64,000 bases of DNA. It comes from Candidatus Methanomethylicia archaeon (GTDB lineage: Archaea > Thermoproteota > Methanomethylicia > CALHIW01). The translations under genes were made by a program, and so were the position numbers. The notes beneath the pieces were generated by a model, which was given only the letters and a program-made list of their open reading frames with translations, did no database searches and was not told where the DNA came from. Below, one piece after another: positions 1 to 64,000 of this stretch. The stretch's first letter is position 1, and the number at the start of each line of letters is the position of its first letter. The stretch covers positions 1 through 64,000 of the forward strand of contig JAWBQF010000012.1 of the NCBI GenBank assembly GCA_038845975.1. The letters run 5' to 3'.

Positions 1-278
1 AAGGCATTAATAAGCCTCTAATCCTAGTAGGGGCCATGGTATTAGGCATTACATAACCATGGTTTAAGATGGAGATGTCAAACCTTCGCTAGGAATACGA
101 TAGAGTGATGGTTTCGAACAATTAAGGATCGAACAAAGATTCTACACAACTTCAGGCAAGAAAGTCATAAAGATCAACCTATTCCTAAACTTCTTCATAC
201 TCTGGTATAACTGGATAAGACCTCATCAAAACCTAGGAAAACCACCAGCAATAACATAAACCTAAAAGTAACAGTATC
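1..278 (+). mobile_element. Degenerate IS6-family transposase 3' end with right terminal inverted repeat (cut by window edge)
   Basis: Frameshifted reading gives NKPLILV..GPWY...RNTIE*WFRTIKDRTK...LFLNFFILWYNWIRPHQNLGKPPA, typical of archaeal IS6 DDE C-termini. It ends in AACCTAAAAGTAACAGTATC (259-278), whose reverse complement recurs at 29344. Confidence 0.75.
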
Positions 279-549
279 AAATCTGTAAACTTTTATTCTA
301 TTAATTTAGAAGTTTATTTAGGGTATTCTACCATATATTGATATGGTTTGCAACTATAGATTTTAAGAGATAAGAACACAATTTATGTTTATTCAGACTT
401 TATTAATCTATTTCTCCGGATGTAAGTTATGAAGCCTGAAAACTTATAAAGTAGTAGGGAATGTAGGTTGAAGTTAAACTATATTTAAGAATGTAGAGTA
501 GCCATTATTTGACTTAAGAATAAATCTGTATTGATGGCAACTTTAATAT

Positions 550-961
550 TTAGAGTTTTCTATGATCTATTCTTTTCAGTCCAGGTACTATATCGTAAAC
601 GTTGTCTGTTGATATTATTGCATGGTCTTCAACTTGATTTAAGGCTGTTACTGCATAATATGCATCGAATATTGACTTCATATTGTACTGTCTCATTAAT
701 GTTAAGGTAAGTAAGTCTATTTCATACATTGTATCTAGAAACTTTAAATTCTTTATAGCTGTTATGGCAGCAGCTCTAGCAATATATTCATCTAACCAAT
801 TCCCTCCTCTCTTGAAACGTAGTAAAGCTCATGAAGACATTCCCTAGAGGCATATACAATGCCGAACTCTCATTTACAATTCTTATCATAATCTTCTCGG
901 CAGTATTCTTTAACAAATCCTCCTTCTTAACAAAAGCATATAGTAAGTCTGTTTCAATCAT
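550..961 (-). pseudogene. vapC: PIN-domain (VapC) toxin, frameshifted
   Basis: Manual translation MIETDLLYAFVKKED..ASRECLHELYYVS..SIFDAYYAVTALNQVEDHAIISTDNVYDIVPGLKRID shows the PIN acidic motifs. At least two frameshifts; absent from the ORF track. Confidence 0.8.
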
Positions 962-966
962 CAAGA

Positions 967-1208
967 TTAACTTCTCCTCTTCATTCTCTTTAAAGCATCC
1001 TTCAACGCTGATTTCCCGGCAAGGATCTTCAAATCCCTTCTACTACGTTGCGATGAAAGTCATGAAGCTGCATATTCATGAGGGCTTGCCGGTAATGGAA
1101 TTACAACAAGGAAAGTTCCTGCAGGTATAACTACTACCTTACATTTTCTAACAGCCATTTCCATCGGGATCGTCATTCTCCCCTTTCATCAACGCTAACT
1201 ATAGCCAT
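967..1208 (-). pseudogene. AbrB/MazE-type antitoxin, disrupted
   Basis: MAIVSVDERG/RMTIP..VVVIPAG N-terminal AbrB motif, with a frameshift and an internal TGA; lies directly upstream of the vapC relic. Confidence 0.75.
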
Positions 1209-1485
1209 AATCCCACAAATAATTTAAAACAGTCCACAAATAAAATTTAACCATCAATCTATGAATATGTAAACTTCTAATGGTTATAGTATGGATAGTA
1301 TCATTTAACCGTTTCTTATCGTCTAAAGTAGTTTATGCTAGGTATATAATATCTTTACAAGTACATGATTACTAGAATGTGTAGAACAAGGGCTATAGCC
1401 TAGTAAAGCTTGCTATATTTAAACTATTTGAGTTTGCTCCTGATATGCTACTAAAACTTTAAATTTATAAGGGGAGTTTTAAAAT

Positions 1486-2406
1486 ATGGTTATTGATCCT
1501 ATATATAGGGATGCTTTGATTTTTGCAAGTCTTCTCACTCTTTTAAGTATTGGTCTTACATTAACATATCTTACAACTAGAGTTCCAAACTTCGCTCACG
1601 GATCCTTTGCTACTATAGGTATTTACGTGGCTTTAACTATAAGTAGGGTTTTTAAACATAATGTATATTATGGTTTACCATTATCCTTCCTGCTTGGAGG
1701 TTTTACTGCTTTAGCTCAGTATGTTTTTATTCTTAAGCCATTATTGAAGAGGAATGCTTCAATAAATCATTTAATGGTAGCTACAATAGCTTTTGAACTT
1801 ATACTTCTTGCAGCCCTAAATATTTATGCTGATTTCCTCGGTAGAGTTTTTAAGATAACATCAAGATACTTTCAGCTAAGAGGATTAGATTTCCAATATG
1901 CTGGATATCCAGGCCTCCTTATAGTTGCTCCATCCCTTGTTGCTTTAATATGCTTAATTCTCTACATAGTTTTAACAAGAACGAAGTTTGGAATTGCTAT
2001 GAGGGCAACCATTGAAAATCCAAGTCTAGCTGAAACTCTAGGTGTTAACGCTAATCTCGTATATACTGTATCATGGTTTCTTGCAGGTGGCTTAGGTGGA
2101 CTTTCAGGAAATCTTCTACCACTATGGTTTATAGGGAATCCTGATACAGGATCCTTCATGCTTGTAAGTATATTTGCAGCCAGTACATCAGGTGGACTCT
2201 ACAGTCTCTCAGGAGCCCTAATTGGAGGATATCTTATCGGGTTTGCTGAAGTACTAGGTACAAGTAGGCTTGCCTCACTTATTGGCGTCTGGATAATTCC
2301 ATATAGACCAATTATACCGTTAACAGTAATGGTTTTAACATTAATGATTATTCCTAGAGGCTTATCAGATCTTGCATCAAGAATTGTTGGGAGGGGGGTT
2401 TCATGA
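1486..2406 (+). CDS. livH: Branched-chain amino acid ABC transporter permease
   Basis: GLTL..NFAHG and TKFGIAMRA..N..LA..LG motifs; hydrophobic. Confidence 0.92.
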   Translation: MVIDPIYRDALIFASLLTLLSIGLTLTYLTTRVPNFAHGSFATIGIYVALTISRVFKHNVYYGLPLSFLLGGFTALAQYVFILKPLLKRNASINHLMVATIAFELILLAALNIYADFLGRVFKITSRYFQLRGLDFQYAGYPGLLIVAPSLVALICLILYIVLTRTKFGIAMRATIENPSLAETLGVNANLVYTVSWFLAGGLGGLSGNLLPLWFIGNPDTGSFMLVSIFAASTSGGLYSLSGALIGGYLIGFAEVLGTSRLASLIGVWIIPYRPIIPLTVMVLTLMIIPRGLSDLASRIVGRGVS

Positions 2407-3425
2407 CAATTCCTCCCGAAATCCTATTCATAATAGATTTACTAGCATCCCTCTCACCATACATAATTGTATGTCTCAGCCTAAATCTTGAGTTCGGATA
2501 TGCTGGTGTAGCAAACTTCGGAAAAACATTGTCTGTTGCTGGAGGAGCATTTCTAGTAGGCTATCTTCCAGGTAGATTTACATCATGGATTCTCGGAATA
2601 GAAACTGGAAACTATGTAGCGAACAGTAATGCAATAGTAACCCAGATCAATACAGTATTTACAGTAAACCCTATTCTAGCATTATCAATATTCATATTGA
2701 CAGCTATTACCTCTATGATTATAGGTGCTGCTTTAGGATTTCTCGCAGCATATCCTGTAGTAAGACTACGTGAAGAATACTTAGCAATGGTATTTCTAGC
2801 TATGGGTGAGGCGCTACTCGTCATAGGATACAATTATCCTGAGCTTGTTGGAGGTACTTTAGGAATTATGGTTCCAGACCCGTTTGCATGGTTTAGAGAG
2901 CTAAGATATACTGCTACAACAATAATTATGCTATTCATAGCTATACTTACATTCATATATGTTGAAATGCTAACAAAATCACCTCTAGGTAGAATGCTTA
3001 GAGCTATTAGAGATGATGAATATGCAGCTATGGCTCTAGGGAAGAATGTAGCTAGAGTAAGAGTAAAAACTGTAATGCTTAGCTCAGCTATAGCTGCTCT
3101 AGGAGGTGTACTGTACGCATTCTATAGTGGGGGAGTAATTGCAACAGCTTACAATAGGGTTTCATGGACTTTCTGGCCATGGGTTATGGTTATACTTGGA
3201 GGAACAGCAAACAATAAGGGAGCAGTTCTAGGAACATTCATATTCGTAACAATAAGGAAAATTATTGAATTCAATAAAGATAAGCTTACACCCTACGTTC
3301 CATTTGATGTAGTATGGCTTGATATGCTTCTTCTAGGAGTAGCATTAATAATCATTCTTATATTTAAACCTGAAGGAATAATACCTGAAAAACCAATAAA
3401 AACATTAAACCTAAAAAAGCCATAA
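2403..3425 (+). CDS. livM: Branched-chain amino acid ABC transporter permease
   Basis: SLNL..GYAG..NFG, RLREEYLAM, SPLGRMLRAIRDDE..A; ATGA overlap with livH. Confidence 0.92.
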   Translation: MTIPPEILFIIDLLASLSPYIIVCLSLNLEFGYAGVANFGKTLSVAGGAFLVGYLPGRFTSWILGIETGNYVANSNAIVTQINTVFTVNPILALSIFILTAITSMIIGAALGFLAAYPVVRLREEYLAMVFLAMGEALLVIGYNYPELVGGTLGIMVPDPFAWFRELRYTATTIIMLFIAILTFIYVEMLTKSPLGRMLRAIRDDEYAAMALGKNVARVRVKTVMLSSAIAALGGVLYAFYSGGVIATAYNRVSWTFWPWVMVILGGTANNKGAVLGTFIFVTIRKIIEFNKDKLTPYVPFDVVWLDMLLLGVALIIILIFKPEGIIPEKPIKTLNLKKP

Positions 3426-3770
3426 ACATAAGTAAGCTATCCACCAGCCCATCAACACTAACCAATAATCACCCTAAATTTAGAAAATACTAGATATACT
3501 CAACATGTTACTACTACTTAACATCACGCCTCCATCAACATAAACTCAATACTGCTTTAATTTCAACCTCATCTAGATAGATTTTAGGATTCTGATAGTA
3601 ATATTTATTTTTCTATTTTATTAGTAGCTATACTGGAAGTCTATGATTATAATGCTTTAAACCATCATTAGCATCCAGCATAAGGCTATACTGGAATATT
3701 ACATCTAATAGGATCCTACCCATCTTAAAGTCAATTAAGAATTATATGAACCCTACATACTAACATGAAA

Positions 3771-4215
3771 TGTTAGTATGTCTAAGGCTGTTAGGTTTGT
3801 AGCGTGGACTCCATTTACTCTAGTTGTTATTGCTTATATATTTCTTTCCGTTCATCTAGGACGGCTTCAAATATTTTGAGCTTCATTGTTGTTAGGAGTT
3901 TGATCTTATCGTCATGGTTTAAGTCTTTAAGCTTCCTAATTGATAGAGGGATGTTAGGATCGTTATGGTTAATGATACCGTTATATAGGTTAGGAATCTA
4001 ATTTAGAAGATCATACAGTATAGTAAGTATAAAACTTCTATTCGATAATTATATATCATGTATGAAGAGTAAATGTGATAGTAGGCATGTATTAATGATT
4101 ATGAAGTCAATAGTATGGTTAACAGATATGAATTACAAAAGGATAAAGCTAAGAAATTCATAGAAGATACAATACCAAAATAGAAGTGATAAAACATGCT
4201 TAAGTTAACAAAGCC
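3771..4215 (+). mobile_element. Degenerate IS6-derived element, copy 1 (left end lost)
   Basis: Aligns by eye with 42888-43359 and with the reverse complement of 59021-59710; ends in TIR AAGTTAACAAAGCC. Confidence 0.8.
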
Positions 4216-4265
4216 ACTAAATATCTGGAAAAATATAAAAGCTTCCGTGTAGTATTATTAATGGT

Positions 4266-5585
4266 ATGAGAACAGATATTATAGCTATAGGTATTATAGC
4301 TCTTATCATTGGTGTTGCTGTCGGCTATTTTGCAGCTCCACCAAAAGTAGGAATAGTTACTACAACCATTCCGGGAACTACAGTAACATCAGTTATAACA
4401 TCAACATATACAACAACAGTTGAGAAACCTATACCTCCATTAACTGGTGAGATACCGATAGGTGTACTTACCCAGCTATCAGGTGAGCTTGGTGCTTGGG
4501 GTGATAACTATAGGGTAGCATTAGAGCTTGCTGCCTCTGAAGTAAACGATTTCCTATCTAAGGCTGGAATGCCCTTCAGAATTAAGCTTCTCGTAGAGGA
4601 TACTGCTTCAAAACCTGATGTTGCTCTTGAAAAATTGAAAACACTAGCTGCGAAGGGTGTGAAGATTGTTGTTGGCTCAGCTTCAAGCGGTGAAGCTAGA
4701 AATATTATGGGATATGCTGAAGCAAACAAGATACTTATACTTAGTGGTATGTCAACAGCACCTGAGCTAGCTATACCTAGAGATAATTTATTTAGGCTAT
4801 GTCCAGATGATAATAAGCAGGGTAAAGCTATATCTAGAGTTATATATGATTCAGGTGTTCGATACATAATACCTGTATGGAGGGGGGATGCCTGGGGTGA
4901 TGGATTGGTTAAAGCTGCTAGAGAAAGATTTGAGGAGCTTGGCGGGAAGTTTCTTGAAGGTATAAGATATGCACCTGAAGCTAAAGAGTTTTCAGCTGAG
5001 GTTAGTGTTTTATCCTCTAAGGTTACGGATGCTATTGGAAAGTATGGTAGGGATAAGGTTGGAATATACTATGCAGCTTTCGAAGAAGCTATTACATTCT
5101 TCACGCAGGCAGCTGGATATCCAGTTCTCTCCGAGGTTAAATGGTTTGGAACTGATGGAACTGTTCTAGGTGATAAATTCATTACTGAAACAATAGTTGC
5201 AGAATTCTGTGTTAAAACAGGAGGCTTCGTTAATCCAGTATTTGCACCAACAAGATCAAGCATAACAGTAAAGGTTGAAAACACTGTTAAGGAGAAGCTT
5301 GGAAGAACTCCTGATGCATATACGTATAGCGTCTACGATACCTTATGGCTTGCAGTTAAATGCATACTAGCAGCAGGCAAATATGATGCTGACGCCATCA
5401 AGAATATACTACCTACAGTTGCAAAAACAACGTTTGGAGCTAGTGGATGGCTTGAACTTAATGAAGCTGGTGATAGAGAAACTGCTGATTATGAGCTTTG
5501 GTATATAGTTAAGGAGAATGGAGAATATGCATGGAAGCTTGCAGGAATATATACAGCAGCTTCAGACTCCGTTACTTGGCTTTAA
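4266..5585 (+). CDS. livK: Branched-chain amino acid ABC transporter substrate-binding protein
   Basis: N-terminal TM anchor, Thr-rich linker, type I periplasmic-binding motifs (EDT, STAP, FRLCPDD, GDR). Confidence 0.9.
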   Translation: MRTDIIAIGIIALIIGVAVGYFAAPPKVGIVTTTIPGTTVTSVITSTYTTTVEKPIPPLTGEIPIGVLTQLSGELGAWGDNYRVALELAASEVNDFLSKAGMPFRIKLLVEDTASKPDVALEKLKTLAAKGVKIVVGSASSGEARNIMGYAEANKILILSGMSTAPELAIPRDNLFRLCPDDNKQGKAISRVIYDSGVRYIIPVWRGDAWGDGLVKAARERFEELGGKFLEGIRYAPEAKEFSAEVSVLSSKVTDAIGKYGRDKVGIYYAAFEEAITFFTQAAGYPVLSEVKWFGTDGTVLGDKFITETIVAEFCVKTGGFVNPVFAPTRSSITVKVENTVKEKLGRTPDAYTYSVYDTLWLAVKCILAAGKYDADAIKNILPTVAKTTFGASGWLELNEAGDRETADYELWYIVKENGEYAWKLAGIYTAASDSVTWL

Positions 5586-5600
5586 CCTTAAATCTTTTTA

Positions 5601-6362
5601 TTGATTTCCATGAGTATACTAACAATTAAAGATGTTAGGAAAACATTTGGTGGACTCATTGCACTCGACAATGTAAATATAGAGGTTAAAGAGAATACTA
5701 TAACTTTAATTATGGGTCCTAATGGAAGCGGTAAAACAACACTAATAAATGTTATCTCCGGATTCTATAAGCCTGAGAAAGGTAAAATTCTCTATAGGAA
5801 CATGGATATAACAGGTTTACCTCCATACGAGATTTATAGGCTAGGTATTGTAAGAACATTCCAGATACCTGCACCATTTATTAAGCTTTCAGTTATGGAG
5901 AATATGCTTACAGCATATCCTAATAATCCTGGTGAAAGCTTTCTCAAAGCCCCATTTAGAAAGCTATGGATAAATAAGGAGGCTGAAGCCATTGAGAAGG
6001 CTTATAAAATACTTGATTTACTGGAGCTTAATCATCTAGCAGATCATCCATCATGTAAGCTAAGCGGAGGACAGATGAAGCTTCTCGAGATAGGTAGAGC
6101 TCTTATGTGCGGTGCAAAGCTAGTATTAGCTGATGAGCCTGCATCAGGCTTAAACCCAACGCTAGCACATAAAATCTTCTCATACCTAACCAAGCTGAAA
6201 AGCTTAAACGTTACATTTCTAGTTGTTGAGCATAGACTTGAAGTAGCTTTACAATACATTGACTACGTATACGCTATGTCTAGGGGAAGAGTTATATCTG
6301 AGGGTGATGGAGAAAAGGTTTTAAAAGATCCTAGAGTACTAGATGAATATCTAGGTGGTTAA
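5601..6362 (+). CDS. livG: Branched-chain amino acid ABC ATPase
   Basis: FGGLIAL, GPNGSGKT, RTFQ, LSGGQ, DEP, VEH; start may be ATG 5610. Confidence 0.93.
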   Translation: MISMSILTIKDVRKTFGGLIALDNVNIEVKENTITLIMGPNGSGKTTLINVISGFYKPEKGKILYRNMDITGLPPYEIYRLGIVRTFQIPAPFIKLSVMENMLTAYPNNPGESFLKAPFRKLWINKEAEAIEKAYKILDLLELNHLADHPSCKLSGGQMKLLEIGRALMCGAKLVLADEPASGLNPTLAHKIFSYLTKLKSLNVTFLVVEHRLEVALQYIDYVYAMSRGRVISEGDGEKVLKDPRVLDEYLGG

Positions 6363-7073
6363 GTGATAGATGTTGAAAACATAAATGCTGGCTACGGTAG
6401 ATTCCATGTACTATTCGATGTTAATACATCAATAAGAAGAGATAAAGTAACAGTTATTGTTGGACCTAATGGTAGTGGTAAAACTACATTTCTAAAAACA
6501 ATCTCCGGACTTGCAACAATATATTCTGGAAGAGTAAGATTTAACGGTCAAGATATTACAAATCTACCAACACATGAAATTGCTAGAATGGGAATAGCAT
6601 ACCTACCACAGGTCGGTAATATATTTCTAAACCTAAATGTAAGAGAGAACCTATTAATGTCAAGCTATACTTTAAGTAAAAATGAAGTTAAAGATAGGAT
6701 TGAGGAGGTTCTAAGCTACTTCCCAATACTGAGAAAATACTATAATAGGAAAGCAAATACTCTAAGCGGTGGAGAGAGACAAATGCTAGCTATAGCTATG
6801 GCTTTAATGAGAAGACCTAAAGTAATGCTTTTCGATGAGCCTACAGCAAATCTATCCCCGAAACTCGCTATTGAAGTTCTAAAGGAAATAGTGAATTTAA
6901 GAGATAACTACGGAATAACAGTAACTATTGTAGAGCAGAATGCTAGAAAAGCACTTGAATGTGGAGATAATGCACTACTATTCGTAGGTGGAAGAATAAT
7001 TTATGATGGAGATGCGCAGAAACTACTAAAACATCCAGAACTAAGCACCATATATCTCGGAGTAAAACAATAA
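6363..7073 (+). CDS. livF: Branched-chain amino acid ABC ATPase
   Basis: GPNGSGKT, LSGGERQMLA, DEP, VEQN. Confidence 0.93.
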   Translation: MIDVENINAGYGRFHVLFDVNTSIRRDKVTVIVGPNGSGKTTFLKTISGLATIYSGRVRFNGQDITNLPTHEIARMGIAYLPQVGNIFLNLNVRENLLMSSYTLSKNEVKDRIEEVLSYFPILRKYYNRKANTLSGGERQMLAIAMALMRRPKVMLFDEPTANLSPKLAIEVLKEIVNLRDNYGITVTIVEQNARKALECGDNALLFVGGRIIYDGDAQKLLKHPELSTIYLGVKQ

Positions 7074-7630
7074 TAACCATAAAGCAAATAAGCTCATAAA
7101 GCATTCTTGAAACTTCAAAATTATCCTCTACTATTCATACTGATGTAGCGGTCTTTCATATTATGGATTCATTTCATTCAGCATAGCGATTAAGCATTAC
7201 TACTAAACCATCATTACTCCTACCCTAAACCTACAAATAGAATTCTACTAAGCTTGCAAGCGAACCCAGCAACTTAGCATATGTAGCTTCCAACTTAAGT
7301 TGCTGAATCCCATAAAGATACAACAAGCTTAAATAGAAGATATTACAATCTCGTTTAGCTATTCATCTCCATAAACAACAGAAAATTAATCACTAACACT
7401 TAATAATCTAGTAGATTCTAATGTATGTTTAATCTTTACGATGTTGATTGTATGGAGATGTTGGCTTAATATCTTAAGGTAATGTTAAGAGTTTCAGCAA
7501 CATAGCTAAAAATCTTTTAAGACTTGGTAGGGGGTAGGGGAATATTTATTATGGTTTTAAAGCTATGGTAAGTTAAGTAGTAGGAATAAATGAATTGATA
7601 GTAAACCTTATTACTAACAGGGTGGTAGTT

Positions 7631-8728
7631 ATGCTTTTTGATGAGCGGCCAAAGGAAGTAAGAAAAGACCTCTACAACAGGGAAAAGGAACTACATGAGC
7701 TTAAAAACGCCGTAAATAAGCCTATAATACTACTAACCGGAATGAGAAGAATTGGAAAAACCTCAGTTCTAAAGGTTTTCCTAAATGAATGTACAATTCC
7801 ATATGCTCTTATTGATGTTAGATCATCTATTAGATCATATAAATCCCTCTACACGATATTCTCAGATATTCTTACACAGCTAAATGAAAAATATGTTGGA
7901 AATAAGTTATCCAATATTTTAAAACGTATTACTGGTGTAAATATATTAGGGGTAGAGATTGCTCTTTCCTGGGATATAAAGAGAAGAGTAAGCCTACAAA
8001 CCATTCTAGATAGAATTAATAAGCTAGGAAAAACCATAATAGCAATAGATGAAGCACAGAATTTTAGAGGTAATCTTGGTGGAGAAATAGTTTCACTATT
8101 AGCACATTGCTATGATTACTGTGAAAACATAACCTTCATTCTAACGGGATCTGAAGCTGGATTACTATATGATCTACTAGGTATTAACAATCCTAACTCT
8201 CCACTATATGGAAGACATCTAGAAGAAATAAGGCTAGAACGCTTCCCTAAAAATACATCTATCAACTTTCTGAAGAAAGGCTTTTCAGAATATAAAATGA
8301 ATGTAGATGAAAACCTAATTCTCTACGCTGTTGATAAGCTAGATGGAGTAGTAGGATGGCTAACTGAATTAGGCTCCAAAGCAGTAAAAAGAAAAACATT
8401 AAGTAAAGAACTTATTGATGAAGTAGCTGAGATGGCTGTAAAAATCACTATTGAGGAACTTACCCACTTCTCACAGAAGTATTTATACATTGTTGAAGCC
8501 ATAGCTAAAGGCTATAGCTACTGGAGTGAAATTAAAAACTATCTTGAACGTAGAGTAAAAACAGTAATATACGATTCCGAACTAGATAGATCTCTAGATA
8601 GCCTAGAGAAAAGAGGCTATATAAGTAGGATTAGACGGGGTGAATATGAACTCCTAGACCCCCTACTAAAAAACGCCTTCACAACAAGCATTACTGAATC
8701 CAACATTAAAAGAATTAAATTAAGCTAG
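7631..8728 (+). CDS. Archaeal AAA+ ATPase (ATPase_2 family) with C-terminal winged helix
   Basis: MLFDERPK..L.NREKE, G.RRIGKTS, IDEAQ, TGSE.G, PLYGR; ATG 7631 follows a GGTGG SD (ORF-track start 7595). Confidence 0.88.
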   Translation: MLFDERPKEVRKDLYNREKELHELKNAVNKPIILLTGMRRIGKTSVLKVFLNECTIPYALIDVRSSIRSYKSLYTIFSDILTQLNEKYVGNKLSNILKRITGVNILGVEIALSWDIKRRVSLQTILDRINKLGKTIIAIDEAQNFRGNLGGEIVSLLAHCYDYCENITFILTGSEAGLLYDLLGINNPNSPLYGRHLEEIRLERFPKNTSINFLKKGFSEYKMNVDENLILYAVDKLDGVVGWLTELGSKAVKRKTLSKELIDEVAEMAVKITIEELTHFSQKYLYIVEAIAKGYSYWSEIKNYLERRVKTVIYDSELDRSLDSLEKRGYISRIRRGEYELLDPLLKNAFTTSITESNIKRIKLS

Positions 8729-9055
8729 GTAAAGTTTAAAGAAACATTATTAATGTCTGGAATCTCATACAGACAATATGCTGAAACACCATTATAACTT
8801 CTTATACTAGTTGCTTAATACATTACCTAGATATCAATAAGTCAGCCATAAAACTTCTCTTCAAAATCCATACATCTAAATTAAAGCTTCAAGATTTGGA
8901 GGGTTAGCTATTAATACAATACTTCTATTACCCTGCTTTAAGCAATATGAGTTTTGAAATCTATTTTTAAGCTTAAACAGTATTACAGTTGCATGATATT
9001 TGATATTGTAACATGTAGATATAAACTTCCACATTGATTTATGGATTCATATTTA

Positions 9056-9715
9056 TTATTCTTCCTCTATTTCTAGGCTTATTAGTAAGGTATTGATTAG
9101 AACTGTTATTATTGTTGTGGTAATTAGTGTTTTCAGTTCATTATCGATAGCTATGTTGAGAAGTATTTTTTGAAGTCCAATAGCTCCTAGGCTTATTGAT
9201 GGGATTGACAGTAAGGTGATTATGAATGGTATTATGATGAATTTACCTTCAGAATACATTGTTAGAACTGATGAGAATGTTGATATTAATGCTATGTTAA
9301 TAGATACTAGGAGTACTATGTAGTATACCTGTATAGATGGTGGATGTAGCCTACCGAAGAATACTAGTAGAATCAATGCTTCAATAGATGTTGATAATGT
9401 AAATATAAAGGCATATATTGACTTTGCAATACATACCACTACTGGTGAGCATGGTAGAAGCTTAATACCATTCATAGTTCCCTTCTCAACCTCCCTCATA
9501 AATATAGTAGTAGTTAGAAAAACCGCTTCAAAAAGCATTAAAGGCCAAATTAAATGATAAGCTAAAAAACCTGCATACATAGTAGATACCATAAATCCTA
9601 AACCAATAATTACAGCTAATGGAAACATGAAGACTACCAGAATCTCCTGACTCCTACGAATCTCAACAGTTAAATCCTTCCTTAAAAGGGTAAGAAGATG
9701 ATTTAAGGAAGACAT
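9056..9715 (-). CDS. ccmB: Heme exporter permease CcmB
   Basis: RKDL.VE.R and F.RE.E.GT..G..L.P motifs, ~6 TM, coupled to the ccmA-like ATPase. Confidence 0.8.
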   Translation of the reverse strand: MSSLNHLLTLLRKDLTVEIRRSQEILVVFMFPLAVIIGLGFMVSTMYAGFLAYHLIWPLMLFEAVFLTTTIFMREVEKGTMNGIKLLPCSPVVVCIAKSIYAFIFTLSTSIEALILLVFFGRLHPPSIQVYYIVLLVSINIALISTFSSVLTMYSEGKFIIIPFIITLLSIPSISLGAIGLQKILLNIAIDNELKTLITTTIITVLINTLLISLEIEEE

Positions 9716-10353
9716 TACATATCCCTAATAATTCTTACCTCCCCATTAGCAAGCATAATCTCCACATGCGGTATATGATTTACATATTCTCCAATATGTG
9801 AAGCTATAACTACCGTCCTCCCATTCTCTATAAATGCTGGAATTATCTGTTTAGATATGGTTTCACATGTAGATTCATCTAACCCTGAAAAGGGCTCATC
9901 AAGTAGGAGAAGGTTAGGACTATGTATTAATGCACGTGCTAAATCAACTTTTTTCCTCCACCCATAAGATAATCGATCAACTCTTTCCCTAAAAACAGTA
10001 TCAATACCTAAAACCCTAACCACCCAATCATCAACTTTAGAGTTGTAAAATGAAGAGTAGAAAACTAGATTTTCAAGTACTGTAAGCTCTCCATAGAGAA
10101 TAGGTTCATGAAGAACAACACCAATCCTCCTCTTAATCTCCCTACATCCATGCTTAAACCCTAAAACCCTAACCACACCTTTAGTTGGTTTTAATAGTCC
10201 ACACAGTATCTTAATAAGTGTTGATTTACCTGCACCATTAGGTCCAAGAACTAAAACAAGACAGCCCGAATTAATACTAATTGAAACATTACGTAAAGCC
10301 CAAACACTACCGTAAGCCTTCCATAAAGATACAGTCTCTACAATATTACCCAT
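9715..10353 (-). CDS. ccmA: Heme exporter ATPase CcmA
   Basis: GPNGAGKS, LY.ELT..ENL.FY, LSYG, LLDEPFSGLD; adjacent to ccmB. Confidence 0.82.
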   Translation of the reverse strand: MGNIVETVSLWKAYGSVWALRNVSISINSGCLVLVLGPNGAGKSTLIKILCGLLKPTKGVVRVLGFKHGCREIKRRIGVVLHEPILYGELTVLENLVFYSSFYNSKVDDWVVRVLGIDTVFRERVDRLSYGWRKKVDLARALIHSPNLLLLDEPFSGLDESTCETISKQIIPAFIENGRTVVIASHIGEYVNHIPHVEIMLANGEVRIIRDM

Positions 10354-10523
10354 AATATCCCTAGAAGCAACATACCAAATCTAATAAGCTTTACGGAACA
10401 AAGCTAGTTCTCTGAACTTCAGATATGAGAAGCACATGTAATTAATGTCTTAATTTAACAAGACAAACACATTTAAAATGCCGGTAAGTTTAAATACATG
10501 ATTTTGAATTACTCTTGGATGTA

Positions 10524-10798
10524 TATGAGTGAGGAAACTTTAAATAGGATGAGAGATATAGGGAGACTACAAAGCAGGCAAAGACTGCGTTTGCATTTTG
10601 GTGTTTTTGAGTTTTAGTTACATTGATTATAGGATTATCTATGACGTTAACGAGGCCTTTAGGTCAGGTAAACTTTATATTAGGCTTCCCCAACTGGGTT
10701 TCTACTCATTAATTGTTTGGCAGATAGTTAGTCTATTCATAATGCTTATTGTGATCAGAATATTTTCAAGGAGGTTCCCATACGAGGCGGTAATGTGA
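10524..10798 (+). pseudogene. Small membrane protein (possible symporter accessory subunit), frameshifted
   Basis: Hydrophobic 66-aa fragment immediately upstream of the symporter relic; the 5' part is in another frame. Confidence 0.35.
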
Positions 10799-11300
10799 AG
10801 AGAGTAATACCTGTATTTGAAATTACTACTGTAATGATTGCTTATTCAGTAATACTTATTCTTTTAGGGGATATAGGTTAAGGGGATATAGGTTATAAAG
10901 CTACTTCTAAAAGAAGGATTGTTGATGCTAGGGATGGTTGGTTAAGTATTTTCTTGGTGGAAGAGAGTTAACATGGCTTGTTTAATGTATACTAGTGTTG
11001 CAACAATTTATAGTACTGGAACATTTATAGGTGCTCCTGGACTTGCATATAGTGGAAGGTATGTATGGCCGTTTACCGTAAGCTTCCAGCATTACTCAGC
11101 CTTTCTAATGTTTTTCCTTGCTGGTATTCGATACTTCGTATACTTGTTATTGTAACTGTATCAGGCATAATATTAGCTATGTATGCACAAAGTATACGAA
11201 GTACATTAGGCTCCGGAAGAGTCTATATAATTCCTAATGGAATTTCCGAATATTTCCTTAGTAAACATGATGGTTATAACTTAAGGAGGGGCTCGGATAA
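10795..11300 (+). pseudogene. Sodium:solute symporter (SSS family) N-terminal relic
   Basis: Fragments TSVATIYSTGTFIGAPGLAYSG and ISEYFLSKHDG match the SSS N-terminus; multiple frameshifts, truncated. Confidence 0.7.
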
Positions 11301-11305
11301 GCTGA

Positions 11306-11601
11306 AGACAATCTACTTGTAGATATGGGCGCTATATTCCTTCAATTCCCATAGCATACTTGAAGAGTTAGGTTTAAAGCCTCTTAGCCGTAGGAGGTTA
11401 AGAGTTTATGGTGGGGTTATTATGGAGCGGAATGTAGGTGTTACTGTATTCGAGTATGAAGATACTCGTGCTGGAGCTTCAGTAATATTCGGTGAAGCTG
11501 AGGATACACCAGTTCTAGGAGCTACAGCTCTTGAAGCTCTCGGATACCAAGTAGATCCAGTTACAAAACAACTCAAACCAATAGGGCTACTGATGATCTA
11601 A
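11306..11601 (+). pseudogene. Retropepsin-like (clan AA) aspartyl protease relic
   Basis: LLVDMGA (degenerate DTGA)..SILEELGLKP..ERNVG..VIFGE.EDTPVLGATALEALGYQVDPVTKQLKP; 5' truncated and frameshifted. Confidence 0.75.
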
Positions 11602-11983
11602 TCCTCCAGATGTATCTGTAGAGCTCATAGCTAAGAAGTGGGAGAATAAGTATATGGTACTAATAAACAACGACCTTACATCTAAGTCTAGCTCTCTAAG
11701 AAGACTTATTGAGTACTTGGAAATCACAGAGTTCTTAGACATAACGGTTTATCATCATTCAGCTACTAAATCTTTAATATTCTTTTAAACCATATTCAAG
11801 TGGTTATTATTATATTCCCTATTGAAGAGTGTTCAATTAGAATTTTTAAGATGATAGGCTACTCCTACGTAAACATGAAAGTTATAGTTAAACATATGAT
11901 GTTAGTTCTCTTAAAATTAGGTTTTAAATGAAAAGTAATTAAGTTTATATAGGTATACTTTATGGTATATTTTGTGGTAAACT

Positions 11984-12217
11984 ATGAGTAGTGTTGTAAG
12001 TATTAAGGTTAGGATGGATGTAAAGAATAAGATGCTTAAATATAGGGATAGAGTTAATTGGGCTGAGGAGATTAGGAGATTCATTGAGGAGAGGATAAGA
12101 CAAATCGAGGCTGAGGATAGTTTTAGAAGAATATTTAGTGAGCTTAAGAATGCTTCATGGAGTGTTCCAAGAGGGTTTTCTAAGAGTACTGTAAGGGAGG
12201 ATCGTGATAGTAGTTGA
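11984..12217 (+). CDS. vapB: VapB-type antitoxin (RHH-like)
   Basis: MSSVVSIKV..K..M....VNW.EEIR.FIEE....VREDRD; overlaps the PIN gene. Confidence 0.8.
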   Translation: MSSVVSIKVRMDVKNKMLKYRDRVNWAEEIRRFIEERIRQIEAEDSFRRIFSELKNASWSVPRGFSKSTVREDRDSS

Positions 12218-12602
12218 TGCAACTGCTATAATAGCTTTCTTCCTACGTGAGGAGGATTGGTTAAAGCTATCAGAGTATATGTCTACAACAATATCTTTAG
12301 ATCACGTAATTAAGGAGTTTTATAATGCAGTCTGGAAAGCACTACATTTAAGAAAAGTAGTAAGCATTAATGAAGCTATGAGAATTATTCAGCTGTTTAA
12401 GGAGTACTTGGAGAGAAATATGATTTTAGAAGATGAAAGAAACTATATGGATTCAGCCTTCAAGATAGCAGTAGAGAGTAAATTAACAGTTTATGATTCA
12501 CTATACATAGCCTTAGCGCAAAGCATACATAAACCCCTACTTAGCCTTGACGAGAAGCAGAGAACAGTAGCGCAGAAATATGATGTAGAAGTTCTCCCCT
12601 AG
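12204..12602 (+). CDS. vapC: PIN-domain VapC toxin
   Basis: IVVDA, KE..NAVWK, TVYDSLYIALA, LLSLDEKQ. Confidence 0.9.
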   Translation: MIVVDATAIIAFFLREEDWLKLSEYMSTTISLDHVIKEFYNAVWKALHLRKVVSINEAMRIIQLFKEYLERNMILEDERNYMDSAFKIAVESKLTVYDSLYIALAQSIHKPLLSLDEKQRTVAQKYDVEVLP

Positions 12603-12940
12603 GAAAGACTTAACTTGTTTAAGTTTAGTGAAGCAAAAGTATAGGGAACTGTTAAGACTAACATAATGAAGTCTTTGAGATAGATCCTATGAAGATCAAG
12701 ATCGAGAAGCAGTGTAAGCTTAATAGAAAGCTAAATCTAGAAGAATAGGTCTCAGCATTACAGAGTGTAAAGAAGATTAGAAGAGTATGAAAATCAGCTT
12801 CAAGATGCTTAATAGGAGAATGAATTCCCTTGAGAGGACTTAACCTAAACTTTCAATTGATGTTAAGTTAGAATCGAAAATTAAGTCGTAGTCGCTGATG
12901 TTTGTCTATAAATCAAAATTCTTATATTTGGTGTTACAAT

Positions 12941-13137
12941 ATGTATTGCGTAGTGAGCATTAAGGAGCAGATACGTAAATTAACTATTGAGTGAAGTGAT
13001 GAGGATAGACGTTTCATTGAGGATAGGGTTAGACAGCTTGAACTGGCTGAGATTATTAGAAGCATTTGGGTTAATGCTGAGAGGAGGATGTTAGTGTGGA
13101 TTCCTTATACTTAATTAGGGAGGGTAAGGAGAGCTAA
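12941..13137 (+). pseudogene. VapB-type antitoxin relic
   Basis: VVSIK.. and RRFIEDRVRQLE fragments resemble 11984-12217; stops and indels present. Confidence 0.6.
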
Positions 13138-13138
13138 G

Positions 13139-13391
13139 ATGCAGCTTATAATCCTAGACTCTAATATTTTTGTGAAGCTCGTTGTTAATGAGCTGGATTC
13201 AGATGAAATGAAAAGCATGTAGAAGCACTTTTAAAGAATGGCTTCAACCTCTTAACTGTTGATTTAGCCTTAACGGAGGCTTTAAACGCTTTATGGAAAC
13301 ATGCTAAGCTGAATAGGATCTGGATGAAAATGAGGGTTTAAATGCTGCTGAGGATTTAATGCAGATCTATGGTAGGCTGAAAATATTTGAA
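13139..13391 (+). pseudogene. PIN-domain VapC relic
   Basis: MQLIILDSNIFVKLVVNE..S and TVDLALTEALNALWKHA; frameshifted, 3' end deleted. Confidence 0.72.
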
Positions 13392-13710
13392 TCTGATACT
13401 TCAGATATACCAGTAGATATAGCTAAGGAATTAGGGCTATGGCCACCATACTCAGCTACAACAGCAATACCTTATACTGGTGGTGGGAAACAGTTAATCC
13501 GTACTATGAGTCATACGCTGAATTATAGCTTACTTTAGAAGATAGGAATATAAGAAAATCAAGGTGAGCATCATAGTAAATCCATACATAGATGAAATAG
13601 TAATAAGCGACTACGTAGCTAGTGAGCTAGGTATAATACTTCTAGACTTCAGGAAGGGATTATGGAGATTAAGGGATGCCCCATTAGAAAAGGTTAGGGA
13701 AAGCATATAA
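13392..13710 (+). pseudogene. Archaeal retropepsin-like hypothetical protein relic
   Basis: DIPVDIAKELGLWP..TGGG..VNPYIDEIVISD...SELGIILLDFRKGLWRLRD..KVRES*; 5' end missing. Confidence 0.55.
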
Positions 13711-13791
13711 CTTTAATTGATAGCTTATATTTAATTCTTCCTTTAAGAAACTCTACTATTTATGTATGTGAGCTTGTAGGAGATAGCTGTT

Positions 13792-14763
13792 TTATCTGGA
13801 ACTTGGATTATTGGATGTTACTTTAAGTTCTTGAATTATGTTTTTTATTGTCTCTGATAGGGCTTCTCTACTTTTCATTTTTGGCTTCCATCCTAGGCTT
13901 TTCAGCTTGTTTATGTTGAGAGCTATTTTCTTAACGTCGCCAAGCCATCCTATACCGTGGAGTATGGGTTTGTATGTGTATTTTACGTTTTTAAGCCCCA
14001 TAGTAGCTACAACTATATCTGCAGTTTCGTTTACATTAATCCAGTCTTCACTTCCAACATTGTATGTATTAAAGGTTTTCGTATTATTTCTCCAGGTGGT
14101 TATAGTTGCTTCAATAGCATCACTTATATGGATGTAGCTACGTGTCTGTGTTCCATCACCTAATATTTCTAGTCTTTCTGATTGTTTAAGTAGCTTCATG
14201 ATGAAGTCATATACTACACCATGTTTAAGTCTGGGTCCAACAACGTTAGCGTAGCGAAGTATTACTGCTTTAATTCCGTATAGGTAGCTGTAGGTATATA
14301 TTAGGTTTTCACAGGCTGCTTTACTTGCACCGTAAACTGAGACTGGACGTACGGGAGCATCTTCACTAACAGGTATGGATTCAGGTTCACCGTAAACACT
14401 ACTTGATGAAGCGAAGACAAGATCCTTAACATTAGCTCTCCTCATAGCTTCAAGTAGGTTAAATGTTGCTACTACATTATTGTTAAAGTGAATTTCCGGA
14501 TTTGTAGTGCTAACTCTAACTTCAGGGTTTGCAGCGAAGTGGAAGACAGAGCTTACATCTCTAACAGCTTCGAAAGCTGCCTGCGGATTCTTTAAGTCTG
14601 CATTAAATATTTCGACTTGAAGAGAGTTATGATGCTTAATATTCTCCCAGCTTCCACTACTAAAATCATCCAGTATCCTTACATTGAAGCCGTCTTTTAC
14701 AAGCCTATCTACAAGATGACTACCAATAAAGCCTGCTCCACCTGTAATAAGCATATATGACAT
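13792..14763 (-). CDS. NAD-dependent epimerase/dehydratase (UDP-glucose 4-epimerase-like)
   Basis: TGGAGFIGSH, SSSSVYG, YGASK, RYANVVG. Confidence 0.9.
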   Translation of the reverse strand: MSYMLITGGAGFIGSHLVDRLVKDGFNVRILDDFSSGSWENIKHHNSLQVEIFNADLKNPQAAFEAVRDVSSVFHFAANPEVRVSTTNPEIHFNNNVVATFNLLEAMRRANVKDLVFASSSSVYGEPESIPVSEDAPVRPVSVYGASKAACENLIYTYSYLYGIKAVILRYANVVGPRLKHGVVYDFIMKLLKQSERLEILGDGTQTRSYIHISDAIEATITTWRNNTKTFNTYNVGSEDWINVNETADIVVATMGLKNVKYTYKPILHGIGWLGDVKKIALNINKLKSLGWKPKMKSREALSETIKNIIQELKVTSNNPSSR

Positions 14764-15139
14764 ATATGAAGCACCTAACGATGAATGAGTATGCTTTAAC
14801 TATTATTAAGGTAAAATAAATATTTTAGCTTTATAGTTTAATACTCAGCATGACAGCTTAACATATTAAGCTTCCCTCCCAAGTTACCAGAATCTAATAC
14901 TTGCTTCCATATTACCCATAATGATAGAATATAAATTATAGAATATATTGAAAGGGTGAAAATAGTAAACTTCTAAAGTTAGCAGAAATATAAAGAAAAT
15001 TAAGCTAGGAGTATCTAATTATTATTTAAGTTTTATCAGTCCTCATACTTAATCTTCTTACTACTATAGCGGCTACATGAACTTACTATGGAAAAATTTA
15101 ATAATAGGCTGTAAAGCATAGCATTAAATAGTTAGGCTT

Positions 15140-16744
15140 ATGGCTTCAAGCCATTTCCATGATAGACTGCTTGTAGCTGCTGAGGAGACTGTAAGTGGAG
15201 CTTTCCACCTTTTTTGGGGTGGTAGCTTAGCTGCTATACTATCTGCTGTATGCGCTATTCTTGTAGCTCGTCTTCTTGGACCGGAGCTTTACGGTATCTA
15301 CTCGCTTACACTTATTGTTCCAGGCTTTCTTACTCTCTTCACAGATTATGGTGTAAGCCAGGCTTTAACCCGTTTTATAGCGCTTTATAAGTCTAGAGGA
15401 GAGGGAACTCATATAATCCTACTGCTTAGGGTAGGCTTAATCTTTAACATATTAACATGCCTTATAATGTTTACAGTAGGATTCATTCTTACAGAGCCTC
15501 TTACAGTTCTACTTATAAATAGGCCTGAAATAGCTAGCCTAGTTAGACTAACTCTAATCTTAATACTTCTTCAACCACTCTCATCAGCTACTGGATGTGC
15601 TCTCTTAGGCTTTGGAGACGTGAAGAAACTTGCAATCATAGATGTTATCCGTCAAGCTATTAGAACTATAGTAAGCCCACTACTAATAGTTTTAGGTTTT
15701 AGTGTATTTGGTGCTTTAGTAGGCTATATATTAGCCTTCATGATAGGTACAATTATTAGTTTAGTATTAGCTTTAAGATGTTCTAGAAGTATTGAAAAGC
15801 CTTATTTAAATCCTGGTTTAGGTAGGGTTCTCTTGGAAATGTTATCTTATGGTTTACCTCTATATTTATCCAGTATTTTAGGTAGTTTTACTGCAACATT
15901 ACGGGGTGTAATTCTCGCATACTTTACAACTAATGTACTTATTGGAAACTTTCATACAGCTATGAACTTCACCATTCTCATAACCCTTATCTCCTCGCCA
16001 ATAGCTACAGTTCTCTTTCCAATATTTTCTAAGCTAAGAAGTAGTGAGGCAAGCATCATGTTTACATACTCTGTAAAGTATACTTCATCCCTTATAATTC
16101 CAGTAGCTGTTTTCGTAGCTGTTATGTCTAGGGATCTAGTATTCCTATTCTACGGTGTAGACTATAGTTATGCTCCTCTATACTTAGCTCTCTATGCATT
16201 ATCCTTCCTATTCGTTGGGTTTGGCTTAGCAGTTTTGGGAAGCTTCTTCAGCGGGATAGGTGATTCAAAAGTTAACTTGAAGGCTACTCTACTCTCTGTA
16301 GGTATTTTCATACCCTCAGCAGTAGCTTTAACGGGAACAATGAGGGTTGAGGGAATGCTTACCGCAATAATACTGGCTACAGCATCTTCAACCATATACA
16401 GCCTATGGGTTGCTACTCGTAAATATAGCTTAAGAATTGATTTGAAAAGCTCAGTAAACATATATTTCGCTACACTTCTAGCAGTAGCTCCAATAATTCC
16501 AATAGCTTTATATTCATCAATGCTAAGCATAGTAAACCTTACATTAGCTGCAATACTCTACCTAGTAGCCTACTTAACAGTTATCCCTCTTCTTAAAGTC
16601 TTAACTAGGGAGGATCTTGAAAACCTAACCCGTATATTCTCGAAAGTAGTGGTAATACAGCCAATAGTGAAGATAATTTCAAGCTATGAGAGTAAAATAA
16701 TGGAGCTTATAGACATGAGGAATAAGCCATCAATAAATAGCTAA
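15140..16744 (+). CDS. Oligosaccharide flippase (MOP/Wzx family)
   Basis: ARLLGPE.YG, D.G..AL.RF, VLFP.FS; ~14 TM. Confidence 0.85.
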   Translation: MASSHFHDRLLVAAEETVSGAFHLFWGGSLAAILSAVCAILVARLLGPELYGIYSLTLIVPGFLTLFTDYGVSQALTRFIALYKSRGEGTHIILLLRVGLIFNILTCLIMFTVGFILTEPLTVLLINRPEIASLVRLTLILILLQPLSSATGCALLGFGDVKKLAIIDVIRQAIRTIVSPLLIVLGFSVFGALVGYILAFMIGTIISLVLALRCSRSIEKPYLNPGLGRVLLEMLSYGLPLYLSSILGSFTATLRGVILAYFTTNVLIGNFHTAMNFTILITLISSPIATVLFPIFSKLRSSEASIMFTYSVKYTSSLIIPVAVFVAVMSRDLVFLFYGVDYSYAPLYLALYALSFLFVGFGLAVLGSFFSGIGDSKVNLKATLLSVGIFIPSAVALTGTMRVEGMLTAIILATASSTIYSLWVATRKYSLRIDLKSSVNIYFATLLAVAPIIPIALYSSMLSIVNLTLAAILYLVAYLTVIPLLKVLTREDLENLTRIFSKVVVIQPIVKIISSYESKIMELIDMRNKPSINS

Positions 16745-17293
16745 ACTCCTCACTACTACTTCTAGCCTAATTGTTTAGTTCTCTATATTTTAAGCTAGAT
16801 AGCTTAATCCTTGTAGAAACAGTCTAGTAGGTATTCTATATGTGGATAAGGAGGCTGAAGGGAAAGCCTTAAAAGTATCGGAAGTTATATGGCTATTATA
16901 CTAGTATTCTTAAACAACATACTATTAACAGGATTTAAACCATCAAATTCATTCTAAAAGCATTATTGTTGAGAATGGTGAGAAAGTATGCCTAGTGCTT
17001 CCACCACCAGTAAGTGAGCTTTTAAGAATTGGGGTGTTTCAGAGATGAGTATTGAGGATTCACTATATCATGTAATTGTTGATGCAGCTAAGCTAGCATC
17101 CTCCGTTTCTGTAGGTAGGGATATTGCTGTGGAGGTTAAGGGATTGAAAGCCGTATAGCTGCTGGAAGATTTAGAAGAGTTTTCAGATCTCTTGAAGCAT
17201 GTATAACAGCATCAATGTTTAAGCAGCCAGTACATGTGGATTCAGAGATTAAGAAGGAGAATTTAAGGAGGATTACTATTAAAATGTATAGTT

Positions 17294-17531
17294 ATGGGTA
17301 AAAACATTCTCTTCAATATTGTATTAGCATGATATTCATAACAGTTCCATCTCTTACAGCTCTAGGTGAATATAGGATTGACGTCTACATATCTATGTTT
17401 ACTCTAGAATACTTTGTAGCATTATCAATTCTAAGACCTAGACGTAGATTTAAAGATGTTACTGCATTTATCTACTAGTAATATTCATACTTATAGTTTC
17501 AATTAGAGTTATTGAGATCCTACAAGGATAA
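17294..17531 (+). pseudogene. Small conserved archaeal membrane protein relic
   Basis: LGEYRIDVYISMFTLEYFV..ILRPRRRFKD..IVSIRVIEIL fragment with frameshifts. Confidence 0.45.
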
Positions 17532-17743
17532 TCCATATTGAAGCTAAGACTTAAACATATTCTACTTCACTTAAACCCTTACGATTGAAAAAACCTACTT
17601 TTAGAGTAGGGTTAGGGGAATTAGATAGGAAATTTATGAATCCTAATTAAATCACTAAATATAATTGAAGAATATTATATAGTGTATTAGTGATGTCGAT
17701 ATTGTATGCTAACCTTTATAGGTTCTACTGCTAATATTGTATA

Positions 17744-17899
17744 GTGAAGTCACCATCTGAGCTATTTAGAGTAGAAATCATTAATGATTCTAGATATTAT
17801 GTATGTATGGTGTGTGGTAGAAGATATGCTGTACGTTCAGGAATTGTACAGCATGTAAAGAGGAAGCATTTAAACATGTTAAAATACGGTAAGATGTAA
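17744..17899 (+). CDS. 51-aa C2H2 zinc-finger protein
   Basis: GTG start; YVCMVCGRRYAVRSGIVQHVKRKH = C-x2-C-x12-H-x4-H; TATA-like CTTTATA ~28 bp upstream; below the ORF-track cutoff. Confidence 0.7.
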   Translation: MKSPSELFRVEIINDSRYYVCMVCGRRYAVRSGIVQHVKRKHLNMLKYGKM

Positions 17900-18146
17900 A
17901 TATGTGTAGTAGGATTTGTAAATTTAACCTGGAGTAGAGTACATGAAGATTTTCAGGAGTTGACGTAAATTCTACATGATCAGCTTAATGAGCTACATGA
18001 AGGGATTTATAGCGAGAAATTAGGGTTAATGTTCATACTGTATCCATTAGTAATTTGTTTAAGCTTATATTGGGAGGTAATGAATACTTCATAAAGTATG
18101 GTAATCATAGAGGCTTAATGGTTTACCCTAGTTTCATTATATTAGA

Positions 18147-18605
18147 CTAATTACTCCTACTACGTCTTCCAATTATAATTACGGCTATTATTAGGATTAT
18201 AGATATTGAGATACTAATAGCTAAAGGTATAATTATAGTGTTTACATCTACATAGCCTGTAAATCCGTAGCGGGATGGACATTTAGTTAATATTTTAAAT
18301 GCTAATACCTCTCCTCTACTATATAATCCCTCAACAACTACTTCTCCCCCCTCTCTAAGAGGTACTTGTGAGCCTTGGTATATTACAGTTAATTTGGTTT
18401 TATTATCGGAAATAATGAAAACTAAATTTGAGCCTTCAATTCTAGGATTCTCAACAATTCCTATTATAGCTACTATTTCCCCATCATGACTGCTTGTAAA
18501 CACCTCTGATGGGGATAAATATCTCTGTGATAGTGTTAATGTAGATATTGTAAGGTAGAAGATTAATACAATAGTTAAAGCTATAATTAATATTTTAGCT
18601 TTCAT
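18147..18605 (-). CDS. ccmE: Heme chaperone CcmE, Cys (CxxxY) variant
   Basis: N-terminal TM, OB-fold V.Y.G..P..EG.EVVVEG, ILTKCPSRY; extra C-terminal TM. Confidence 0.9.
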   Translation of the reverse strand: MKAKILIIALTIVLIFYLTISTLTLSQRYLSPSEVFTSSHDGEIVAIIGIVENPRIEGSNLVFIISDNKTKLTVIYQGSQVPLREGGEVVVEGLYSRGEVLAFKILTKCPSRYGFTGYVDVNTIIIPLAISISISIILIIAVIIIGRRSRSN

Positions 18606-18699
18606 GTCTAGTTCTTCTATATTTAATTAGAAGATATATTGTTAAAACAGCTAGAATACCCCAGTAGAGTAGATAGGATAATAGAAGCTCCATATACAT
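18595..18699 (-). CDS. ccmD: Putative heme exporter protein CcmD (34 aa)
   Basis: MYMELLLSYLLYWGILAVLTIYLLIKYRRTRHES*: single TM plus basic tail. TAATG coupling to ccmC and overlap with the ccmE start. Confidence 0.7.
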   Translation of the reverse strand: MYMELLLSYLLYWGILAVLTIYLLIKYRRTRHES

Positions 18700-19352
18700 T
18701 ACTGTTTACCTCCAGCTATTTCTACCTTGTATGATAGGTATAGTAGAGTTAGGAAGATAAGTAGGGCTGTAGCGAGATTAATCATTAATATTAATCCTGT
18801 ATGGGGGGCTAATGCTATTTCTCCATGTGTTATAACTATTGGGTGAAGGGTACGCCATAGAATTGCTGAGTAATAGCTTAAAGGTACTGTTATAAAGGAA
18901 GCTATAGCATACATAGCAGATACTCTACGCTTCCTCTCAATATCAGGTATAGACCATCTTAAAGCAAAGTATCCTGTAAAAGCTAGAGCTAGAATTAATG
19001 TTGTGGTTTCTCTAGGATCCCATGACCAATACTCACCCCACGTTATATTAGCCCATAGAGAGCCTGTTACTATTGCAACCCAGGATAATGGTAGCCCTAT
19101 CCTCATAGATGATAAAGCTATAGCATCAGCCTTCACACTTCTCCTAGCCAAATAAACAATACTGGAAACTAAGGAAAAACCCATAGATAAATAGCTAATC
19201 CAAGCCGGTGGAACATGAACATAAAGTATCCTATATACATCAGGTGGAGCTGCAGCTCCAAACTCAATAGGGGGAGGAGATATAAAAGACAGATATACTG
19301 ATACCAAACATAAAGGTAAAACAGCAACCCCGAGAATCCTCCACATCTCCAT
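18699..19352 (-). CDS. ccmC: Heme exporter/cytochrome c assembly protein CcmC
   Basis: YVHVP, WWD motif W...WG.YWSWDPRET, RTLHP. Confidence 0.93.
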   Translation of the reverse strand: MEMWRILGVAVLPLCLVSVYLSFISPPPIEFGAAAPPDVYRILYVHVPPAWISYLSMGFSLVSSIVYLARRSVKADAIALSSMRIGLPLSWVAIVTGSLWANITWGEYWSWDPRETTTLILALAFTGYFALRWSIPDIERKRRVSAMYAIASFITVPLSYYSAILWRTLHPIVITHGEIALAPHTGLILMINLATALLIFLTLLYLSYKVEIAGGKQ

Positions 19353-19721
19353 ATTACCCCTAACTAGGAGATTATAGCTAATATTTAACTATTTCTAATT
19401 AACAGTAATACATATAACATCTTATCCTCTAAGTCATTAAGTCTAAAATGGAGCTTAGACTACATTAAATACTTTATTATTATGATTCCTATGATTTATT
19501 AATAACTCGATTGACTAATCATTTATGTTTCATGTTAGTGTATTTATTCGTATTTAGTTAATTATATATGTGAGGATATTAAAGAAGTTGAATTACTATT
19601 TCTGAACCTACTTATCTATCAATAACTGTCTTAAGATTTATGAATTTAAAATAATATTTTAAAAGAAATTCCTTAAACAACGTGGAATAATATACTAAGA
19701 GTATTAATCTTTAACAGAACT

Positions 19722-19751
19722 ATGTAATTGATCGCTTAAGTTAACAAAGTC
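19722..19751 (+). repeat. Isolated IS6-type terminal repeat remnant
   Basis: GCTTAAGTTAACAAAGTC matches the element TIR with 1 mismatch; a related ATGTAATTGA..CTTAAGTT.ACAAA occurs near 63339. Confidence 0.5.
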
Positions 19752-19799
19752 TGAAATTTATGAGAAAAGTTTAAGTAAAATTAAAAATAGTTTTTAATT

Positions 19800-21302
19800 G
19801 TGAGAAAAACACTTCCTATTAAGCCTATTAAGAAGGGAGAAATTCTTGAAAAGTTAAGAGAATATGCTTCTAATGATGCTGAGCCTCTTAGTGGAAGACT
19901 ATTCACAATAGCTTTTGAAACTGGAATAGATGAGTTGAAGGAAGTAGCTTTAGATGCGTTTAAAATGTTTATGGATAAGAATATTCTGGATTTTACTGAG
20001 TTTCCAAGTGCAGTAAGAATGGAGAAGGATATTGTTGATATAGCAGTATCGTTAATGAATGGTGATGAAGAAGTTGTTGGAACCTATACTTTTGGAGGAA
20101 CTGAAAGTGTCTTCCTTGCAGTAAAGGCTGCAAGAGATAAATTCATACTAAGTAAGGGAGCTATAACAATTCCTGAAATAGTTATGCCGGTTACAGCTCA
20201 TCCCTGCTATGATAAAGCTGCTGAATACATGGGTTTAAAAGTTAAGAGAGTTAAGATTAATACTAAGACATATCAAGCAGATCCAAACGCAATAAATGAA
20301 GCAATAACTGAGAATACTGCTTTAATTGTTGGTTCTACTCCAAACTGGCCATTTGGAACAATAGATCCAATTAGGGAATTAGCTGAGATAGCATTAGATA
20401 GAAATATATGGCTTCATGTAGATGCATGTATAGGAGGATTTATTCTTCCATTCATGAAGAGAATAGGAGAGAATATTCCTGATTTCGACTTTAAAATAGA
20501 AGGTGTTTCCTCTATATCTCTAGACCCCCATAAGTATGCTTACTCCTCTATAGGAGCTTCCATAATATTGTTTAGGAAAGAATTTTATAAAATGTTTTCC
20601 CAATATGCAAATTTAAGATGGCCCGGATACCCAATTGTAAATCCAGCTGTCTTATCATCTAGATCAGAGGGGCCTCTTGCAGCAACGTGGGCTGTACTCC
20701 ACTTCCTCGGAGAAGAGGGATACATGGATTTAGCTAGGAAAATATTGAATGTAAGAAGTAGAATATTAAGTGGATTGGAGAAGTTAGGATATGGAGTAAT
20801 TGGAAACCCATCAGTTATAATTGCATTTACATCTAATAAAATAAACTTATTCAAACTATCTGATGAAATGGTTAAGAGGGGATGGTACTTCCTAGCTCAG
20901 AAGGGAATTCCAGAAATGGAAATTCCTCCAAGCATACATCTTACCCTTACACCTATTCATGAAAGAATACTGGACAACATGCTTAAAGACTTAGAGGAAT
21001 GTACAGTAGAATTATCTAAATATCCACCAAGCGATATTGAAAGTATTGTGGAGAGTCTTGGCTTAATAATGAGTTTAATAACTCCTAAAGAAATGGATAT
21101 ATCCTCACTTAGCCAATTACTGAAGGAAATGGAGAAGTATTTAGGAATATATGGTCCAAAACTACTGGAAGCTTTCGGGCTGGATAAGGGTATTCCAAAG
21201 GAGATGACGCTGATAAACCAAGTATTCAACTCCCTTCCTCCAAATATTACAGAGTTACTGGTAAACTACATAGTAATTGAATTGTTTAGGAGAGGAGTAT
21301 AA
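19800..21302 (+). CDS. PLP-dependent group II decarboxylase / sphingosine-1-phosphate lyase-like protein
   Basis: GGTES, AHP..DKAA, HVDAC.GG, SLDPHKY (PLP Lys), SRS.G. Confidence 0.88.
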   Translation: MRKTLPIKPIKKGEILEKLREYASNDAEPLSGRLFTIAFETGIDELKEVALDAFKMFMDKNILDFTEFPSAVRMEKDIVDIAVSLMNGDEEVVGTYTFGGTESVFLAVKAARDKFILSKGAITIPEIVMPVTAHPCYDKAAEYMGLKVKRVKINTKTYQADPNAINEAITENTALIVGSTPNWPFGTIDPIRELAEIALDRNIWLHVDACIGGFILPFMKRIGENIPDFDFKIEGVSSISLDPHKYAYSSIGASIILFRKEFYKMFSQYANLRWPGYPIVNPAVLSSRSEGPLAATWAVLHFLGEEGYMDLARKILNVRSRILSGLEKLGYGVIGNPSVIIAFTSNKINLFKLSDEMVKRGWYFLAQKGIPEMEIPPSIHLTLTPIHERILDNMLKDLEECTVELSKYPPSDIESIVESLGLIMSLITPKEMDISSLSQLLKEMEKYLGIYGPKLLEAFGLDKGIPKEMTLINQVFNSLPPNITELLVNYIVIELFRRGV

Positions 21303-21492
21303 GAAATACCATAATTCTAAACTTACTTTTTATTTCACCAAACATATTTAACAGTCTATTTACTTGTAGTAACTTCATGGTGGAAACCATGGGAAAAATT
21401 TAAGCTTATATTAATTACAGCTTATTGAGAGTTAAGTATTTAAGGTCTTAGAACTAAAATTCTGAATACTAATAGGATTGTAGGGGTTATTA

Positions 21493-23373
21493 GTGAGTAT
21501 TGATCTAGTCATAATTTATTTAGCATTTATATTCATACTTATACTTCCAGTCTTAGCAATTCATAGTTTAAAATGCGGTAAGAGACTAGGAATTGTTATT
21601 TGGTTATCTATTCTACATATGGTTTCTTTAACTTTAGCTATTATATTTATGCTTTACTATCTTGTTACTCGGAGTTTTCAGATTGTTTATGTAGCTAGCT
21701 ATACTGATCGAGACTTACCGTTGATTTATGTTGTTAGTGCATTGTGGGCTGGTCCTGAAGGATCCCTCCTCTTCTGGTCGTGGATTCTATCAGTATTCAT
21801 TACGCTACTACTTAGGAGGGGGAGGACTCTAGCATTAATAGGCTCTATAGTTATATCATCTATTAATATTTTCCTTACAGCTCTACTAATTACCGTTTCA
21901 AACCCATTTGTAAGATTTAGCTTTACACCTCAAGATGGACGGGGACTTAATCCCCTACTTCAGAATCCATATATGGCTATTCATCCTCCACTAATTTTTC
22001 TAGGTTATTCTGCTTTATCTATACCTTACGGTTTAGCTATAGCTGGTCTAGTTACTGGTGATGATGGATGGATTAATCATTCACGTATATGGGCTCTATC
22101 TGGATGGATTTTTCTAACTCTAGGTATAGTATTAGGAGCTGCATGGTCTTATATTGTTCTTGGATGGGGTGGATATTGGGCTTGGGACCCTGTTGAGAAT
22201 TCCTCTCTTATACCGTGGATTTCGTCAACAATACTTCTACATAGCATTACCGTTCAGAGAGTTAGAGGAATGATGAGGATTTGGAATATTATAATAGCTA
22301 TACTTACCTTTATAAGTATTGTTTTAGCATCATTCATAACGAGAAGCGGTATTATAGAATCTATACATGCATTTGCATCAATGAATGTAGGTATAGCTAT
22401 ATGCTGGTATATGATTGTCATGCTTACCATATCTTTATTTCTTCTAGCTAAGTATTGTGGAAAACCAGCTAGTGACAAATATTATTCACTTCTAAGTAGG
22501 GAGTTTATGGTTTTAACTAGTATTACGGTATTCATCATTATGGTATCTACTATTCTCTGGGGTACACTATACCCATTAATTATTGCTTTCATTCACGGTA
22601 TACGCGTTAGTGTTAGTTCAGGATTTTTTGAAAATATCTTTAAGCCATTATTTATAGTTGTTACTGGATTGATGGGTATATGTTCATATCTTAAGTGGAT
22701 ACATACAGATACTAGAGCTCTACTGTGGAAAATATTTATCTCTACCTTACTTGGATTAGCTTCCCTACTTATGTTAGGATGTAGTGAATATATGGTTTTA
22801 GCTGGGGGATTTGTATCAGGTTTTACTATATTATCCCACATCATCAATATTAGGAAACTTACATTTAGGAAAATAGGCTTCTCTCTTATCCATATTGGTG
22901 TAGCTCTAATACTTCTAGGATACTTAGTATCATCAACTTGTGAACGGGTTCAAACTATTAGCTTAGAAGACGAAATAGCTATCATGTCCTGCGGCTACAC
23001 GTATGTCTTGGAGGAAGTGAATAAAACTATTAGTGGACTTGATGCTGAGTATATAGCATTAATTAGAATTGGAGCCCCCACAGAATATGTAGCAGCATTA
23101 ATTGAGATTCCAGAAGCATCAGCATTACTAAAACCTTCAATAAAATATTATTATAAATTCAATACCATCCTTGCCACTCCGGATATTTGGAGTAGAGGAT
23201 GGATTGATATATATGTATCCCTACACTCAATTACTGAGAACTCCGCTAGAATAATTGTAAGATTCATACCGCTTGTAAGCCTTATATGGATTGGATGTAT
23301 AGTAATGATATGCGGCTCACTAATCCTTCTCCTAAAGCCGTTTAGACATAAAGAAACAGTTAATAGCAACTAA
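21493..23373 (+). CDS. ccmF: Cytochrome c heme lyase CcmF
   Basis: W.G.EGS.LFW, GLNPLLQ..M.IHPP, WSY..LGWGGYWAWDPVEN.S, TRSG..S.HAF. Confidence 0.95.
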   Translation: MSIDLVIIYLAFIFILILPVLAIHSLKCGKRLGIVIWLSILHMVSLTLAIIFMLYYLVTRSFQIVYVASYTDRDLPLIYVVSALWAGPEGSLLFWSWILSVFITLLLRRGRTLALIGSIVISSINIFLTALLITVSNPFVRFSFTPQDGRGLNPLLQNPYMAIHPPLIFLGYSALSIPYGLAIAGLVTGDDGWINHSRIWALSGWIFLTLGIVLGAAWSYIVLGWGGYWAWDPVENSSLIPWISSTILLHSITVQRVRGMMRIWNIIIAILTFISIVLASFITRSGIIESIHAFASMNVGIAICWYMIVMLTISLFLLAKYCGKPASDKYYSLLSREFMVLTSITVFIIMVSTILWGTLYPLIIAFIHGIRVSVSSGFFENIFKPLFIVVTGLMGICSYLKWIHTDTRALLWKIFISTLLGLASLLMLGCSEYMVLAGGFVSGFTILSHIINIRKLTFRKIGFSLIHIGVALILLGYLVSSTCERVQTISLEDEIAIMSCGYTYVLEEVNKTISGLDAEYIALIRIGAPTEYVAALIEIPEASALLKPSIKYYYKFNTILATPDIWSRGWIDIYVSLHSITENSARIIVRFIPLVSLIWIGCIVMICGSLILLLKPFRHKETVNSN

Positions 23374-23483
23374 AACCAATACAGATATCCCTAATCATTT
23401 AAAATAAAACCTATCTTGCTTGAACAGTATCCTTAATTTTTAAAACAAACATTTATATATATGTATATATTCAGAGGAGTTGG

Positions 23484-25673
23484 GTGGTTAGAATTAAAAA
23501 ACGAATTATAACCTTATCATACCTAGTACTTTTAATGGTTTTATTCGTATCAGTTTTAGCTCCTTCGATTTTACAGGTATATGCATCACCTCCCCCTACT
23601 TGGCCTACTTCATGGATTCAAATTGACTGGGATAAGAATGAAAATGGACCGCAAGACGATTGGCGAGATGTGGAATATGCATATTATAATTTCGATAGTA
23701 GTTATTTGTATCTACGGCTTAAATGCTATGATGTTCCTGGCAAAAATTGGCCGCAAGGAGATGCCCGTTATAAGTGGTTCATAGACTTGGATGGTAATCT
23801 TCATGTGAGTGGTGGAAACGTTATAGAGGCGGAATATCTACTCTTTGTTGAAGATACTGACAACGACGGAAATGGAGAACTATACCTACTATTTGATCAG
23901 AATAACAATGGCGACTTTGAGGAATATGAACCAAAAAACTATCTTAACTATAAGATAATTGATGCCAATATTGGAGGTTGGAGGATAATCAGTCAATATA
24001 TAGATATGTATATAAGTTGGAGTAGTCTCGGAAATCCATCTTCTTATGGATTATTCTGGGCTACAGATCAGGAGAATCCTAATCTTAATCAAGCTCCAAC
24101 AACCGATACTAGAGATGAGGAGACAGTTATCATTGTTCATGATGTTGCTGCAATAAGTCAATCAGTAAATGCAACAGAGGTAAAACAGGGAGATACCGTG
24201 GAAATAACCGTTGTTGTTAAAAACCTTGGAGACTTTACTGAAACCTTTAATGTAGCATGCTACTATGACGATACATCTATAGGACAGCCACAAACAGTAG
24301 AGAACTTAAATTCTGGAGAAGAGAGAAACCTAAAATTCTATTGGGATACTTCTAGCGTTCAGCCTGGCGTTTACTTTATTAAGGCTTTTGCAGATTCAAG
24401 CAAAGATATAACTGAGTATAACGAGGAGAATAATAACTGCACCATGATTACACCAGTAACTGTAGTAGCGCAGCCAGGAATATTGGATGTGGATAAGGTT
24501 TTGGTTAGTGGTCCATTACCAGCAGTTGTAGGTAGAGAAGCAGTTTACGAGATATTGATTGTAGTATCTAACGTTGGAGGAAGCGAAATAGTAAAAGTTA
24601 ACGTTACCGATACTATTAGTGAAGGAATAATCTTAGATTTAAAACCAAGTCAAGGAAGTGCGGGAAGGGAGAATACTAACGGGATAGTCTGGAATGTAGG
24701 TGATTTAGATGTGGGTGAATCTGCAAATTTAATTTTTACTATCCAATTTACACCTAGCGTAAGTGGTGTTTACACTCTAAACTATGGAAAAAATCTTGAG
24801 GCTAAGGGTATATCTAATGGACAAGAAGTTTCAGATAGAGGTGACCGGGATGTAATGATTAATGCTGTTAAACGTGATTTAGCTGCCGTTAGCCAAACTC
24901 CCTTAAAAGATATTGTAGTTCAAGGCGAGCTTGTGGGAATAGATGTTGTTGTTGAAAACCTTGGAGACTTTACTGAAACCTTTAATGTAGCATGCTACTA
25001 TAACAATAAACCTATACAGCCGATAAGCATCATAAGAGTGTTAAACCTAGAGTCAGGTGGAAGTGAAACAATAAGGTTTATTTGGAATACAACGGGTGTA
25101 CCGCCTGGAACCTATTGCATAAAGGCTTTTGCCGATAGTGGACGTGAAATAGATGAAAGCGATGAAAACAACAATAACTGCACCTCCACCACATGTGTAA
25201 AAATAGTGATTCATGATATAGTAGCAGTAAGTCAGACTCCACATCCAGAAAAGGTTGTTCAAGGTGAAACCGTAACTATAAAGGTCGAGGTGAGGAATGA
25301 TGGGACTGAAACGGAATCTTTCAAGGTGAGATGCTACTATTATGGTGTGCTTGAATGCTGCCAAGGCATAAAAGTCATTGATCTAGCTCCAGGTGAAAGT
25401 AGAGTATTAGATTTTGTATGGGATACTGCGAATATATCTCCTGGAATCTATTATATAGAGGCTCGTGCACTTCCGGTTGAAGGTGAGCTGGATACTGAGG
25501 ACAATGTATGCATGAGCCGGGCAAGTGTGATAATTAAAGCTCCACCTGTTGGAGGAGTGGTAGTCAGTCAGTTTCAACTACAAACATTAACAGCTCTAAT
25601 AGCTGTCATAGTAGCTGCAATAATAGTTGGTATGGTGGCATTTAGGAAATTTAAGGTTAGAAGAATCCCATAG
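23484..25673 (+). CDS. Secreted, membrane-anchored surface protein with CARDB/Ig-like repeats
   Basis: Signal peptide; three HD.A.SQ..QG..V..V.N.G..TE.F.V..YY..W.T..PG.Y.I.A..E..NN repeats; DUF11-like insert; C-terminal PVGG + TM + basic tail. Confidence 0.82.
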   Translation: MVRIKKRIITLSYLVLLMVLFVSVLAPSILQVYASPPPTWPTSWIQIDWDKNENGPQDDWRDVEYAYYNFDSSYLYLRLKCYDVPGKNWPQGDARYKWFIDLDGNLHVSGGNVIEAEYLLFVEDTDNDGNGELYLLFDQNNNGDFEEYEPKNYLNYKIIDANIGGWRIISQYIDMYISWSSLGNPSSYGLFWATDQENPNLNQAPTTDTRDEETVIIVHDVAAISQSVNATEVKQGDTVEITVVVKNLGDFTETFNVACYYDDTSIGQPQTVENLNSGEERNLKFYWDTSSVQPGVYFIKAFADSSKDITEYNEENNNCTMITPVTVVAQPGILDVDKVLVSGPLPAVVGREAVYEILIVVSNVGGSEIVKVNVTDTISEGIILDLKPSQGSAGRENTNGIVWNVGDLDVGESANLIFTIQFTPSVSGVYTLNYGKNLEAKGISNGQEVSDRGDRDVMINAVKRDLAAVSQTPLKDIVVQGELVGIDVVVENLGDFTETFNVACYYNNKPIQPISIIRVLNLESGGSETIRFIWNTTGVPPGTYCIKAFADSGREIDESDENNNNCTSTTCVKIVIHDIVAVSQTPHPEKVVQGETVTIKVEVRNDGTETESFKVRCYYYGVLECCQGIKVIDLAPGESRVLDFVWDTANISPGIYYIEARALPVEGELDTEDNVCMSRASVIIKAPPVGGVVVSQFQLQTLTALIAVIVAAIIVGMVAFRKFKVRRIP
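24220..25001 (+). repeat. Perfect 47-bp direct repeat (24220-24266 and 24955-25001) within the CARDB repeats
   Basis: AAAACCTTGGAGACTTTACTGAAACCTTTAATGTAGCATGCTACTAT occurs twice. Confidence 0.9.
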
Positions 25674-25704
25674 CTTAGATTTAAACCCTATTTTATTTTT
25701 GGAT

Positions 25705-26100
25705 TAGCTAAGTATATTAGCTATAATCCCATGCGGGGTCAAGTCATACTCTCCATATTTTTGAGTAGCCTTACTATAGCTTAACTTCTCAATGTAGACT
25801 AGTTTAATTAGTGTTAATGTGGTTTTATCCGTATATTCCAGGCTTACATAGCCATCTCACGTTGTTATTGATTTTACACTTCTTTCAAAAGCCTTTCTAT
25901 AGCATGATTAGAGTTTGTACCGTTGCATTTCATTAATATTATGGTTGAACCCTTAAGCCCATCTTCATTCTTGAGAAGATTAGTGTATGGAGTGAAACAT
26001 GGATCTTCACTTCTATTGAAGATCTAAGCCTCCTGTATGCACCGTAGAGCTACTCAAGAAGGTATTGTTCTGAACTATATCTTTTAGTACTGAAAGGGTT
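25705..26100 (-). pseudogene. Decayed paralogue of the 32628-33438 protein
   Basis: Reverse strand reads FSTKRYS..YLLE*LYGA..GLKGSTIILMKCNGTNSNHAIERL..*DGYVSLEYTDKTTLTL, matching the 32881 ORF. Confidence 0.75.
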
Positions 26101-26240
26101 TTGATCCGGGAGATTTAAATTAATATCTAAGATAGCTTGAAATATTTCGTTATTTCCAATATTTCTCAAATACTTTGCTTTCTATACGATATTTAGTAGT
26201 GAAGATGTAATATTTTAAAGGGGGATTTAGTGGAGGATTT

Positions 26241-27407
26241 TTAGACTTCATAGTATTTTGCGTAGAGAATTATACCTATTACTAAGATGGCTATACATGA
26301 AATGGAAACTATTGTGAAATCTAGCAGTATGGATTGGCTGGTGATGGCGGCTCCTCTTAGAAAAAGCGAGGTTAAAGCATTAGTTACATAATAGCTCGGT
26401 ATAAATTTACTAACTATCTGAGCTGTGGAGGAAAGTGAAGCGCCGATAAAGGTGCCTAGGAAGAGCTGGGGTAACACAAAGATGAACGCCAGTCCAGTAG
26501 CTGCACTAGATGTTTTGGCGATTGTAGCTGTAATTAGGCCAAAACCCACGTTAGATAGGGAAAAGACCAATACAATTGTAAAAGCTAATATGTATGCTGA
26601 AAAATCTATGTTTGGTTTGAACCCTATAAGATAAGCTGAAACGAAGACCATGATTACTTGAATTAGGGCTATGAGCATATATGATGAGGCTTGGCTTGTC
26701 ATGAATTCCGTTGAGGTTGTAGGGGTTACTTGTATTCTCTTCAGCATACCGATTTCGTGGTCGTGAGTGAAGGACTGAGCTACTATCATTATGAGGAAAA
26801 TTGAAGCAAAGGTAAACATACCAGGCGCCATAAACTCAAAGGAGGAAACTTGTTTTGCCTCTATTAAGGAGGCAATTTGTAGGCTTATTGGAGTTGAAGC
26901 TTGCTGAGTATTGCCTATAAACGCATTTAGAACTTGCTGAATGATTAGCGGTATGGCTTGTGTTGCTACAACTGAGCCTTTGTCAATGTGGAGTGGGATA
27001 GTTGCATTTATCCATCTACCTGGATTATCTGGCGCTAAGTGATAGGAAGCTAGGCTTTAGCTGAAAGTATTTGGAATAACTATGATTGCTTGAACTTTAC
27101 CTTGGGAGAGATAGTTTTGAGCTATTTGACTGCCAGCATAAATTCGTATGCTTAATATTTCCATGCTGGATGATGTGTCGATGAATAACTGTGTATAATT
27201 TGATATATTTACATAGTCCATGTTGATTACACCTACAACGTAGACAGGCTGCATACTCCCAAAACCTCCGAAGGCAATGCCGAAAGCCAAGACAAAAATT
27301 ACTGGGAAAAGAAAAATCATGAAAAGAACAGCTGATTCATGGAAGGTTTTCTTAAGTTCCTTCTTTGTTAAAGCGGAAACTCGCTGAAGCTTCATTCTAG
27401 AGCTCAC
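26241..27407 (-). pseudogene. ABC-2 type exporter permease with in-frame TAA
   Basis: ORFs 27057-27407 and 26241-26831 share a frame, and the sequence between them reads open after a single TAA at 27057-27059. Confidence 0.82.
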
Positions 27408-28142
27408 CCCTTATTCTTCGTCCAGTAAACTTAATGAAAACTTCCTCTAGATTTCTTACATTGTTTTTCATAATCAATTCCTTTGGTGAATCTAGTGCTA
27501 TGAGTTTTCCATAATCAATTATGCCAATGCGGTCACAGAGTGTTTCAACCTCCTCCATGTAATGGGTAGTTAGAAAGATAGTTTTACCTTCTCTCTTAAG
27601 CCCCATCATAAAATCCCAGACAGCACGACGTGACTGGGGATCCATACCTATTGTAGGTTCATCCAGAAATATTATTTGCGGATCATGGATTAATGCCAGT
27701 ATTAGGCTTAGTCTACGTTTCATACCGCCACTGTATTTTTCAGCTTTTCTTTTTGCATCTTGAGTAAGCCCATCTTTTCAAGAAGTACTTCTCTTCTTTT
27801 CTTAAGCGTATTTCTATCTAGAACGTATAAATTTCCGAAAAGCTCTATGTTCTCTATACCTGTTAAATAAGGATAAACTGCAGTTTTCTGAGGGCAGACA
27901 CCTATTAAATTTTTAATTTTTACATTTTCCTTCTGAGCATCATAGCCACCTATTATAGCATAACCGCTTGTAGGCTTTAAAAGCCTAGAGAGAATATTTA
28001 TAATTGTAGTTTTACCTGCGCCATTAGGACCAAGAAGACCGAAAAACTCTCCACTCCACACATTTAAGCTAACACCATTAACAGCGGTGATGTCGCCAAA
28101 TCTTTTAAAAAGATTATCTATGAATATTGCTGAATTACTCAT
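27397..28142 (-). pseudogene. ABC-2 type exporter ATPase, frameshifted
   Basis: Walker A GPNGAGKT lies in 27720-28142; the YSGGMKRRL signature and LDEPT are in another frame; a 1-bp deletion near 27763 explains the split. Confidence 0.85.
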
Positions 28143-28325
28143 GATTTTAACATCTTCATATATAAAATATGATACAACTATATGAATCTATCTATAAAAT
28201 TCTTGTAAACCTAAGTTCTTAACCATATGTATTTTACGTTTTAAGCTTTTTAGACTACTCGTTACCGTTGTTTAAGCTTCTTTAATTTAGGCTGCTAAAA
28301 TTTATGAATATTTAGAAGGATAATC

Positions 28326-29264
28326 TCATAGTTTAAAACGGAATCTTAATAGTTGATCAGACTGTATTCCGCGTGTTAGTCCTAGTTTTTCAGCTAGCTT
28401 TACTACTTTATGGTATTCATCCCATGTTATATGTCTATTTAACTCCTTATATTTATGAGCTTCTCCTGCAGGCCAGTATTGGGACATAATGTTTACATAG
28501 CTATTTCTAGATATTTCCTCAGCAATAAATCTTAATACTTTCTCGCTTCCTGCAAGATTGTTTGGGAGTACTAGATGTCTTATTATTAATCCTCTATAAG
28601 CTATTCCTCTATCATCAACTTCTAAATCACCAACTTGTCTATGCATTTCCTTTAAAGCTATTTTAGCAACTTCAAAATAGTCAGGAGCATTAGAATACTT
28701 CTTTGCAGGTTCAGTATCGCCGTACTTTACATCAGGCATGTAAATATCTACTATTCCATCCAGTAGCTTTATTACTTCAACATCCTCATATCCACTACAG
28801 TTCCATACAATAGGTAGCCTTAAACCCTTAGATGAAGCTATTCTAACTGCTTTAACTAGCTGTGGAGTAAAGTGGGTTGGAGTAACAAAGTTTATATTGT
28901 GGCATCCTCTCCTCTGAAGATCAAGCATATATCTAGCTACATCTTCCTCGTTTACTACATCACCTATTCCTAAATGACTTATCTCATAGTTTTGACAGTA
29001 GATACATCTAAGGTTACAGTTAGTTAGAAATATAGTTCCAGAACCTCCAGTTCCAACTAGTACGTCCTCCTCGCCGAAATGTGGACCATAGCTTGAAACC
29101 ATAGGCTTTAATCCAGATCTACAATATCCCTTCTCCCCTTTCAATCTATTAACTTTACACTTTCTAGGACATAGCCTACAAGACTCTAAAATACCGTAGA
29201 GTATTTCAATTCTTCTATCTAACTCCCCGCTTTCAAGCAGATTAAGATAGCTAGGCCTATACAT
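28326..29264 (-). CDS. pflX: Radical SAM protein, PflX-like
   Basis: CRLCPRKC, HFGEE, CNLRCIYCQN, DIYMPD.KY, RHLVLP. Confidence 0.88.
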   Translation of the reverse strand: MYRPSYLNLLESGELDRRIEILYGILESCRLCPRKCKVNRLKGEKGYCRSGLKPMVSSYGPHFGEEDVLVGTGGSGTIFLTNCNLRCIYCQNYEISHLGIGDVVNEEDVARYMLDLQRRGCHNINFVTPTHFTPQLVKAVRIASSKGLRLPIVWNCSGYEDVEVIKLLDGIVDIYMPDVKYGDTEPAKKYSNAPDYFEVAKIALKEMHRQVGDLEVDDRGIAYRGLIIRHLVLPNNLAGSEKVLRFIAEEISRNSYVNIMSQYWPAGEAHKYKELNRHITWDEYHKVVKLAEKLGLTRGIQSDQLLRFRFKL

Positions 29265-29343
29265 CAGTATTTAAAGCCATAACTAAATAAAAATTTAACC
29301 CCTAATGAAGCATATAGTCTACATAGCTAAAGCTAATTGATTA

Positions 29344-29363
29344 GATACTGTTACGTTTAGGTT
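29344..29363 (+). repeat. IS6-type terminal inverted repeat related to the element at 1-278
   Basis: GATACTGTTACGTTTAGGTT is the reverse complement of 259-278 with 1 mismatch. Confidence 0.6.
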
Positions 29364-29636
29364 TTTGAGGGGTTTTGAGAAGTAAAATATTGATTTCTCT
29401 ACTTAGCTCTCCATTACTAATTTATAGCTAAGACTATATGTTAATGTTTCAATTTAGACTTAAATAAAGTTAGCTCTAATCTTTTCATCACTTTCTCCTC
29501 TACATTATAGTTAGTGTTTCTGTGTTGGTTGTCTTTTAGCTTAGAGTAAGAAAGCTGATGGGCTTCTAGTTTACTTGAGGCTTTAAATAAATTGTTAATT
29601 TAGAATGGGAGAAGTGGAAATTAGGGTTTAATGTAT

Positions 29637-30995
29637 CTATAATACTATGAAGATTCTTAAATCCATTACATTTGTTCCTGTAGGTTCAGTGTAAATTGCA
29701 TCCTTCAATCTTTTCAGAGCATGTGATGAATTATGCTTTACTATTTGTTCATTAATATCTATCCCTACTTCTCTTGCCCTTCTAACAGTATATCCGTCAA
29801 CAACTCCACCAGCAATATCTGTTGGACCATCAGTTCCATCAGTAGCTATAGATACAAAAACTACTTGTTTAATATCCTCTATCATTGTGGAGAAGGAGAG
29901 AGCTAATTCCTGGTTACGTCCTCCTTCACCTCCCTCATTAGTTATTGTTACTGTTGTTTCACCACCTGTAATTACAGCGCATGGGGGAGGGATTGGTCGC
30001 TTATTCTTAATTATTTCCTTAGCGATACCTGCTAGAACAATCCCTACATCCTTACTTTCCCCTTCAATTACCGTTGAAAGAATCATTGAGTTTAATCCAA
30101 GCTCTCTTGCTCTTCTATCAGCAGCTTCACAAACCATCTCAGCATTACCAATTATGAAATTATGTATTTTCATCTCTTGAAAATCGTTTGGCTTCAACGT
30201 TTCTAAACTTTTATCTTTTAAGCCCTTTTCAAGATGTTTCTTTATGGAGGATGGGGCTTTATCATAGAGACCGTATTTCTTCAGAACGTAAATAGCATCT
30301 TGGAATGTTGATGTATCAGGTACTGTCGGCCCCCAGGGTAGACCAGTAACCTCATCGACAACTATAAGGTTAATTATTTCTGCTGGATGAATGTATTGAG
30401 CTAAACGACCACCCTTTATTAGTGAAATATGGTTTCTAACAGTATTTATTTCATTTATTCTTGCACCGCATTTTAAAAGCATATCTGTTATTCTTATCTT
30501 ATCCTCTAGGGGAATTCCTTCTACAGGTAATGGTAGTAATGCAGATGCTCCACCAGTAATACAAACAAAAACTATATCTCCCTCTCCAGCATCTTTAACT
30601 AGATTTAGTATTGATTTCGCTGCTTCATAGCCGTCTTGATCCGGTAGGGGATGTCCAGCTTCTACAACCTTAATTCTCTTAAGCTTTCTACCTTGACCTC
30701 TTTTTTCAACTATAATTCCATCCTTAACCCTATCATTTAGAATCTTCTCTAAAGCTTCAGCTATAAATACTGATCCTTTTCCTGCTCCAATAACATAAAT
30801 ACTACCAGTTCTAGATAGTGAATACTGTAAGTCGCCAATTCTTAAAATATTTCCATTATCAATCCTTATAAGCTCTTCAACACGCTTCCTCGAATTCATT
30901 GCTTCAATAGCGTACTCAACAATATCTAATACTAGATTTCTCCCAGCTATATTACCGTGAGAAAGCAGTTCAGCTTTATTCCTTATAATCCCCAT
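29637..30995 (-). CDS. Glycerate 2-kinase (MOFRL) family protein, divergent paralogue
   Basis: GAGK, GHPLPD, TGGASAL, GGETTV, GGRNQE, TDGTDG, TGTNVMD; ATG 30995 follows GGGTGG (ORF-track start 31010). Confidence 0.85.
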   Translation of the reverse strand: MGIIRNKAELLSHGNIAGRNLVLDIVEYAIEAMNSRKRVEELIRIDNGNILRIGDLQYSLSRTGSIYVIGAGKGSVFIAEALEKILNDRVKDGIIVEKRGQGRKLKRIKVVEAGHPLPDQDGYEAAKSILNLVKDAGEGDIVFVCITGGASALLPLPVEGIPLEDKIRITDMLLKCGARINEINTVRNHISLIKGGRLAQYIHPAEIINLIVVDEVTGLPWGPTVPDTSTFQDAIYVLKKYGLYDKAPSSIKKHLEKGLKDKSLETLKPNDFQEMKIHNFIIGNAEMVCEAADRRARELGLNSMILSTVIEGESKDVGIVLAGIAKEIIKNKRPIPPPCAVITGGETTVTITNEGGEGGRNQELALSFSTMIEDIKQVVFVSIATDGTDGPTDIAGGVVDGYTVRRAREVGIDINEQIVKHNSSHALKRLKDAIYTEPTGTNVMDLRIFIVL

Positions 30996-31037
30996 TAATC
31001 CACCCTTCAAACTAGGATCCTGCTTAAAATTAAACTA

Positions 31038-31051
31038 AAATTTATAAATTT
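31038..31051. promoter_or_regulatory. Palindromic TATA element in the divergent kinase/enolase promoter
   Basis: Perfect palindrome AAATTTATAAATTT in the short intergenic gap. Confidence 0.55.
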
Positions 31052-31068
31052 ATATGTATTGGATATGT

Positions 31069-32355
31069 ATGAATGAAAGCTTATTTAAGATTAAAACTAT
31101 TAAGGCAAGAGAAATTCTTGATTGCCGTGGTGATCCTACCATAGAGGTTGATGTAATTACTGAGGGAGGAATAATTGGACGTGCAGATGCACCTACTGGC
31201 CGTTCAAGAGGGAGGTATGAAGCTTTTGAATTGAGAGATTATGAGAAAAGATATGGGGGATTAGGTGTTCAGAAAGCTGTAAGAATCGTTAATGAATTGA
31301 TTGCACCTCTCCTCAAGGGTATGGATGTTAGGAATCAGAGGGAAATTGACTATTCCATGATAGAATATGATGGAACCGAAAATAAATCAAGACTTGGAGG
31401 AAACAGTATAGTAGCAGTCTCCCTAGCTGTTGCTAAAGCTGCTTCCTCCTCTCTATCTATGCCCCTATACCGCTACATAGGGGGAACCAATTCATACATA
31501 CTCCCAGTACCGATGTTCCTCTATATTTGCGGAGGGAAACTTGCAGCTACAGATCTTGATTTTCAAGAATTTAGCGTAATGCCAATAGGTGCAAAAACCT
31601 TTACAGAAGCTCTTCGTATGGGTTCTGAAGTTTATCATACATTAGGTAAAATATTATCTAGGAAATATGGAAAATACTCTATAAATACTGGAGATGAAGG
31701 ATCGTTTTCACCTCCCGGTTTAAATGATCCTAGTGAAGTTTTTGAAGTTATATTGGAAGCTATTGAGGAGGAAGGATATGAAGGCGAGTTTATACTTGCT
31801 TTAGATGCTGCAGCTACACATATGTATAATGAGGAGACAGGAAAATATAGATATCGAGGAAGAGAGATTTCCCGTGAGCAGTTAATAGATGTTTATGAGG
31901 ATCTTGTTAAGACTTATCCATTAAAGTCAATAGAGGATCCATTACATGAAGATGATTTTGAAGGATTTGCAGAACTAACAAGTAAACTTAACATACAAAT
32001 TGTCGGTGATGACTTGTTTGCTTCAAACATAAAACGTTTAATTAAGGGGGTGGAAATACATGCTGCAAACACTGTTCTCTTAAAGGTTAATCAAGTAGGA
32101 ACCTTAACTGAAGCTCTTGAAACAGTATCTTACGCTAATAGGAATGGATATGGTATACTGGTTTCAGAAAGATCTGGACAAACAGAAGATACATGGCTTG
32201 CTGAGCTAGCAGTAGCAGTAAATGCTGGACAAATAAAGAATGGAGCGCCAGCTAGAGGTGAAAGAATAGCGCAATTTAATCAATTATTAAGAATAGAGGA
32301 GGAATTAGGTAAAATGGCAAAATATGCTGGAAGAAATTTTAGACTTCCACTTTAA
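31069..32355 (+). CDS. eno: Enolase-family protein, divergent active site
   Basis: AREILD.RG.PT, ELRD, QEF, GDEG, EDP, GDDL, LLKVNQ, RSG, NQLLRIEE, with several non-canonical substitutions; start ATG 31069 or 31054. Confidence 0.85.
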   Translation: MNESLFKIKTIKAREILDCRGDPTIEVDVITEGGIIGRADAPTGRSRGRYEAFELRDYEKRYGGLGVQKAVRIVNELIAPLLKGMDVRNQREIDYSMIEYDGTENKSRLGGNSIVAVSLAVAKAASSSLSMPLYRYIGGTNSYILPVPMFLYICGGKLAATDLDFQEFSVMPIGAKTFTEALRMGSEVYHTLGKILSRKYGKYSINTGDEGSFSPPGLNDPSEVFEVILEAIEEEGYEGEFILALDAAATHMYNEETGKYRYRGREISREQLIDVYEDLVKTYPLKSIEDPLHEDDFEGFAELTSKLNIQIVGDDLFASNIKRLIKGVEIHAANTVLLKVNQVGTLTEALETVSYANRNGYGILVSERSGQTEDTWLAELAVAVNAGQIKNGAPARGERIAQFNQLLRIEEELGKMAKYAGRNFRLPL

Positions 32356-32627
32356 ATTTCACTATATTAACCAGCAATTACTGAAGCTAGTTAAACAATA
32401 ATGATATTCATAGCTGAAAACATAGACATATGTTGAAATGTGGAGATTACTAGTATTCATCAATGCTAATGAAGTGCTTCCAAATAATACTCAATATAGA
32501 GATATGTAAACTGGAAATTCATAGTCAAATATAAAATTTAGAAACAACATAAATAACCTATTAAGACATATATTGGGGGAAATTAAAGTTATAAGGAAAT
32601 AAATTATATATCCTAATAGGTGAAGGT

Positions 32628-33438
32628 TTGAAGTCTTCTAAATCCCGTAAACGTATGAAATCCTACAAGCCCCGTAGAAGCATAGGAATTAAGTGGATTG
32701 CTGGCTTCACTATGCTTTTAATTGCCCTTCTTTCTATTTTATATTTTCAAGCTTCACCACACCAATCTCCGCAAACCCAGCGAAGCAATGTAAATGTTGA
32801 TTTTTCAAAGGCGGCCATAATTGATGGAATAGGACTTACTAAACCTAACCCCTGAATTTATTCAAAGTGTTAGGAAAATCTTGGAGAGAGCGGGATTAAA
32901 AGTTGACGTTTATCAGGGTGAGCAGGTAACTATAGATCTTCTTAACAATATTGGCGGATACGGTTTAATAATTCTTCGAGTACATAGTACAGTTTACGTG
33001 AAGTATGGTTTTCTATACCTTTTCAGCACAGAAAAGTATAGTAGAACTAAATATGTATATGAGCAGCTTCAAGGCGCATTTAAGGAAGCCTATACCTTCG
33101 ATGAAAGAGAGGGACCATACTTTGCTTTAAGAGCTGATCTTTTCGGAAGTGAAAACGGCCTAGTAGGCTCAACAATAATATTAATGGGCTGCAACGGTAC
33201 AAACTCAGAACATATGATTAATAAGCTTTTCGAGAGGGGAGTAAAAGCAATAATTGCATGGAATGGCTATGTAGATCTGGAATATACAGATAAAGTTACC
33301 TTAAACCTTCTAAAAACCGTTTATGAAGAAGGCTTAGATTTTCCGGAAGCCGTTGAGAAGATCATGAAGAACATGGGTTTAGACCCTGTATGGAAAAGCA
33401 AACTAGAATATTTAGCTAAACCAATCCCTAATAGTTAA
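32628..33438 (+). pseudogene. Membrane-anchored hypothetical protein split by a +1 frameshift
   Basis: Removing one C from the CCCC at 32849-32852 joins the two ORFs (..KPNPEFIQSVRKILERAG..). Confidence 0.75.
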
Positions 33439-33479
33439 GTTATATATTTCATATATTAACTGTGACGTTAGGAACTAAT

Positions 33480-34050
33480 TTAACTATAGAATTCATTGCT
33501 CTTTAATAAGATTTTACGCTGGTTTCTGATGTTTCTATGGATGTTCTTGATCCTTTCGAATTGGGGCTTGCTCTAGATTATTAAGTGGATTGACGGTGTT
33601 CTATACGTAGCTTTATGATGGCTAGGGATCATGAGAGTTATAGGTAGGATCTAAACGTTATTTCTGTAATTCTTGTAGGAGAACATTTAGTGATAAGACT
33701 GGTACGATATTCAATTACTCTAGGCTTAAGGATTGTTTATTCCAATACTACTATTCTAGACTTACATAATTCACTTATGGTTTAAGCTAACTTCTAGATA
33801 GATGTTCTATAACATTCTTCAAGGCTTTGAGGAAGATTATGTTAAAGCTTAGAGGTGGAATTGGTTGTATTGAGTTTAAATGTGCTGTAGACTAGTGAAC
33901 TCTACGTTAATGTCGGGTTAAGAGATAGGAACAGTAACATAGTATTAAACATCTAGTAGAGGAGCTAGACGAAGATCTTTCAATAAGTGTGAATTATGGA
34001 GTTAGAACAAAAACATTAAAGCAGTAAAAGAAATCCTAAACAATCTACAT
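33480..34050 (+). mobile_element. Degenerate IS1595-family transposase remnant
   Basis: Fragments RYFCNSCRRTFSDKTGTIFNYSRLK (Zn ribbon) and ELYVNVGL (DE.YV..G); many stops; boundaries approximate. Confidence 0.65.
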
Positions 34051-34156
34051 ACTATAGTCATAATAATCTTATTAAAGAGTGATGTTCTTTATATCTTAAG
34101 TTCATAATATATTATGTTTATAGAAAGATTTATAAAACGTAGTTATATTTGGATTT

Positions 34157-34558
34157 ATGAGTAAAATATCAATTATATTATCATCTGAAAGATTAGATAA
34201 GCTTTATCCAGCTTTAGTTTTAGCTAGTAGTGCAGTATCTATGGGTTGGAGTTCAGAAGTTTTCTTCACGTTCTGGGCTCTACTAGCTCTTAAGAAAGGC
34301 TATGAGCCAACCCAGCTAAGTAATGACTATTCAATTTATAGTGAAGAGTTTAAGAAGAAAGTAGGTATTGGTTTTCCAAGCTGGAGGGAAATGGTTAAGA
34401 TAGGTAGGGAGAAAGGGCTTAAAATATATGCCTGCTCAACAACTATGGATATTCTAGGAGTTAAAAAGGAGGATTTAGAGGATTTCGTAGATGGTATCGT
34501 AGGTGCACCTACATTCCTTAGTAAGGCTAGAGATTCTGATATTGTTTTATTCATATAG
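34157..34558 (+). CDS. DsrE/DrsE-family sulfur carrier
   Basis: VFFTFWAL..LKK, KIYACSTTM, IVGA.TFL. Confidence 0.88.
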   Translation: MSKISIILSSERLDKLYPALVLASSAVSMGWSSEVFFTFWALLALKKGYEPTQLSNDYSIYSEEFKKKVGIGFPSWREMVKIGREKGLKIYACSTTMDILGVKKEDLEDFVDGIVGAPTFLSKARDSDIVLFI

Positions 34559-34566
34559 GTGATTTA

Positions 34567-34791
34567 ATGGATGTTTTAGTTGTTGATGCTAGATACCAAT
34601 CATGTCCAGGACCACTACTTAAACTTATTGAAGCTATAAGAGAAGCTAAAACAGGATCTATAGTTAAGGTATTAGCTACAGATCCAGCAGCACCTGAAGA
34701 TATTAGGAATTGGACTGAAAATGTAGGTTATAAATTCATGAATTATAAGATAATAAATGATGTTTATGAAATATATGTTGAAATACGTTAA
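34567..34791 (+). CDS. tusA: TusA/SirA sulfurtransferase
   Basis: DARYQSCPGP, V.ATDP.A..DI..W. Confidence 0.9.
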   Translation: MDVLVVDARYQSCPGPLLKLIEAIREAKTGSIVKVLATDPAAPEDIRNWTENVGYKFMNYKIINDVYEIYVEIR

Positions 34792-34793
34792 GG

Positions 34794-36029
34794 ATGATAT
34801 TTATGAGTGAAGTTGTTAGAAGTGTTAGGGGTCTTCTTGAAAGCCATGGTGAACCATTAAGAGAAGTCTATCTAGACTCTGAAAACTCAGGATTAATACT
34901 TCCTGAAGCGTTAGAGGAGATGGTTAAGACTTATAGAGACTATGGCTATGGGCATCCATCAATAACTCATAAGCGGGGATGGGAAGCATACGAAATCATA
35001 CATAAAGCTACAGATATGCTAATGAGGCTTATAGGAGTAGGAGAAGGGGAGATAACGTATACTCATGGAGGAACTGAAGCTAACAATCTAGCTATAAGAG
35101 GATTAATAAATTATGCTAGAGAGAAGAAGAGGAGGAAAATTGTTTATTCAAGTATTGAGCATCTAAGCGTTAAGTTTCCAGCAGAAAGACTTCAGAAGGA
35201 GGGATTTAAAGTAGTTGAAATACCAGTAGATAAGGAGGGATTCATAAATATAAATGCTTTAGAAAGAGAAATTGATAAGGAAACTCTTCTAGTAAGTATA
35301 GCATGGGTAAACCATGAAATAGGTACAATACAAGACTTAAGAAGTATAGTTGAAATAGTTAGAGATAGAGATCCTGAAGTATATATACATACAGATGCAT
35401 GTGATGCTCTAGGTAGATTTAAACTGGATTTCAGAAAGATGGATGTTGATCTTGCCTCTTTCAGCAGCCATAAGGTTTACGGACCTAAAGGAGTAGGTAT
35501 GCTTTACTCCAAGCCGGAAGTAAGAATACATCCAATAATTTACGGTCAGCTTAGCACTCAAGAGCTATGGCCTGGAGTAGAGAATGTTCCAGCTATAGCT
35601 GGACTATACAAGTCACTTGAAAACATAGAGAGAAATCTTGATAACTATATGGGTAATATGAGGAGGCTTAGAGATAAGCTTATCAACAGTATTTTAACAT
35701 CCGTAAAGGATTCGGTTTTAAACGGTCCTATAGGGGATAGGAGAGCTATAGATAATGTTAATATAAGCTTTCTAGGATGTGAAGGGGAAGCATTAACGGT
35801 AGAGTTAAGTCTTAGAGGAGTATATGTATCCAGTGCAAGTGCATGTACTAGTAGAACTCTTATACCAAGCCATGTACTAATAGCTATAGGTAGAGACTAT
35901 GAGACTGCTCATGGAAGCCTATTAATGAAGATTACACCTATACATAGTGATAAGGATATAGAGTATACTATAGAGCAAATAGTAGAAGCAGTAGATAGAA
36001 TAAGATCTATAAGTCCAATGAGGAGATAG
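34794..36029 (+). CDS. iscS: Cysteine desulfurase
   Basis: GGTEANN, EH, N.EIG, SSHK.YGPKG (PLP Lys), SASACTS (catalytic Cys). Confidence 0.9.
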   Translation: MIFMSEVVRSVRGLLESHGEPLREVYLDSENSGLILPEALEEMVKTYRDYGYGHPSITHKRGWEAYEIIHKATDMLMRLIGVGEGEITYTHGGTEANNLAIRGLINYAREKKRRKIVYSSIEHLSVKFPAERLQKEGFKVVEIPVDKEGFININALEREIDKETLLVSIAWVNHEIGTIQDLRSIVEIVRDRDPEVYIHTDACDALGRFKLDFRKMDVDLASFSSHKVYGPKGVGMLYSKPEVRIHPIIYGQLSTQELWPGVENVPAIAGLYKSLENIERNLDNYMGNMRRLRDKLINSILTSVKDSVLNGPIGDRRAIDNVNISFLGCEGEALTVELSLRGVYVSSASACTSRTLIPSHVLIAIGRDYETAHGSLLMKITPIHSDKDIEYTIEQIVEAVDRIRSISPMRR

Positions 36030-36030
36030 G

Positions 36031-36516
36031 ATGAGTAGTAGGATACCTCTACCATACAGTAGTAGAGTTCTAGACCTCTTCAAAAACCCTAAAAATCTAG
36101 GTAGAATGGAGGATGCAAACATTTCAGCAGTAGCTGGAAGCCCAGCATGTGGGGATATGATAGCTATATATCTAAAAGTAAATGATAGCCAGGTAGTTGA
36201 GAAAGCATCATTTGAAAGCTATGGATGCGCAGCAAACATAGCTGCCTCAAGCATTTTAACAGAGATGATTAAAGGTAAAAAACTTGAAGAAGCCTGGAGA
36301 ATATCTTGGAGAAACATTTCAGATGAGCTTGGAGGACTTCCCTCAGTTAAATACCACTGTGGAATCCTAGCTGTAGGAGCATTAAGAAGAGCTATAAGAG
36401 AATATTTTAAGAATAGAGAGAAACCAAATTGGCTACCGGATACATTAACAATGGAGGAGAAACAAGCATTAGAAGAGGAAAAGCTAATTGAGGTTTTATC
36501 GAGGAGACTTAAATAG
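36031..36516 (+). CDS. iscU: Fe-S scaffold IscU/NifU
   Basis: YS..V.D.F.NP.N.G, PACGD, YGCAA, K.HC. Confidence 0.92.
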   Translation: MSSRIPLPYSSRVLDLFKNPKNLGRMEDANISAVAGSPACGDMIAIYLKVNDSQVVEKASFESYGCAANIAASSILTEMIKGKKLEEAWRISWRNISDELGGLPSVKYHCGILAVGALRRAIREYFKNREKPNWLPDTLTMEEKQALEEEKLIEVLSRRLK

Positions 36517-36720
36517 AAAATGAAAGCTAATAATCAGCATCAATAACAACCTTTAAATTGTCGTAGTTAATGTTAGAATCCTTATTAATGGTAGCTATAT
36601 AGAACCTATTAAGAACATAACGCCAAATATAAAGCTTCCATAAACAATAGTAATATTAGACTCCGTAAGGTTTAGCATTAAGCACTTATTAATAAGAATC
36701 AATATCTTAATTAGATAGAT

Positions 36721-36762
36721 TAATAACAGGGGGTGTAAGCTAATAACAGGGGGTGTAAGCTA
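36721..36762 (+). repeat. Perfect 20-bp tandem duplication spanning the SD of the ATPase gene
   Basis: TAATAACAGGGGGTGTAAGC x2, followed by TA. Confidence 0.9.
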
Positions 36763-37844
36763 TGTATTTTAAACTTGGAGTTAAGGAGTTGAAAAGTGAC
36801 TTCTTCAATTTTGAAGTAGAGTTAAACTCCTTTCTAAGGGAATTAAGAAGTAATGAAACAAGAATGATAGTAATAAGAGGAGTGAGAAGAACAGGGAAAT
36901 CCTCCCTACTAAGAGTAGGACTATTAGAATCAGGGTTTCCACACATAATCTTAGATGCTAGGAAATTCGGTATATTTAGCTCAGACTACATCTATGATAT
37001 AATAGCGGATTCCCTATCAAAGCTAGTGGAGAAATATAAGTCAATAACTAGATATCTAGGAAAAGTTAGAGGATTATCTCTAGCTGGATTTGAAGTTAGC
37101 TTTACATCAAGGGATAAAACAACAATAATTGACTCTCTGGAGAAGATAAATGAGTGGAGTATAAGGGAGGTGGGGCAGGTAATATTAGCTCTAGATGAAG
37201 CTCAAGATTTCCTAGTCTTCCCAAAGTTTGATGGTTTAGTCGCTCATATTTACGATTACCTAGATGGAATAAAAATAGTTCTAGCAGGTTCTGAGGTAGG
37301 AGTACTTGATAGGCTACTAGGTAAGAGAAGAGTGAATGCTCCCCTCTATGGAAGACCCTACTTTACAATAGCTATGGGTAGGCTACCGAAAAATAAAGCA
37401 GAGGAATTTTTAAGAAAAGGCTTTGAACAGATCGGAATTAAAGTATTAGATCACCATATAACTGAAGCTATAGATTACTTCGATGGAATTATAGGTTGGC
37501 TAACTAGCTATGGCTACTACACTTCAAAACTCGGTCATGAAGATGCTATAGTGAAAACACTAGAAGATGGAGTACGCTTAGTCGAGGAGGAAATAAAAAC
37601 ATTCTTAATGCAGAGGCTTCAAGCAAGATTAAGATATCTAACAATACTGAAAATTACCATATCCCCCTCAACATGGTCTGAAATTAAAACTGAATTCTCA
37701 GCTAGAATAGGTAGAAAGATAAGTGATAAGCAGTTAAGCCACTACCTAGCTGAACTAGTAAACTATGGATTTATTGAAAAGATAGATAATAAGTATAGAT
37801 TAGCTGATCCAATGATAAGATATGCTGTTTCAAGAATAAAATAA
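36762..37844 (+). CDS. Archaeal AAA+ ATPase (ATPase_2 family) with winged helix
   Basis: G.RRTGKSS, LDEAQ, GSE.G, PLYGR, GIIGWL, Y..ADP. Confidence 0.88.
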   Translation: MYFKLGVKELKSDFFNFEVELNSFLRELRSNETRMIVIRGVRRTGKSSLLRVGLLESGFPHIILDARKFGIFSSDYIYDIIADSLSKLVEKYKSITRYLGKVRGLSLAGFEVSFTSRDKTTIIDSLEKINEWSIREVGQVILALDEAQDFLVFPKFDGLVAHIYDYLDGIKIVLAGSEVGVLDRLLGKRRVNAPLYGRPYFTIAMGRLPKNKAEEFLRKGFEQIGIKVLDHHITEAIDYFDGIIGWLTSYGYYTSKLGHEDAIVKTLEDGVRLVEEEIKTFLMQRLQARLRYLTILKITISPSTWSEIKTEFSARIGRKISDKQLSHYLAELVNYGFIEKIDNKYRLADPMIRYAVSRIK

Positions 37845-37939
37845 AAATTAATTAAAATATTAAAGTAGAAGACAGTTATAATTGTATCAAAGCTTATAAA
37901 TAGAGTTTGTGGATATGATATATTTACTTTAACGATAAT

Positions 37940-39307
37940 TTAACTTCTTACTTTTCCTCTAGCTAGGGATGCTAGTATTCCTATAAAGCATAGAAATGAA
38001 TATGTTTGAAATGATGTTTTAATACTTAGCATTAACATTAAATATTTTTCAGGCGTTATTTCAATTCTTCCAAGAGTTATGGATGATATTAACATTACAA
38101 TCATCATACTAAGTACTTGACCTATAAACCTCATAGTTCCTAGAACTGCTGAGGCAACTCCATAAAATCTTTTATTAACAGAACTCATAACAGCATTAGT
38201 ATTCGGTGAACTGAATAATGCAAACCCTAATCCAAGAGTAAAAAGTATAGCTATTATTAGAGTTAGATGAGATTGCTGATCAATACTTGATAGTAGAAAT
38301 AAGCATACCGTAAGAATAGACATACCAGTAGATGCTACGATTCTAGGCTCAATCCTATCTGAAAGCCATCCAGCTAGAGGTGAGAAAATAGCCATTACAA
38401 TCGGCTGAATAGAGAGAATTAATCCAGTCTGCTGAGGGTTAAATCCCTTTAAGTATTGTAGGTATAAGCTTAGAAGATAGCTTAAAGCATAGGTTGAACT
38501 ATAATTTATAAGTGCAGCTATATTAGAGAAGGTAAATGTAACATTTCTAAACATTCCCAATTCTAAAACAGGATTTTCAACTCTTAAACTCCTCAAAATG
38601 AAAACTATAGAGGAAAGTAAGCCAATAACTATTAACGGTATACTTATAGAGCTTGGATATATTGATACTCCGTAAATCAATGATGTAAGCATTAATGAGT
38701 AAAATACTGATCCGGTAAAATCAAATTTCTCATTACAAGCCTCAATACTTTCCTCTCTAAGAAGAATATATGCCAATGTAAGAGCAACTAGACAAATAGG
38801 TATGTTTACTAGGAAAAGACTTCTCCATCCAAAACTATAGGTTAATAATCCGCCTATAAACGGTCCAGTACTTAAGCCAATATATACAGCTGATGTATTT
38901 ATACCTAGTACCTTACCCCTCTCACTAGGGGGGAAGATTGATGTAAGAATAGCTATAGCAGTACTTGAAACCATAGCTCCACCCATACCCTGAATAAATC
39001 TTGAAAATATTAATAGATAAGTAGAGTTTGAAAGAGTTGAAGCAAGAGAACTAAATAAATATATTGTTAAACCCATCATAAACACTTTTTCCCTCCCCTT
39101 AATATCAGCATACCTACCGAATGGAATAAGAAAAATAGCTAGTGAAAATAGGAAGGAGGTTACAACCCAATTCAAAAGGAAGACATCAAGTCTAAACTCA
39201 GCTCCTATTATGGGGAGAGCTATATTAATAGATGAAGACATGAAGGGAATAAGAAAGGAAGCAACACCACAAGTAAACAGTGAAGCCCATCTAGTATTCC
39301 CCCTCAT
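37940..39307 (-). CDS. MFS transporter, DHA2/EmrB-like
   Basis: G..AD..GR, ERG...G, GP.IGG, G.LSDR; 14 TM. Confidence 0.9.
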   Translation of the reverse strand: MRGNTRWASLFTCGVASFLIPFMSSSINIALPIIGAEFRLDVFLLNWVVTSFLFSLAIFLIPFGRYADIKGREKVFMMGLTIYLFSSLASTLSNSTYLLIFSRFIQGMGGAMVSSTAIAILTSIFPPSERGKVLGINTSAVYIGLSTGPFIGGLLTYSFGWRSLFLVNIPICLVALTLAYILLREESIEACNEKFDFTGSVFYSLMLTSLIYGVSIYPSSISIPLIVIGLLSSIVFILRSLRVENPVLELGMFRNVTFTFSNIAALINYSSTYALSYLLSLYLQYLKGFNPQQTGLILSIQPIVMAIFSPLAGWLSDRIEPRIVASTGMSILTVCLFLLSSIDQQSHLTLIIAILFTLGLGFALFSSPNTNAVMSSVNKRFYGVASAVLGTMRFIGQVLSMMIVMLISSITLGRIEITPEKYLMLMLSIKTSFQTYSFLCFIGILASLARGKVRS

Positions 39308-39621
39308 ATAGCTAACATAAAGCTCCTCTATAAATATTTACTGCGTAGATGGACTCTTAATAACTTCATTAAGGCTACGTGGAGGCTACTCAACAAGTAT
39401 AGGAGTTTTGCATGCAGCTCCATTAGAGATTTAGCGTGTTCAACTATAATATAGATAGTTAGCCTTACAGCCATCATTGATTAGTAGATTAATATATAGG
39501 CTTAACATTATGTTTAGACCATCCATTAATAAACATAAAACAATATTAGCAGCTATACCTAACAATGCAATTAGGAGACTTCATAAAACACGATTAGAAT
39601 TCAATACGTAAAATTTAATTA

Positions 39622-41004
39622 CTATATTACAACTATTATTGCTATATCGTTTACATTTGTACCTGTTGGTCCGGTAAAGATAAGGTCACCTATTCTTGAA
39701 AAAAATGTGTAGGAGTCATTATTTATTAAGTAATCCATCATGTTTAAACCTAGATTCTCCGCTCGAATTCCTGTTTCTCCATCGATTATAGCTCCAGCAG
39801 CATCAGTCGGTCCATCAATACCATCAGTACTTATAGCTGCTATAGCTACACCGTTTACTCCTCTTATTCTTGTAGATGCGCTTAAAGCAATCTCCTGGTT
39901 TCGACCACCTATACCACTACCAGTAACAGTTACTGTTGTTTCTCCACCTAGTACTATTGCAGCAGGTTTAGGAATAGGGTTTCCTGAAGTTAATACTTCA
40001 AATGCTATAGAGGAAAGTATTAAACCCATATTTCTCGCCTCCCCTTCCATGAATGATGTTAGAAATAAAGTATTTAATCCTTGATGTTGAAGCTTCTTAA
40101 TAGCTGCTAGACATGCAAGTCTATTATTACCTATAATGATGTTATGTACCTTCTCGAAAACCTTATCTCCAGGTTTAGGTGTTTCAGGAATTAATCCCTT
40201 AACCCCATTAGTTAAAACATCTCTAATTGAAGCTGGAGCTTTATCCCATAGATTATATCTCTTTAAAATGTTAATAGCCTCTATAAATGTAGTTGGGTCT
40301 GGAACTGTTGGGCCTGAAGCTATAACGTCAAGACGATCACCTACAACATCAGAAAGAATTAGACTAACTAGAGTTGCAGGGTAAGCTTCCTTAGCAAGCA
40401 TTCCACCCTTAAAATTGGATAAGTGTTTACGAATAGTATTAATTTCATTAATATTAGCTCCTGATCTAAGTAGCATTTCAGTTATTCTTCTCTTATCATC
40501 TAGGGAAACCCCCTGACAAGGTATAGTCATTAAGCTTGATCCTCCTCCTGAAATTAGACAAATTACTAAATCATCACTTCCAGCTTTACCAGCTAACTCC
40601 ATAATTTCTAATGCTCCCCTAACACTATTTTCATCCGGTACTGGATGGGAAGCTTCATAAAGTCTTATTCTCCTAGTTCTATACTGACTGGATGTTCCTC
40701 TAGGAATAACTACTACTCCATCCTCTATTCGATTCTTTAAAACCTCCTCTAATGCTTCAGCCATAGAGCCGCTTGCCTTTCCACCACCAATAACAAATAT
40801 CCTTCTAAACCCGGATAGCTTAAATCTTAAACCATTAACTTCCAGTAAATCATCAGATAGAGTGATCTTCGACTTTATAAGACCTCTTGGATCTACAGAT
40901 TTCAAAGCCTCTTCAATAGCACTTAAAGCTATTTCTCTTGCTCTTCGAGTTAGAGGTGATGAAGCATTATTTAATAAATTCATCCAATTCCTAATTCTAA
41001 ACAT
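39622..41004 (-). CDS. gck: Glycerate 2-kinase (MOFRL), canonical
   Basis: GGGKA, HPVPD, ISGGGS, SDVVGD.LDVIASGPT, GGETTV, GGRNQE, TDGIDG, GPTGTNVND. Confidence 0.9.
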   Translation of the reverse strand: MFRIRNWMNLLNNASSPLTRRAREIALSAIEEALKSVDPRGLIKSKITLSDDLLEVNGLRFKLSGFRRIFVIGGGKASGSMAEALEEVLKNRIEDGVVVIPRGTSSQYRTRRIRLYEASHPVPDENSVRGALEIMELAGKAGSDDLVICLISGGGSSLMTIPCQGVSLDDKRRITEMLLRSGANINEINTIRKHLSNFKGGMLAKEAYPATLVSLILSDVVGDRLDVIASGPTVPDPTTFIEAINILKRYNLWDKAPASIRDVLTNGVKGLIPETPKPGDKVFEKVHNIIIGNNRLACLAAIKKLQHQGLNTLFLTSFMEGEARNMGLILSSIAFEVLTSGNPIPKPAAIVLGGETTVTVTGSGIGGRNQEIALSASTRIRGVNGVAIAAISTDGIDGPTDAAGAIIDGETGIRAENLGLNMMDYLINNDSYTFFSRIGDLIFTGPTGTNVNDIAIIVVI

Positions 41005-41550
41005 AACTTCTATAACTATTATAGATATTTATAGATTTAGATTAATTAAAAATACAGTCCTAAGTAAATTCTCCTGCAATTATTAATCTAGCATCTAAAC
41101 CCATAAATTATTCATTTATAGCTTTACGGCTTAGCTTCTAATTCAAAATTTATGTGAAGTACGAAATCTTAATAATCACTCCATATAGTATTTAATGGAT
41201 AAGATATGGAGCAAGTAATTAAATCACATTATTATATTAAGCTATATTGAAGTGGTAGATTAGAAATCCGCAGTTTTCCACTAATACTATTATAGAAATT
41301 AAACTTAAATGTAAAATCTTCAGCCATAAAAGCTATTATATATCTTAAGATTCTAAGGTAAATGTATGCTTCACTATTAAGCCCAAATAATGAATAGGGA
41401 TAGAATAGCATGTAGATACTAATAAATACGCTATTTAGTAAGATTGTTGTGGCTGACATTAAGATCTTCATTAATTTAATGTTTCCAATAATGACAACCA
41501 TACAGAACTTATTAAAGAACGGATAAATATATGTTAGAGATAACTTTAAT

Positions 41551-42417
41551 TTAAACCTCAATTCCGAAAATTTTCCTGCATAGAAATCCCACTAGAAAGC
41601 TGAGAAATACAATACCTAGAGTAATTAATGCCATTTCTAGAAGTCTTCTTTTAAAAGGGAACTCCTTAGCTACTGAAACATAAAAGGTAAAGGTTAAAAT
41701 CAGTAGGATAGAGATTAGGACTGTAATGGAGAGGCATATATAAGCATTACTGAAAATAAAGTAGGGGGAAATTAAAAGTAGAACTGTTAAGATATAGGTG
41801 GCTCCTGTATAAGCTGCTGATTTTAATGGTTTCCCTCCTCCCTCAGCCTTCTTTGATAAATACTCTGAAGCAGCCATTGAGAGAGAAGCGGGAACTCCTG
41901 TTATTAACCCAATAATGGAGATCAATTTAGCATTCTGAATAGCTAAAGTGAAACCGGTAAGAGCTCCTACAAGCTCAATTAAAGCATCATTTAAGCCTAG
42001 TATTATGGAGCCAATATATTGGAGACGTTCCTCCTCTATTAATCTTATTAATTCCATCTCATGAATCTTCTCTTCCTCCTCTATTTCTCCCGCCTTAGGA
42101 ATAAGTTTTGATATTTCCCTATAGATTGATTGAGCTACTTTTTCTCCTCTCTCCATCAGCTTTATTCCAAAAGTAATACCAAATACTCTTAAAATTATAG
42201 TGTAGAACATTATTTTAAACCTATTTGGCTTAACTTCCCTTCCAGTATATTCCCTCCAAGTAAGATAGTGACTTAACTCCTCATTTGAAATCCTTTCTAA
42301 AACTTCTTTATTACTAGGATTCTTCATTATTCTAGCTAAGTTTCTATATACAAAATACTCAGTAATTTCAGATTTTTGAGAAGCTAAAACTTTATTTTCA
42401 ACTAATCTATTAAACAT
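41551..42417 (-). CDS. VIT1/CCC1 transporter with N-terminal ferritin-like domain
   Basis: EE..H, EEE..HE, LGLNDALIEL.G, SLSMAASEYLS. Confidence 0.85.
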   Translation of the reverse strand: MFNRLVENKVLASQKSEITEYFVYRNLARIMKNPSNKEVLERISNEELSHYLTWREYTGREVKPNRFKIMFYTIILRVFGITFGIKLMERGEKVAQSIYREISKLIPKAGEIEEEEKIHEMELIRLIEEERLQYIGSIILGLNDALIELVGALTGFTLAIQNAKLISIIGLITGVPASLSMAASEYLSKKAEGGGKPLKSAAYTGATYILTVLLLISPYFIFSNAYICLSITVLISILLILTFTFYVSVAKEFPFKRRLLEMALITLGIVFLSFLVGFLCRKIFGIEV

Positions 42418-42637
42418 AATATTGCTTTCTTAAAGTTTATATTTAAATTCTCCTATTTGATAATATTTAACTCATTGTAAAACTCTACTACTAGGTTAAA
42501 TCCTAATTGTATTTAAATAGTATTGTAAGATGACTATTAACATGTTAAGCTCATATTTGGAGTTTACTAATAAGCTTCCATTTCAATGGTCTACATTAAC
42601 CTTGATTTAATGGATCTATTACATCTAACAGTACTAT

Positions 42638-42841
42638 TCATGGCGGCTTTACATGTTTAAGCTTCTCACTAGCTTGTTCTCCTCCTACTCCCCAGTTTTC
42701 CTTTGGAATCTCATGAATAATAACCTCAACAGCTTCAAAGGGTATACCTAACTCAACGAAAGCCTTAGTTATATCTGCTATTACTTTCTTCTTAGCCTCG
42801 CTTGAGAACCCACTCCAAACATATACATGTACAACCGGCAT
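42638..42841 (-). CDS. 4-oxalocrotonate tautomerase family protein
   Basis: N-terminal Pro after Met, V.V.I.E....W..GG. Confidence 0.88.
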   Translation of the reverse strand: MPVVHVYVWSGFSSEAKKKVIADITKAFVELGIPFEAVEVIIHEIPKENWGVGGEQASEKLKHVKPP

Positions 42842-42887
42842 AAAATAAAATTCACATATACAATATAAATTTTACGTATAATAAAAC

Positions 42888-43359
42888 AGCTTTACGAACT
42901 TTAGCTTTATTTTGGGTTTCTACCCCTTATTTATGGTGTCAGTATGGCTAAGATTATTAGGTTTATAGGAAAGAACTCTGTTTATTCTAGCTTTATGGTG
43001 CTTACATATTTTCGTTCATGTCGTCTAGGATGGCTCCAAATATTCTAAGCTTCATTATCGTAGAGTTATACATCTACATTGTCGTAGTTTAATCTCTAAT
43101 TATGTTTGATGATGCTGTTATAATCATAGCTCTATAAGAAATTGTTATGTTGCTTTTGAGCCATTATAAAGGAGAATTCCCTACATCTGGATTTGTGATG
43201 CTGCAAACTATTTACGCATGAGAATAAGTGTAACATGTATTAATGATTATAAGCCAATAGTATAGCTAAAACATTGATTGATGAGAAGATAAAGCTAAGA
43301 ATTCATAGAAGATGCAAAACCAAAATAGAGGTAGTAAATATGCTTAGGTTAACAAAGCC
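42888..43359 (+). mobile_element. Degenerate IS6-derived element, copy 2 (internally deleted)
   Basis: Left end AGCTTTACGAACTTTAG, right end AGGTTAACAAAGCC; interior aligns with 59021-59710. Confidence 0.8.
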
Positions 43360-43410
43360 ATAGAGAGTATAGCAAAATTTATATTGAGTATAGTATCTAT
43401 TAGCGGTTAG

Positions 43411-44361
43411 GTGTTAGTATTGATTGAGATTATTATTAAGGCATTGGCTTACTCAAGCTGTATAGCATTAGGTGCTTCAAGCATAACTATAATTTACATG
43501 GCTACTAGAACGTTTAACTTTACTCATGCATCTCTTATTGCTTGGGGTTTTTACATAGTGTTTGCATTATCATCAATATTTGGTGGAAGCCCATACTTAT
43601 ATCTTGTTTTTGCAGCCTTATTTTCAGGAATGTTAGGTATACTTGTTTATTTAACTGTTAATAGAAGGCTTTTAAAAGCAAGATCTAGTGAAGTTGTTTT
43701 AATGATGTCCACATTGGGTCTTGATCTAATTTTCTTCGCATTCATAAACATATTTGCTGATTTCTTAACTACTAATTATAGGATTCATGCAAGATATTTT
43801 GCATTAGAGCTTAAGGATTTAATTATTGATTTTGGTATTTTCTCTATTAGAGCTATTGGAGTTATAGCTCCAATAGCTATGATATTGATAGTTTTAGCTT
43901 TAAATCTCTTCCTAATGAAGACTAAGTTCGGTATTGCTATGAGGGCTTCTATTGAGAATCCAGGTCTTGCGGGAATGATAGGAATAAATCCTGAACTAAT
44001 ATATATGTCTTCATGGTTTATCGGAGGAGTTCTTGCAGGGCTTTCAGGAGGATTACTATCAATGGTTATAACTGGATATCCTGCTGTGGGAATGACAACA
44101 ATAGTAACGTTTTTCGCTGGATCTATAGTTGGAGGGTTATATAGTATATTTGGGAGCCTTCTCGGAGGACTACTTATAGGTTTAAGTGAATTTCTTGGAA
44201 TATACTTCTTATCAATGGTTCTCGGTGGGGAGATTACAGCATATAGACCAATAATACCACTACTAATAATGGCTGTAACCCTACTTATATATCCAAGAGG
44301 ACTAGCTGGAATTAGCTTAGGTAGACTGAAAACAATTATTTGGAGGGGTGGTAGTAAATGA
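43411..44361 (+). CDS. livH: Branched-chain amino acid ABC permease
   Basis: FNFTHA, TKFGIAMRASIEN; paralogue of 1486. Confidence 0.9.
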   Translation: MLVLIEIIIKALAYSSCIALGASSITIIYMATRTFNFTHASLIAWGFYIVFALSSIFGGSPYLYLVFAALFSGMLGILVYLTVNRRLLKARSSEVVLMMSTLGLDLIFFAFINIFADFLTTNYRIHARYFALELKDLIIDFGIFSIRAIGVIAPIAMILIVLALNLFLMKTKFGIAMRASIENPGLAGMIGINPELIYMSSWFIGGVLAGLSGGLLSMVITGYPAVGMTTIVTFFAGSIVGGLYSIFGSLLGGLLIGLSEFLGIYFLSMVLGGEITAYRPIIPLLIMAVTLLIYPRGLAGISLGRLKTIIWRGGSK

Positions 44362-45425
44362 TTGAAGTACCTCCAATCATACTTAACATACTTATAAACT
44401 TCGCTATTGGATTAATAATAACCATAAGCTTAAACCTAGAGGTGGGATATGCAGGTATTCCACAGTTCGGTAGAGTTTTAGCTGTACTTACAGGGGCTAT
44501 AGTGGCTGGAGCTATACCCGGTAGGATCCTAGCTTTAATGATGAATCAGCCAAGTGGAGCTGACTATGCATATCACTTAATAAACTATAGGCTTGTTGAA
44601 GATATAAATAGGGTATTAGCCTTAAACCCAATACTTTCAGCAGGAATATTCATAGTTACGCTAGTATTTGCTGCATGTTTAGGAGGGATTATAGGATATA
44701 TAACAGCTTATCCAGCAATAAGGCTTAAGGAAGCATATCTTGGAATTACCCTACTAGCCTTCGGTGATGCCCTTCAAATAATTGCTTGGAATTATCAGCC
44801 AATAGTTGGAGCAACACAGGGGGTACTAGTACCGGATCCGTTTAGATTTATAGGTGTTGGAGAGTTAAGATTCCTATTTGCTACAATAGTAATGCTTGGA
44901 ATAGCAGTACTAATATTTTTATACGCTGAAAGAATCTCCAGATCACCTTTCGGTAGAGTTCTTAAAGCTATGAGGGATTCTGAGGTAGCTGCTAAAGTTT
45001 ACGGTAAGGATATTCCTAAAGTAAGAGCACAAGCATTAATTATAGGATCCTCACTAGCAGCTATAGGGGGAGCATTATGGGCATTTTATAGCGGAAGCAT
45101 GAAGGCAGTAGCTTACAGTAGATTGGTATGGACGTTTTGGCCATGGGCATACATGATGCTTGGAGGAACAGGAAACAATCTAGGTGTACTTATAGGTGTA
45201 CTTATATTCTCAATAGTTAGAACCTTAATATATTCATATAAGGGAGTTTTAACATCAATCATACCGATAGATCCTAACTGGCTTGAGTACATACTTGTAG
45301 GATTAACAATAGTTGTAATAGTAATGTTTAGACCACAAGGAATAATACCTGAAAAACCAGCCTTAACATTATCTATAGAAAAAATAGAGAAGATAAGAAA
45401 ATTGAAAACTAACATAAAGAAGTAG
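44358..45425 (+). CDS. livM: Branched-chain amino acid ABC permease
   Basis: SLNLEVGYAG, RLKEAYL, SPFGRVLKAMRD. Confidence 0.9.
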   Translation: MIEVPPIILNILINFAIGLIITISLNLEVGYAGIPQFGRVLAVLTGAIVAGAIPGRILALMMNQPSGADYAYHLINYRLVEDINRVLALNPILSAGIFIVTLVFAACLGGIIGYITAYPAIRLKEAYLGITLLAFGDALQIIAWNYQPIVGATQGVLVPDPFRFIGVGELRFLFATIVMLGIAVLIFLYAERISRSPFGRVLKAMRDSEVAAKVYGKDIPKVRAQALIIGSSLAAIGGALWAFYSGSMKAVAYSRLVWTFWPWAYMMLGGTGNNLGVLIGVLIFSIVRTLIYSYKGVLTSIIPIDPNWLEYILVGLTIVVIVMFRPQGIIPEKPALTLSIEKIEKIRKLKTNIKK

Positions 45426-45541
45426 TAATTCAAACTTTAAGCATGTGGAAACCTATATAGCAAAATATAGAATCAATTTCTAAACATACTTATTTAATGG
45501 AAAAATTTAAATGTTTATAGTTTCTAATTATAGGGGATTGT

Positions 45542-46912
45542 ATGGCTATAAGTACTAAGCTAGCATCCATATTAATAGTAGTGTTTCTACTAATAGGTAT
45601 TGTAGCAGGCTACTTCACTGGAAGCGCAGCAGTCCCAGTTAAAACAGTAACTGTCCCTGCTGCAGCTACAACAGTAACAGTACCTACAACAATAACGGCA
45701 GCTACAACAGTAACTAGAACAGCGACTGTTACAGCTCCTGCTGTTCCCGGTCTTCAGGGTGATGTATTTATAGGTGTTTTACTTCCATTAACTGGAGTTC
45801 TATCATCTTACGGTGAAAATGATAGGGTAGCTATTGAACTTGCTGCAAGCGAAGTTAATGAATGGCTTTCATCTCTTGGTAAGCCTTGGAGAATTAAGCT
45901 ATTTGTTGAGGATACGGCTACTGATCCTAAGACAGCATTAGATAAGATACAGGCTCTTCATGGACGTGGAGTTAAAATATTCATTGGACCAATGTCCAGT
46001 GCTGAAGTTAGCGAGGTGAAGAGCTATGCTGATGCAAACGGTTTACTAGTTGTATCACAATCATCAACCTCCCCTGCACTTTCAATACCTAATGATTCAA
46101 TACTTAGATTCTGTCCTATGGATGTCGCTCAGGGAGCAGCTATAGCTAGGATTATGTGGGATAGAGGAATAAGATATCTAGTACCAATATGGAGAGGGGA
46201 TACTTGGGGTGATGGGCTTAAGGAGTTTTCAGTTAAGGCCTTCGATAAGATTTTGAAGGCTTCAGGTGAAATGGGAGGTATTGATTCCGGGATAAGATAC
46301 GATCCTGCTGCTAAGGAGTTTTCTGTTGAGGCCGCTAAGCTAGCAAGCATTATTGATGGTGCAGTTAAAAAGTATGGTAAGGAGAAAGTTGGCGTTTTAG
46401 CTATAAGTTTCGAGGAGATAGCTGCTATATTTGCTGCTGTAAAGGCACATCCAATACTTTCAGAGGTTAAATGGCAGGGGTCAGATGGAACAGCTGGAAC
46501 AGCAGTATTGATTGAGGATAAATCATTAGCTGAATATTCAATAAAGATAGGCTTCTATAATACTATAGGTTCACCAGGTGCTTCACCATATACTGATAAA
46601 GTTAAGAAGCATATTCTTGAAAGGCTTGGAAGAGAACCTGAAGCTTACGCTTACTTCTCCTATGATGCATTATGGGTTATATCTCTAGCTCTAGATACTG
46701 TAGGGAAATATGATGGTGTAGCTGTTAGAAATGCAATACCACAAATACTTAAACACTATATGGGTGCATCAGGATTCTTCAGTCTAGATGAAAATGGAGA
46801 TAGAGCTACAGGAGACTACGATATACTTGCAATTAAGCTAGTAGCTGGAGAATATAAATGGGAAACTATAGGAGCATATAGATACGCTACAGATTCCGTT
46901 GAATGGAAATAA
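45542..46912 (+). CDS. livK: Branched-chain amino acid ABC substrate-binding protein
   Basis: TM anchor, Thr/Val-rich linker, LLPLTG, EDT, STSP, GDR. Confidence 0.9.
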   Translation: MAISTKLASILIVVFLLIGIVAGYFTGSAAVPVKTVTVPAAATTVTVPTTITAATTVTRTATVTAPAVPGLQGDVFIGVLLPLTGVLSSYGENDRVAIELAASEVNEWLSSLGKPWRIKLFVEDTATDPKTALDKIQALHGRGVKIFIGPMSSAEVSEVKSYADANGLLVVSQSSTSPALSIPNDSILRFCPMDVAQGAAIARIMWDRGIRYLVPIWRGDTWGDGLKEFSVKAFDKILKASGEMGGIDSGIRYDPAAKEFSVEAAKLASIIDGAVKKYGKEKVGVLAISFEEIAAIFAAVKAHPILSEVKWQGSDGTAGTAVLIEDKSLAEYSIKIGFYNTIGSPGASPYTDKVKKHILERLGREPEAYAYFSYDALWVISLALDTVGKYDGVAVRNAIPQILKHYMGASGFFSLDENGDRATGDYDILAIKLVAGEYKWETIGAYRYATDSVEWK

Positions 46913-46939
46913 AATATAAAATATTTTTTTGGTGGCTAT

Positions 46940-47704
46940 ATGAGTCAAGATATTAACATATTAGAAACACATAACCTAGTTAAGAGATTTGGAGGACTTA
47001 TTGCTGTAGACGAAGTAAATATTAAGATTAAGAAGAATAGCTTAACAATGCTTATAGGACCTAACGGTGCAGGTAAAACAACTCTTGTTAATCTATGTAC
47101 TGGTGTTTTAAAACCAGATAATGGTAAAGTATTATTTGAGGGAAGGGATATTACTAATTGGCCTCCCCATAGAGTTTATAAAGCAGGACTTGTAAGAACA
47201 TTCCAAGTTCCTGAACCCTTCCTCTCACTTACAGTATTAGAGAATGTACTTGTAGCTTTAGGTAATAGTGGGGAAAACCCTATTAAAGCATCGTTTAAAA
47301 AGCTATGGATTAAGGAGGAGGAGGAAAAGATAAGAAGAGCCTTTGAGATTTTAGGGAAAGTTGGTCTTGACGAATTCTGGAATATGGAGGCTTATAGGCT
47401 TGGTGCAGGTCAGTTAAAAATGCTTGAGATAAGTAGAGCTTTAGCTACTGGAGCTAAACTAATAGCTTTAGATGAACCTATAGGAGGAACTGATCCAGCA
47501 TACGCAAATGAAATATTTAAATATGTTAGAAACATTAAGGATACATGGAACATTACCTTTCTAGTTATTGAGCATAGAATCGATATTGCTCTCCCATTTG
47601 CTGACTATGTTTACGTAATGGATAGGGGGAAAGTTATATTTGAAGGTCCTCCACAACTTGTTGAGAATGAGCCTAAGGTTATAGAGGTTTATATAGGTAG
47701 ATAA
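46940..47704 (+). CDS. livG: Branched-chain amino acid ABC ATPase
   Basis: FGGLIAV, GPNGAGKT, RTFQ, DEP, IEH. Confidence 0.92.
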   Translation: MSQDINILETHNLVKRFGGLIAVDEVNIKIKKNSLTMLIGPNGAGKTTLVNLCTGVLKPDNGKVLFEGRDITNWPPHRVYKAGLVRTFQVPEPFLSLTVLENVLVALGNSGENPIKASFKKLWIKEEEEKIRRAFEILGKVGLDEFWNMEAYRLGAGQLKMLEISRALATGAKLIALDEPIGGTDPAYANEIFKYVRNIKDTWNITFLVIEHRIDIALPFADYVYVMDRGKVIFEGPPQLVENEPKVIEVYIGR

Positions 47705-47705
47705 T

Positions 47706-48422
47706 ATGGGTATTCTTCAAATAGAAAAACTGAATTCAGGGTATGGTAAGCTTAAAGTATTATTTAATGTAAACTTTGAAGCTATGAAGAAGGAAATAAC
47801 AGTAATTGTAGGACCTAACGGTGCAGGTAAAACAACTCTTCTCAACAGTATATGTAGCATGGCAACAATCTATGATGGAAAAGTGTTTTTCGATGGGAAA
47901 GACATTACTGGATTACCAATACATAAGATAGCTAGACTAGGTATATCTTACCTACCGCAAATGGGTAATATATTCACCAATCTAACAGTAGATGAAAATC
48001 TAAGAATAGCTGGCTATATACTACCTAAAGAGGAGGTTAAAGGTAGAATAGGTGAGGTACTTGAAATATTCCCAAGACTTAAACCATTCCTAAACAGGAA
48101 GGCTGGAACACTAAGTGGAGGGGAGAGGAGAATGCTTGCAATAAGCGTAGCCCTCATGAGGAAACCTAAAATACTTCTGCTGGATGAAATGACTACTGAT
48201 CTAGCTCCAATACTTGTTAAAAAAGTACTGGAGAAAGTAGTTGAGTTAAGAGATAGTTTAGGATTAACAATAGTACTTGTTGAACAACATGCTAAAAGAG
48301 CATTAGAAATAGGTGATAGAGCATATTTACTGGTAAGTGGAACAATAAGGTTTGAAGGAGAGCCTAAAAACCTATTAGAACACCCGGAATTTTCAAAGCT
48401 ATATTTAGGAATAATAAAGTAA
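47706..48422 (+). CDS. livF: Branched-chain amino acid ABC ATPase
   Basis: GPNGAGKT, LSGGERRMLA, LLDE, VEQ. Confidence 0.92.
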   Translation: MGILQIEKLNSGYGKLKVLFNVNFEAMKKEITVIVGPNGAGKTTLLNSICSMATIYDGKVFFDGKDITGLPIHKIARLGISYLPQMGNIFTNLTVDENLRIAGYILPKEEVKGRIGEVLEIFPRLKPFLNRKAGTLSGGERRMLAISVALMRKPKILLLDEMTTDLAPILVKKVLEKVVELRDSLGLTIVLVEQHAKRALEIGDRAYLLVSGTIRFEGEPKNLLEHPEFSKLYLGIIK

Positions 48423-48725
48423 TTCGCTAATTTTAAGCTCCACCATTAAGCTTATGGAAACATGATTCCCAACGTATATTTACAAGTTAATTCTTAAATA
48501 GAAGTGAAGATTAACTAGATTAAAATGTAAGTAGGTTTTATATTAAACGAAATTAAAGCTTCTCCTATATTTCAAGATAGTGAAAGTATATTAGTGTTTC
48601 CATTAGAATGAAACTTGAATTACGTATAACCTAACATACTATATCTTCTAAACAGCATTCTGAAATAGATATTGGGCTACTTGGAAACGATAGCTTGTAG
48701 CTACAAGCTAGCTGAGATGTTATGG

Positions 48726-49970
48726 TTAAGTATAGCTACTTAAATCCTCTAGTAGAATCTTATTAATAGTTAGCATTACTTTTCTTAAAGGTATATTTAG
48801 TTCTTCAGCTATAGCTTTTAAGTCGTTATAGTCTGGTTTAATATTTAGAAGTTTACCTTCAGGTGTTCTAGAAATCTTAACTTTAACACTATATCTCTTA
48901 CCATTAATATTTATAGTTCTTGTTTCCTCACTTCTTAAAGCTAGAACTCTACATGTTTCATAAATTCTTACACCTAAAGTTCCCGTTTCATTCATTAATG
49001 CTTTAAGTACTTCATCATACTTACTATGCTCTACAAGAACCTTAACTATATGTGAGGGCCTATTCTTCTTACCTACAGCTGGAATTATTGAAATATCTAA
49101 TGCTCCTAAATCCATAATTCTCCCAGCTAAATATCCTAAAATCTCACCTTGTACATCATCAATATTTGTTTCAAGAACCATAATCTTATCACTAATAGCT
49201 TTAAAATCATATCCTTCAACTATTCTTAGAACATTCGGAATGTTTTCAAAGTCTTTAACACCTGCTCCATAACCTATCCTCTCTATTCTTAACGGCGGAT
49301 AGTAATCTACAATTCTCCCTGTAAGATTTACTAGGAGCGCAGCACCTGTTGGTGTTGTAAGTTCTGAATCGACTGGTGTAGATGTGAATCTATAGCTATG
49401 TCTACGAAGTATTTCAAGCGTTGCTGGAGCTGGAGCATTAATAACTCCATGCTCCATCTTAACGTAACCCCCACCCAAAGCAGGAGGCGTAGTATATACT
49501 TTAACCTCTCCTCTAAAATAGTTTAAAGCATCCAGCATTAGTGATACTCCAACTATATCAAACACAGTATCTGATGATGCTAACTCATGAAATACTACCT
49601 CCCCCCTACTTACTCCATGAATCCTCGCTTCAGCCTCTATAAGTTCATCTATAACATTTAAAGCATAGCTAATCCCCCCACTCGATAATCCCATTTTAAC
49701 TCCTACCTCCTCAACATATTTCCTTAAATCAATAGCTCTTACATTACATGCATCCTCCTCAATACTCATCCTCAATATCTTCGCCCTAATCCCCTTCTTA
49801 ACCGTATCGACTACCTCAACCTTAAATGAGCTACAATAGCTTAATGTATTCTCTATGGTATCTGCAAGCTGATATAACTGTTCCCCAACCCCAACCATAT
49901 CAACTAAAGCTGAAAGCATCATATCCCCTGAAATCCCAGCTATTCTCGGATCAACTACCAAAACCCTCAT
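48726..49970 (-). CDS. larC: Nickel pincer cofactor nickel insertase LarC
   Basis: GISGDM, FHE, PAPAT, TPTGAA, GYGAG, PNVLR, ETNIDD, KKNRP, ETGTLGVR. Confidence 0.92.
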   Translation of the reverse strand: MRVLVVDPRIAGISGDMMLSALVDMVGVGEQLYQLADTIENTLSYCSSFKVEVVDTVKKGIRAKILRMSIEEDACNVRAIDLRKYVEEVGVKMGLSSGGISYALNVIDELIEAEARIHGVSRGEVVFHELASSDTVFDIVGVSLMLDALNYFRGEVKVYTTPPALGGGYVKMEHGVINAPAPATLEILRRHSYRFTSTPVDSELTTPTGAALLVNLTGRIVDYYPPLRIERIGYGAGVKDFENIPNVLRIVEGYDFKAISDKIMVLETNIDDVQGEILGYLAGRIMDLGALDISIIPAVGKKNRPSHIVKVLVEHSKYDEVLKALMNETGTLGVRIYETCRVLALRSEETRTININGKRYSVKVKISRTPEGKLLNIKPDYNDLKAIAEELNIPLRKVMLTINKILLEDLSSYT

Positions 49971-50106
49971 TTACAATTCCCTACTAGGAAATAGACAATA
50001 TATACTCTACAGGCTTAGCTATATATAGATTCTGTCCTGTTAACTTCAGAATTAATTAATAGTAATTTACTAAATGTTTTATACGAAGCTTTAAGCAATG
50101 AGTAAG

Positions 50107-50217
50107 AATTATAAATTCTCAGTTTTAAGAGATGTGAAATATGTTGTTTCTATAGCTAAAAATTTATAAATTTCTCAGCTTTAAATAGGAATGTGAGATA
50201 TGTTGTTTCTATAGCTA
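50107..50217 (+). repeat. Imperfect tandem duplication of promoter plus first codons
   Basis: AATT(T)ATAAATT(T)CTCAG.TTTAA...ATGTGA.ATATGTTGTTTCTATAGCTA at 50107-50158 and 50161-50217. Confidence 0.85.
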
Positions 50218-50801
50218 GGGTAGATGAATCTAAATGTAATGGTTGTGGAATATGTGAGAGGGTTTGCCCAACTCTTTCAATTAGAGTTGGTGAGGATTTT
50301 CTTGCTCATGTTGATGAGTCTTCATGTACTGGATGTACTGCATGTATGGATAGATGTCCTCAATATGCTGTTTCCATAATTTCCTTGGAAAAGCCAAGGG
50401 TTTTACAGGTTGATTGGAGGAAAGCGCCGTATGAGAAAATGCTTGAAATCTGTAGGAAAGCTCATCACCATCCAGAGGAGGTTATCTGTTTCTGTACTGG
50501 TACGAGGGCGAGGGAAGTTGCTGCAGCTATATTGATGGGGGCAGATTCTCCGGAGAAACTATCGAGAATGACTGGTATACGTACTGGCTGTAAGGTTGAA
50601 TGTATTCAACCAGTATTAAGGCTTTTAAATGCTGCTGGAGTAAAACTTCAAAAACCTCCTGGATACCAGTGGTATGGCTTAACATCAACTCTCTGGGATT
50701 TACCTGAAGCTATACTAGGTAAAGAGGAGTATGGGAAGTTCTACTTTTTAAAGGATAAGGAGGTTATGGAGAAGATTGTTAGAGGTGGAGGGAATGAGTA
50801 A
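50193..50801 (+). CDS. 2x[4Fe-4S] ferredoxin fused to a BFD-like [2Fe-2S] domain
   Basis: CNGCGICERVCP, CTGCTACMDRCP, then ICFC...TGCKVEC. Confidence 0.88.
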   Translation: MRYVVSIARVDESKCNGCGICERVCPTLSIRVGEDFLAHVDESSCTGCTACMDRCPQYAVSIISLEKPRVLQVDWRKAPYEKMLEICRKAHHHPEEVICFCTGTRAREVAAAILMGADSPEKLSRMTGIRTGCKVECIQPVLRLLNAAGVKLQKPPGYQWYGLTSTLWDLPEAILGKEEYGKFYFLKDKEVMEKIVRGGGNE

Positions 50802-52227
50802 GATTTATCCTCCACAGCCTCCTCTTCCACCCCGTGAGTCGATTTATGGTGTTAAGCCAGAGTATATTGGGAAGAGAGCCTACCAATTACCGGGTATGGT
50901 GTTCGTAAAGATTAAGGACTTGTTTCCTGATATGCCGGAGGTTATATGGCCTCCACCAAATACTAAAGCTATAAGAGAGGCTACAGTTAAAGCTCTTGAA
51001 AGTATTGATATGAGCTATATAAAGCCTGAACATTCAGTAAATATTTTAGCTTCACATCATGGATTTACACTTCTCGGTGGGGAGCCTTACGCTGAAATGC
51101 TGAAGACAATTAGGGATGTAGTTGAGGAAAGGACAAAATGTAGAGATATAAGGTTGAGAGCAGGTGTTGGCCTGAGATTTAGGGAAACTGAGGAATATAT
51201 TAGGAAGTTTAAGCTTGACGAGTATTTCGGTTCCGGGAAAGCTATTGGTATTACACCAATAGATCCAGGAATACCTATTGAGACGGAGATAGGTACGCTT
51301 TACGGTATTAGAGCTGCTTATGATGCTGATTGGATTATACATGCACATAATAGCGATGTTAGGGAAGTACATTTCCATAGACATGTTGATAGAGCTGTAA
51401 AACCATTCGGAATGTCTTATGCGAGAATAGAGACAAGATCAGCCTATCATCATAACCTGGGACCTAGAGGAGCTAACTTTATTGCTAGAGCTATATTTGA
51501 ATCCCCACTTGTCAAGAGGAAGTGGGCTTTTGCATGCTTCCTACTACCTACACCTGTTGGAATTGTAGGAGTGGATGCAGATAGAGATCTATACAGGCTA
51601 GATGAAAGAATAACAAGGCTAAACTTAAAGACATACGGTAAGGTAATGCATTTACTTGGAAAAATAGATGAAGCAATAGCAATACTTGACTTTATGTGTC
51701 CAGTACCATACGTATTTGCAGGTGGAGTAATATTTGCTAACTTCTGCTGTGCAAATATAGATTTATTTGATCTTGATAAACCATTTCCACCATATACATG
51801 GTATACTGAAGCATACTACGATGAAAATGAGAAACCACTATCACCTGAAATACCACCACCAAACCCTGCAATTAAAGCAATAGTTATAAACTATGTATGG
51901 AAAGGATATCCATCAGTTTTCTGGTCTAAACACTTCCCAACAATAATTGTAGGAGAACATCATAAGGAACTGTTTGATAATGATCCTCAAAATATAGAAT
52001 TTACAAAGTACATTAAAGCAGTAACTCCAGATCTAGATTCTGCAATTAAATTAGCTTATGAAATAGCTAAAACAGATAAAATCATAGTTTTCGATGGAGC
52101 TGCAGGAGGATTTAATGTAAGCAAATCCCTTGCTGAACTACTCATAAAGGAGGCGACTAAAGCAAGTAAAGAAGTGGATGAGGAGCTAATACATAAATGG
52201 CTTAGGCAAAGAGGTATAAAACCATAA
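50794..52227 (+). CDS. Uncharacterised protein, possibly distant LarA-like fold
   Basis: Long intact ORF, ATG 50794 after GGAGG. The N-terminal layout (IKP..SVNILAS..; RAGVG.RFRETEE) resembles the LarA N-domain. His-rich motifs ASHHG, HAHNSD, HFHRH. Confidence 0.6.
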   Translation: MSKIYPPQPPLPPRESIYGVKPEYIGKRAYQLPGMVFVKIKDLFPDMPEVIWPPPNTKAIREATVKALESIDMSYIKPEHSVNILASHHGFTLLGGEPYAEMLKTIRDVVEERTKCRDIRLRAGVGLRFRETEEYIRKFKLDEYFGSGKAIGITPIDPGIPIETEIGTLYGIRAAYDADWIIHAHNSDVREVHFHRHVDRAVKPFGMSYARIETRSAYHHNLGPRGANFIARAIFESPLVKRKWAFACFLLPTPVGIVGVDADRDLYRLDERITRLNLKTYGKVMHLLGKIDEAIAILDFMCPVPYVFAGGVIFANFCCANIDLFDLDKPFPPYTWYTEAYYDENEKPLSPEIPPPNPAIKAIVINYVWKGYPSVFWSKHFPTIIVGEHHKELFDNDPQNIEFTKYIKAVTPDLDSAIKLAYEIAKTDKIIVFDGAAGGFNVSKSLAELLIKEATKASKEVDEELIHKWLRQRGIKP

Positions 52228-52240
52228 CATCATACTTAAA

Positions 52241-53146
52241 ATGAATGAGTTAAACCTACTTGGGAAAACAGAACTTTGGATAACAAACATTAAACTTAAC
52301 CATGTAAATCTAAATTCTATTTCAGAAACAGTAGCTAGAGTTTTAAAGCTAAGTAGAAATGAGGTCTTTGTAACAGATGTTAGAGAGGACTATATAGTTC
52401 TTGACATCCTAAGAGAAACAATAGATCCTAAACAGATATTTGGCAAGAAAGATGAGCTTTTAATGGAGTTAGCTAAGATACCAGGATTCATAATCACTCC
52501 AGAAACCGATATACATTCAGAAGGAGTTTTATCATTTATCTCCCTTAATAAAGAGATGGTGGAAACTATAGTAGAGGAGAGTCAGAGAATTATTGATGAG
52601 GTTAAAAAGAAGATGAAGATGAGAGCAATAGTTTTTCCAACTGGTTTTGAAGTTAAGAGGGGAATAATTAAGGATACGAATACTCCATTAATAATTGATA
52701 AGCTTGAAAAAGAAGGATTTAAGGCAGTTCATGGCCCAGTACTTGATGATGATGAATACATGATTGCAGCTAAAATAAGAGAAGCAGTAGATAGCGGTTT
52801 TGGACTAATAATATTAACAGGTGGAGTAGGTGCTGAGGACAAGGATAAAACAATAGAAGGAATAGAGAAGGCAACAAAGAATATAAGAACTGAATACGTA
52901 GTTAAATATCATCAAGGTAAGGGAAGACATGCTAAAAGCGGAGTAAGGATAGCTGTTGGAAGATATGGTGAAAGCATAATAATAGCTTTACCTGGACCAA
53001 CTGATGAAGTAAAGGAATGTATAGATATAGTTATAGAGGGAGTGAAAAATAACTTAAAGGAGGAGGAGCTAGCTGAAAAAATAGCAAACAAACTAAAACT
53101 TCTATACTTATCTAGATATAATAAGTATTTACATACTCACCATTGA
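52241..53146 (+). CDS. Molybdopterin-binding (MoaB/MogA/CinA-type) domain protein
   Basis: TG.EV..G.I.DTN, DD, LTGGVG...D.T, ALPGP; extra N-terminal domain; C-terminal HTHH. Confidence 0.82.
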   Translation: MNELNLLGKTELWITNIKLNHVNLNSISETVARVLKLSRNEVFVTDVREDYIVLDILRETIDPKQIFGKKDELLMELAKIPGFIITPETDIHSEGVLSFISLNKEMVETIVEESQRIIDEVKKKMKMRAIVFPTGFEVKRGIIKDTNTPLIIDKLEKEGFKAVHGPVLDDDEYMIAAKIREAVDSGFGLIILTGGVGAEDKDKTIEGIEKATKNIRTEYVVKYHQGKGRHAKSGVRIAVGRYGESIIIALPGPTDEVKECIDIVIEGVKNNLKEEELAEKIANKLKLLYLSRYNKYLHTHH

Positions 53147-53238
53147 CAGTATGGTGAAAATAATCATAAAAGATGTTACTTCCAATTAAGATGTTAATAA
53201 GAAGCTAGTTTACCATTATTACGTTGATGGGGTAAAAT

Positions 53239-54048
53239 ATGAATGGAGTAGATCTACGTGATATAATATTTAAAGATATACTATCTAAGAGGATTATAGC
53301 AGTTATAGTTTCAGATGATGAAGGTATGATTGTCTTAACTGAAAAGTTAAGAAGTAAGGCTAATGAAATAGGTATTGAAGTGCTTGAATGCTTACCTTCA
53401 GGAGCTTACGTAAGGAGGGGGACACCTATAGCTAAGTTAAGAGGTAATCCTAAGCAGATAGCTTTAGCTGAAGACCTTCTTATAGGAATTATAGCTAAGG
53501 CTTCAGGTATAGCTACAGCAGCCTACAGAGCAAATAAGCTAGCTAATAATAAATTAAGAGTTGTTTGCGGTGCATGGAAGAAAATGCCTATTGAAGTAAA
53601 AGATACTTTTAGGGAAGCTATAAAAATTGGTGGTGTAAACATTAGAATACTTGATGAATCCTTCATATATCTAGATAAAAACTACGTTAAGATTCTTGGT
53701 GGTATTAGGGAAGCATTAAAGGCTGTGGAGGAATTTAAAATGGTTAAAGTGATTCAAATAAAGGGTAGAGTAAAGGCTATTGAGGATGAAGCGGTGGAAG
53801 CTGTAATTAATGGAGCTAAAGTCATAATGATTGATACAGGCAATTTAGATGATGTACGTAGAGTAAATAGAGTATTAAAAGAGAAAGGATTAAGAAATAA
53901 GGTAATGATAGCATTTGCTGGAAACATAAAATTAAACGACATACCTAAACTAATCAATGAAAACATAGATATAGTTGATATTGGTAAAGAAATAATAGAT
54001 GCACCACTACTAGATATGAGGCTAGAAGTGATTTCAGTAGAGAACTAA
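53239..54048 (+). CDS. Quinolinate phosphoribosyltransferase (NadC/ModD) fold protein, atypical
   Basis: G.....AE..IG..SGIAT, E..EA...GA..IMID, AG.I, D.VDIG; GAWKK in place of TRKT. Confidence 0.8.
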   Translation: MNGVDLRDIIFKDILSKRIIAVIVSDDEGMIVLTEKLRSKANEIGIEVLECLPSGAYVRRGTPIAKLRGNPKQIALAEDLLIGIIAKASGIATAAYRANKLANNKLRVVCGAWKKMPIEVKDTFREAIKIGGVNIRILDESFIYLDKNYVKILGGIREALKAVEEFKMVKVIQIKGRVKAIEDEAVEAVINGAKVIMIDTGNLDDVRRVNRVLKEKGLRNKVMIAFAGNIKLNDIPKLINENIDIVDIGKEIIDAPLLDMRLEVISVEN

Positions 54049-54061
54049 TATAATTTACAAC

Positions 54062-54103
54062 ATGGTAACTTAGCATACTGTAGCTTCCTCCCTAAGTTAC
54101 CAT
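54062..54103. repeat. 12-bp perfect inverted repeat with 18-nt spacer upstream of larA
   Basis: ATGGTAACTTAG (54062-54073) ... CTAAGTTACCAT (54092-54103). Confidence 0.75.
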
Positions 54104-54161
54104 ACCTTACTTTCAATAGTAACATATATATGTTCTTATTAATTATTAAATCGGTGGTTTT

Positions 54162-55529
54162 TTGGTTAAAGTATATATTCCCTATGAAAGTATTGAAAAA
54201 ACAATAATAAGTTCTGCTGCTAGTGAGAAAGAAATTTTCCGTGGAAAACTAGAGTTAGAAATTCCTGATGAAAACTTTGTTGCTAACATACTTCCAAAGG
54301 AGCCTGCCCCTATAATTAACCTAGAAGAGGAAGTTAGAAAGACACTAGAAAACCCGGTTTCCGGCCCAAAATTTTCTGAATTGATTGGGCCTGATGTAAG
54401 TATTGCTATAATTACAGATAATCAATTTAGACCTACACCTACGTCTAGATACTTAACTGTAATACTTAACATACTTGAGGAAGCTGGAGTGAGAAGAGTA
54501 GGTGTAGCTATTGGCGGCATGTTTGTATCTTATGCAGTACCTATGAGCGATGATGATATTAAAGCTAAGCTAGGTGTTGAAAATGTTAAAAGATTAAAGG
54601 AGAAGGGATGGGAAATATGGCAGAATCAGCCTAAAGATCCAGCTGCAAATAGATTTATCGGGTTCACGAAAGCAGGTACTCCAGTATGGGTTAATAAAAA
54701 GCTTATGACCTTTGATGTAAAATTTGGCTTACCATTAACTCAAGCTACTCAATGGGGTTATAGTGGTGGGGGAAAGCTTGCTTTAGCTATGTGTAGTGAA
54801 GAAACAATTGAAATTAACCATTTAAAATGCTTAAGCCCTGAAACACGTTATGGCTCACTTAAGGGACCTATGAGGTTAGATATTGATGAAATTGCTGAAC
54901 TTACAGATTACAGATATGCTCTTAATACAATCATGGACTCAAAGGGAAATGTAATAGACTTAACCTACGGTGAACTCCCAGAATCCTTTAAAGTATCAGT
55001 TCAAAAATATAATAGGATATATACGTATGATATACCTCAACTTAGACAGAGAAAAGCTGACATAGTTATCTGTGGAACCTTTGCGAAAAGTGATCATATA
55101 TTCTTCCATACTGGCTGGGGTGTAATGAGTGCAGATCTAATATGTAAGGATGGGGGAACAATAATATATTGTAGTCCATGTCCAGGTTTCCGTGAATTCC
55201 CTGGTTTCGCCTTAATGGATTTAATGAAGCCATACATGCCGCCTACAACTGAAAACTATGAGAAGCTAATTAGAGACATATATTTAAGAAAGGTATCTAT
55301 GTGGAGTGGCTGTATATGGGTTCCAATATATGAAGTTATGTTAAGGAAAAATGTAACCATAGTTACAATGAAGGAAAATCTTACATTAGGAAGAGAAATA
55401 GGTTTAGATGTTACAGATTCTCTTCAGGAAGCCTTTGAAAAAGCATTAAAAAGACATGGAACTGGAGCTAAAGTTATAGTTCTCCCCTATGCGAGAATGC
55501 AGCTTCCAACATGGGCGGTAGAAATCTAG
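54162..55529 (+). CDS. larA: LarA-family nickel-pincer-dependent enzyme, divergent
   Basis: L.NP, ITD...RPTP, G.T..GTPVW.N, GYSGGGK, NH, P.R.DIDE, DGG.II..SPC. Confidence 0.82.
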   Translation: MVKVYIPYESIEKTIISSAASEKEIFRGKLELEIPDENFVANILPKEPAPIINLEEEVRKTLENPVSGPKFSELIGPDVSIAIITDNQFRPTPTSRYLTVILNILEEAGVRRVGVAIGGMFVSYAVPMSDDDIKAKLGVENVKRLKEKGWEIWQNQPKDPAANRFIGFTKAGTPVWVNKKLMTFDVKFGLPLTQATQWGYSGGGKLALAMCSEETIEINHLKCLSPETRYGSLKGPMRLDIDEIAELTDYRYALNTIMDSKGNVIDLTYGELPESFKVSVQKYNRIYTYDIPQLRQRKADIVICGTFAKSDHIFFHTGWGVMSADLICKDGGTIIYCSPCPGFREFPGFALMDLMKPYMPPTTENYEKLIRDIYLRKVSMWSGCIWVPIYEVMLRKNVTIVTMKENLTLGREIGLDVTDSLQEAFEKALKRHGTGAKVIVLPYARMQLPTWAVEI

Positions 55530-55960
55530 CTAAATCAGCTAACTTAAAAACTCTTTAATATTTACTACTTTAAACAACTTACCATCAATATTAGTTGTGA
55601 AATTTAATATTTTATATAAGTTTGTTTGAAAGCTCTATTGTTTAGAGTTTCAGGAAGATTGTAGAAGCCCTCTAAAGCTATAAATTCACATAACATAGAA
55701 AACATTTAAACTATGGAATATAATGTATAAAATTCATGAATTACTTCATAGTTTATCTTTACTTAGAGAGAAGTATTGATGGGTTTCCTCTTTAAGACTT
55801 CTTGATTAATAGATAATGTAAAGATAGCTAAAGTAAGTGGAGTACTATGATGGATACGATTATAACTTTAAGATATTTAACAAGTCTTGATGAGTAGCTA
55901 TTAGGTATTTTAATTAGACACCTTAACTTACCAAAATTCTTAAATAATCTCAAATATCTA

Positions 55961-56176
55961 TTGTATATTAAAGTGGTAATTATTAGGAGGGAGTTAAAGT
56001 TCTGTCCTGAATGCGGTTCTACAAATATATATTGGGCATCTGGCTTACCGCAGCTATGGTCTATATGGGAATGTAGAGATTGTGGGTATCGTGGAACGCT
56101 TATTATTGAGGATAGCGGATTAGCTATGAAGATTAGAGAGAAATATCTTAAGGAAAGACATAGTAAGTATGGTTGA
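55961..56176 (+). CDS. Small zinc-ribbon protein
   Basis: FCPECGS...WECRDCGYRG. Confidence 0.75.
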   Translation: MYIKVVIIRRELKFCPECGSTNIYWASGLPQLWSIWECRDCGYRGTLIIEDSGLAMKIREKYLKERHSKYG

Positions 56177-56700
56177 GGGTTAATAGTATGGTTATTAAGG
56201 CTATTTTCTTTGATTTAGGTGATACAATTATTATTGAGGAGGATCAGGATAAACGTCTATGGGAAGCTGATTTAAGGAAGCTACCTTATGTTGATGATGT
56301 TTTAGCAGAGTTGAAAAGAAGAAATTATATGATTGGGTTGATAACGAACACTACAACGTCAAAGGAAATTCATGTTAGAGCTGCTTTAAGAAAGCTAAAT
56401 ATTGAGCATTACTTTGATGTTGTTATTACATCTGTTGATGTTGGTGTTGAAAAGCCTAATGAGGAAATATTTATTAATGCATTAAGTAGAATTAATGTAA
56501 AGCCTTGGGAAGCAGTAATGGTTGGTAATAGAATATCTAAAGATATAGTTGGTGCAAACAAAGTTGGAATGATTTCAGTTTTAATTAAATGGAGGAACAA
56601 ATACCGTGAGGAAGCCTTAACAGACTTAGAAAAACCTAAACACGAAATATCATCATTAATAGAGCTTATCGAAATTCTAAATAAGCTAGAGAAAACCTAA
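56173..56700 (+). CDS. HAD-superfamily hydrolase
   Basis: FFDLGDT, ITN, EKP, MVGN...DI.GA; start may be ATG 56188. Confidence 0.88.
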   Translation: MRVNSMVIKAIFFDLGDTIIIEEDQDKRLWEADLRKLPYVDDVLAELKRRNYMIGLITNTTTSKEIHVRAALRKLNIEHYFDVVITSVDVGVEKPNEEIFINALSRINVKPWEAVMVGNRISKDIVGANKVGMISVLIKWRNKYREEALTDLEKPKHEISSLIELIEILNKLEKT

Positions 56701-57075
56701 GCTACTGTAATCACCTCTACTTAACAAAACGAATTTAACAATAGGAAAATTCAAAACATATAAGCTTACTAATATTTCTATACTTTTCCTTCAAAATCTT
56801 GAATATCTAATATTGTTTAAAAGTGATAGCTTTTCTATTTCTCTTTAGGAGAACTATGTAAGTTTTATAACCTCATTGCTTCCATTATCAACATAAAAAC
56901 GATGGAAAACTAGAATTTAATAGTAACTTGATACTTCTCCAGAGCTTTACTAGATTTATAATAGTCCCATATATTTTCCAATTCAAGAATCTTGAGAACA
57001 TAGTCAAAGTAATCGGAATAATTTTAGCTTGATCTTCACATATTATGTTTTATATAGCTGGGAATCTTGGAAAAT

Positions 57076-58299
57076 TTAAGCATCAAAGTACTTTTCAATC
57101 TCCCAATTGGTAATTGTCCGTCTATTGTATTCTTCCACTTCAGACTCCTTTAGTTCAATAAATCTTTCAAACAAAGACCCCAGCAAATTTTTTATCAAAT
57201 CATCCTTTTTCAACTCTTCTAGAGCCTCTTCAAGTGTGGAAGGTAGAGCATCAAGAGTTTTATATCTTCCATTTTCATAAATATCTCCTTCTACAGCTTC
57301 TTCTAACTGGATTTTGTTTTTTACACCATCCAGACCAGCCTTTAGAAGAACTGCAAAAGCTAAGTAGGGATTTGCACTAGGATCTGGAGCTCTAAACTCT
57401 ATTCTTGCTGAAGCTTGATGGATTATTTCCGGTACTCTTATTAAAGCATCTCTATTTTTACTTCCCCAGTAAATGTATTTCGGAGCCTCAAACTCGCCAA
57501 GTCTTTTGTAAGAGTTTATTGTTGGGTTTGTAATTGCTGTTATAGCTTTAACATGCTTGAATATACCGGCCATAAAGAATTTTGCTATTTGCGAAATTTT
57601 ATACTTATCATTTTCATCGTAAAACAAATTCTTTTCCTTACTCCAAAGACTCATATGTAAGTGCATACCATTACCAGGTAGGCCAAAGAAAGGTTTAGGC
57701 ATAAAAGTAGCTTTAAGCCCGCAAGATTCAGCAACAAATTTTATAACATTTTTAGCAAAAAGAATTTTATCAGAAGTTATAAGGGCATTATCATACTTTA
57801 TATCAACCTCATTTTGCCCCGGACCAACTTCATGATGACCCATATCCCATTCTATTCCAGCTTTCGTTAACATTTCAATTATCTTAAGCTTAACTTCATG
57901 AGCTTTATCTTTAGGCGGAACATCAAAATAGCTTCCCCTATCTAACTTTTCCCCATCCTTTAAAAGGTAAAATTCTAGCTCACCCGCTGTAAAAAATTTA
58001 AATCCTAAAGCTTCAGCTTCACTTAAAACCTTTTTTAGAATGAATCTAGGATCGCCTTCATAAGGTTTAGTTCCAGAATAAATATCGCAGAAATAAACTT
58101 GCATATTACCAAGATTAAACATAGAATTTTCATCCGGCTTAAGTCGCATATCACTTTCAAATCTTCTAACCAAACCTAAAACTGAAGATCCATCAAACCA
58201 TACTCCTCTTTCTTTAGATTCTTTAAACTTCCTTTCTGAAACAAGTACTTCTTTTAATGTGCCGTTGATATCTGAGAATCTTAAGCTTAATAAATTCAT
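57076..58299 (-). CDS. glnA: Glutamine synthetase type I family protein (compact, 407 aa)
   Basis: FDGSS, ELEFY, HHEV.PGQ.E, FMPKP..G.GMH.H.S, NSYKRL, NR, RIE.R.PD..ANPYL. Confidence 0.88.
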   Translation of the reverse strand: MNLLSLRFSDINGTLKEVLVSERKFKESKERGVWFDGSSVLGLVRRFESDMRLKPDENSMFNLGNMQVYFCDIYSGTKPYEGDPRFILKKVLSEAEALGFKFFTAGELEFYLLKDGEKLDRGSYFDVPPKDKAHEVKLKIIEMLTKAGIEWDMGHHEVGPGQNEVDIKYDNALITSDKILFAKNVIKFVAESCGLKATFMPKPFFGLPGNGMHLHMSLWSKEKNLFYDENDKYKISQIAKFFMAGIFKHVKAITAITNPTINSYKRLGEFEAPKYIYWGSKNRDALIRVPEIIHQASARIEFRAPDPSANPYLAFAVLLKAGLDGVKNKIQLEEAVEGDIYENGRYKTLDALPSTLEEALEELKKDDLIKNLLGSLFERFIELKESEVEEYNRRTITNWEIEKYFDA

Positions 58300-58606
58300 A
58301 ATTCCTTTTTGAATTTAAGCTTTAAAAAGTTTTTGATAAAATCAAGTATTCCGCCAACTTTAGAAGTTTGATAGGACTCCTTAATAATATTTATAGCTAT
58401 TTCCAATACTTCTTACAGGCATTTACTCTTTTCAAGTAACTTATTTACTCTAGATTATTTAGGTGTTTTAAATAGATTTACAGTATTATTGTTCTAGATA
58501 TGGTTCTAAAAGATTATAGCTAACAATTCATAGAGAATATTTCTTTTTACCTATTTGTAATGGGAATTAAAGTATTTTATCTCTTTAATACACTGTATTA
58601 CATAAC

Positions 58607-58975
58607 TTATTTAACTTCAATTGGTGGTTCTGTTCCAGGTGCTACAAAGAATGCTATTTTAAGCATTTTATTACTAGTATTGGTTACTGAATGTATTGTT
58701 CCAGCAGGAATGTAGAGAGCTAATCCGGCATTAACAGGATACTCTTTCCCTTCACTACCAATATGAACTGTTCCCTCCCCCTCCAGGACGTAGTATACTT
58801 CATCTGATTCTGGATGTATATGGGGGTTTAACCCTTCACCAGGATTAAATACTCCAATGGAGAATAGAAGCTTATTTGAAATACCTGCAAAAACTCTTTT
58901 AATAGGTCCTCCAAGCCTTTTCTCAATTTTAACAGTATTAACATCAATAATTCTAATACTCAACTTAAACACCAA
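58607..58975 (-). CDS. Cupin domain protein
   Basis: PHIHPESDEVYYVLEGEG ... G..LYIPAGTIH. Confidence 0.88.
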   Translation of the reverse strand: MVFKLSIRIIDVNTVKIEKRLGGPIKRVFAGISNKLLFSIGVFNPGEGLNPHIHPESDEVYYVLEGEGTVHIGSEGKEYPVNAGLALYIPAGTIHSVTNTSNKMLKIAFFVAPGTEPPIEVK

Positions 58976-59020
58976 TAAATACTTTATAGTAAGTTAATAA
59001 GCTTTATGGTGTTTATCATT

Positions 59021-59710
59021 GGCTTTGTTAACTTAAGCATGTTTATTACCTCTATTTTGGTATTATGTCTTCTATGAATTCTTAGCTTTTATCTTCCTTA
59101 TCCATGTTTGTTTAGTATGTATATTATTGATTATAAGCATTAATGCATGCTCACCATCACATCTATCCTTCATACACGGTATATAATTATCGAATAATCT
59201 ATCCTTAACATACTGTATTATTCCATCCATTAATTCTAACCTCTAAACTATATAATGTTTAATTTTAATATCTTACATGATGCTTATAGTATTGAGCACC
59301 ATCACTTAATACAACTATATTCCATAGATAGCTCTAACCTTTTAATGTTAGTGATGCAAGTATATTTGAAACATCACAAACCCATATGTAGAGAATCCTC
59401 CTCAATAATGGCTCAAACACAACATAAATAACCTTACTCTTAAAACCTACTTACAATAGTATCATCAACCATAATCCTAGCATCCCTCCCATCAATAGAA
59501 GATTAAGATAAACCACGATAATATAGATACATAACCTAAAACAATAAAGCTTAAAATATCCGAAGCCATTCTAGAAGAACGAAAATATATATAAGCAATA
59601 AACAACCAGAGTAAATGGAGTTCTCTCCCTAACAAACCTAACAACTTTAGACATACTAACACCATAAATAGGGGAGGAAACTCCCAAATAAATCTAAAGT
59701 TAACAAAGCC
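59021..59710 (-). mobile_element. IS6-derived non-autonomous element, copy 3, with both TIRs and a 9-bp target duplication
   Basis: TIR GGCTTTGTTAACTT at both ends; flanking direct repeat TTTATCATT (59012-59020, 59711-59719); transposase relics such as YVVFEPLLRRILYIWVCD. Confidence 0.88.
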
Positions 59711-59816
59711 TTTATCATTATGGTTTATGGATTTAAACATGAAGGATTGTTTAGGCTTCAATAGTTTTACAAGTCATTAAGTTTATATGTTTCTTAATTA
59801 ATGTATAGTGGTTTAT

Positions 59817-60758
59817 ATGGTAAGAGATATTAAAACTATTTCATGTATTGGTGCTGGAACAATTGGGCATTCCTGGGCTTTACTGTTTTCAAAAAGTGGT
59901 TTTAACGTTAATCTCTACGATGTAGATAGTGATGTTTTAAAGAGAGCACTTCAAAACATAGAGTATAATCTTCAAACCTTAAGTGAGGCGGGCATTGTAG
60001 ATAGAGACTGTATTGAAGGCATTATGGGTAGAATTAAGGTATATACGGATTTAGCTAAATCTGTTAGGGATGCTGACTATATTCAGGAGTCAGCTCCTGA
60101 AAACCTAGATCTTAAGAAGAAGCTTTTCATTGAAATTAGTAAAAACTGTCCAGTCCATGCCATAATAGCTAGTAGTTCATCCACTTTACCAATAAGTAAA
60201 ATTGCAGAGGGATTAGAAGATCCTAGTAGATGTATAGTTGTACATCCTATTAATCCTCCACATATCATACCTCTTGTTGAGCTTATTCCCAGTCCGAAAA
60301 CACTTAGTGAAGTTACTCAGACAGTTTACAATTTATGTTTAAGGATAGGTATGATGCCTATTATTGTTAGAAAGGAGGTTCCAGGATATGTTGTTAATAG
60401 ACTTCAATTCTCTATTCTCCGTGAAGCAATAGATCTTGTGCTTAAAGGAGTTGTATCCGTTGAAGATATTGATAAGGCTATTAGTTATGGTTTAGGTCTT
60501 AGATGGGCTTTAATGGGGCCATTCCTAGTTTTCCATCTAACATCAGTTCCAGGAGGAATAGCAGCTACATTATCCAAGTATAGAGAAGCTTTCGAGTATG
60601 TTTTTAGAGATTTAGCTACATGGACTGAAATTCCTAGTGAAGCATATAAGGCTTTACCTGAAGGATTAAAAATGGAGATAGGTAGTAGAGATCAATATGA
60701 GCTTATAAAGTGGAGAGATAGAAAAATCCTAGAGATCCTAAAGATTAAAAAAAGCTAA
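59817..60758 (+). CDS. 3-hydroxyacyl-CoA dehydrogenase family protein (L-gulonate/carnitine dehydrogenase-like)
   Basis: GAGTIG.SW, QESAPE, SSSS, HPINPPHIIPLVE, NRLQ, GLGLRWA.MGP; ATG 59817 (ORF-track start 59808). Confidence 0.87.
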   Translation: MVRDIKTISCIGAGTIGHSWALLFSKSGFNVNLYDVDSDVLKRALQNIEYNLQTLSEAGIVDRDCIEGIMGRIKVYTDLAKSVRDADYIQESAPENLDLKKKLFIEISKNCPVHAIIASSSSTLPISKIAEGLEDPSRCIVVHPINPPHIIPLVELIPSPKTLSEVTQTVYNLCLRIGMMPIIVRKEVPGYVVNRLQFSILREAIDLVLKGVVSVEDIDKAISYGLGLRWALMGPFLVFHLTSVPGGIAATLSKYREAFEYVFRDLATWTEIPSEAYKALPEGLKMEIGSRDQYELIKWRDRKILEILKIKKS

Positions 60759-60797
60759 TCCTTATATATTTACCCTATTTTATATATTGGTGTTAAT

Positions 60798-62225
60798 TTG
60801 AGAAGTGTTGAGGATTATTTAAATGATCTATTTAGAATGAAGCCTAATATTTACATTGATGGTAGTAGGGTTTCTAGAGATGATTCTAGAATACGTCCTG
60901 GAATAAATGTAATATCTAAAACCTTTGAGATGACTGCAAATCCTGAATATAAAGGTTTAATTATAGCTAAATCTCATCTAACAGGTAGGGAAATAAATAG
61001 ATTTACACATATTGTTCAAGGCCCTGAAGACCTCCTACTAAAACAGAAAATGATAAGGAAACTATGCCATTTAACCGGTGGATGTATTCAGAGATGTATG
61101 GGTTGTGATGCTATAAATGCATTATCAGCTATTACATATCTAACTGATCAGGAACATGGTACTGACTACTATAGGAGATTTATAGAATACTTAAAATATT
61201 TTCAGGAAAGAGATTTAACAGCTGCATGTGCTCAAACAGATGTTAAGGGTGATCGTAGTAAAAGACCATATGAACAGCCAGATCCTGACTCCTATCTCCG
61301 CATTGTGGAGAGGAGAAGTAATGGAGTTATAGTTCGCGGAGCTAAAAACTGTATTACAATAGCTGCCTATGCTGATGAAATTATAGTTGTACCGACAAGA
61401 GCTATGACAGATAAGGAGAAGGAATGGTCTATAGCATTCGCTATACCAGCAGATACTGATGGAGTTAAGCTAATAACAAGATCTACTGCAATGAGACCTA
61501 GAAAAGTATTAAAGGCACCTATAGCAGATATAGGTGTTAGTGATTCATTTATTGTTTTTGATGATGTTTTCATACCTTGGGATAGAGTATTTCTATGTGG
61601 GGAAAATAAATACGCTACAATGCTAGCTCACCTCTTCGCATTATACCATAGACATAGCTATACAGGATGTAAACCAGCTACAACAGACATAGTAATGGGA
61701 GCTACAGCACTAGTATCTGAGTATAATGGGGTTGGTGATGTATGGCATATTAGAGCTAAACTTGCTGATCTTGCTAGCATAGCTGAGCTTGTCTATGCAG
61801 CAGGAGTAGCTTCAGCTATTGAGGGATGGAAGTCTCCATCAGGAACCTTCATACCAAACGAAATCTACGCTAATGTAGGTAGGAGGCATGCAGGTAAAAA
61901 CTATTATCATGAGCTTGAAATACTAGCAGATGTAGCAGGTGGAATACCTGCAACACTACCATACGAGGGAGACTATCTAAATCCGGAAACAAGAAAATAC
62001 ATAGATAAATACATAAAGAGAAGAGTTGATATACCTTCAGAAAATGTTTATAAATGCTTAATGATGATTTCCGATATGTTATGCTCAGCATATAGTGGAG
62101 CTGCAGCAGTAGCAGGTGTACATGGCGGGGGATCACCTGTAATGGAGGAAATAGCTATATGGAGAAGCTATAACTTTGAAGAGAAGAAGAAAATAGCGAA
62201 ATACCTAGCTGGGATAACTAGCTAA
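60798..62225 (+). CDS. 4-hydroxybutyryl-CoA dehydratase / 4-HPA 3-hydroxylase family Fe-S flavoprotein, divergent
   Basis: CIQRC, TDVKGDRS, RGAK, HRHSYTGCK, HGGGSP. Confidence 0.87.
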   Translation: MRSVEDYLNDLFRMKPNIYIDGSRVSRDDSRIRPGINVISKTFEMTANPEYKGLIIAKSHLTGREINRFTHIVQGPEDLLLKQKMIRKLCHLTGGCIQRCMGCDAINALSAITYLTDQEHGTDYYRRFIEYLKYFQERDLTAACAQTDVKGDRSKRPYEQPDPDSYLRIVERRSNGVIVRGAKNCITIAAYADEIIVVPTRAMTDKEKEWSIAFAIPADTDGVKLITRSTAMRPRKVLKAPIADIGVSDSFIVFDDVFIPWDRVFLCGENKYATMLAHLFALYHRHSYTGCKPATTDIVMGATALVSEYNGVGDVWHIRAKLADLASIAELVYAAGVASAIEGWKSPSGTFIPNEIYANVGRRHAGKNYYHELEILADVAGGIPATLPYEGDYLNPETRKYIDKYIKRRVDIPSENVYKCLMMISDMLCSAYSGAAAVAGVHGGGSPVMEEIAIWRSYNFEEKKKIAKYLAGITS

Positions 62226-62351
62226 ACTCCAATTACATATAAGAATTGCCTTCAATAAATTATTTATAGCCTAACTAAAAGATACTATAGATTCTTCTAT
62301 TAAGTAGTTAATAAAACTTATTTTATATGGAGTAATAATCTATACTATAGT

Positions 62352-63251
62352 TTAATGCTTAACTTTGAAGTAGCTATACCATCCACCTTTACTTCCAGGT
62401 TTAAGATTTGGATCTCCAATATAACCTGATAGTACAAGTTTCATTAATGTTAATGGTGGCTTATATTTGGGTTCTCCTAATACACTGTATAGATATTCGC
62501 TTATATGGTAAACAGTATCTAAACCTATTAAATCCATTAGTTGGAATGGACCCATGGGATGATGGAATGCAAGCTTAGTCATTTCATCAATTTCCTTTAT
62601 ACCAGCTATACCTGCCTCAAATATTCTTATTGCCTCAATAAGATATGCTGTAATAAATCTTGTAGTGTAGAATCCAGGTCCATCCCTAGCCTCTATTGGC
62701 GTTTTACCTAGTCTTCTTGAAAGCTCAACAATAAGATTAAAGGTTTCATCAGATGTTAAAGCACCTCTAACAACCTCAATCAATGGCATTACTGGTGCTG
62801 GATTAAACCAATGCATACCAATAAATCGATCCTTACGCTGAACAGCAGATGCTAATTCAGTAATCATTATACCTGAAGTATTTGATGCTAGAATTGTTCG
62901 TTCAGGGCATTTCTCATCAAGAATTCTAAATATCTTCTTCTTTAAATCTACATTTTCAGGTATAGCCTCAATAACAACATCAGCTTCAAAACATAGCTCA
63001 TCATAGCTTAGCGTTATCTTAATTCTAGACATAATATCATTAACCTGATCTACTGTAAGCTTCCCCCTCTCAACAAGTCTCGTAAGTCCGAAGGGGCCAT
63101 TCCTTATTAGCCTTAAAGCATTCTCAAGAATCTCCATATTAACATCTAAAAGATACACGTTAAAACCTGTACGAGCACATACCTGGGCAATACCATGACC
63201 CATAACACCAGCACCAACAACACCTATCTTCCTAACATCATCAACTTTCAA
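62352..63251 (-). CDS. hbd: 3-hydroxybutyryl-CoA dehydrogenase
   Basis: GAGVMG.GIAQ, EA.PE, ASNTS, GMHWFNP, HPMGP..L.D.IGLD; TTG start 63251 after GGTGG (ORF-track start 63362 is too long). Confidence 0.9.
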   Translation of the reverse strand: MKVDDVRKIGVVGAGVMGHGIAQVCARTGFNVYLLDVNMEILENALRLIRNGPFGLTRLVERGKLTVDQVNDIMSRIKITLSYDELCFEADVVIEAIPENVDLKKKIFRILDEKCPERTILASNTSGIMITELASAVQRKDRFIGMHWFNPAPVMPLIEVVRGALTSDETFNLIVELSRRLGKTPIEARDGPGFYTTRFITAYLIEAIRIFEAGIAGIKEIDEMTKLAFHHPMGPFQLMDLIGLDTVYHISEYLYSVLGEPKYKPPLTLMKLVLSGYIGDPNLKPGSKGGWYSYFKVKH

Positions 63252-63729
63252 ACAACCACCACATATACATATAGTATAAGTATTTAAATCTAGCGTGATG
63301 GAGTAAAATACTCTGTAAACTTTAGATATGAGAAGTCCATGTAATTGACGACTTAAGTTCACAAAACGTGAGAAAATACCATAGTATTTTACACCATCTT
63401 GCCAAGTTATAGCCTCAATTTAACATAATCTAAAAATTATATACCATCATAGACATTACCTATAAACAGGATTAAGTAGTTATTATAGGTGTTTTCAAGA
63501 GGATTTTCTACCGTTTATCTTATTAACCAAGCTTTCCTTAATACCTGTTAGCTAATAGAAACTCTAGCCTGAAACTAGTTTACAATGCTTCTAGATGATC
63601 CGTATTACTTAGCTAAAATTGCAAATACTCTATAAGACTTGCTATTTTTCCAATTTTCAATCGCTAATCTACGCTTCATAATGTAACACATTAATAAAAT
63701 ATAAATACTTGTAGAGTTTAATAATCTAC

Positions 63730-64000
63730 ATGACTGAGAAACTTTACTGGCTTAATCCTTATGAGAGAGAGTTTGATGCAAGAGTTTTATCTATATCTGG
63801 GCGAAATGTTGTTTTGGATAGAACATGTTTCTATCCTAGAGGTGGAGGACAGCCTGGAGATACAGGGGAGATAAATGGTATTAGAGTTGTAGATACTGTG
63901 AAGGATGAGGAGGAAAATATAATTCATATTCTCGATGGAGAGCCTAACTTTAAAGTTGGAGATATAGTTCATGGAAGAATAGATTGGGAGAGAAGATATA
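63730..64000 (+). CDS. alaXM: Alanyl-tRNA editing protein AlaX-M (partial, runs off window)
   Basis: MTEKLYW.NPY..EF.A.V...VVLDRTCFYP.GGGQP.DTG...H...IDWERRY. Confidence 0.88.
   Translation, partial: MTEKLYWLNPYEREFDARVLSISGRNVVLDRTCFYPRGGGQPGDTGEINGIRVVDTVKDEEENIIHILDGEPNFKVGDIVHGRIDWERRY

Follow-up and report, generated by a model that had tools for sequence, protein, structure and literature searches.

Among the described systems closest to the locus analyzed here are lactate racemase, LarA, and its superfamily, whose members use NPN to racemize or epimerize 2-hydroxyacids (5HUQ, 6C1W, 2YJG, 7S91 and 9EIA). In LarA, Lys184 anchors the cofactor and His200 binds nickel, as set out in the available text of PMC11770544, and that of PMC13524815 gives NPN on LarA as an adduct of about +450 Da.

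In the 64-kb stretch of archaeal DNA that we analyzed (hereafter the window), larC, whose CTP-dependent cyclometallase product inserts nickel during NPN biosynthesis, is divergent from a module of four genes that encode a ferredoxin, a protein designated P3, a MoaB-like protein and a QPRT-like protein. An atypical larA homologue follows. Profile searches confirmed the six-gene content and the coordinates (48726-55529) of the initial annotation. We favor, with moderate confidence, the interpretation that the module is a ferredoxin-coupled, probably NPN-dependent LarA-fold enzyme system that uses an imported organic acid as substrate.

Gene layout and conservation of the module

The LarC1 and LarC2 parts are joined in a single larC protein, and the divergent intergenic region between larC and the ferredoxin gene is 222 nt long. 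For P3, the ATG at 50797 is the best start codon; it overlaps the stop codon of the ferredoxin gene, and gaps of 13, 92 and 113 nt separate the genes that follow, up to the LarA homologue. The divergent region holds a tandem duplication, which takes in the first ferredoxin codons and whose 27-nt core (50132-50158 and 50191-50217) recurs 59 nt apart with 96% identity; judging from sequence, the duplicated TATA-like stretch is a putative promoter.

Table 1. Features of the larC-module region in window coordinates.
Feature	Coordinates	Strand	Evidence or content
larC	48726..49970	-	Pfam Ni_insertion 348.9 bits; NCBIfam LarC1 154.8 (cut-off 90), LarC2 111.7 (cut-off 50)
~55 nt tandem duplication	50109..50217	+	A+T-rich TATA-like stretch and first ferredoxin codons
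Ferredoxin, 202 aa	50193..50801	+	Pfam Fer4 53.5 bits, Fer2_BFD 33.2 bits
P3, 477 aa	50797..52227	+	No Pfam/NCBIfam match; LarA fold in model
MogA/MoaB-fold (MoCF_biosynth-domain) protein, 301 aa	52241..53146	+	MoCF_biosynth 76.3 bits, residues 131-265
QPRT (NadC)-fold paralogue, 269 aa	53239..54048	+	nadC TIGR00078 94.1 bits (cut-off 198.4)
Atypical LarA homologue, 455 aa	54162..55529	+	Lar_N 89.5 bits, LarA_C 25.4 bits

Over 200 species of anaerobic bacteria and archaea carry the four-gene set. All four core genes occurred together in 64 of 80 loci fetched from other species, an association far beyond chance, and at least one of larB, larC and larE was found within about 8 kb in 25 of the 80 (larC in 22, larB in 17, larE in 6). 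The proposal that the four genes form a genuine conserved unit tied to NPN genes thus holds, whereas the suggested linkage to the genes at 58.6-62.2 kb was seen in none of the 80 loci. Our search returned no published description of the four-gene module, which is apparently undescribed.

The larA homologue at the end of the cluster scored 168.5 with its best NCBIfam equivalog (cut-off 500). Its alignment to 5huq_A showed that both catalytic histidines are missing, while K205 and H220, the equivalents of Lys184 and His200, are kept in this HMMER alignment and in the subfamily alignment. It was found in 10 of the 80 module loci and gave a full-strength match (E 6e-222) in one of 151 genomes sampled from the phylum, itself P3-positive. 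The module thus has this protein as an accessory in some loci only.

P3 and its ferredoxin partner

P3 matched nothing in Pfam, NCBIfam or PDB profile searches, and no sequence method related it significantly to LarA, hhalign giving probabilities of 1.2% and 8%. Its AF2 model had pLDDT 77.4 and pTM 0.84, with pLDDT below 50 exactly across residues 188-225. When this model was compared with solved structures by Foldseek, the first 13 listed ranks were all LarA-family chains (E 7.6e-8 to 1.4e-5, probability 1.00), and with VIA-align, 11 LarA-family entries reached Z 13.8-16.1 with 309-350 residues aligned at an rmsd of 4.1-6.4 A, the next entry standing at Z 5.8. The model thus bears out the initial annotation, which had called the unknown protein at 50794 LarA-like, and on this structural evidence P3 is a deeply divergent LarA-fold protein.

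Across 24 P3 family members sharing 31-100% identity, no more than 18 positions are invariant, among them K203 and H219, which are 16 residues apart. A profile-profile alignment by hhalign against 30 diverse LarA homologues placed H193, K203 and H219 on the LarA motif H-x9-K-x15-H, that is on His174, Lys184 and His200, and Arg128 on His108; since there is no significant sequence match, the equivalence of the Lys and His residues rests on a low-confidence alignment together with spacing and invariance. P3 most likely binds NPN and is the putative catalytic subunit.

In the ferredoxin, two [4Fe-4S] motifs are combined with a BFD-like [2Fe-2S] domain and a C-terminal tail that is likewise conserved, with cysteines 15/18/21/25, 45/48/51/55 and 99/101/133/137 invariant among 18 sequences. 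Its gene lies immediately 5' of P3 in all 77 related loci with room for it. Furthermore, the predicted P3-ferredoxin complex scored 0.95, while the best of three controls scored 0.00. Of 80 solved complexes, 58 reached this mark, as did 2 of 110 mismatched pairs; both counts are only approximate here because we used our own alignments. At least 93% of contacts agreed between runs, with a partner pLDDT of at least 91, and since the PDB contains nothing related to P3 in sequence, the prediction is unlikely to reproduce a complex already solved. In the predicted interface, P3 residues 211-229 (including E213, R215 and H219) pack against ferredoxin residues 131-140. This loop holds two of the 2Fe-2S ligands, C133 and C137, and faces the P3 helix with the putative Ni-binding His. 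The ferredoxin is therefore predicted to be a dedicated partner subunit of P3. A redox NPN enzyme, coupled to ferredoxin rather than acting as a racemase, was one option of the initial annotation, and it fits best with this obligate adjacency and the predicted complex.

NPN biosynthesis genes and the companion proteins

The cluster had been described as lacking larB and larE. This is true of the window only, as profile searches of the same genome (93% complete) located canonical larB (C7:24887-25528, 254.9 bits, cut-off 175) and larE (C2:99001-99771, 305.4 bits, cut-off 150) on other contigs. We extended these searches to the genomes of 50 of the 80 P3 loci, preferring longer contigs: LarB exceeded its cut-off in 46 and LarC was found in 47, while LarB, LarC and LarE were all undetectable in two, G005 and G034, which have two and five classical Lar_N proteins, respectively. 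Within the 151-genome sample, LarC was present in 13/13 P3-positive and 82/138 P3-negative genomes (one-sided Fisher p = 0.0017, a value that rests on related, non-independent genomes), and since the base rate of LarC in the phylum is high (95/151), this co-occurrence alone is weak evidence.

These distributions bear on whether P3 has merely the LarA fold, using another metal or cofactor or none, with the lar linkage due to nearby LarA paralogues. The two genomes without larB, larC and larE and the lack of significant sequence similarity to LarA point this way, and many conserved His, Glu and Arg residues of P3 could bind another metal. Fe-S domains are frequent in DUF362 proteins. According to the available text of PMC11770544, DUF362 and the LarA N-terminal domain belong to one Pfam clan. 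However, K203 and H219 are two of so few invariant residues and keep the LarA spacing, and LarC accompanies P3 (13/13 and 47/50) more tightly than it does classical LarA homologues (21/28 genomes of the phylum sample, the other 7 being devoid of LarC). Moreover, larB, larC and larE are all interleaved with the module at locus L010, where no LarA paralogue is near. We consider a P3 that does not use NPN quite unlikely.

The QPRT-like protein aligns over its full length with NadC (TIGR00078 positions 26-268 of 269; PDB matches at E 1e-14 to 5e-5). Comparison of 55 members with two canonical NadC proteins revealed family-invariant replacements at NadC-conserved positions (TRKT to AWKK, ER to ED/EE, H to I, LKDNH to LDKNY, E to Q173 and E to A225), which we take to be the quinolinate- and PRPP-binding residues of NadC. 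It coexists with true nadC in G049 and G037 and is also found in genomes without NadA. QPRT-like and P3 have 13 carriers each in the 151-genome sample, 12 of them common to both, and the two exceptions both lie on short contigs (4.3 and 5.6 kb). By sequence comparison, the QPRT-like protein is a NadC-fold paralogue with a remodelled active site, confined to P3-bearing genomes. Its partner, the MoaB-like protein (AF2 pLDDT 86.8), has a conserved N-terminal region of about 125 aa for which no family was matched, keeps the GG-x-G...D stretch (TGGVGAEDKD), and matched Mog/MoaB structures at E 1e-7 to 1e-5. The two genes are adjacent, QPRT-like first, in 60 of the 80 loci, and are fused in three (594-598 aa).

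This pairing, together with a QPRT-like distribution (13/151) much narrower than that of LarC (95/151), would suit a role of the two proteins in making or modifying a pyridinium nucleotide for P3, which would then use a non-standard pincer cofactor, perhaps a pincer mononucleotide adenylylated to a dinucleotide, or perhaps one made from a dedicated supply of nicotinate nucleotide precursors. Molybdopterin adenylyltransferases are the closest solved relatives of the MoaB-like protein, and in G005 and G034, none of the three lar biosynthesis genes accompanies P3, the pair and the classical LarA homologues. An adenine-dinucleotide pincer cofactor (NPAD) is attributed to ornithine cyclodeaminases in the available text of PMC13524815. 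Conversely, canonical larB, larE and larC are all in the source genome and most other P3 genomes, the residues conserved in both NadC proteins are lost, and in bacterial operons the two genes are flanked by the IclR gene and the catabolic genes, with the lar genes, where present, at the opposite end. The alternative cofactor-making route of the initial annotation, with the QPRT-like protein as a builder, thus finds no backing; an alternative cofactor pathway is unlikely, and we give such a variant cofactor only a small chance.

The pair might instead serve pterin enzymes such as aldehyde:ferredoxin oxidoreductase (AFOR) as a Mo/W cofactor accessory, P3 and the ferredoxin being unrelated neighbors. 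ModD is a QPRT-fold protein, the MoaB-like domain has Mog/MoaB as its closest solved relatives, and AFOR genes occur in 11 of the 80 loci. However, the pair tracks P3 and not AFOR, no ModD model was among the NCBIfam matches at E up to 0.01, and the MoaB-like protein, at 74.1 bits with TIGR00177 (cut-off 85.35), fell below the cut-offs of all equivalog models, far below for those of MoaB, all of which makes this role highly improbable.

Operon context and comparison with known systems

In bacteria, the module lies within an IclR-regulated operon with an importer and catabolic genes. An FAH-family protein, DmpF and DmpG occurred jointly in 49 of the 80 loci, IclR in 52, the aromatic-acid importer BenE (223 bits, cut-off 203) in 33 and an M24 hydrolase in 27. 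DmpF (464, cut-off 282) and DmpG (543.6, cut-off 286) were well above threshold, and the FAH protein had 2-oxopent-4-enoate hydratase as its best match at 321-336 bits, below the 408.8 cut-off. The module core is also found in Methanomassiliicoccales and Asgard archaea, there without the lower pathway. Neither DmpG nor an FAH homologue was found in the source genome; hence what holds for the bacterial pathway may not apply to the window.

BenE and the M24 hydrolase would also suit a pathway in which an imported N-heteroaromatic carboxylate (pyridine or pyrrole) is ribosylated by the QPRT-like protein with PRPP, the MoaB-like protein handles the nucleotide, and the LarA-type pocket of P3 binds it as substrate and reduces or oxidizes it via ferredoxin. 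The QPRT fold binds heteroaromatic 2-carboxylates, and by our calculation a pyridine monocarboxylate plus 4 H2O would yield pyruvate, acetaldehyde, formate and NH3 without net oxidation or reduction. The LarA fold, for its part, binds a nicotinate-derived mononucleotide (PMC11770544, available text). However, the QPRT-like protein has other residues at its putative catalytic positions, no conserved operon enzyme would release the extra C1 unit or ribosylamine, the archaeal cores lack the lower pathway, and the invariance of K203 and H219 with the lar linkage favors NPN as cofactor over a nucleotide substrate. Activation of this kind seems to us improbable.

Under the preferred interpretation of a ferredoxin-coupled LarA-fold enzyme, NPN would be made by LarB and LarE, encoded elsewhere in the genome, and by the adjacent LarC, and then carried by P3, with Lys203 anchoring it and His219 binding nickel. 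The ferredoxin clusters (2 x [4Fe-4S], then [2Fe-2S]) would form an electron path into or out of the P3 active site for a net two-electron (hydride) step, whereas LarA racemases return the hydride to the same substrate; among NPN enzymes, the papers that we consulted offer no precedent for coupling a hydride cofactor to Fe-S clusters, which transfer single electrons. P3 has the QPRT-fold and MoaB-fold proteins as obligate companions; these would serve as further subunits, catalyze the step before or after P3, or mature P3 specifically, and would not replace LarB and LarE. In bacteria, an organic acid imported by BenE, TRAP or ABC systems may enter an IclR-controlled pathway whose upper step is the module, feeding 2-oxopent-4-enoate/2-hydroxypenta-2,4-dienoate to the hydratase and then to 4-hydroxy-2-oxovalerate aldolase and acetylating acetaldehyde dehydrogenase. 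The hot-spring archaeon has the core together with larC and the histidine-less LarA paralogue, but lacks the lower branch.

The bacterial operons resemble the DmpE/DmpG/DmpF lower meta-cleavage branch: their DmpG and DmpF are genuine, and their hydratase is DmpE-like. Unlike the classical branch, they belong to strict anaerobes and have no ring-cleaving dioxygenases nearby. Quinolinate phosphoribosyltransferase NadC (3C2E, 1X1O, 1QPR) can be aligned with the entire QPRT-like protein, which nevertheless scores 94 bits against a cut-off of 198, with its NadC-conserved positions replaced. Similarly, the C-terminal 170 aa of the MoaB-like protein have the MoCF_biosynth domain and GG-x-G...D stretch of MogA/MoaB molybdopterin adenylyltransferases and the CinA N-terminal domain, but this protein has the extra N-terminal domain and is always paired with or fused to QPRT-like.

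P3 shares with LarA the predicted two-domain fold, the spacing of the NPN-tethering Lys and Ni-binding His, and genomic linkage to larB, larC and larE. In contrast to LarA, it is missed by the Lar_N and LarA_C models and all sequence searches, has Arg at the His108 position, depends on a ferredoxin partner with three clusters and on two more companions, all of them obligate, and stands in a catabolic and redox context rather than one of racemization. The LarA homologues that topped VIA-align (Z 16.1 and 15.9, including 9q3j_A) lack one catalytic His, apparently as P3 does, but are recognizable by sequence, 9q3j_A being named 'DUF2088 domain-containing protein' in the PDB; the available account of them describes a His to Asn change, octamers and linkage to carbohydrate metabolism. 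They involve no ferredoxin. Finally, non-racemase pincer-cofactor enzymes extend the chemistry beyond racemization and were likewise found via lar linkage and a His/Lys pair, but they have different folds from P3, and their hydride moves between substrates rather than to or from iron-sulfur clusters.

Architecture of the cluster and lar genes of the genome

Domain and family-model searches of the window recovered all six genes of the cluster at the coordinates proposed in the initial annotation. larC and the ferredoxin gene are divergent and separated by 222 nt. A tandem duplication of approximately 55 nt (50109-50217), whose 27-nt core (50132-50158 and 50191-50217) is 96% identical, comprises an A+T-rich TATA-like stretch together with the initial codons of the ferredoxin gene; it could provide two promoters or result from a replication slip. 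Searching positions 48000-57000 against Rfam revealed no credible RNA element (two matches, E 0.36 and 0.54, fell far below gathering scores), and no tRNA gene was found in the 64-kb window.

Genes of the cluster, with fused homologues from three bacterial loci
Feature	Position	Strand	Evidence
larC	48726-49970	minus	Pfam Ni_insertion 348.9 bits; LarC1 154.8 vs 90 and LarC2 111.7 vs 50 (NCBIfam cut-offs); full LarC
Ferredoxin	50193-50801	plus	Two 4Fe-4S motifs and a BFD-like 2Fe-2S domain
P3 (LarA-fold protein, 477 aa)	50797-52227	plus	ATG at 50797 overlaps the ferredoxin stop codon; start agrees with a 477-aa database entry
MoaB-like (MoCF_biosynth-domain) protein	52241-53146	plus	Pfam MoCF_biosynth 76.3 bits vs 26.6
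QPRT-fold protein	53239-54048	plus	nadC model 94.1 bits vs cut-off 198.4
LarA homologue	54162-55529	plus	Lar_N 89.5 bits (cut-off 23.3); LarA_C 25.4 (cut-off 25)
QPRT-like/MoaB-like fused ORF, locus L045	10899-12686
QPRT-like/MoaB-like fused ORF, locus L062	9476-11260
QPRT-like/MoaB-like fused ORF, locus L072	3363-5159

The cluster was initially annotated as a system without larB and larE. Both genes are indeed absent from the 64-kb window, but a search of the whole genome (2.77 Mb, 76 contigs, 93% complete) revealed canonical larB (254.9 bits, cut-off 175) and larE (305.4 bits, cut-off 150), each isolated among unrelated genes, and the premise therefore fails at the genome level. The genome thus holds the full set for synthesis of the nickel-pincer nucleotide (NPN), LarB, LarE and LarC, each above curated cut-offs, and encodes two more Lar_N proteins.

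Elsewhere, the window contains three pairs of paralogues: Liv-type ABC importers (4266-7073 and 43411-48422), DUF4147+MOFRL (glycerate-kinase-like) genes on the minus strand (29637-31010 and 39622-41004), and archaeal ATPase_2 proteins that carry an MCM_C winged helix (7595-8728 and 36762-37844). At 21493-25673, the gene for a 626-aa CcmF-like cytochrome c assembly protein precedes one for a CARDB/DUF11 surface-type protein of 729 aa.

P3, a LarA-fold family paired with a ferredoxin

P3 matched no Pfam or NCBIfam family at E up to 0.01, including Lar_N, LarA_C and the NCBIfam LarA models, and a profile built from 12 family members found nothing among PDB sequences at E up to 10. Although large, the family is tight, with 1557 proteins at E ≤ 0.001 among 7999 candidates scored; at 50% clustering, only 184 representatives, many of them fragments, reach E 0.001. 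Among the matches listed, relatives from archaea and bacteria alike share 62-90% identity with the window's protein, and the closest named ones belong to Desulfurococcales/Thermoproteota. A separate search for fused or longer forms, covering 836-2385 aa, found none, and this is weak evidence that such forms are absent.

An AlphaFold2 model of P3 (pLDDT 77.4, pTM 0.84, residues 188-225 below pLDDT 50) was compared with known structures. The first 13 ranks listed by Foldseek were all LarA-family proteins (E 7.6e-8 to 1.4e-5, probability 1.00), and VIA-align returned 11 LarA entries with Z scores of 13.8-16.1 (309-350 residues aligned, rmsd 4.1-6.4 Å), the next entry scoring 5.8. The predicted model of P3 therefore has the two-domain LarA fold.

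Only 18 residues are shared by all of 24 family members compared (31-100% identity); two of these are K203 and H219, which are 16 residues apart. A profile-profile alignment (hhalign) with a set of 30 diverse genome-derived LarA homologues was weak (E 0.0043, probability 8%) and colinear across 196 columns; it matched the LarA motif H-x9-K-x15-H with P3 residues H193, K203 and H219, and placed R128 at the position of LarA His108 and H193 at that of His174. H193 is not fixed: divergent members have H, Y or D at this position. Profile comparison with the window's own LarA homologue gave nothing usable (probability 0.4% and 1.2%). The available text of PMC11770544 describes His108 and His174 of LarA as catalytic, and Arg75, Lys184 and His200 as NPN ligands. 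For NPN bound covalently to LarA, PMC13524815 reports a mass increase of about 450 Da. The two catalytic histidines are thus not both kept in P3, which has one at most. Based on the fold matches, the alignment of K203 and H219 and the roles of the corresponding LarA residues, we infer that P3, a LarA-fold protein, probably binds NPN.

The ESM Atlas clusters nearest P3 have been named automatically as "LarA-like N-terminal domain-containing protein", such that databases hint at the fold and give no function. The family escapes the LarA sequence models used in surveys, and it could for this reason account for some of the genomes that make NPN without a recognisable LarA, which represent about 15% of those analysed according to the available text of PMC11796402.

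The window's stretch is present in runs from hot-spring metagenomes. Its genome probably belongs to a hot-spring archaeon, in view of the closest named P3 relatives and of the placement of its P3 with archaea and Chloroflexota in the tree described below. P3 relatives are common, being encoded by 226 of 240 pattern-matching stretches from a one-genome-per-species collection, of which the best 80 were kept as the loci of other species analysed here, and by 13 of 151 genomes sampled from the phylum of Neomoorella. Cultured carriers include Neomoorella carbonis, Desulforamulus putei, Sporomusa aerivorans and Fonticella tunisiensis. P3 was not found in 40 relatives of the window's genome (one of the same genus, 62% complete, and 39 of the same class); the window's genome, the sole P3 carrier among these, is clearly larger than the 40 relatives (0.5-2.2 Mb). 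In a quick maximum-likelihood tree of 69 rows (the window's protein and 68 of 72 clustered ORFs, lengths outside 440-520 aa being dropped), 12 archaeal and 3 Chloroflexota sequences formed a clade with support of 100, apart from 54 bacterial sequences. The window's P3 sits on a long branch (0.55) beside Dehalococcoidia sequences (support 94, not starred). This patchy distribution suggests transfer.

A ferredoxin gene lies at most 200 nt upstream of the P3 gene in all 77 loci with room for it. Its 12 cluster-binding cysteines and its C-terminal tail are invariant in 18 sequences. The predicted P3-ferredoxin complex scored 0.95, and the best of three controls 0.00; among solved complexes 58 of 80 attain this mark, and among mismatched pairs 2 of 110, a calibration that holds only roughly because custom alignments were used as input. 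Prediction runs agreed on at least 93% of contacts, with a partner pLDDT of at least 91. The model supports, rather than shows, binding of P3 to its ferredoxin. In the predicted interface, ferredoxin residues 131-140, a loop carrying the 2Fe-2S ligands C133 and C137, face P3 residues 211-229, a segment that contains E213, R215 and H219. Such an arrangement would be the one expected for passage of electrons between the cluster chain and the active site of P3.

Companion proteins and linkage to NPN synthesis

Examination of the neighborhoods of the operon homologues, as proposed in the initial annotation, confirmed that the four core genes (ferredoxin, P3, MoaB-like and QPRT-like) recur together, with all four present in 64 of the 80 loci, and that at least one lar gene lies near them in 25 (LarC in 22, LarB in 17, LarE in 6). 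In a Desulfurococcales locus, larB, larC and larE are all interleaved with the module. The further link suggested in that annotation, with the 58.6-62.2 kb genes (3-hydroxyacyl-CoA dehydrogenase and a HpaB-family protein), is rejected, as none of the 80 loci shows it. The window's ABC-transporter binding protein likewise had no match in any of them.

The QPRT-like and MoaB-like genes are adjacent, in this order, in 60 of the 80 loci, and in three bacterial loci they are fused into a single ORF of 594-598 aa. In the phylum sample, P3 and the QPRT-like protein were each found in 13 genomes, 12 of them shared, and the two exceptions lie on short contigs (5.6 kb and 4.3 kb). Since LarC occurs in 95 of the 151 genomes, the QPRT-like protein is tied to P3 and not to NPN synthesis in general. 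On the 4.3-kb contig (locus L126, genome G098, in which P3 was not found), the MoaB-like gene beside the QPRT-like gene is in two overlapping pieces in different frames, reflecting either a frameshift or an assembly error.

The QPRT-like protein, whose score lies below the NadC equivalog cut-off, was considered as a housekeeping NadC, and this was rejected on two grounds. A true nadC (292-293 bits) coexists with it in two carriers. In four carriers without a true nadC (the window's genome, G027, G002 and G010), NadA was not found by a search that gave a match in 12 of 14 reference genomes. At positions conserved inside each group, 55 QPRT-like members differ from two canonical NadC proteins by TRKT to AWKK, ER to ED/EE, H to I, LKDNH to LDKNY, E to Q173 and E to A225. 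The replaced residues are presumably binders of quinolinate and PRPP. Activation of the substrate by phosphoribosylation, which the QPRT fold would bring to mind, therefore seems rather improbable to us.

The MoaB-like protein scored below the TIGR00177 cut-off (74.1 vs 85.35) and far under the cut-offs of the MoaB and Mog equivalogs. Mog/MoaB adenylyltransferases are its closest solved relatives, and the GG-x-G...D stretch is kept. Its N-terminal domain of about 125 aa is strongly conserved and has no credible relative in ESM Atlas, Pfam (E up to 10) or PDB sequences; the model is confident (pLDDT 86.8). Given this kinship, the module might be a Mo/W-cofactor accessory, a reading that we regard as very improbable. 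A P3-specific variant of the cofactor made by the two proteins would agree with their association with P3, but canonical LarB, LarE and LarC are encoded in the window's genome; we consider such a variant unlikely. In the best-supported reading, the QPRT-like and MoaB-like proteins are obligate helpers of P3.

Genomes that carry P3 generally encode NPN synthesis. In 50 genomes chosen from the 80 loci, longer contigs being preferred, LarB was above cut-off in 46 and LarC was present in 47. In the phylum sample, LarC was found in 13 of 13 P3-positive and 82 of 138 P3-negative genomes (one-sided Fisher p = 0.0017, a value that overstates the case because related genomes are not independent). LarB, LarC and LarE were all undetected in two genomes with a full module, G005 (locus L013) and G034 (locus L053), which encode 2 and 5 classical Lar_N proteins, respectively. 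This gap is not specific to P3, as LarC is also missing in 7 of the 28 phylum-sample genomes with LarA homologues. These seven genomes are G051, G063, G065, G074, G085, G091 and G098; G065 has 7 LarA homologues, and G074 a canonical LarA of 668 bits. The missing LarC may reflect incomplete assemblies, scavenging of the cofactor or another nickel-insertion route. P3 might also use no NPN at all, as the two genomes devoid of detectable LarB, LarC and LarE would allow; considering the co-occurrence with LarC, we find this quite unlikely.

The window's LarA homologue is itself atypical. Aligned with 5huq_A, it keeps Lys184 (K205) and His200 (H220), while His108 is replaced by Ala and His174 by Thr. 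Nine relatives from P3 loci have ENQFR in place of SDHTR, with both histidines absent and the lysine mostly absent. The homologue scored below every equivalog cut-off of the characterised LarA subfamilies (lactate racemase, malate racemases LarAH5/6, LarAH10 and LarAH14-16), its best scores being 168.5 vs 500, 146.7 vs 462, 135 vs 540, 109 vs 460 and 26.5 vs 740. This subfamily occurs in 10 of the 80 loci. Among the 151 genomes, one full-strength match was found (E 6e-222), in a genome where a P3 fragment and LarC share its contig; a second genome under the E ≤ 1e-60 threshold (3.8e-63) was read as having a different LarA homologue. The atypical LarA is an optional accessory of the module. Just downstream of it, a 71-aa ORF with two CxxC pairs, zinc-ribbon-like (55961-56176), overlaps by 4 nt a short HAD-IIIA-type phosphatase gene (56173-56700).

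Bacterial operons and a proposed function

In bacteria, the usual gene order is IclR, QPRT-like, MoaB-like, a FAH-family protein, DmpF (acetylating acetaldehyde dehydrogenase), DmpG (4-hydroxy-2-oxovalerate aldolase), ferredoxin, P3, BenE and an M24 hydrolase; in some operons LarE, LarB and LarC come next. DmpF (464 bits vs 282) and DmpG (543.6 vs 286) passed their equivalog cut-offs, BenE is above its own, and for the FAH protein the nearest model is that of 2-oxopent-4-enoate hydratase (321-336 bits, below the cut-off of 408.8). FAH was found in 59 of the 80 loci, DmpF in 51, DmpG in 53 and all three in 49, along with IclR in 52, BenE in 33 and M24 in 27. A TRAP or ABC importer replaces BenE in some loci, and some add UbiD/UbiX, an aldehyde:ferredoxin oxidoreductase with a small ferredoxin, or an iron alcohol dehydrogenase. 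The UbiD proteins matched only the general family model and hence give no clue to the substrate. Asgard and Methanomassiliicoccales loci contain the four-gene core only, and neither DmpG (DmpG_comm) nor a FAH homologue had a match in the window's 93%-complete genome.

From the content and order of these operons, the bacterial module sits upstream of the branch leading from 2-oxopent-4-enoate to pyruvate and acetyl-CoA. Classically, this branch belongs to an oxygen-dependent ring-cleavage pathway. The bacterial operons point to an unknown anaerobic entry into it.

Taken together, these observations lead us to favor, by a modest degree of belief, a two-subunit, ferredoxin-coupled LarA-fold enzyme that would use NPN to carry out a net hydride step, the substrate being an imported organic acid and the QPRT-like and MoaB-like proteins obligate helpers. 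In a bolder reading, of low probability, electrons from the Fe-S chain would load a hydride onto the pincer cofactor of P3. The hydride could then be delivered to a five-membered heteroaromatic 2-carboxylate (2-furoate, pyrrole- or thiophene-2-carboxylate), and a one-step reductive ring opening would yield 2-hydroxypenta-2,4-dienoate (C5H4O3 + 2[H] = C5H6O3), the exact substrate of the branch (hydratase, aldolase and dehydrogenase) whose genes lie next to the bacterial module. In this bolder reading, the QPRT-fold and MoaB-fold pair would represent a new type of accessory, acting in substrate binding or cofactor tailoring.

By the arithmetic of atom balance alone, reductive opening of the 2-furoate ring matches the bacterial operon most neatly. 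Exactly one reductase is needed before the hydratase; the pyrrole analogue fits the same balance with loss of NH3. This substrate assignment is speculative, and its probability is low. It would explain the occasional UbiD/UbiX, aldehyde:ferredoxin oxidoreductase and alcohol dehydrogenase genes, which could funnel in furandicarboxylate, furfural and furfuryl alcohol. For pyridine carboxylates, the atoms would also balance, with no net redox, but a step that releases C1 would be required and the operon shows none. That P3 and its ferredoxin form the first ferredoxin-dependent nickel-pincer oxidoreductase, reductively opening furan- or pyrrole-type acids, is accordingly put forward as a long shot; if true, furan and pyrrole acids would have a route that needs no oxygen. 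Since these soluble proteins also occur in thermophilic versions, the hypothesis is directly testable using the existing LarB/LarE/LarC co-expression systems.

The P3 family, a ferredoxin-linked LarA-like protein and the four-gene set are undescribed in the available text of the literature searched, nickel-pincer papers included; supplementary context tables on the LarA superfamily could mention them. To our knowledge, the nickel-pincer enzymes described so far do no more than move a hydride inside one substrate or from one substrate to another. An Fe-S-wired pincer enzyme, if true, would add net redox chemistry to the nickel-pincer cofactor. While the LarA fold is already known, what is new here is a LarA-fold enzyme, probably NPN-dependent, with a new set of partners and probably new chemistry.
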